Assembly: GCA_963977445.1 (NCBI GenBank)
Contig: CAXBPH010000131.1
Location: forward strand, 1 to 18,246
Source: an uncultured bacterium
Lineage (GTDB): Bacteria > Hydrogenedentota > Hydrogenedentia > Hydrogenedentales > JAEUWI01
DNA length: 18,246 nt
Direction of reading: 5' to 3'
The position numbers were made by a program, and so were the translations under genes. The notes beneath the pieces were generated by a model, which did no database searches, was not told where the DNA came from, and saw nothing but the letters and a program-made list of their open reading frames with translations. Shown here piece after piece: positions 1 through 18,246 of this stretch. How positions within the stretch are numbered: the first letter of the stretch is position 1; every line of letters begins with the position of its first letter.

Positions 1-723
1 CTTCCGCGCCACCACAAAGATAGACAGACCCGCCGGCAACGACGCCCACCCCATCCACCGGCGTTCGAGAGCCAACACTGCACCCAGTAGTCGATTTACC
101 CAACCCGGGGTATCCGGATTCAAATCAGAGCCCCGGTCGGGCATCCAACGAAGCACCAGACGACAGGCGACGATGGCAGGAAGGAGCAGGCTATTCCAAT
201 AGGAGGACGAGATAATTTCGAAGCCCCCCGCCCGAAGGAGGCCGTTGATTTCGCCGCGCGTGAACCGGCGCGCTGTATGGACCGCAACATCGTGGGAGGA
301 GTAAAGCCATTGGTAGGCGGGCACGTTGACCACCACACGGCCCCCCGGACGAAGAACACGGCCCACCTCTTTCAAAACCGCACTACGGTCTGCCACCGCG
401 CTGTGATAAAGCACGTCCAGCAGCAGCGCTATGTCGGCCTGCTCATCGGCGAGAGGCAACGCCGTCGCATCCGACCGCAAGAGACGCCCCATTCCCCGTT
501 GTTTACAGAATCCAAGGGCTTCTTCCGCCAAGTCCAGCCCCGTAATCTGATAGGAAGACGAAAGCCGTGCCGCCATACCCCCGGTGCCACAGCCGATATC
601 CACCACCTGGGCCCCCGCCCCACCCTCCTGTTGGCAGACATCGCACACCAGCCGATGCAATCCAACATACCACCAATGGGTATCCTCCACCGATCGCATA
701 CAGCCGTATTCTTCTGCATTCAC
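1..723 (-). CDS. Class I SAM-dependent methyltransferase (stop codon lies beyond the left edge)
   Basis: Not in the ORF track; translated by hand from GTG at 723 with a GAGGAG RBS just upstream: VNAEEYGCMRSVEDTHWWYVGLHRLV...VVDIGCGTGG (motif I)...ITGLDLAEEAL...SDATALPLADEQADIALLLDVLYH...EVGRVLRPGGRVVVNVPAYQWLYSSHD...GLSIFVVARK. The frame is open to base 1. Confidence 0.9.
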   Translation of the reverse strand, partial: MNAEEYGCMRSVEDTHWWYVGLHRLVCDVCQQEGGAGAQVVDIGCGTGGMAARLSSSYQITGLDLAEEALGFCKQRGMGRLLRSDATALPLADEQADIALLLDVLYHSAVADRSAVLKEVGRVLRPGGRVVVNVPAYQWLYSSHDVAVHTARRFTRGEINGLLRAGGFEIISSSYWNSLLLPAIVACRLVLRWMPDRGSDLNPDTPGWVNRLLGAVLALERRWMGWASLPAGLSIFVVARK

Positions 724-861
724 CGTTTGGTGCTCCTCGTTCTCCAGTGGTACCATGGTGCTGGGTCGGTGGTGGCACTGCATAGACCCGATCGTAAACA
801 GTGCCCATGTTCAGGGGCGTATTGTCGCGCGCAAACAATACAGAATCAAGGATGGCATCAT

Positions 862-1659
862 ATGAACACCATTTCCAAGGGGGCATTTGCCTGGCTGCTG
901 ATTGGCCTCACACTCGCAGGATGCGAATCTCGGATTAATCGTCAACGAGATGATTTTGGATTCCTGGCGATCCACAAAGCCACCCGCGCAGGCGACAGTG
1001 CCAAAGTCGCTGAGTTGCTGGACCAGGGAGCCAAGGTAAATGCTGTGGATCTCGATGGACTCACCGCATTGCATTCGGCCGCGAAAGACAATTACATCGA
1101 TATCGCCCGCATGCTACTGGAACACCATGCCGACCCCAAAGCGCTCACCAAGGATGGCTGGGACCCCGTTCAACTCGCCGCATGGCGGGGATACAGCGAT
1201 ATGGTCGAATTACTCATGACCTACAAGGCGGCAGCCAATCACAAAATAGAACGGGGCTGGACGCCGGTCCACATGGCCGCCTTCAAAGGATACCTGCCCA
1301 TTTTAACCATCTTGCGAAAAAACTGGGAATCCTATCAGCTCGATGGCAAGCCCGATTTTGATGCGCCGGACGATGATGGAAACCGCCCCGTTGCCCTCGC
1401 CATGAATGGAGGCCATATGGAGGTCGTTAACTATCTGCTGACCCTTGGCGCAGACATTAACGCCGCAGACGCATCTGGCAACTCCTTACTCCACGGTGCC
1501 GTTCTGCAAGGCGCACACGATGAGATCGCCTTTCTCCTGAGTCAGGGTGCCAACCCCAACAGTCGGGACGGCTCTGGCAGGACCCCCTACACCCTGACCG
1601 TGGAATCTCAGGACGCCGTGGCCGCCAATCTAATCATCCAGGCAGGCGGTGGCGCGTAG
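862..1659 (+). CDS. Ankyrin-repeat lipoprotein (265 aa)
   Basis: Likely start ATG 862 inside ORF 277..1659. Signal peptide MNTISKGAFAWLLIGLTLAGC ends in lipobox LAG-C21. About 6-7 ankyrin repeats follow (DGLTALHSAA, DGWDPVQLAA, RGWTPVHMAA, DGNRPVALAM...GADINA, SGNSLLHGAV...GANPN, SGRTPY). Confidence 0.9.
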   Translation: MNTISKGAFAWLLIGLTLAGCESRINRQRDDFGFLAIHKATRAGDSAKVAELLDQGAKVNAVDLDGLTALHSAAKDNYIDIARMLLEHHADPKALTKDGWDPVQLAAWRGYSDMVELLMTYKAAANHKIERGWTPVHMAAFKGYLPILTILRKNWESYQLDGKPDFDAPDDDGNRPVALAMNGGHMEVVNYLLTLGADINAADASGNSLLHGAVLQGAHDEIAFLLSQGANPNSRDGSGRTPYTLTVESQDAVAANLIIQAGGGA

Positions 1660-2054
1660 TCGCGACGCGCTGCCCTGAGCAACCAGTGCGTTGATTTAAT
1701 CAGAGGCGATGGATTGGTATCGGTCGCTTTTACGGGACTCCCGGAATTTTTGATGCGACGTATGTCCATGAACGACGGGTTCTTGCGAAGGGGCTGTGGG
1801 AAGTCATTGGGGACTGTGTAGTTGTGGGAAGTCTTCAAGAGGTCATGGGGAATAGAGCATTGTGCCTGGCCTTGGCCTTGATGTAGAGACGTAGTCATAC
1901 CGCCCAATCCGCGCACGAACTGGAGTACCAGATCGCGCGGCACGATTGGTGGGTTCAGTTTGTTTTGGCGGGGTGAGTCTTCGTTGCCACTCATTAATTG
2001 CCCATGAACCTAATTTTTGGTGCGACTTACGGCCATGAACGATGGGACAGGCTC

Positions 2055-2900
2055 TTAGATGCCAAGTTCGTCGACCACGGTCGCCCAGGCGCGATTCACG
2101 GGAAAGGGTCCGGCATATTTTACCCACGCAACGTGGCCATCCATGTAGAGCACATTGGCCCCGCCAGGAATGTGGTTGAATCCCTGGGGATCTAAATCGA
2201 TACGGTCGAACATGACCGCAATCGAACTTTGTGAGATATTGGCCTTGGAGGGGTTATTAATATCCGTAATCTGGAAGCGCTCCATCCCCTCTTGAATGCG
2301 CCGCACATCCTGAATTTCCCCGAATTCTGTCGTGAACGACCAGGACGCCGCCAGGAGTCCGGGATCCGGGTCATCAAGTATGTCACGGAGCCCCTCAAGA
2401 AAGGGCTCGCTCACATCCCCCGTGCCCGCCTCGGTTATCCATTCGGTTTTAATAATCCAGTTGGCATAGAAGTAGGATAGCTGGTCAAGGAGGCAGGGGT
2501 TCACCGAGCCGCCTTCACGCGATCCCTGGGGGCCATCGGGCCGGTTCCAACGTCCATTCCGCTCTTCCTGTACCGCATTGAAGCCGGAGGGACACACCAG
2601 CACCCGGCTGTCGGTGAGATACTCTGGGTAGAGGGAGGGACCGTCAAACATGAAAATCCGTGTATTCTTGACGTCGCAAAGATCGCCGATATTGCGCTGC
2701 AGGGACGGGTACTCTCCGCCCGCCTCGTTGGCGTACATCTTGAACGCCAATCCCATCTGACGCAGATTGCTGCCACAGCTCACCCGCCGGGCCGCTTCTC
2801 GTGCACGGCTCAACGCGGGCAGCAACATGGCCGCCAGAATACTGATAATCGCGACCACCACAAGAAGTTCGATTAGTGTAAAGCCCCGTTGTTTGTTCAT
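2055..2900 (-). CDS. Prepilin-type N-terminal cleavage/methylation domain protein, DUF1559 / H-X9-DG family (281 aa)
   Basis: Start at ATG 2900: [60 protein letters not shown]-terminal [17 protein letters not shown] matches the H-X9-DG-type motif. Confidence 0.93.
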
Positions 2901-2985
2901 GCCGCCTACCCTCCAGTTTTTTCCGTTAGACCCCAATCGGACTGATGCTAGCATAGCAGCCATGCAACAGACACGCAAACTTGTT

Positions 2986-4098
2986 TCAATCACTTCCGTG
3001 AAAAAAATTGGCGATAGCCGAAGCAACCGTGGCCACCTGATTATCTGGAAATTCCGGATAGAAGGGCAGTGACAAGACCGAATCACAAGCCCCTTCCGCC
3101 ACGGGAAAATCCCCGCAGGCATAGCCCAATTCCCCATAGGCGGGCTGCAGGTGAACCGGGATGGGATAGTGAATCAGGGTCTGAACTCCAGCTTCCAGCA
3201 AATATTGCTGCAAAGCATCCCGGCGTTCCGTGCGGATCGGATAGAGATGGTGGGCCGATTGGGCCCAGGGTGCCACCGCAGGAAGACGAACGGGCACATC
3301 CTGTAGCGCATTGTCATAACGCTTCGCCAGGGAACGCCGTTGCCCATTCCAACCATCAAGGTGGCCCAGCTTGACCCGCAATACGGCCGCCTGTAGCTCA
3401 TCCAGACGACTGTTGATACCGGGGACCGTGTGGGTATACCGTTTCTCCTCACCATAATTCCGGAGCTTTCGGAGCCCGTCGGCCCATTCCGAATTCGACG
3501 TGGTCACGGCACCGCCATCTCCATAGGCCCCCAGATTCTTGGAGGGATAAAAGCTGAAGGCCCCAAGGTGCCCCAATGTCCCACAAGCCCGTCCCTTATA
3601 GGTGGCCCCATGGGCCTGGGCGCAGTCCTCCACCACCACGAGATCATGGGCATCGGCAAAGGCCATGATGGGATCCATATCGCAGGGATGTCCATAGAGG
3701 TGGACCGGCACAATAGCCCGACTCTTGGGCGTAAGAGCGTGGGCCAGTTGCGCGGGATCGAGGGTCAGGGTATCGGGGTGAGCGTCTACAAGGACCGGAC
3801 GTGCCCCCGTTGCCCCAATGCCCGCCACCGTGGGAACGCAGGTATTCGCAACCGTAATGACTTCATCCCCCGGCATGACCCCCGCAACTCGGAGTGCGAG
3901 TTGGATTGCGTCGGTGCCGGAACCCACCCCCACCGCGTGGGCCGCCCCAATCCAGTCGGCAAACTCCTGTTCAAAGGCGCGCCCTTCGTCACCGAGCACA
4001 TACCAGGTTCGCGTAAGCACGCGGTCAATTGCCGCACGCACCTCCCCGTCAATCGCCTTGAACTGAGATTGAAGCTCCACAAAGGGAATCAACGTCAC
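2986..4098 (-). CDS. DegT/DnrJ/EryC1/StrS family PLP-dependent sugar aminotransferase
   Basis: Motifs [61 protein letters not shown] (PLP lysine), [21 protein letters not shown] start at 4098 overlaps the upstream TGA (GTGA coupling). Confidence 0.95.
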
Positions 4099-4808
4099 CC
4101 GTCCTTTCCCTGGAGCACCATGCGAAACCAAAGTCCCGAAAGCTGACAGGCCACCCGAAATATACGGGGAAAATTGAAGAATTGTGACTTGCCGTGTTGC
4201 CGCTCATAGTGATGTACCGGCACTTCGGTAACGCGAAAGCCCGCACGCTGAATTTTGGTCATCATCTCGGCGCAGATGACCCCGCTATCGCTTTTCAGCT
4301 CAACTTTATCGAAGACCGAGCGACGGATGAGGCGAAAATCGCAATCTACGTCGCGAAGCTTCAAGCCAAAGGACATTCGAACGAGATGGTGGTAGATGCG
4401 GCCGATGACGATGCGGTGGAGCGGGTCGTGCCGGGTTATTTTGTACCCCTGAACCACGTCCACATCGTCGGAAACCTTTTCCACGAGCCGTTCCAGTTCG
4501 CGCACATCATATTGGGCGTCGCCGTCGGTGTAAAAGATCCAGTCCCCCGTCGCAGCCGCAAAGCCGCTGCGCAAGGCACCACCGTAGCCCCGGTTTTTTT
4601 CATGGCGCACAATCGTCACTTGGGGAAAGCAACGGGAAATCTCGTCCAACAGCGCCAGTGTGTGCTCACCACTGCCATCGTCGATAAGGGTAATATCGTA
4701 GTCCAGGCCCAGACGTTCCGCCGTCTGAATTGACAACATGACCATACTGCCCATGGTCCCCCAGTCGTTGTAACAGGGGTAGAAAATTGAAACGCGGGTC
4801 TTTTCCAT
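4095..4808 (-). CDS. Glycosyltransferase family 2, DPM1/ArnC-like polyprenol-phosphate glycosyltransferase
   Basis: SIFYPCYND, LIDDGSGE, HEKNRGYGGALRSGF, FYTDGDAQY (DxD), RDVDCDFRLIRR, EVPVHHYERQHGKS. Confidence 0.93.
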   Translation of the reverse strand: MEKTRVSIFYPCYNDWGTMGSMVMLSIQTAERLGLDYDITLIDDGSGEHTLALLDEISRCFPQVTIVRHEKNRGYGGALRSGFAAATGDWIFYTDGDAQYDVRELERLVEKVSDDVDVVQGYKITRHDPLHRIVIGRIYHHLVRMSFGLKLRDVDCDFRLIRRSVFDKVELKSDSGVICAEMMTKIQRAGFRVTEVPVHHYERQHGKSQFFNFPRIFRVACQLSGLWFRMVLQGKDG

Positions 4809-4810
4809 AA

Positions 4811-6580
4811 TTACTCCAGAGTTTTCGTGCTAGACAGTAGCACAAATCCGCCTACGGTTTTAAGTGATGTACCCGGCGGCACGTCAGCACGGTTTTCGGG
4901 ACGATCTGGCAGTACCACCACATCGTAGGTACCGAGTAAATTCGAAAGTCCCGTTCCGGTGTCTATAGACCGACCCGCAAAAAAATTCAGCAGACCGGGC
5001 AGCCGTCCACTCGTTGTTACAATGCGGATTTCCTGGGGAAAGGCGGCCAGGGCCCGAACAATCGCCTTCTCCTCCGCCATCTCTACTTTCGTCCCAATCT
5101 CCCGGCCCTGAAGGGTCACCCACCGAAGACCGGGAGCCAGCAGGAGAATCACACAACATGCCCAGAGCACGCGGTTCCGACGGCTCGCCCCCCTATTCAG
5201 GACCTCACCCATCGCCATTGCCAACCAGGGGGCACTGAAGAGGGCAAAAATGGCGTAGGCGTTCCAGAGGTAGCGATGGAGTTGGCCCGGTGTAAAAAAG
5301 TACCACCAGTAGAGCATGAACACCCCATAGAGATAGAGGGCCGCGCCGGCCGGGGTATACCGGTGACGAAATACCAGGGGGACACTCACCACGGCCACGA
5401 CCAGCCAGACCAGGTGGGCAACAGGATTATGAACGACCGAGTTGGCCAGGGCGAAGGGCAGGCTTTCCAGGCCGAAGAGCAGATAGTGCTGGTAGATGGC
5501 CAATAGGCCACCGTCGGCACCTTCCTGGGGGCCGTGATTCGCTTGGGCCAGGGTCCAACATGAAAGGACGGCAAGTCCCCCCATAGTCGGCAACACGACG
5601 TGTACCCAGTGTATCTTCCGAAAGGTTACCCGGTCATAGGCCCAGACGCCTGCAAAACTGAAGACCACCAGCACGACGATGGATTTCGACAGGACCGCCA
5701 ATCCTATAAGTGCCCCCGCCGAGAGGCCCCAGGCATAGCGCTTGGGATGCTCCAGGGCCTCATGCCAGGCGAGTAATCCGAGTAGTAAAAACGTAAAAGC
5801 CGGCACTTCCCCATAGAGGGTACGGCCCAGATAGATGGAAGAAAAGGTGCCCACGAGTAGTCCCACCGACAGGGCGCCAGACCAGCCACCGAAGAGCTTC
5901 CGGCCAAACTGGAAGAAGGCCCCACATAGGACAAGGAAAAAGGCCACCACAATCGCGCGGGCCACAACCAGAGATACGCCAAATACACGGAAGCCCGTTG
6001 CCACCGGCACAATCACCGCAGGGCCGACGGAATCGAAGGAGTCGAAATAGGTAAAACCGGTCTCAGGATGTCCCGAGGCATAGCTGCCGTGAATCGCCAG
6101 ATTGCGGGCCACATTCAGATGGTGAATTTCGTCGGGCGCGGCCCAGGGGTAGTCGCCGATTCGGAACACCAGGAGTCCAAGAATACCGGTAAGTAACAGT
6201 ACCAACAGGCCAATCGCTCGAACCTCAACACGCCGCGGGGGAAACGTCGGCGGTGCAAGCGGGTTCCTTTCGCGAAGTCGCCACAGGCACGTGGCAAAAC
6301 ACGCCGTAATCAGACCAAACGCCACGAATCGAAAGAGCAGTCCCCCCGGCGATTGAATAACGTCAAAGGCGGGATTCTGATGGGTATACACCAGCAGAAT
6401 GAGGGCACCCAAACTCGTGAAGCCGCCGAGAACCATGCCCAGGGTGCTCAGAACACGGAAGCCATCACGCCATGTAAATGGCAGGATAGGAAGGGTAGCA
6501 ATGGACGCCCCGGAGCGGGTGTCGTGTTCGGCTTCCGTCACAGGCAAACATCCTTGTTGGCAACGGTACAGTAGGGTCAC
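4811..6580 (-). CDS. Polytopic membrane glycosyltransferase, ArnT/PMT-like (GT-C fold, GT39/GT83-like); start uncertain
   Basis: Many hydrophobic helices; WAAPDEIHHLNVARNL (DE motif after a TM helix), YGEVPAFTFLLLG, GLAVLSKS, LHRYLW; short soluble C-terminal domain. Stop is 2 nt from the GT2 start. Confidence 0.8.
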   Translation of the reverse strand: MTLLYRCQQGCLPVTEAEHDTRSGASIATLPILPFTWRDGFRVLSTLGMVLGGFTSLGALILLVYTHQNPAFDVIQSPGGLLFRFVAFGLITACFATCLWRLRERNPLAPPTFPPRRVEVRAIGLLVLLLTGILGLLVFRIGDYPWAAPDEIHHLNVARNLAIHGSYASGHPETGFTYFDSFDSVGPAVIVPVATGFRVFGVSLVVARAIVVAFFLVLCGAFFQFGRKLFGGWSGALSVGLLVGTFSSIYLGRTLYGEVPAFTFLLLGLLAWHEALEHPKRYAWGLSAGALIGLAVLSKSIVVLVVFSFAGVWAYDRVTFRKIHWVHVVLPTMGGLAVLSCWTLAQANHGPQEGADGGLLAIYQHYLLFGLESLPFALANSVVHNPVAHLVWLVVAVVSVPLVFRHRYTPAGAALYLYGVFMLYWWYFFTPGQLHRYLWNAYAIFALFSAPWLAMAMGEVLNRGASRRNRVLWACCVILLLAPGLRWVTLQGREIGTKVEMAEEKAIVRALAAFPQEIRIVTTSGRLPGLLNFFAGRSIDTGTGLSNLLGTYDVVVLPDRPENRADVPPGTSLKTVGGFVLLSSTKTLE

Positions 6581-6647
6581 TCGAAGTATAACAAGGCCAC
6601 CGCCACGTCACAACCTCGATAAAGCCGCGCCAACGATACCGGTTCGT

Positions 6648-8966
6648 TCAGGTACCGGTATCCTCCGGGTTCGTTTCCACGTCATCGGGCAGCAAGACCG
6701 TAAACGTCGAGGAGTCACTGCCGCCACCAACCAACTGCACGGTAACGGTGTGTTCGCCCGGCATCAGGGGCCAATCAAGACGTTCCCCGCCGTCTACCTT
6801 GCCAAGATAGCGCCCATCCATAAACCAATGTAGCGGCTCGGACAAGGCACCATGTACCGACAAGGGAATCCGGTCTCCCTGGGGCACCCCGCTCAACACA
6901 TAGGCGGATCCCGCTGGTGGGCTGTTGATTCGCACCATCGTCGCCCCCACGGACCCACCCGACGGGCTCACTGTGCGGGCCTCCACCGTCGACAAGTCCC
7001 ACTCGGTAGCCTGGACAGGGCGGGAGGCCACCACATTCAAACCCGTTTGGGATTGTACGTGCAGGGTACACGTTCGGTTGGTCCACATACCCTTGGGAAG
7101 AACCAGATGGGTACGCTCCGGGCACGTCTCCCTTGCCGGAAGTCCGGACGTAGCACACAGGCTGACCGTCTTACCCGCGGGCGACGGTGGCCACGCGGCC
7201 CCACGGGTTACTGGCAATCCACGAAAAACCGCGCCTGCCAAAGGAAGGGCCGCACGAGCCCCCACCAACTGGCGCGCGCCCCGACCATCGTTATTTCCCA
7301 ACCAGACGGCCACGAGATAATGCTGATTGAAGGCGAAGGTCCAGGCATCGTGGTACCCGGTCGAGGTTCCCGTCTTCCAGCACACCGGCGGGTCATTGCC
7401 CTCCCTTCGCTGGAGGCCCCTACTCACATCGTCGGGAAACGGCTGGACCAGCATGTCGTAGAGCAGCCGAGAAATGCCCCCGTCCAACACCCGCTCGCCA
7501 CCGCCCCTTGGGCCATCCGACTCAATCCGGAGCGCGTTTTGTCGCCCCAGACTGGCGACGGAAAGATACAGCCGGCTCAGGTCCTCCAGGGAGACCTCAC
7601 AATTACCGAGAGCGAGTCCCAGCCCATAGTCAGACGGCTTTCGGTCAATACTCGTCAACCCTTCCGACCGCAGAAATTGATGAAAGCCTGCGACACCGAC
7701 CCGTTCGAGCAAGGCAACGGCCGGAACATTCAACGAGTACCGCAACGCCTCCGTGGCCGTCACCGGGCCGTTAAATATGCCATCAAAGTTGCCCGGCGCA
7801 TAGCGGCCAAAATCCAGCACATCGTCGAGGAGCACTTCCGATGGGTAAAGCTGCTGCTGGGCCATGGCATAGCCATAGAGAAAGGGTTTCAGCGTCGAAC
7901 CCGGCGAACGCAGCGCCCGGCATCCATCGACCTGACCGCCCCCCGGCGTATTCTCGAAGCTCGCCGAGCCAACCCGGGCCAGCAGGGCACCCGAGGAGAC
8001 GTCCACCACCATAACCGCGCCGTTCGTAATGGCCCCGTTAAAGCGCTTGAGGTAGTGCGGTAGCTGGGCCTCCAAATTTCGTTGTATGCCGCCGTCGAGG
8101 GTCAATTTCACCGACTCCCCACGGGACAGCGCGTCGGCGTAATACACGCCCAGATGGGGAGCGCTACGGGGAAAATCGTGCCACGCCACCGTCACGGGGG
8201 TAGCCAACGCCCGCTCACACACGGCCGCTTCGATGTAGCCATCCTTCAACATCCGACGCAACACATAATTTCGCCGATCCCGGGCGCGCTCGGGATGGGC
8301 CAGGGGGTTCAGCCGACTCGGGGCTTTGGGCAATGCCGCGAGCAGGGCCGCCTCGGACAGGGTCAGACTCTGGGCCGACTTGCCAAAGTATCGCCAGGCC
8401 GCCGCCTCGACCCCAATCAAATTCATCCCGTAGGGTGCGCGATTGAGATAGGCCGCCAGAATTTCGGCCTTCGACAAGGATTTTTCCAGGCGCAAGGCAC
8501 CGATGGCCTGACTAACCTTACCCCAAACGCTACGACTGTCATGTCCGCCCAGTTTCACCAACTGCATGGTCAATGTCGAGGCACCCGAGGCCACGCCAGC
8601 ATGACGGATGTTTTGACCCAATGCCCGGGCAATCGCAAGGCCATCGACCCCGTGGTGCCTAAAAAAACGCTGGTCCTCTGCGGCCAGGGTCGCCTGCTCC
8701 AGATAGGGATTAACCCCGCCATCCCCTTGTGGCAGCGACCACGTATCCGCCGCACTCAAGGATACATAGAGCCTCCCCCCAGAACTATCCAGCAATTGCC
8801 CCGAGTGCGCAACAGAAACATAGGGGGCCGGATCCAGGGCGGGCAAAAGCCACCAACCGGCGAAGCAAACCAACAGACACAGGAGTGCCATTGCGATTGC
8901 AAGGGGGCCCCTGCGTCGCACGTGTGCCAAATATTTTTTTATCCTGACCATCACCATTTGTCTCAC
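6648..8966 (-). CDS. pbpC: Penicillin-binding protein 1C (transglycosylase, transpeptidase and C-terminal domain)
   Basis: N-terminal TM helix; TG motifs AAEDQRFFRHHGVD, GASTLTMQLVK, LSKAEILAAYLNRAPYG; TP motifs SPGSTLKPF (SxxK), YSLNVP (SxN), WKTGTS (KTG); PBP1C-type C-terminus LHWFMDGRYLG...PGEHTVTV. The start could be one of the nearby ATGs (8957/8951). Confidence 0.92.
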   Translation of the reverse strand: MRQMVMVRIKKYLAHVRRRGPLAIAMALLCLLVCFAGWWLLPALDPAPYVSVAHSGQLLDSSGGRLYVSLSAADTWSLPQGDGGVNPYLEQATLAAEDQRFFRHHGVDGLAIARALGQNIRHAGVASGASTLTMQLVKLGGHDSRSVWGKVSQAIGALRLEKSLSKAEILAAYLNRAPYGMNLIGVEAAAWRYFGKSAQSLTLSEAALLAALPKAPSRLNPLAHPERARDRRNYVLRRMLKDGYIEAAVCERALATPVTVAWHDFPRSAPHLGVYYADALSRGESVKLTLDGGIQRNLEAQLPHYLKRFNGAITNGAVMVVDVSSGALLARVGSASFENTPGGGQVDGCRALRSPGSTLKPFLYGYAMAQQQLYPSEVLLDDVLDFGRYAPGNFDGIFNGPVTATEALRYSLNVPAVALLERVGVAGFHQFLRSEGLTSIDRKPSDYGLGLALGNCEVSLEDLSRLYLSVASLGRQNALRIESDGPRGGGERVLDGGISRLLYDMLVQPFPDDVSRGLQRREGNDPPVCWKTGTSTGYHDAWTFAFNQHYLVAVWLGNNDGRGARQLVGARAALPLAGAVFRGLPVTRGAAWPPSPAGKTVSLCATSGLPARETCPERTHLVLPKGMWTNRTCTLHVQSQTGLNVVASRPVQATEWDLSTVEARTVSPSGGSVGATMVRINSPPAGSAYVLSGVPQGDRIPLSVHGALSEPLHWFMDGRYLGKVDGGERLDWPLMPGEHTVTVQLVGGGSDSSTFTVLLPDDVETNPEDTGT

Positions 8967-9197
8967 ATACCGTGTCTTTCACGATTGTAACATCCCGACT
9001 TCCTATCCCCCACTACGCCTGGAGGTTCCAAAACCCACCCCTTTCCTTACAACGGATACCGCTGCGTGAAATGGACTTCGCCCTGCAACCGTTGGGCGCG
9101 CACGCAAAATAGCGTATGAAAATAAGACACTTTTCACTTCCAGGAGTCCTTCTTTCAAAAAAACTTGTCAAAACGAACAAAAATACCTTTATTTCCC

Positions 9198-9226
9198 TTG
9201 AATACTGCAATACTTTGTACTACCAT
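9198..9226 (+). promoter_or_regulatory. Putative sigma70-type promoter for kinase 1
   Basis: TTGAAT (9198-9203), 17-nt spacer, TACCAT (9221-9226) in the AT-rich divergent intergenic region, about 40 nt before the likely start. Confidence 0.45.
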
Positions 9227-9265
9227 CGCAGCAGTCTACTATTTGACCTAACGGACTCCATGACG

Positions 9266-12200
9266 ATGCGTGAATATGATCTCATACTAGGAATCCTCGC
9301 CTGCCAGCTGCGCCTGCTTTCGCGCAATGCCCTTGCAGAAATAGCCGTCACGCTCGGTACTGATGCGGACACCACGCTGGCCGGACTCCTACGCACGGTC
9401 GATCTCATCAATAAGGAAAACCACACACTCCTCATTCGAATGACCGATGAGCTCATTCATGCTCACCAGGGCAATGCAGCAGCGGCGCTCCATACCATTG
9501 GCGGTGATGCCGCCGTCCAGGATGCCTTTGCTCGTTCCATCATACGCGATGGGGTTACCTGGCTCCCCAGTGAAGACGCTACGCTCGTGGCGGAGCACCT
9601 GCCCCACGGCCTGCCCGCGCAAATTACTCCGGAATCGATCGGACGCTACACCAGAGGCTCCGAATATGCCCGGGGCGGTATCGGACGCATATTGCTGGTG
9701 CACGACGAACAAATCGGCCGGGACGTCATCCTCAAAGAGTTACTGCCCCGCCACACCGTGAGCCCCACCGACCCCACGCTTTCGCGCATGCCGCCACCGG
9801 AGAGTCCCGGAAGCCCAGGAAGTCCCATACGACAATCCGCGTCCATGATGGCCCGCTTTCTGCAAGAAGCAAAAATTACGGGTCAATTGGAACACCCCTC
9901 CATTGTTCCCGTATATGAGCTGGGCCTCCGAAACGACGGCCAACTCTACTACACAATGAAACTGGTCCGGGGCGACACCCTGGCCAAGGCCATCTCCGCG
10001 CGCACGACCAGAGAAACACGACTATCCCTGCTGCGCTCCTATCTTGATGTCTGCCAGGCCATGGCCTATGCACACACCAAAGGGGTCATACACCGTGACC
10101 TGAAACCCTCCAATATCATGATTGGAGAGTTCGGCGAATGCGTCGTCCTCGACTGGGGCCTCGCCAAGATGCAGCGCGAGGTGGACGCCCATCAGGAGAC
10201 GATGGAAAAAACCATCAGCCAGCTCAAACTGACCGACCAGAACCTCGGCGGACTGCGTACACGCTCCAAAGAAGTCCTGGGCACCCCACTGTATATGTCC
10301 CCCGAACAGGCACGGGGTGCTGTCGATGAAATCGGCCCCCACTCCGACGTCTACAGTCTCGGCGTCATCCTTTATGAAATCCTGACGGGGACCCTTCCCC
10401 ACGTATGGACCAATTCTTCCGACACGGTCCAACGGGTCGGGTCGATCCCCGTCCCCCCCGTGGCAAAAACGGAGCCCAACACGCCCCCCGAACTCGCCGC
10501 CATCTGTGACAAGGCGCTCCACTTTGAAGCAAGCAAACGCTACCCATCGGCGCAGGAACTGGCCGATGATATTTCTCAGTTCCTGGAAGGTGCCGTCGTC
10601 GATGCCTATAGCTACAGCGTAGGCGACCTCCTCCGACGACTCTATCGGCAGCACAAGACGTTGATTCGGGTGACCGCCTCGGCCACGCTGATTATCCTGC
10701 TCATCGGCATCTTTTCCTATGTAAACATTTATCACGCGCGTATCGTCGCAGAAAACGCCCGCATCGTCGCCGAAGAACAGCGCCAAATCGCCGAGTCCCA
10801 GCGACAACAGGCCGAGGAACAACGGGTACGCGCCGAAGAGGCCGAAGAAGAGAGCGCTCGCGGAAAATACGTCTCCGATATACGCCTCGCGGATGCCTAC
10901 ATCCGGGACTACAAATTCCAGGCCGCCGAAGACATCCTGCTGGACACGGATCCGCGCTACCGCAATCTCGAGTGGAACTATCTCATCGGCCAATGTAATC
11001 AGGACATGGGCACCCTCCGTGGCCACACGGCGAGTGTCTTCGCTCATGTCTCCCACAAGGGCGCATACATATTGACTATGGCCGGCGACAACACGGCGCG
11101 TCTGTGGAATGCTCAGACGGACCAAACGCTGTTCACGTGGAAGCTTTCCGACGCGGGGGTGATGAATGGAGCCTTCAGCCCCACGGATGCGCAGGTGGCG
11201 ATTTGGTTCTTTGACGGCACGATCCAGGTATTCAACACCGAGTCGGGTGCCCTCGACCATGAATGGGCCGCCCATCCCTCGCGCATCGACGCGGTCGCCT
11301 TTGACAGCACGGGCACGTTGCTTGCCACGGCAGGCGAAGACCAAACCCTTCGCCTCTGGAATGCGACCACCTTCGAACTCCTCCACGACGCGGCCACACC
11401 GGACTTCGCGGTTTCTGGCTTGCTGTTCACAGGCAATAACAATGCACTGCTGGCCACATCGCGGGTCGGTTCGGCTCGAATATATACGGTGGCCGACGTC
11501 TCGCTTGCGCGATCCGAAGATTCGCTGGGGACGGTAATTGCCCGTTCGGACACGGCGTTATTTTCCTATCAGGATCACAACCTCACCAAACGCGCCCTAC
11601 CAGACTTTTCTATCGAGTGGACGGTGACCGTTCCCAACCGGCCTGCCACCGCGCAATTCTACCCGGAACATGACGCGCTGCTCCTTGGGTTTGACGATGG
11701 CTCCATCGAAGCACGACGAGGAAACGACGGCTCGCCTGCCAGCGTGTTGCACCCGGGTCACCCCTTCGACAAGTGTATGCTCAACGTGGACGGCAACCGG
11801 GTGATTACCATCGCTCTGAATGGGAGCATCCGCGTTTACGACGTGGAGTCCACTGACGTGGTGCTTCAGGTTGCGGGCCATAACGGCACCATTTCTACCG
11901 CAATGGTGTCCCCTGATGACACCTACCTGCTTACCGGATCACAGGACGGAACCGCGAAGAAGTGGCGACTGGACTCGGCCGGTGCCAACGAAATAGTCGC
12001 TCGGGTAGCCGCCGGGTCCCTGCTATGCGCAGAAAGTGGCGACGGCAACACCCTGGGCGTCCTGGCACCGGACCAACACCTCCGCATCATTGACCTCCCC
12101 TCGGGGGCAACAACTTTCGAAGCGGCCTTTCCCGTATTGCGTAGTGCCCATTGCACGGCCCTCAACACCGATGGTACCCTCCTCGTCGCGGTGGCCGACG

Positions 12201-13675
12201 AGTTCTTGCCCCTCGTCCTGTCCTTGCCCGACGGTGACGTAGTGAGCCAATTGCATGGCCACAACGGGCTCATCTCCCACGTAACCTTCAGCCCTACGGA
12301 AGACGTGGTGGCAACCACCTCGTGGGACCAGACGGTTCGTATTTGGGATGGCCGCACAGGGACAATCCGAAGCATCCTCGAAGGCCATGAAGACGCCGTT
12401 ATAAACGCACGATTCTCACCCGACGGGCGCCGCATCGCAACCCTGTCCCTCGACAATTCGGTCCGAATATGGCAATGGGACAACAACGAAGTTTTACTTA
12501 AGATCTCGGCAACCACGGCACCGGTAGAAATCGCCTTCTCTCCGAGCGGCACACGCATCGCCGCTGCATTCCGGGGCGGCCTGTTTCAAATCTGGAATAT
12601 CGATACCGGCACCATGGAATTTGAAAGTAAGGAAAAAATCGCCGATATCCATGCCATTGGCTTCGCAAGCGACGAGAAACGACTCCTCACGTGGAACGCT
12701 CAGGCGGATATGGATTGCTGGGACGTAGAAGACGGGCGACATCTCGTGGCCGCCCCCGCGTCGGCTCCCCCTTCATCCCTCTGGCTCCATGGGCCGTCCG
12801 CCCCGCCCTATCTGTTAACCAGTCAGCGTGACGGCACCGTCGTCCGCAACAACCTTTCGGAACAATCTACGGCACCGGCCGTTAACAATCGCGACGCACT
12901 ATACGCCCTCCTTGCCGAATCGGCCACACCGAAGCAGCCCACACCGGCCGTCCCCGCTCCTGACTCGGAGGATGACCTGCGTCGGTATTATCTGCCCCAG
13001 GAGGCCATCGTCAGGCTACTCACTAGCCTCGAAACGCGCGACGCCAATTCCCAATGGACCGACGACGAGAGCCTTCCGCCAATCCGGCCCGTGACGCTTG
13101 AACCTGGTGACGTCGTCCGTGAGCTGAATGGGCTGAACCCAACCTTATTTCTTTCCGACGATAGTGCCTCGCTTCGCACGGCCCTTAGCGCTGGCGACGT
13201 CCCCCTTCAACTCACCATTGCCCGTGGCGATTTCGTCCGCCATCTCGAACTCCGGGGCCTGCCGGTCCGCCAGAGCGAACGCACCGTCGTATTGGACCCG
13301 ACCCAGGCCAAAGCCATGCTGGAATCAGCCCTGCTCGCATCGGAATCCATCCTGGCCGAAGTAAGCACCGAATATGCCGAGCGCCTCGGGCGTTCCTTCG
13401 ACGGCGACGCAGCTACGTACGACAGCGGCATATGGCTTCCCAGTCCGCGAAGTTCCCTGCGCCGCGCGATGCTCCGCACCGCCGGGCTGGAAGTGTCCAG
13501 CGCGATCACCGCTATCAATGGTGCGCCCGTACCCGCCTTTAAGCAACTGAAGGCGCAATTGGAACGGGTCGCCGGTGAACTGACGGACCAGTCACCCTTC
13601 GAACTACAAATTCAGATGGAGCGCGGCGTATTTGAAACCGTCACGCTGAACCTACGCAGCACGTCCCCCCCATGA
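9266..13675 (+). CDS. Hanks-type Ser/Thr protein kinase with TM helix, coiled coil, WD40 repeats and C-terminal PDZ-like region
   Basis: Start ATG 9266 (or 9260) chosen from alignment with the paralogue at 17617 (MREYDLILG vs MRDYDILFG). Kinase motifs YARGGIGRI, VILKE, RFLQEAKITGQLEHPSIVPVYE, VIHRDLKPSNIM, VLDWGLAK, GTPLYMSPEQ, SDVYSLGVILYE. TM ASATLIILLIGIFSYVNI. WD40 units such as LRGH...DNTARLWN, GHNGLISHVTFSP...DQTVRIWD, GHEDAVINARFSPDG...DNSVRIWQ. Confidence 0.95.
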   Translation: MREYDLILGILACQLRLLSRNALAEIAVTLGTDADTTLAGLLRTVDLINKENHTLLIRMTDELIHAHQGNAAAALHTIGGDAAVQDAFARSIIRDGVTWLPSEDATLVAEHLPHGLPAQITPESIGRYTRGSEYARGGIGRILLVHDEQIGRDVILKELLPRHTVSPTDPTLSRMPPPESPGSPGSPIRQSASMMARFLQEAKITGQLEHPSIVPVYELGLRNDGQLYYTMKLVRGDTLAKAISARTTRETRLSLLRSYLDVCQAMAYAHTKGVIHRDLKPSNIMIGEFGECVVLDWGLAKMQREVDAHQETMEKTISQLKLTDQNLGGLRTRSKEVLGTPLYMSPEQARGAVDEIGPHSDVYSLGVILYEILTGTLPHVWTNSSDTVQRVGSIPVPPVAKTEPNTPPELAAICDKALHFEASKRYPSAQELADDISQFLEGAVVDAYSYSVGDLLRRLYRQHKTLIRVTASATLIILLIGIFSYVNIYHARIVAENARIVAEEQRQIAESQRQQAEEQRVRAEEAEEESARGKYVSDIRLADAYIRDYKFQAAEDILLDTDPRYRNLEWNYLIGQCNQDMGTLRGHTASVFAHVSHKGAYILTMAGDNTARLWNAQTDQTLFTWKLSDAGVMNGAFSPTDAQVAIWFFDGTIQVFNTESGALDHEWAAHPSRIDAVAFDSTGTLLATAGEDQTLRLWNATTFELLHDAATPDFAVSGLLFTGNNNALLATSRVGSARIYTVADVSLARSEDSLGTVIARSDTALFSYQDHNLTKRALPDFSIEWTVTVPNRPATAQFYPEHDALLLGFDDGSIEARRGNDGSPASVLHPGHPFDKCMLNVDGNRVITIALNGSIRVYDVESTDVVLQVAGHNGTISTAMVSPDDTYLLTGSQDGTAKKWRLDSAGANEIVARVAAGSLLCAESGDGNTLGVLAPDQHLRIIDLPSGATTFEAAFPVLRSAHCTALNTDGTLLVAVADEFLPLVLSLPDGDVVSQLHGHNGLISHVTFSPTEDVVATTSWDQTVRIWDGRTGTIRSILEGHEDAVINARFSPDGRRIATLSLDNSVRIWQWDNNEVLLKISATTAPVEIAFSPSGTRIAAAFRGGLFQIWNIDTGTMEFESKEKIADIHAIGFASDEKRLLTWNAQADMDCWDVEDGRHLVAAPASAPPSSLWLHGPSAPPYLLTSQRDGTVVRNNLSEQSTAPAVNNRDALYALLAESATPKQPTPAVPAPDSEDDLRRYYLPQEAIVRLLTSLETRDANSQWTDDESLPPIRPVTLEPGDVVRELNGLNPTLFLSDDSASLRTALSAGDVPLQLTIARGDFVRHLELRGLPVRQSERTVVLDPTQAKAMLESALLASESILAEVSTEYAERLGRSFDGDAATYDSGIWLPSPRSSLRRAMLRTAGLEVSSAITAINGAPVPAFKQLKAQLERVAGELTDQSPFELQIQMERGVFETVTLNLRSTSPP

Positions 13676-13797
13676 TTTCCTCCAAGTAAGTACGACACGA
13701 AGGAAAGGAGGCTACATACGAGCGAGCTACACACTATGCGTCCGAGAAGTTCTGTTTCATTCAGGCAACGTAAAATCCCATGGAAAGGTTAATCTAG

Positions 13798-14625
13798 ATG
13801 GCCTATTTTGATGTATTAAAACAGCCGAATAATACAACCCCCGACTGCATCGGTTCTCGAAGCATAAATCTCATGTGTGCTGTGCTCAATACCACGGACT
13901 CGAGTGGCACCGCCGTTCGTATTGACTACGAAGCCCTGTATAACAAGGCATTTCACGTGAGAGGCGGCAACAGCACCTTAGACAATATCATACGAAACAT
14001 CGAGAAAATGGATTCTGTCCTCTGGCACGGCGCAACGGACACCTCCCAAATAGTTTGGGACAAGCTTGTCGATCCCGCAGCTCCTGGTGCGTTAATCCTC
14101 ATAAGAGATCACCTTGCAGCGAGTGGTTACCCCGATGTAAAACTCGGCGATATGTTTAAAGTGAATTATTCTGTTCTCCCGTCGGCGGGTCTTGTTTCCC
14201 ACTATCAATTCATACACACCGCGCTGGAAGGGGTCCACGCCGTCAAGGACGACCAAATGTTTCACTTTTGCGCACCCCTTCTGGCCGTCCAAAACGGCTA
14301 CCGGCTGCCCATCGACGAAGGCGTATACAAAAAATTCATTGGAGATTTCGGTGCCTTTACCATGCAGGATCTATTCCAAAAGAAACTCAGCGATCCTGAC
14401 CATGCAACGACGAAGTTACTCGCAAAACAAGCACGTGCAAATGGACTCCTGTGGGAAGGGCGCCCCATCAAATCACGCCCGCCCAGCCCTATGAGATCTC
14501 GTGAAGGAAACGGCAAGAAATGTGTTGGCAATGTATGTACAGAAGATCCCCAGCATCCGGAATATTGGTGCAGTCAAGTCCCTGACGGCAACGGTGGATA
14601 CGTCTGCGCAATGGGCAGCGACTGA
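13798..14625 (+). CDS. Hypothetical protein, paralogue A (275 aa), with C-terminal 4-Cys module
   Basis: ATG with GGAAAGG upstream; aligns end to end with the next ORF, with mostly synonymous differences in conserved blocks, which supports real coding. No family recognised. Confidence 0.88.
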   Translation: MAYFDVLKQPNNTTPDCIGSRSINLMCAVLNTTDSSGTAVRIDYEALYNKAFHVRGGNSTLDNIIRNIEKMDSVLWHGATDTSQIVWDKLVDPAAPGALILIRDHLAASGYPDVKLGDMFKVNYSVLPSAGLVSHYQFIHTALEGVHAVKDDQMFHFCAPLLAVQNGYRLPIDEGVYKKFIGDFGAFTMQDLFQKKLSDPDHATTKLLAKQARANGLLWEGRPIKSRPPSPMRSREGNGKKCVGNVCTEDPQHPEYWCSQVPDGNGGYVCAMGSD

Positions 14626-14699
14626 GCAATAAGGACCGACACGTCTTTTCCTTCAACACCATTGGCCGTTGACCGCCATCCACTACAAGGAGAAATGAG

Positions 14700-15584
14700 T
14701 TGAGTCATTTTGACGTAAGTACCTTACGACCCAACGCGCCGGATTCCATTGCTACACGCAGTATTAATCTGATGTGCGCAATGCTCAAAACAGGCAACAA
14801 CACAGTCAATTATGGAATGCTCTACGAGGACGTGCTCCACAACAACAGTGGAAGCAGCACGCTGGATAAAATTATCTCAAACGTATCCAATATGGACGCC
14901 ATACTCAGGCGGGGTGCAACAGAAGCCAACAACTCGGAAATCGTATTCCACAAATTGATACGTGATACTGCAGGAAACCTCGGCGCATTAACCAATATTC
15001 ACGCAAGGCTAAACGCCGATCCAAACAATATCCCTGAAATCCGCCTCGGTGATATGTTCAGAGTGAACTTTACAACCATCCGGCCAAACAACACCTATAC
15101 GCCAGCATACATCGCGCATATGCAATACATTCACGCACAACTGGAAGGAGTACAGGCTTCAGCAAATGACGAGATGTATCACCTTTGTATGCCCTTCCGA
15201 GCCGTTCAAAATGGCACGGCCCGTCCAGTGGACGACGCCGATTTGAGCGCGTTCTTTGGAGCTTTCAGATATCTTACAATGCAGAATTTCTTCGACACGT
15301 GCTACCCGAGTATGGAAACGCTGAAACCACTGGTTAAAGCGGCAAAAAAAGCAGGAATTCTCTGGGAGGGACGAAGTCTGTCGTCCAGGCCGTTTGCAAT
15401 AGTGAACGAAACAACCGAGAAAAAAGAAACAACCGAGGATAGGTGGACACTAGACAGCCGTGAGGGCAACGGCAAAAAATGTTCCAACAATAGCTGCGTA
15501 GCGGATCCGCTTCATCCTGAATATTGGTGCAATCAGGTTCCAAACGGATCGGGTGGCTACGTGTGTGCACTGGGAAGCGACTAA
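14700..15584 (+). CDS. Hypothetical protein, paralogue B (294 aa), with C-terminal 4-Cys module
   Basis: TTG start 7 nt after AAGGAG (14687-14692); N-terminus MSHFDV matches MAYFDV of paralogue A; shared blocks RSINLMCA, STLDxII, LGDMFxVN, IHxxLEGV, AVQNG, LWEGR, SREGNGKKC, HPEYWC, GGYVCAxGSD. Confidence 0.88.
   Translation: MSHFDVSTLRPNAPDSIATRSINLMCAMLKTGNNTVNYGMLYEDVLHNNSGSSTLDKIISNVSNMDAILRRGATEANNSEIVFHKLIRDTAGNLGALTNIHARLNADPNNIPEIRLGDMFRVNFTTIRPNNTYTPAYIAHMQYIHAQLEGVQASANDEMYHLCMPFRAVQNGTARPVDDADLSAFFGAFRYLTMQNFFDTCYPSMETLKPLVKAAKKAGILWEGRSLSSRPFAIVNETTEKKETTEDRWTLDSREGNGKKCSNNSCVADPLHPEYWCNQVPNGSGGYVCALGSD
15408..15437 (+). repeat. 12-bp direct repeat GAAACAACCGAG x2 (encodes ETTE-KK-ETTE)
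   Basis: Copies at 15408-15419 and 15426-15437, inside the linker present in paralogue B but absent from A. Confidence 0.85.
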
Positions 15585-15701
15585 GGACTTTCAACCAGAA
15601 CAAGATTCAATCATACGCTCGATGCCTAATTGGCGTACCGGGTATAGCTACCCCCAACGCGACGACTATAATGGCAAAGACGTAGAAAGTGTCCAGCTAT
15701 C

Positions 15702-15754
15702 TTGGCCACGTCCTCAACAGGCTCCATCCCTTTGGGGGCGTGGCTAATTTCGTT
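15702..15754 (+). terminator. Putative intrinsic terminator / long stem-loop after the paralogue pair
   Basis: TTGGCCACGTCCTCAA (15702-15717) pairs with TTGGGGGCGTGGCTAA (15732-15747): 16 bp including 3 G-U pairs that only form on the + transcript; 14-nt loop; followed by TTTCGTT (a weak U-tract). Confidence 0.55.
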
Positions 15755-15814
15755 CGTAATAGTGGCACGTCGTACTCCATACGTTACCCCAAGTAAATAC
15801 CAAGAGGATTCCCC

Positions 15815-16570
15815 ATGGACAACCAGGCCCTGCAACGTGATTTCGACCGCGATGGCTACATCGGTCTGCCCCAGTTCTGGTCCCCACTGGAGATGGCGGA
15901 ACTCCAAAACAACCTGCAACGCTTCATCGAAACCGTTCTACCTACCCTCCCTCCCGAGCGGGTCTTTTACGAAGACAAAGCCCGCCCCGAGTCCCTGAAG
16001 CAGATTCAACAGCTCTATGAATACGACGACTATTTTCACAAGCTCATGTTTGACAGCCCCTTCCAGGCGGTGGCGGAAGCGGTCTTGAAAGGTCCCGTCG
16101 TGGCCAAAAACATGCAGTATTTCAACAAAGCCCCCGGCCACAATCAGCCCACACCACCCCATCAGGATGGCTACTATTTCAATCTGGACCCCTGCGAAGC
16201 CGTCACCCTCTGGTTCGCCCTCGACGAGGTGGATGAAGAGAATGGCTGCGTTCGCTATGCCCGCGGCTCTCATCGGGGCGGTCTCCTGCCCCACGGTCGC
16301 ACCCAGACCCTGGGCTTTTCGCAGGGCCTGCTGGACCGAGGACCCTGCGAAGATCCCGAGACCATGGTCGCCTGCCTGGCCCAACCGGGCGACTTGCTTG
16401 CCCACCACGCGCTGACCATACACTGGGCCGATGGAAACCAGAGTGCCATCCGTGATCGCCGGGCACTCGGTTTCATATACTATAGTGCAGCGGCCCGGGA
16501 AGACCGGGTACGCCACGAGGCCTACCAACAGGAACTGGCCGATTCGTTGACCCGAGCCGGAAAACTATAG
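15815..16570 (+). CDS. Phytanoyl-CoA dioxygenase (PhyH) family Fe(II)/2-oxoglutarate dioxygenase
   Basis: [23 protein letters not shown] (HxD), [15 protein letters not shown]...[21 protein letters not shown]...RRA (distal His and 2OG-binding Arg); GAGGA RBS. Confidence 0.93.
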
Positions 16571-16580
16571 CGCACAACCC

Positions 16581-17462
16581 ATGCGGGAATCAGACATGAC
16601 CGACTTAGCCACCCAGAGCGGCCCCATTGGAAGGTTGTTCGACGAACAGCACGCCACCAATGACCTGAGTACCTTTGCCCTTACCCCCGAACAGATCGCC
16701 CACTATGAACGGGAAGGCTACCTCGCGGGAACACGGATACTCACCGACGCCCAGTGCGATGTCTTGTGCGAAGAGCTCGCCGAATTGGCCGACCCCAATC
16801 ATCCCGGCAACCACCTTTTTTACGAATACAATTCCAATGAGTCCGCCGACCCCAACACGGTCCTCTTCCATGCCCTGGGTGCATGGCGGGTAAGTCCCGG
16901 CTTCCACGATATGCTTTGGAATCCCGCCTTCACCGTCCCCGCCTCGAATTTGCTCGGTGGCTCGGTGCGCTTCTGGCACGACCAGCTATTTTGTAAACCC
17001 GCCAAGCATGGTGGGGTAGTCGCATGGCACCAGGACTACTCCTATTGGACCCGGACAGAGCCCATGCAGCACCTGACCTGCTGGATAGGCCTGGATGATG
17101 CCGACGAGGAGAATGGCTGCCTTTACTATGTCCCCCGCAGTCACACGTGGCCCCTCCTTCCCGTCACAGGTCTCGCCGGCGATATGGAGGCTATTCAGAC
17201 CGTCTTGAATGATGAGCAGAAGGCCGCCTTCAATCCCATCCCCATTCGACTGAAGCGGGGTGAGTGTGCGTTTCACCACCCCCTCCTCGTCCACGGATCG
17301 TTTGACAACAAATCGGAGCGCTCACGGCGGGCCGTGGTGTTGAATGTCGTCCGCGATGGTGTTTGCTCCGTCTCTGAGGAACCCCTGCTGCAGGGCGTCC
17401 CCCCCGTGGCGAGTGGCCAGCCCCTGACAGGCGATTTCTTTCCACTACTTTATAGCACCTGA
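16581..17462 (+). CDS. Phytanoyl-CoA dioxygenase (PhyH) family Fe(II)/2-oxoglutarate dioxygenase
   Basis: [38 protein letters not shown] (HxD), [46 protein letters not shown]. Starts 10 nt after the previous stop (alternative ATG 16596). Confidence 0.93.
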
Positions 17463-17548
17463 ACCTATTCTCCATTCCTATAACAGGCGACTGCACATCA
17501 GGGACTGAATACGTAGATTGGTCTTCTACCGTCGATTTCTTCTTTCTA

Positions 17549-17577
17549 TTGTAATTGAACTATGATTTCGATACTAT
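17549..17577 (+). promoter_or_regulatory. Putative sigma70-type promoter for kinase 2
   Basis: TTGTAA (17549-17554), 17-nt spacer, TACTAT (17572-17577) in an AT-rich spacer, about 40 nt before ATG 17617. Confidence 0.5.
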
Positions 17578-17616
17578 TAGTAGAGCAATATTGATGATCC
17601 ACTGGGGGTTTCCGAT

Positions 17617-18246
17617 ATGAGAGACTACGATATTCTCTTCGGTGTGCTTGCCGCACAATTGCGGTGGGTCCCTCCCTACGCCCTGTCGACATTTTCGACC
17701 CTTTCACAGAAAAGCCCCGATCAAAACCTTGGGGATTATCTGCACGAGAATGGGGGCCTTTCGGCGGAAGACCAGGAACTGCTCGTTCGTCTGGTAGACA
17801 CCGTCATCCACGCGCACCGTGGCGATGCGAAAGCCGCGCTGGAAACCTTTGGCGGCCAGGAGGCTATCGACGCGGCCTTCTCTGCCCCCGTCGGACGCCC
17901 CAAGACTCCTCCCATTTCCACCACCGACAAGACCATCGTCGGCACCATCATCTCCGATCATGAGCCCCCTTCCATCACATCGGAACGGGTCGGGCGCTAT
18001 ACAAAGGGCTCCGAATACGCACGGGGCGGCATAGGCCGGGTTCTTCTCGTACACGATGAACAAATCGGTCGCGATGTGATCCTGAAAGAACTCCTTCCCG
18101 ATCACGCCATAAGCCCCACCGACAAGACCCAGTCGCCCCCGGTACGTGGAGGCACCCCCAATACCCCCATGCGGCAGTCCGCCGCCATGATGGCCCGCTT
18201 CCTCAAAGAGGCCAAAATTACCGGCCAGATGGAGCACCCCTCCATC
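17617..18246 (+). CDS. Ser/Thr protein kinase, paralogue of 9266..13675 (5' part only; runs off the right edge)
   Basis: Not in the ORF track; translated by hand: MRDYDILFGVLAAQLRWVPPYAL...ITSERVGRYTKGSEYARGGIGRVLLVHDEQIGRDVILKELLP...MRQSAAMMARFLKEAKITGQMEHPSI, 210 codons open to the window end. Confidence 0.93.
   Translation, partial: MRDYDILFGVLAAQLRWVPPYALSTFSTLSQKSPDQNLGDYLHENGGLSAEDQELLVRLVDTVIHAHRGDAKAALETFGGQEAIDAAFSAPVGRPKTPPISTTDKTIVGTIISDHEPPSITSERVGRYTKGSEYARGGIGRVLLVHDEQIGRDVILKELLPDHAISPTDKTQSPPVRGGTPNTPMRQSAAMMARFLKEAKITGQMEHPSI

Follow-up and report, generated by a model that had tools for sequence, protein, structure and literature searches.

Two adjacent genes in the 18,246-nt stretch of DNA analysed here (the window) encode proteins, P0001 and P0002, in which an initial annotation had seen a divergent body joined by a variable linker to a highly conserved cysteine-rich tail. 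The locus raises the question of what these proteins are and with which neighbour they act. The features that bear on it are collected in Table 1.

Table 1. Features of the window discussed in the text.
Feature	Position	Strand	Basis
Putative cognate upstream single-pass receptor Ser/Thr kinase P0034, 1519 aa	9116..13675	+	Pfam Pkinase 2.7e-31, WD40 families, TM segment, translation
C-terminal region of P0034, predicted tandem PDZ, marker of family-paired kinases	12743..13672	+	AF2 pLDDT 75.4, Foldseek, VIA
Family member 1, P0001, 275 aa	13798..14625	+	ORF and translation; A1 profile match E 1.5e-78
Tail of member 1, residues 234-275, SREGNGKKC..C..WC..C.MGSD	14497..14622	+	32/42 identical to member 2 tail; tail-only HMM E 4e-13
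Family member 2, P0002, 294 aa	14700..15584	+	TTG start, AAGGAGA upstream; AF2 model
Tail of member 2, residues 253-294; invariant C261, C266, C277, C289, S293	15456..15581	+	A1 alignment columns, Cys counts
PhyH-type 2OG/Fe(II) dioxygenase 1, 251 aa	15815..16570	+	Pfam PhyH 1.2e-30
PhyH-type 2OG/Fe(II) dioxygenase 2, 293 aa	16581..17462	+	Pfam PhyH 8.3e-36
N-terminus of second kinase of the P0034 kind, cut by contig end	17617..18246	+	51% identity to P0034 residues 36-263

An undescribed two-module family

P0001 and P0002 are paralogues in tandem. BLASTP aligns them end to end with 131/303 identities (43%), 12% gaps and an E value of 1e-82, in agreement with the initial annotation, which had described two co-linear ORFs aligning over their whole length. 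Every conserved block that it had named (FDV, RSINLMCA, STLD.II, LGDMF.VN, H.Q.IH..LEGV, M.H.C.P, AVQNG, TMQ and G.LWEGR) is found in the alignment, the difference in linker length that it had reported corresponds to a 16-residue insertion in P0002 relative to P0001, and a recount of the identities between the two tails gave the same figure (Table 1). The start of P0002 is the TTG at 14700, which has AAGGAGA 7 nt upstream and from which the protein aligns with P0001 from residue 1. The public gene call for the second gene, P0003 (267 aa), begins at the internal Met28, so that the conserved N-terminus of P0002 is lost from it. The ORF list contains no longer frame reaching upstream of P0001 or P0002, and a scan of 13400-16000 for promoters and terminators gave counts at or under the shuffled expectation.

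A phmmer search at E <= 1e-3 retrieved 32 proteins among 1.84 billion representatives, most of them matching nearly the whole query; 30 are 246-316 aa in length, the other two only 169 and 216 aa. Besides the query, a word-index homologue search returned only the paralogue in its truncated call, and longer or fused forms of the family were absent among 8000 candidates (weak evidence). Pfam, NCBIfam and PADLOC yielded no family for P0001 or P0002 at E <= 1, in line with the initial annotation, in which no family had been recognised. The best Pfam matches across all 32 members were single ones (E 0.04-0.1), and a profile search of PDB sequences gave nothing better than E 0.22.

P0001 has an all-alpha body, a short linker and a four-Cys tail. 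The AF2 model of P0002 is confident (pLDDT 90.7, pTM 0.89) and comprises 12 helices in residues 17-217, a disordered linker at 236-249 and four short strands in 259-289. With this model, Foldseek gave no PDB match at E <= 0.001 (best E 0.99) and none in BFVD, and VIA, run against 48,161 chains, reached a Z of 3.3 at best with no match at Z >= 5, in match lists that are filled by the body and barely cover tail residues 250-294. The check by AlphaFold and Foldseek that the initial annotation had proposed, run on P0002, has therefore returned a confident model and no structural neighbour. Each family protein would consist of three parts: an all-alpha body of ~230 aa, a linker that is disordered and 11-39 residues long, and, at the C-terminus, a mini-domain of ~40 aa predicted to be two beta-hairpins held by four invariant Cys. 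P0001 and P0002 thus belong to an undescribed family of two modules, the body and the Cys-rich tail, joined by a variable linker; that such a family might exist had been surmised at the outset, and the 32 homologues share the architecture and lack a known family or fold. We infer that the family is lineage-restricted, to one order that is planctomycete-like judging from DUF1559/N_methyl and PSCyt/PSD1 neighbours.

In the alignment of the 32 proteins (A1; P0002 numbering), L116, C163, P165, F185, A215, C261, C266, C277, C289 and S293 are invariant and H161, N23, Y38, Y42 and Q170 are conserved in at least 90%. The bodies contain an odd number of Cys residues, including the invariant C163.

The cysteine-rich tail

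The tail, about 40 aa in length, follows the motif GNG..C-x3-13-C-x7-15-WC-x5-11-C-x3-S-D, with four invariant Cys and with the nearly invariant G256 and N257 immediately ahead of the first of them. Mean pairwise identity across the family is 41.9% in the tail versus 31.9% in the body. Between P0001 and P0002, synonymous sites are saturated (pS 0.73 in the tail and 0.81 in the body) and pN is below pS in both parts (0.18 and 0.36, respectively); the likeness of the tails therefore reflects purifying selection on the protein and not recent gene conversion.

Four tail Cys are present in 17 of the A1 proteins, six in seven and five in the eight members of one clade; more distant members mostly have 4, 6 or 8. 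In at least four sequence groups the extra Cys arose two at a time, a pattern that disulfides or shared ligands would produce. The clade with five Cys also carries a C-terminal His (CxxC ... GSDYH), a combination that fits metal binding better than disulfides. With four invariant Cys and additional ones arriving in pairs, the small disulfide- or metal-stabilized domain that the initial annotation had envisaged is plausible. Compared with a zinc ribbon, the tail has two predicted hairpins and Cys spacings of C-x4-C and C-x11-C, and a zf-XS match was found in only one of the 32 members (Pfam, E 0.095). In the ESM Atlas the tail gave feature scores of 0.75-0.76, which are leads only, and structure rows with TM <=0.54 from a poor Atlas model; the whole protein gave no usable feature match.

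Pairing with a receptor kinase

An A1 profile search of 135 genomes gave 35 matches in 20 of them, which we grouped into 27 loci. At 23 of the 26 evaluable loci the coding sequence for the C-terminal domain of a single-pass Ser/Thr kinase of ~1450-1520 aa is followed directly, in the same orientation, by the family gene or array, a count taken across related genomes and hence not independent evidence. Of the other four of the 27 loci, one lies at the start of a contig, two are orphan copies that share a genome (G096) and have no kinase nearby, and one is a doubtful 80-aa fragment. The window's own genome contains 39 kinase-domain matches, about eight of them close paralogues; only two kinases have the full C-terminal PDZ domain, and family genes stand behind both. 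Of the 100,305 six-frame ORFs of this genome, the tail HMM and the A1 HMM matched only the family genes, three in number. The second kinase, cut by the end of the contig, probably continues, to judge from sequence, on contig C271, which opens inside such a kinase (C271:3-662 matches P0034 residues 276-495) and carries its C-terminus together with the third family member (246 aa).

The reverse test took 20 further kinases with a tandem-PDZ end, three of which had downstream stretches that were too short. Thirteen of the 17 evaluable kinases are followed by a protein of 230-430 aa that matches A1 (E 2e-25 to 1e-3) and has 4-8 Cys in its last 60 residues, and four of these divergent relatives bear Sec- or Tat-like signals; the remaining four kinases have no detectable family gene in the downstream DNA. 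The initial annotation had suggested comparing the neighbourhoods of homologues for kinases, among other genes, and the receptor kinase emerged as the only universal neighbour. Its near-constant position ahead of the family gene indicates that the family is probably a dedicated partner or ligand of this one type of kinase. The identities of the PDZ domains and of their partners in eight modules correlate (Spearman 0.69), to which we give no weight because shared phylogeny alone would produce the correlation, and the predicted complex of the kinase C-terminal domain with P0002 scored 0.01 (mark 0.32), which gives no verdict and carries no weight either way. The HpcH aldolase, SSF transporter and FAD oxidoreductase neighbours were judged to be unrelated synteny inside the genus.

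P0034 comprises an N-terminal region, a Pkinase domain (aa 244-481), a TM segment (aa 514-544), a coiled coil, WD40 propellers (~629-1209) and a tandem PDZ region (~1210-1519). Its kinase domain is of the Hanks type (Pfam Pkinase 109.4 bits versus a cut-off of 31.7) and keeps the HRD and catalytic Lys motifs (VIHRDLKPSN and DVILKEL), with DWG in the place of DFG. Each of the eight kinases inspected (seven of full length, the eighth truncated at the start of its contig) has a single TM segment, right after the kinase domain, with a basic cluster ahead of it. Planctomycetal single-pass STKs are predicted to have a cytoplasmic Pkinase domain and periplasmic WD40 arrays (PMC11032199). The C-terminal domain of P0034 has, as modelled, the PDZ fold, its best matches being the periplasmic peptide-sensing PDZs of DegP, DegQ, DegS and RseP. 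Foldseek aligned it with DegP/DegQ PDZ1-PDZ2 and RseP PDZ tandems (27 matches at E <= 0.001, best 3.3e-5, prob 0.97-1.0) and VIA with DegQ (Z 7.5), HtrA (7.4), MamP (7.4) and DegP (7.2), nearly all of the top 50 VIA matches being PDZ domains or PDZ-containing proteins (Z 5-7.5). The Pfam PDZ match is weak (E 0.11, 13.3 bits versus a cut-off of 23.2). A full-text literature search found no description of a kinase-WD40-tandem-PDZ architecture. Among kinases of the same genus, identity is 64-76% in the kinase domain, 27-32% in the WD40 region and 25-27% in the PDZ region. This divergence of the WD40 and PDZ regions within the genus is comparable to that of the bodies of the family proteins.

Possible function and comparison with known systems

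Our preferred reading, put forward tentatively, is that P0001 and P0002 serve the periplasmic sensor of the kinase as its cognate ligands or accessory proteins. One subfamily of single-pass receptor Ser/Thr kinases would have the family as its dedicated genetic partner; in these proteins a cytoplasmic Hanks kinase is predicted to be followed by a TM helix, a coiled coil, WD40 propellers and a tandem PDZ. The tethered Cys-knot tail, alone or together with the body, would be bound by the extracytoplasmic WD40/tandem-PDZ sensor module, and occupancy of the sensor would set the kinase output; the redox, metal or hydroxylation state of the tail might modulate recognition or output, and tandem paralogues would supply several ligands per receptor. 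Between 5 and 45 residues stand beyond the last core Cys and the C-terminus is not fixed in the family, which fits poorly with simple PDZ recognition of a free C-terminus. The clade with five Cys and a terminal His, the odd number of Cys in the bodies, the orphan genes of G096 and the four PDZ-kinases lacking a family gene behind them also count against this reading.

The predicted compartment also speaks against this reading. A Kyte-Doolittle scan found no N-terminal signal peptide or hydrophobic segment in P0001 or P0002 and no hydrophobic segment (19-residue window >= 1.6) in any of the 32 A1 proteins, in keeping with the initial annotation, which had noted no obvious signal peptide or TM helix. 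Four of the 29 genome-derived members carry N-terminal signals, which are Sec-like in G005 and in G023 and of the RRxFL Tat-like kind in two proteins of G059, the Tat-like signals scoring under the curated cut-offs (TAT_signal E 0.07-0.11). In all four the signal stands in place of the conserved N-terminal x-Y-F-D-V segment. The other 25 have no recognisable signal peptide or TM. As read, P0001 and P0002 are therefore cytoplasmic, whereas the WD40/PDZ module is predicted to lie outside; under the preferred reading these and the other signal-less members would also reach the outside. A more specific proposal, possible and in our judgement doubtful, is a bacterial receptor-kinase/cysteine-knot-ligand system, with Sec or Tat export in some lineages and an unrecognised x-Y-F-D-V-dependent route in most, the Cys-knot as cognate ligand of the WD40-tandem-PDZ ectodomain and PhyH hydroxylation of the tail in one genus. 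If true, it would be a prokaryotic counterpart of the cysteine-rich-peptide/receptor-kinase signalling of plants and animals.

The absence of signals from all 32 A1 proteins and from the 25 further members would be explained directly if the proteins were cytoplasmic substrates or adaptors, a reading that we consider unlikely. The four Cys would bind zinc in a ribbon-like manner, the kinase domain would phosphorylate the protein or be scaffolded by it, and the family proteins would pass on the signal that WD40/PDZ detects outside; the invariant Ser of C-x3-S-D would be one candidate phosphorylation site. The invariance of S293, the prediction of the tail as two Cys-carrying beta-hairpins, the clade that gains Cys along with a C-terminal His and the location in one operon with a Hanks kinase whose HRD and catalytic Lys motifs are intact are all consistent with this. 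However, the Sec- and Tat-like signals on four distant members would imply a switch of compartment inside the family, which is unusual, and what sets the paired kinases apart is the extracytoplasmic PDZ tandem, their cytoplasmic part being common to ~6 unpaired paralogues. The C-x4-C ... C-x11-C spacing also differs from that of a classical zinc ribbon with its two CxxC knuckles, and the extra Cys, which mostly come in pairs and bring the total to as many as eight, are typical of disulfide-rich domains.

The initial annotation had also raised a RiPP-precursor-like or self-processing protein, with 2OG dioxygenases among the neighbours to look for. The body would then act as leader, as recognition domain or as autocatalytic domain; the tail, perhaps hydroxylated first by PhyH, would be cut near [RH]-[ED]-G-N-G and released as a Cys-knot peptide. 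The two-module design with its disordered linker in the model and the nearly invariant G256 and N257 right before the first Cys agree with this, as do the two PhyH dioxygenases directly downstream in the window, the PhyH genes that adjoin the module at three other same-genus loci and, at one distant locus (G094), an S8 subtilase with a Tat signal, encoded between kinase and family gene. Yet the PhyH genes are linked to the module within one genus only and are absent among the ORFs scanned near it in five other genera; the S8 protease occurs at the G094 locus only, and no maturation or modifying enzyme, peptidase, transporter or exporter conserved beside the family across genera was found. The tail is more conserved than the body and not hypervariable, the opposite of most leader/core precursors, and no polar residue of the body is universally conserved outside the core clade. 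The kinase is a membrane receptor: its matches to class III/IV lanthipeptide synthetases cover the kinase domain only and fall far under the cut-offs (lanthi_synth_IV (LanL), 67.7 bits versus 650, residues 247-355 only; lanthi_synth_III (LanKC), 24.6 versus 575), and the remainder of P0034 consists of TM, WD40 and PDZ, with no lyase or cyclase domains. A RiPP-like precursor is accordingly improbable.

Least probable of all, and very much so, is that the body is an enzyme of a new kind that works through the H161/C163 pair (HFCxPF), with the tail as an accessory binding domain and the kinase link only regulatory: the invariant C163 and the five residues conserved at 90% or more speak for it, but outside the core clade H161 is Asp or missing, the G005 member with an export signal has Ala in place of C163, members of the G081-type clade, whose genes follow orthologous kinases, can be aligned only to profile positions 175-267 and lack the HFCxPF motif, and no Pfam enzyme family was matched. 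Of the His/Cys/Glu site that the initial annotation had suggested, only C163 and H161 stand in the 32-member alignment; H.Q.IH is not conserved, and H161 is replaced in distant lineages. A weak phmmer match to the NlpC/P60 endopeptidase LytE (46 residues) was dropped as a lead because of its E value of 0.67, the all-alpha model and the absence of papain or NlpC/P60 chains among the Foldseek and VIA matches listed.

As candidate ligands or accessory proteins of a periplasmic sensor, the family proteins bear on a wider question. In planctomycetes and related bacteria, membrane Ser/Thr kinases whose periplasmic part is a WD40 or TPR array number from dozens to hundreds. The part of one account available (PMC11032199) names no input signals for these arrays. 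One kinase subfamily now has a concrete, genetically hard-wired candidate partner, and what these kinases sense becomes directly testable with two or three proteins. New, too, is an uncharacterised domain family with a body of no known fold and a strongly selected Cys-knot tail.

Several known systems invite comparison. Fused-precursor RiPPs of the borosin/OphMA kind have a folded N-terminal domain and a C-terminal peptide, and class III/IV lanthipeptide synthetases contain a kinase. Here, similarly, a folded N-terminal domain bears a C-terminal Cys/Ser-rich peptide next to a kinase gene; in contrast, no modifying enzyme can be recognised in the body, the kinase is a receptor devoid of lyase and cyclase, and the tail is conserved and accompanied by no conserved protease or exporter. 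The periplasmic PDZ domains of DegS, DegP and RseP sense exposed C-terminal peptides of envelope proteins. The C-terminal domain of the kinase is likewise predicted to fold as a periplasmic PDZ tandem and its putative partner has a tethered conserved C-terminal motif, but the tandem is fused to a kinase and not to a protease, and the partner ends in G-S-D(-Y-H) or extends up to 45 residues, with no hydrophobic Y-x-F end.

Plant receptor kinases recognize cysteine-rich protein ligands. Wnt-type ligands combine a helical core with Cys-rich hairpins bearing a conserved Ser (PMC12419801). Both resemble the present case in a helical domain with a small Cys-stabilized beta-hairpin module, multigene arrays and a paired membrane receptor. 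Unlike Wnt-type ligands, the family has no Pfam wnt or lipocone match and no Wnt chain among its structural matches, and most members lack a signal peptide; as support from sequence and fold is absent, we keep this likeness as an analogy only. In PknG-GlnX-GlnH, a bacterial Ser/Thr kinase receives its signal via operon-encoded accessory proteins (as cited in PMC11032199). There as here, a kinase of the Hanks type that contains a repeat domain has dedicated, non-enzymatic partners coupled to it genetically, putative deliverers of an extracellular signal. The partners are unrelated in sequence and fold, however; the present kinase itself spans the membrane, with WD40 and tandem PDZ predicted outside, and it is paired with a helical protein that bears a Cys-knot tail rather than with a solute-binding lipoprotein plus a membrane protein.

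A conserved pair of two-module proteins

The two tandem paralogues in the window, P0001 and P0002, align end to end (131/303 identities, 43%; BLASTP E = 1e-82), and all of the conserved blocks named in the initial annotation are present in this alignment, as is the count of 32 identities in the last 42 residues. In both tail and body synonymous sites are saturated (pS of 0.73 and 0.81, respectively), while pN in the tail is half that in the body (0.18 versus 0.36); the tail is therefore upheld by selection at the protein level and not by recent gene conversion. The TTG start of P0002 is preceded seven bases 5′ by a strong Shine-Dalgarno sequence (AAGGAGA), and the alignment with P0001 begins at residue 1. 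The public gene call of this paralogue (P0003, 267 aa) begins at the internal Met28, by which the conserved N-terminal segment (window 14700-14781) is lost.

Features of the window and their coordinates
Feature	Coordinates	Strand	Length	Remarks
Ankyrin-repeat protein	277-1659	+	460 aa	
DUF1559/N-methyl (type IV pilin-like) protein	2055-3137	-		
Envelope-gene run	2986-8966	-		DegT/EryC1-type aminotransferase, GT2, PMT_2 (ArnT-like), PBP1C-like with BiPBP_C
P0034 (kinase)	9116-13675		1519 aa	Pkinase and WD40; directly upstream of P0001
P0001	13798-14625	+	275 aa	ATG start
P0002	14700-15584	+	294 aa	TTG start at 14700

Neither paralogue matches anything in Pfam, NCBIfam or PADLOC at E ≤ 1, and the best phmmer match among PDB sequences is LytE at E = 0.67. 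A word-indexed search of 5.8 billion proteins returns just the two window proteins; exhaustive phmmer against 1.84 billion representatives yields 32 proteins with E ≤ 1e-3, of which 18 lie at ≤ 1e-10 and four at ≤ 1e-30; they are 169-316 aa in length and mostly matched from first to last residues. Across these 32 proteins no Pfam match is better than E = 0.04, and the profile built from their alignment (A1) finds nothing in the PDB better than E = 0.22. Members of A1 share a mean pairwise identity of 31.9% over the body and 41.9% over the tail; the linker measures 11-39 residues, and the stretch beyond the last core cysteine spans 5-45. Ten columns are invariant (L116, C163, P165, F185, A215, C261, C266, C277, C289 and S293) and a further set is nearly so (N23, L24, M25, Y38, Y42, L69, F120, H161, F166, Q170, G190, L221, G256, N257 and W276); the H.Q.IH block, initially listed among the conserved blocks, is not kept across the 32 members. 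Members of 430 aa that lie behind a second type of PDZ-kinase (L054, G069:C1:6435000-6439500; L063, G062:C421) give two A1 matches in the body, and from their sequences look like a duplicated body followed by a single four-cysteine tail ending in CPP.

An AlphaFold2 model of P0002 computed with A1 is confident (pLDDT 90.7, pTM 0.89) and predicts twelve helices within residues 17-217, a disordered linker at 236-249 and four short strands within 259-289. Against the PDB, Foldseek returns nothing at E ≤ 0.001 (lowest E, 0.99), and it matches no model in BFVD; VIA-align, a structure-comparison search, gives a best Z of 3.3 among 48,161 representative chains, none reaching Z ≥ 5. These comparisons chiefly probe the body and barely the tail. 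Because neither method returns a significant match, the body, as modelled, has no detectable known fold. The proposal of an undescribed two-module family is supported: it is new in sequence and lacks a matching solved structure or detectable structural relative, and we infer its function below.

Pairing with a receptor kinase

Of all the results, the most telling is the hard-wired pairing of this family with a kinase of defined architecture. The A1 profile gives 35 matches in 20 of the 135 genomes of the phylum sample, including seven of eight other genomes of the same genus. Grouped, these matches make up 27 loci, many of them tandem arrays of two to four genes, and in 23 of them the array directly follows a kinase C-terminal domain on the same strand, making the kinase the conserved neighbour of the family. 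Of the other four, one begins at a contig end, two are orphans within a single genome (G096) and one is a doubtful 80-aa fragment (G052). The orphans (L066, C158 3927-4838, minus; L067, C267 6269-7081, plus) are of the G081 type, have tails of the form CC...C...C...C..SDPCH and no PDZ-kinase nearby, and share their genome with a paired copy. In the window's own genome the kinase domain is matched 39 times, and roughly eight of these kinases are close paralogues (46-65% identity); the full C-terminal domain occurs in two only (C131:9116 and one on C271), and family genes follow both. These family genes, three in all, are the only ones that the tail and A1 HMMs hit among 100,305 six-frame ORFs. 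The reverse test used A2, a profile of 19 kinase C-terminal regions, by which tandem-PDZ kinases of full length are detected in many further genomes. DNA 3′ of 20 such kinases was examined; three stretches lacked sufficient length, leaving 17 that could be evaluated. In 13 of these 17, the strand of the kinase also encodes a protein of 230-430 aa whose last 60 residues contain 4-8 cysteines and which matches A1 (E = 2e-25 to 1e-3). The family is thus near-obligately paired with a single receptor-kinase subfamily.

The window's kinase, P0034, combines long WD40 arrays with a Pkinase domain (aa 244-481, 2.7e-31) and a single hydrophobic segment (aa 514-544), the latter flanked by a basic cluster before and a coiled-coil-like stretch after; the same single segment is present in all eight kinases inspected, seven full-length and one cut by a contig start. 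Its C-terminal ∼310 aa have no significant Pfam match (PDZ at E = 0.11). When this region was modelled with A2 (pLDDT 75.4), Foldseek gave 27 PDB matches at E ≤ 0.001 (best 3.3e-5, probability 0.97-1.0), led by the PDZ1-PDZ2 domains of DegP/DegQ and the periplasmic PDZ tandem of RseP/S2P. VIA-align agrees (DegQ, Z = 7.5; HtrA, 7.4; MamP, 7.4; DegP, 7.2), its list consisting almost entirely of PDZ domains or PDZ-containing proteins, including RseP, GspC, CtpB and DegS. PMC11032199 describes single-pass STKs of planctomycetes as predicted to place the kinase domain in the cytoplasm and the WD40 arrays in the periplasm. From the one transmembrane segment, the PDZ fold match and this published topology, it follows that P0034 is a receptor kinase with a predicted WD40 and tandem-PDZ ectodomain. 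Within the genus, identity is 64-76% in the kinase domain, 27-32% in the WD40 region and 25-27% in the PDZ region, and the sensor side evolves about as fast as the bodies of its partners. The N-terminal ∼240 aa (window 9116-9850) match nothing in Pfam at E ≤ 10; they are common to same-genus kinases (46-59% identity), including some unpaired with the family.

Surrounding genes

Among the 38 + 34 ORFs scanned, no further gene is conserved across genera. PhyH dioxygenases adjoin the module in the window, where there are two copies, and at three further loci of the same genus; the scanned ORFs of five other genera include none. Neighbouring HpcH, SSF and FAD-oxidoreductase genes look like unrelated synteny. 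The envelope-gene run, which includes two glycosyltransferases (PMT_2 and GT2) and a transglycosylase/transpeptidase (PBP1C-like), is not conserved beside the module elsewhere. The DUF1559/N-methyl protein, together with PSCyt/PSD1 proteins present in related loci, is the sole ground for regarding the organism as planctomycete-like.

The window end cuts a second such kinase within its N-terminus (17617-18246), and contig C271 of the same genome (L042; 18-3758, 3819-4559) opens near residue 276 of a kinase of this kind, so that C131, the window's contig, and C271 are probably adjacent. The joined order would be kinase A, two tail genes, two PhyH, kinase B, one tail gene, HpcH, SSF and FAD oxidoreductase, which is the order in G066:C72. 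In L052 (G094:C22, 2858-4159, minus), the sole locus observed with a protease in the module, a 433-aa S8 subtilase whose N-terminus is twin-arginine-like separates the PDZ-kinase from the Cys-tail gene. An IS30-like transposase (HTH_38 and rve) sits inside the expected PDZ-kinase of L041 (G132:C4, 11826-12827), where WD40 and C-terminal fragments remain, and the kinase of G106:C15 is likewise broken into several ORFs; both may be decaying modules.

Possible roles and comparison with known systems

Our best reading, a tentative one, is that the family proteins serve as cognate accessory or ligand proteins of the extracytoplasmic sensor of the kinase, the recognised element being a tethered Cys-knot tail. 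Its main difficulty is that most members, both window proteins included, have no recognisable export signal. The absence of an obvious signal peptide or transmembrane helix noted for the pair extends to all 32 A1 members. Part of the family does carry export signals: four of 29 genome-derived members have them, two Sec-like (G005 and G023) and two RRxFL twin-arginine-like (both G059; E = 0.07-0.11, under the curated cut-offs), and in each the signal stands in place of the conserved N-terminal x-Y-F-D-V segment. A cytoplasmic substrate or adaptor of the kinase with a zinc-binding tail, which we think rather unlikely, would account for the missing signals but leaves unexplained both the exported members and why the pairing-specific part of the kinase is the PDZ ectodomain. 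A1 tails contain four (17 proteins), six (seven) or five cysteines (eight, a single clade in which a His has been added at the C-terminus, GSDYH), and those of distant members mostly four, six or eight. The extra cysteines arise jointly in at least four sequence groups, either as CC with a further cysteine in the C-terminal extension or as a CxxC located there, which fits disulfides or shared metal ligands and does not distinguish them.

The RiPP-like or self-processing precursor suggested initially is improbable: the tail is conserved, no maturation genes are conserved alongside, and the neighbouring kinase is a receptor, whose LanL/LanKC matches in NCBIfam are confined to the kinase domain and far under cut-off. 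Least probable is a new enzyme, as also proposed for the body: C-x-P-F/W of the HFCxPF motif is retained in most lineages, but H161 is not retained beyond the core clade, G005 carries Ala in place of C163 and the G081-type clade aligns over profile positions 175-267 only, which argues against a conserved catalytic site.

In full-text literature outside subscription journals, neither the family nor a kinase-WD40-tandem-PDZ architecture with partners of this sort was found described. Among the closest functional analogies are DegS, DegP and RseP, which perform PDZ-based periplasmic sensing and which the kinase C-terminus matches in fold. Cysteine-rich receptor-kinase ligands and Wnt-type ligands (for Wnt, PMC12419801) are an analogy only, with no support from sequence or fold. 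A further functional analogue is PknG-GlnX-GlnH (cited in PMC11032199), in which an STK is fed by operon-encoded accessory proteins.
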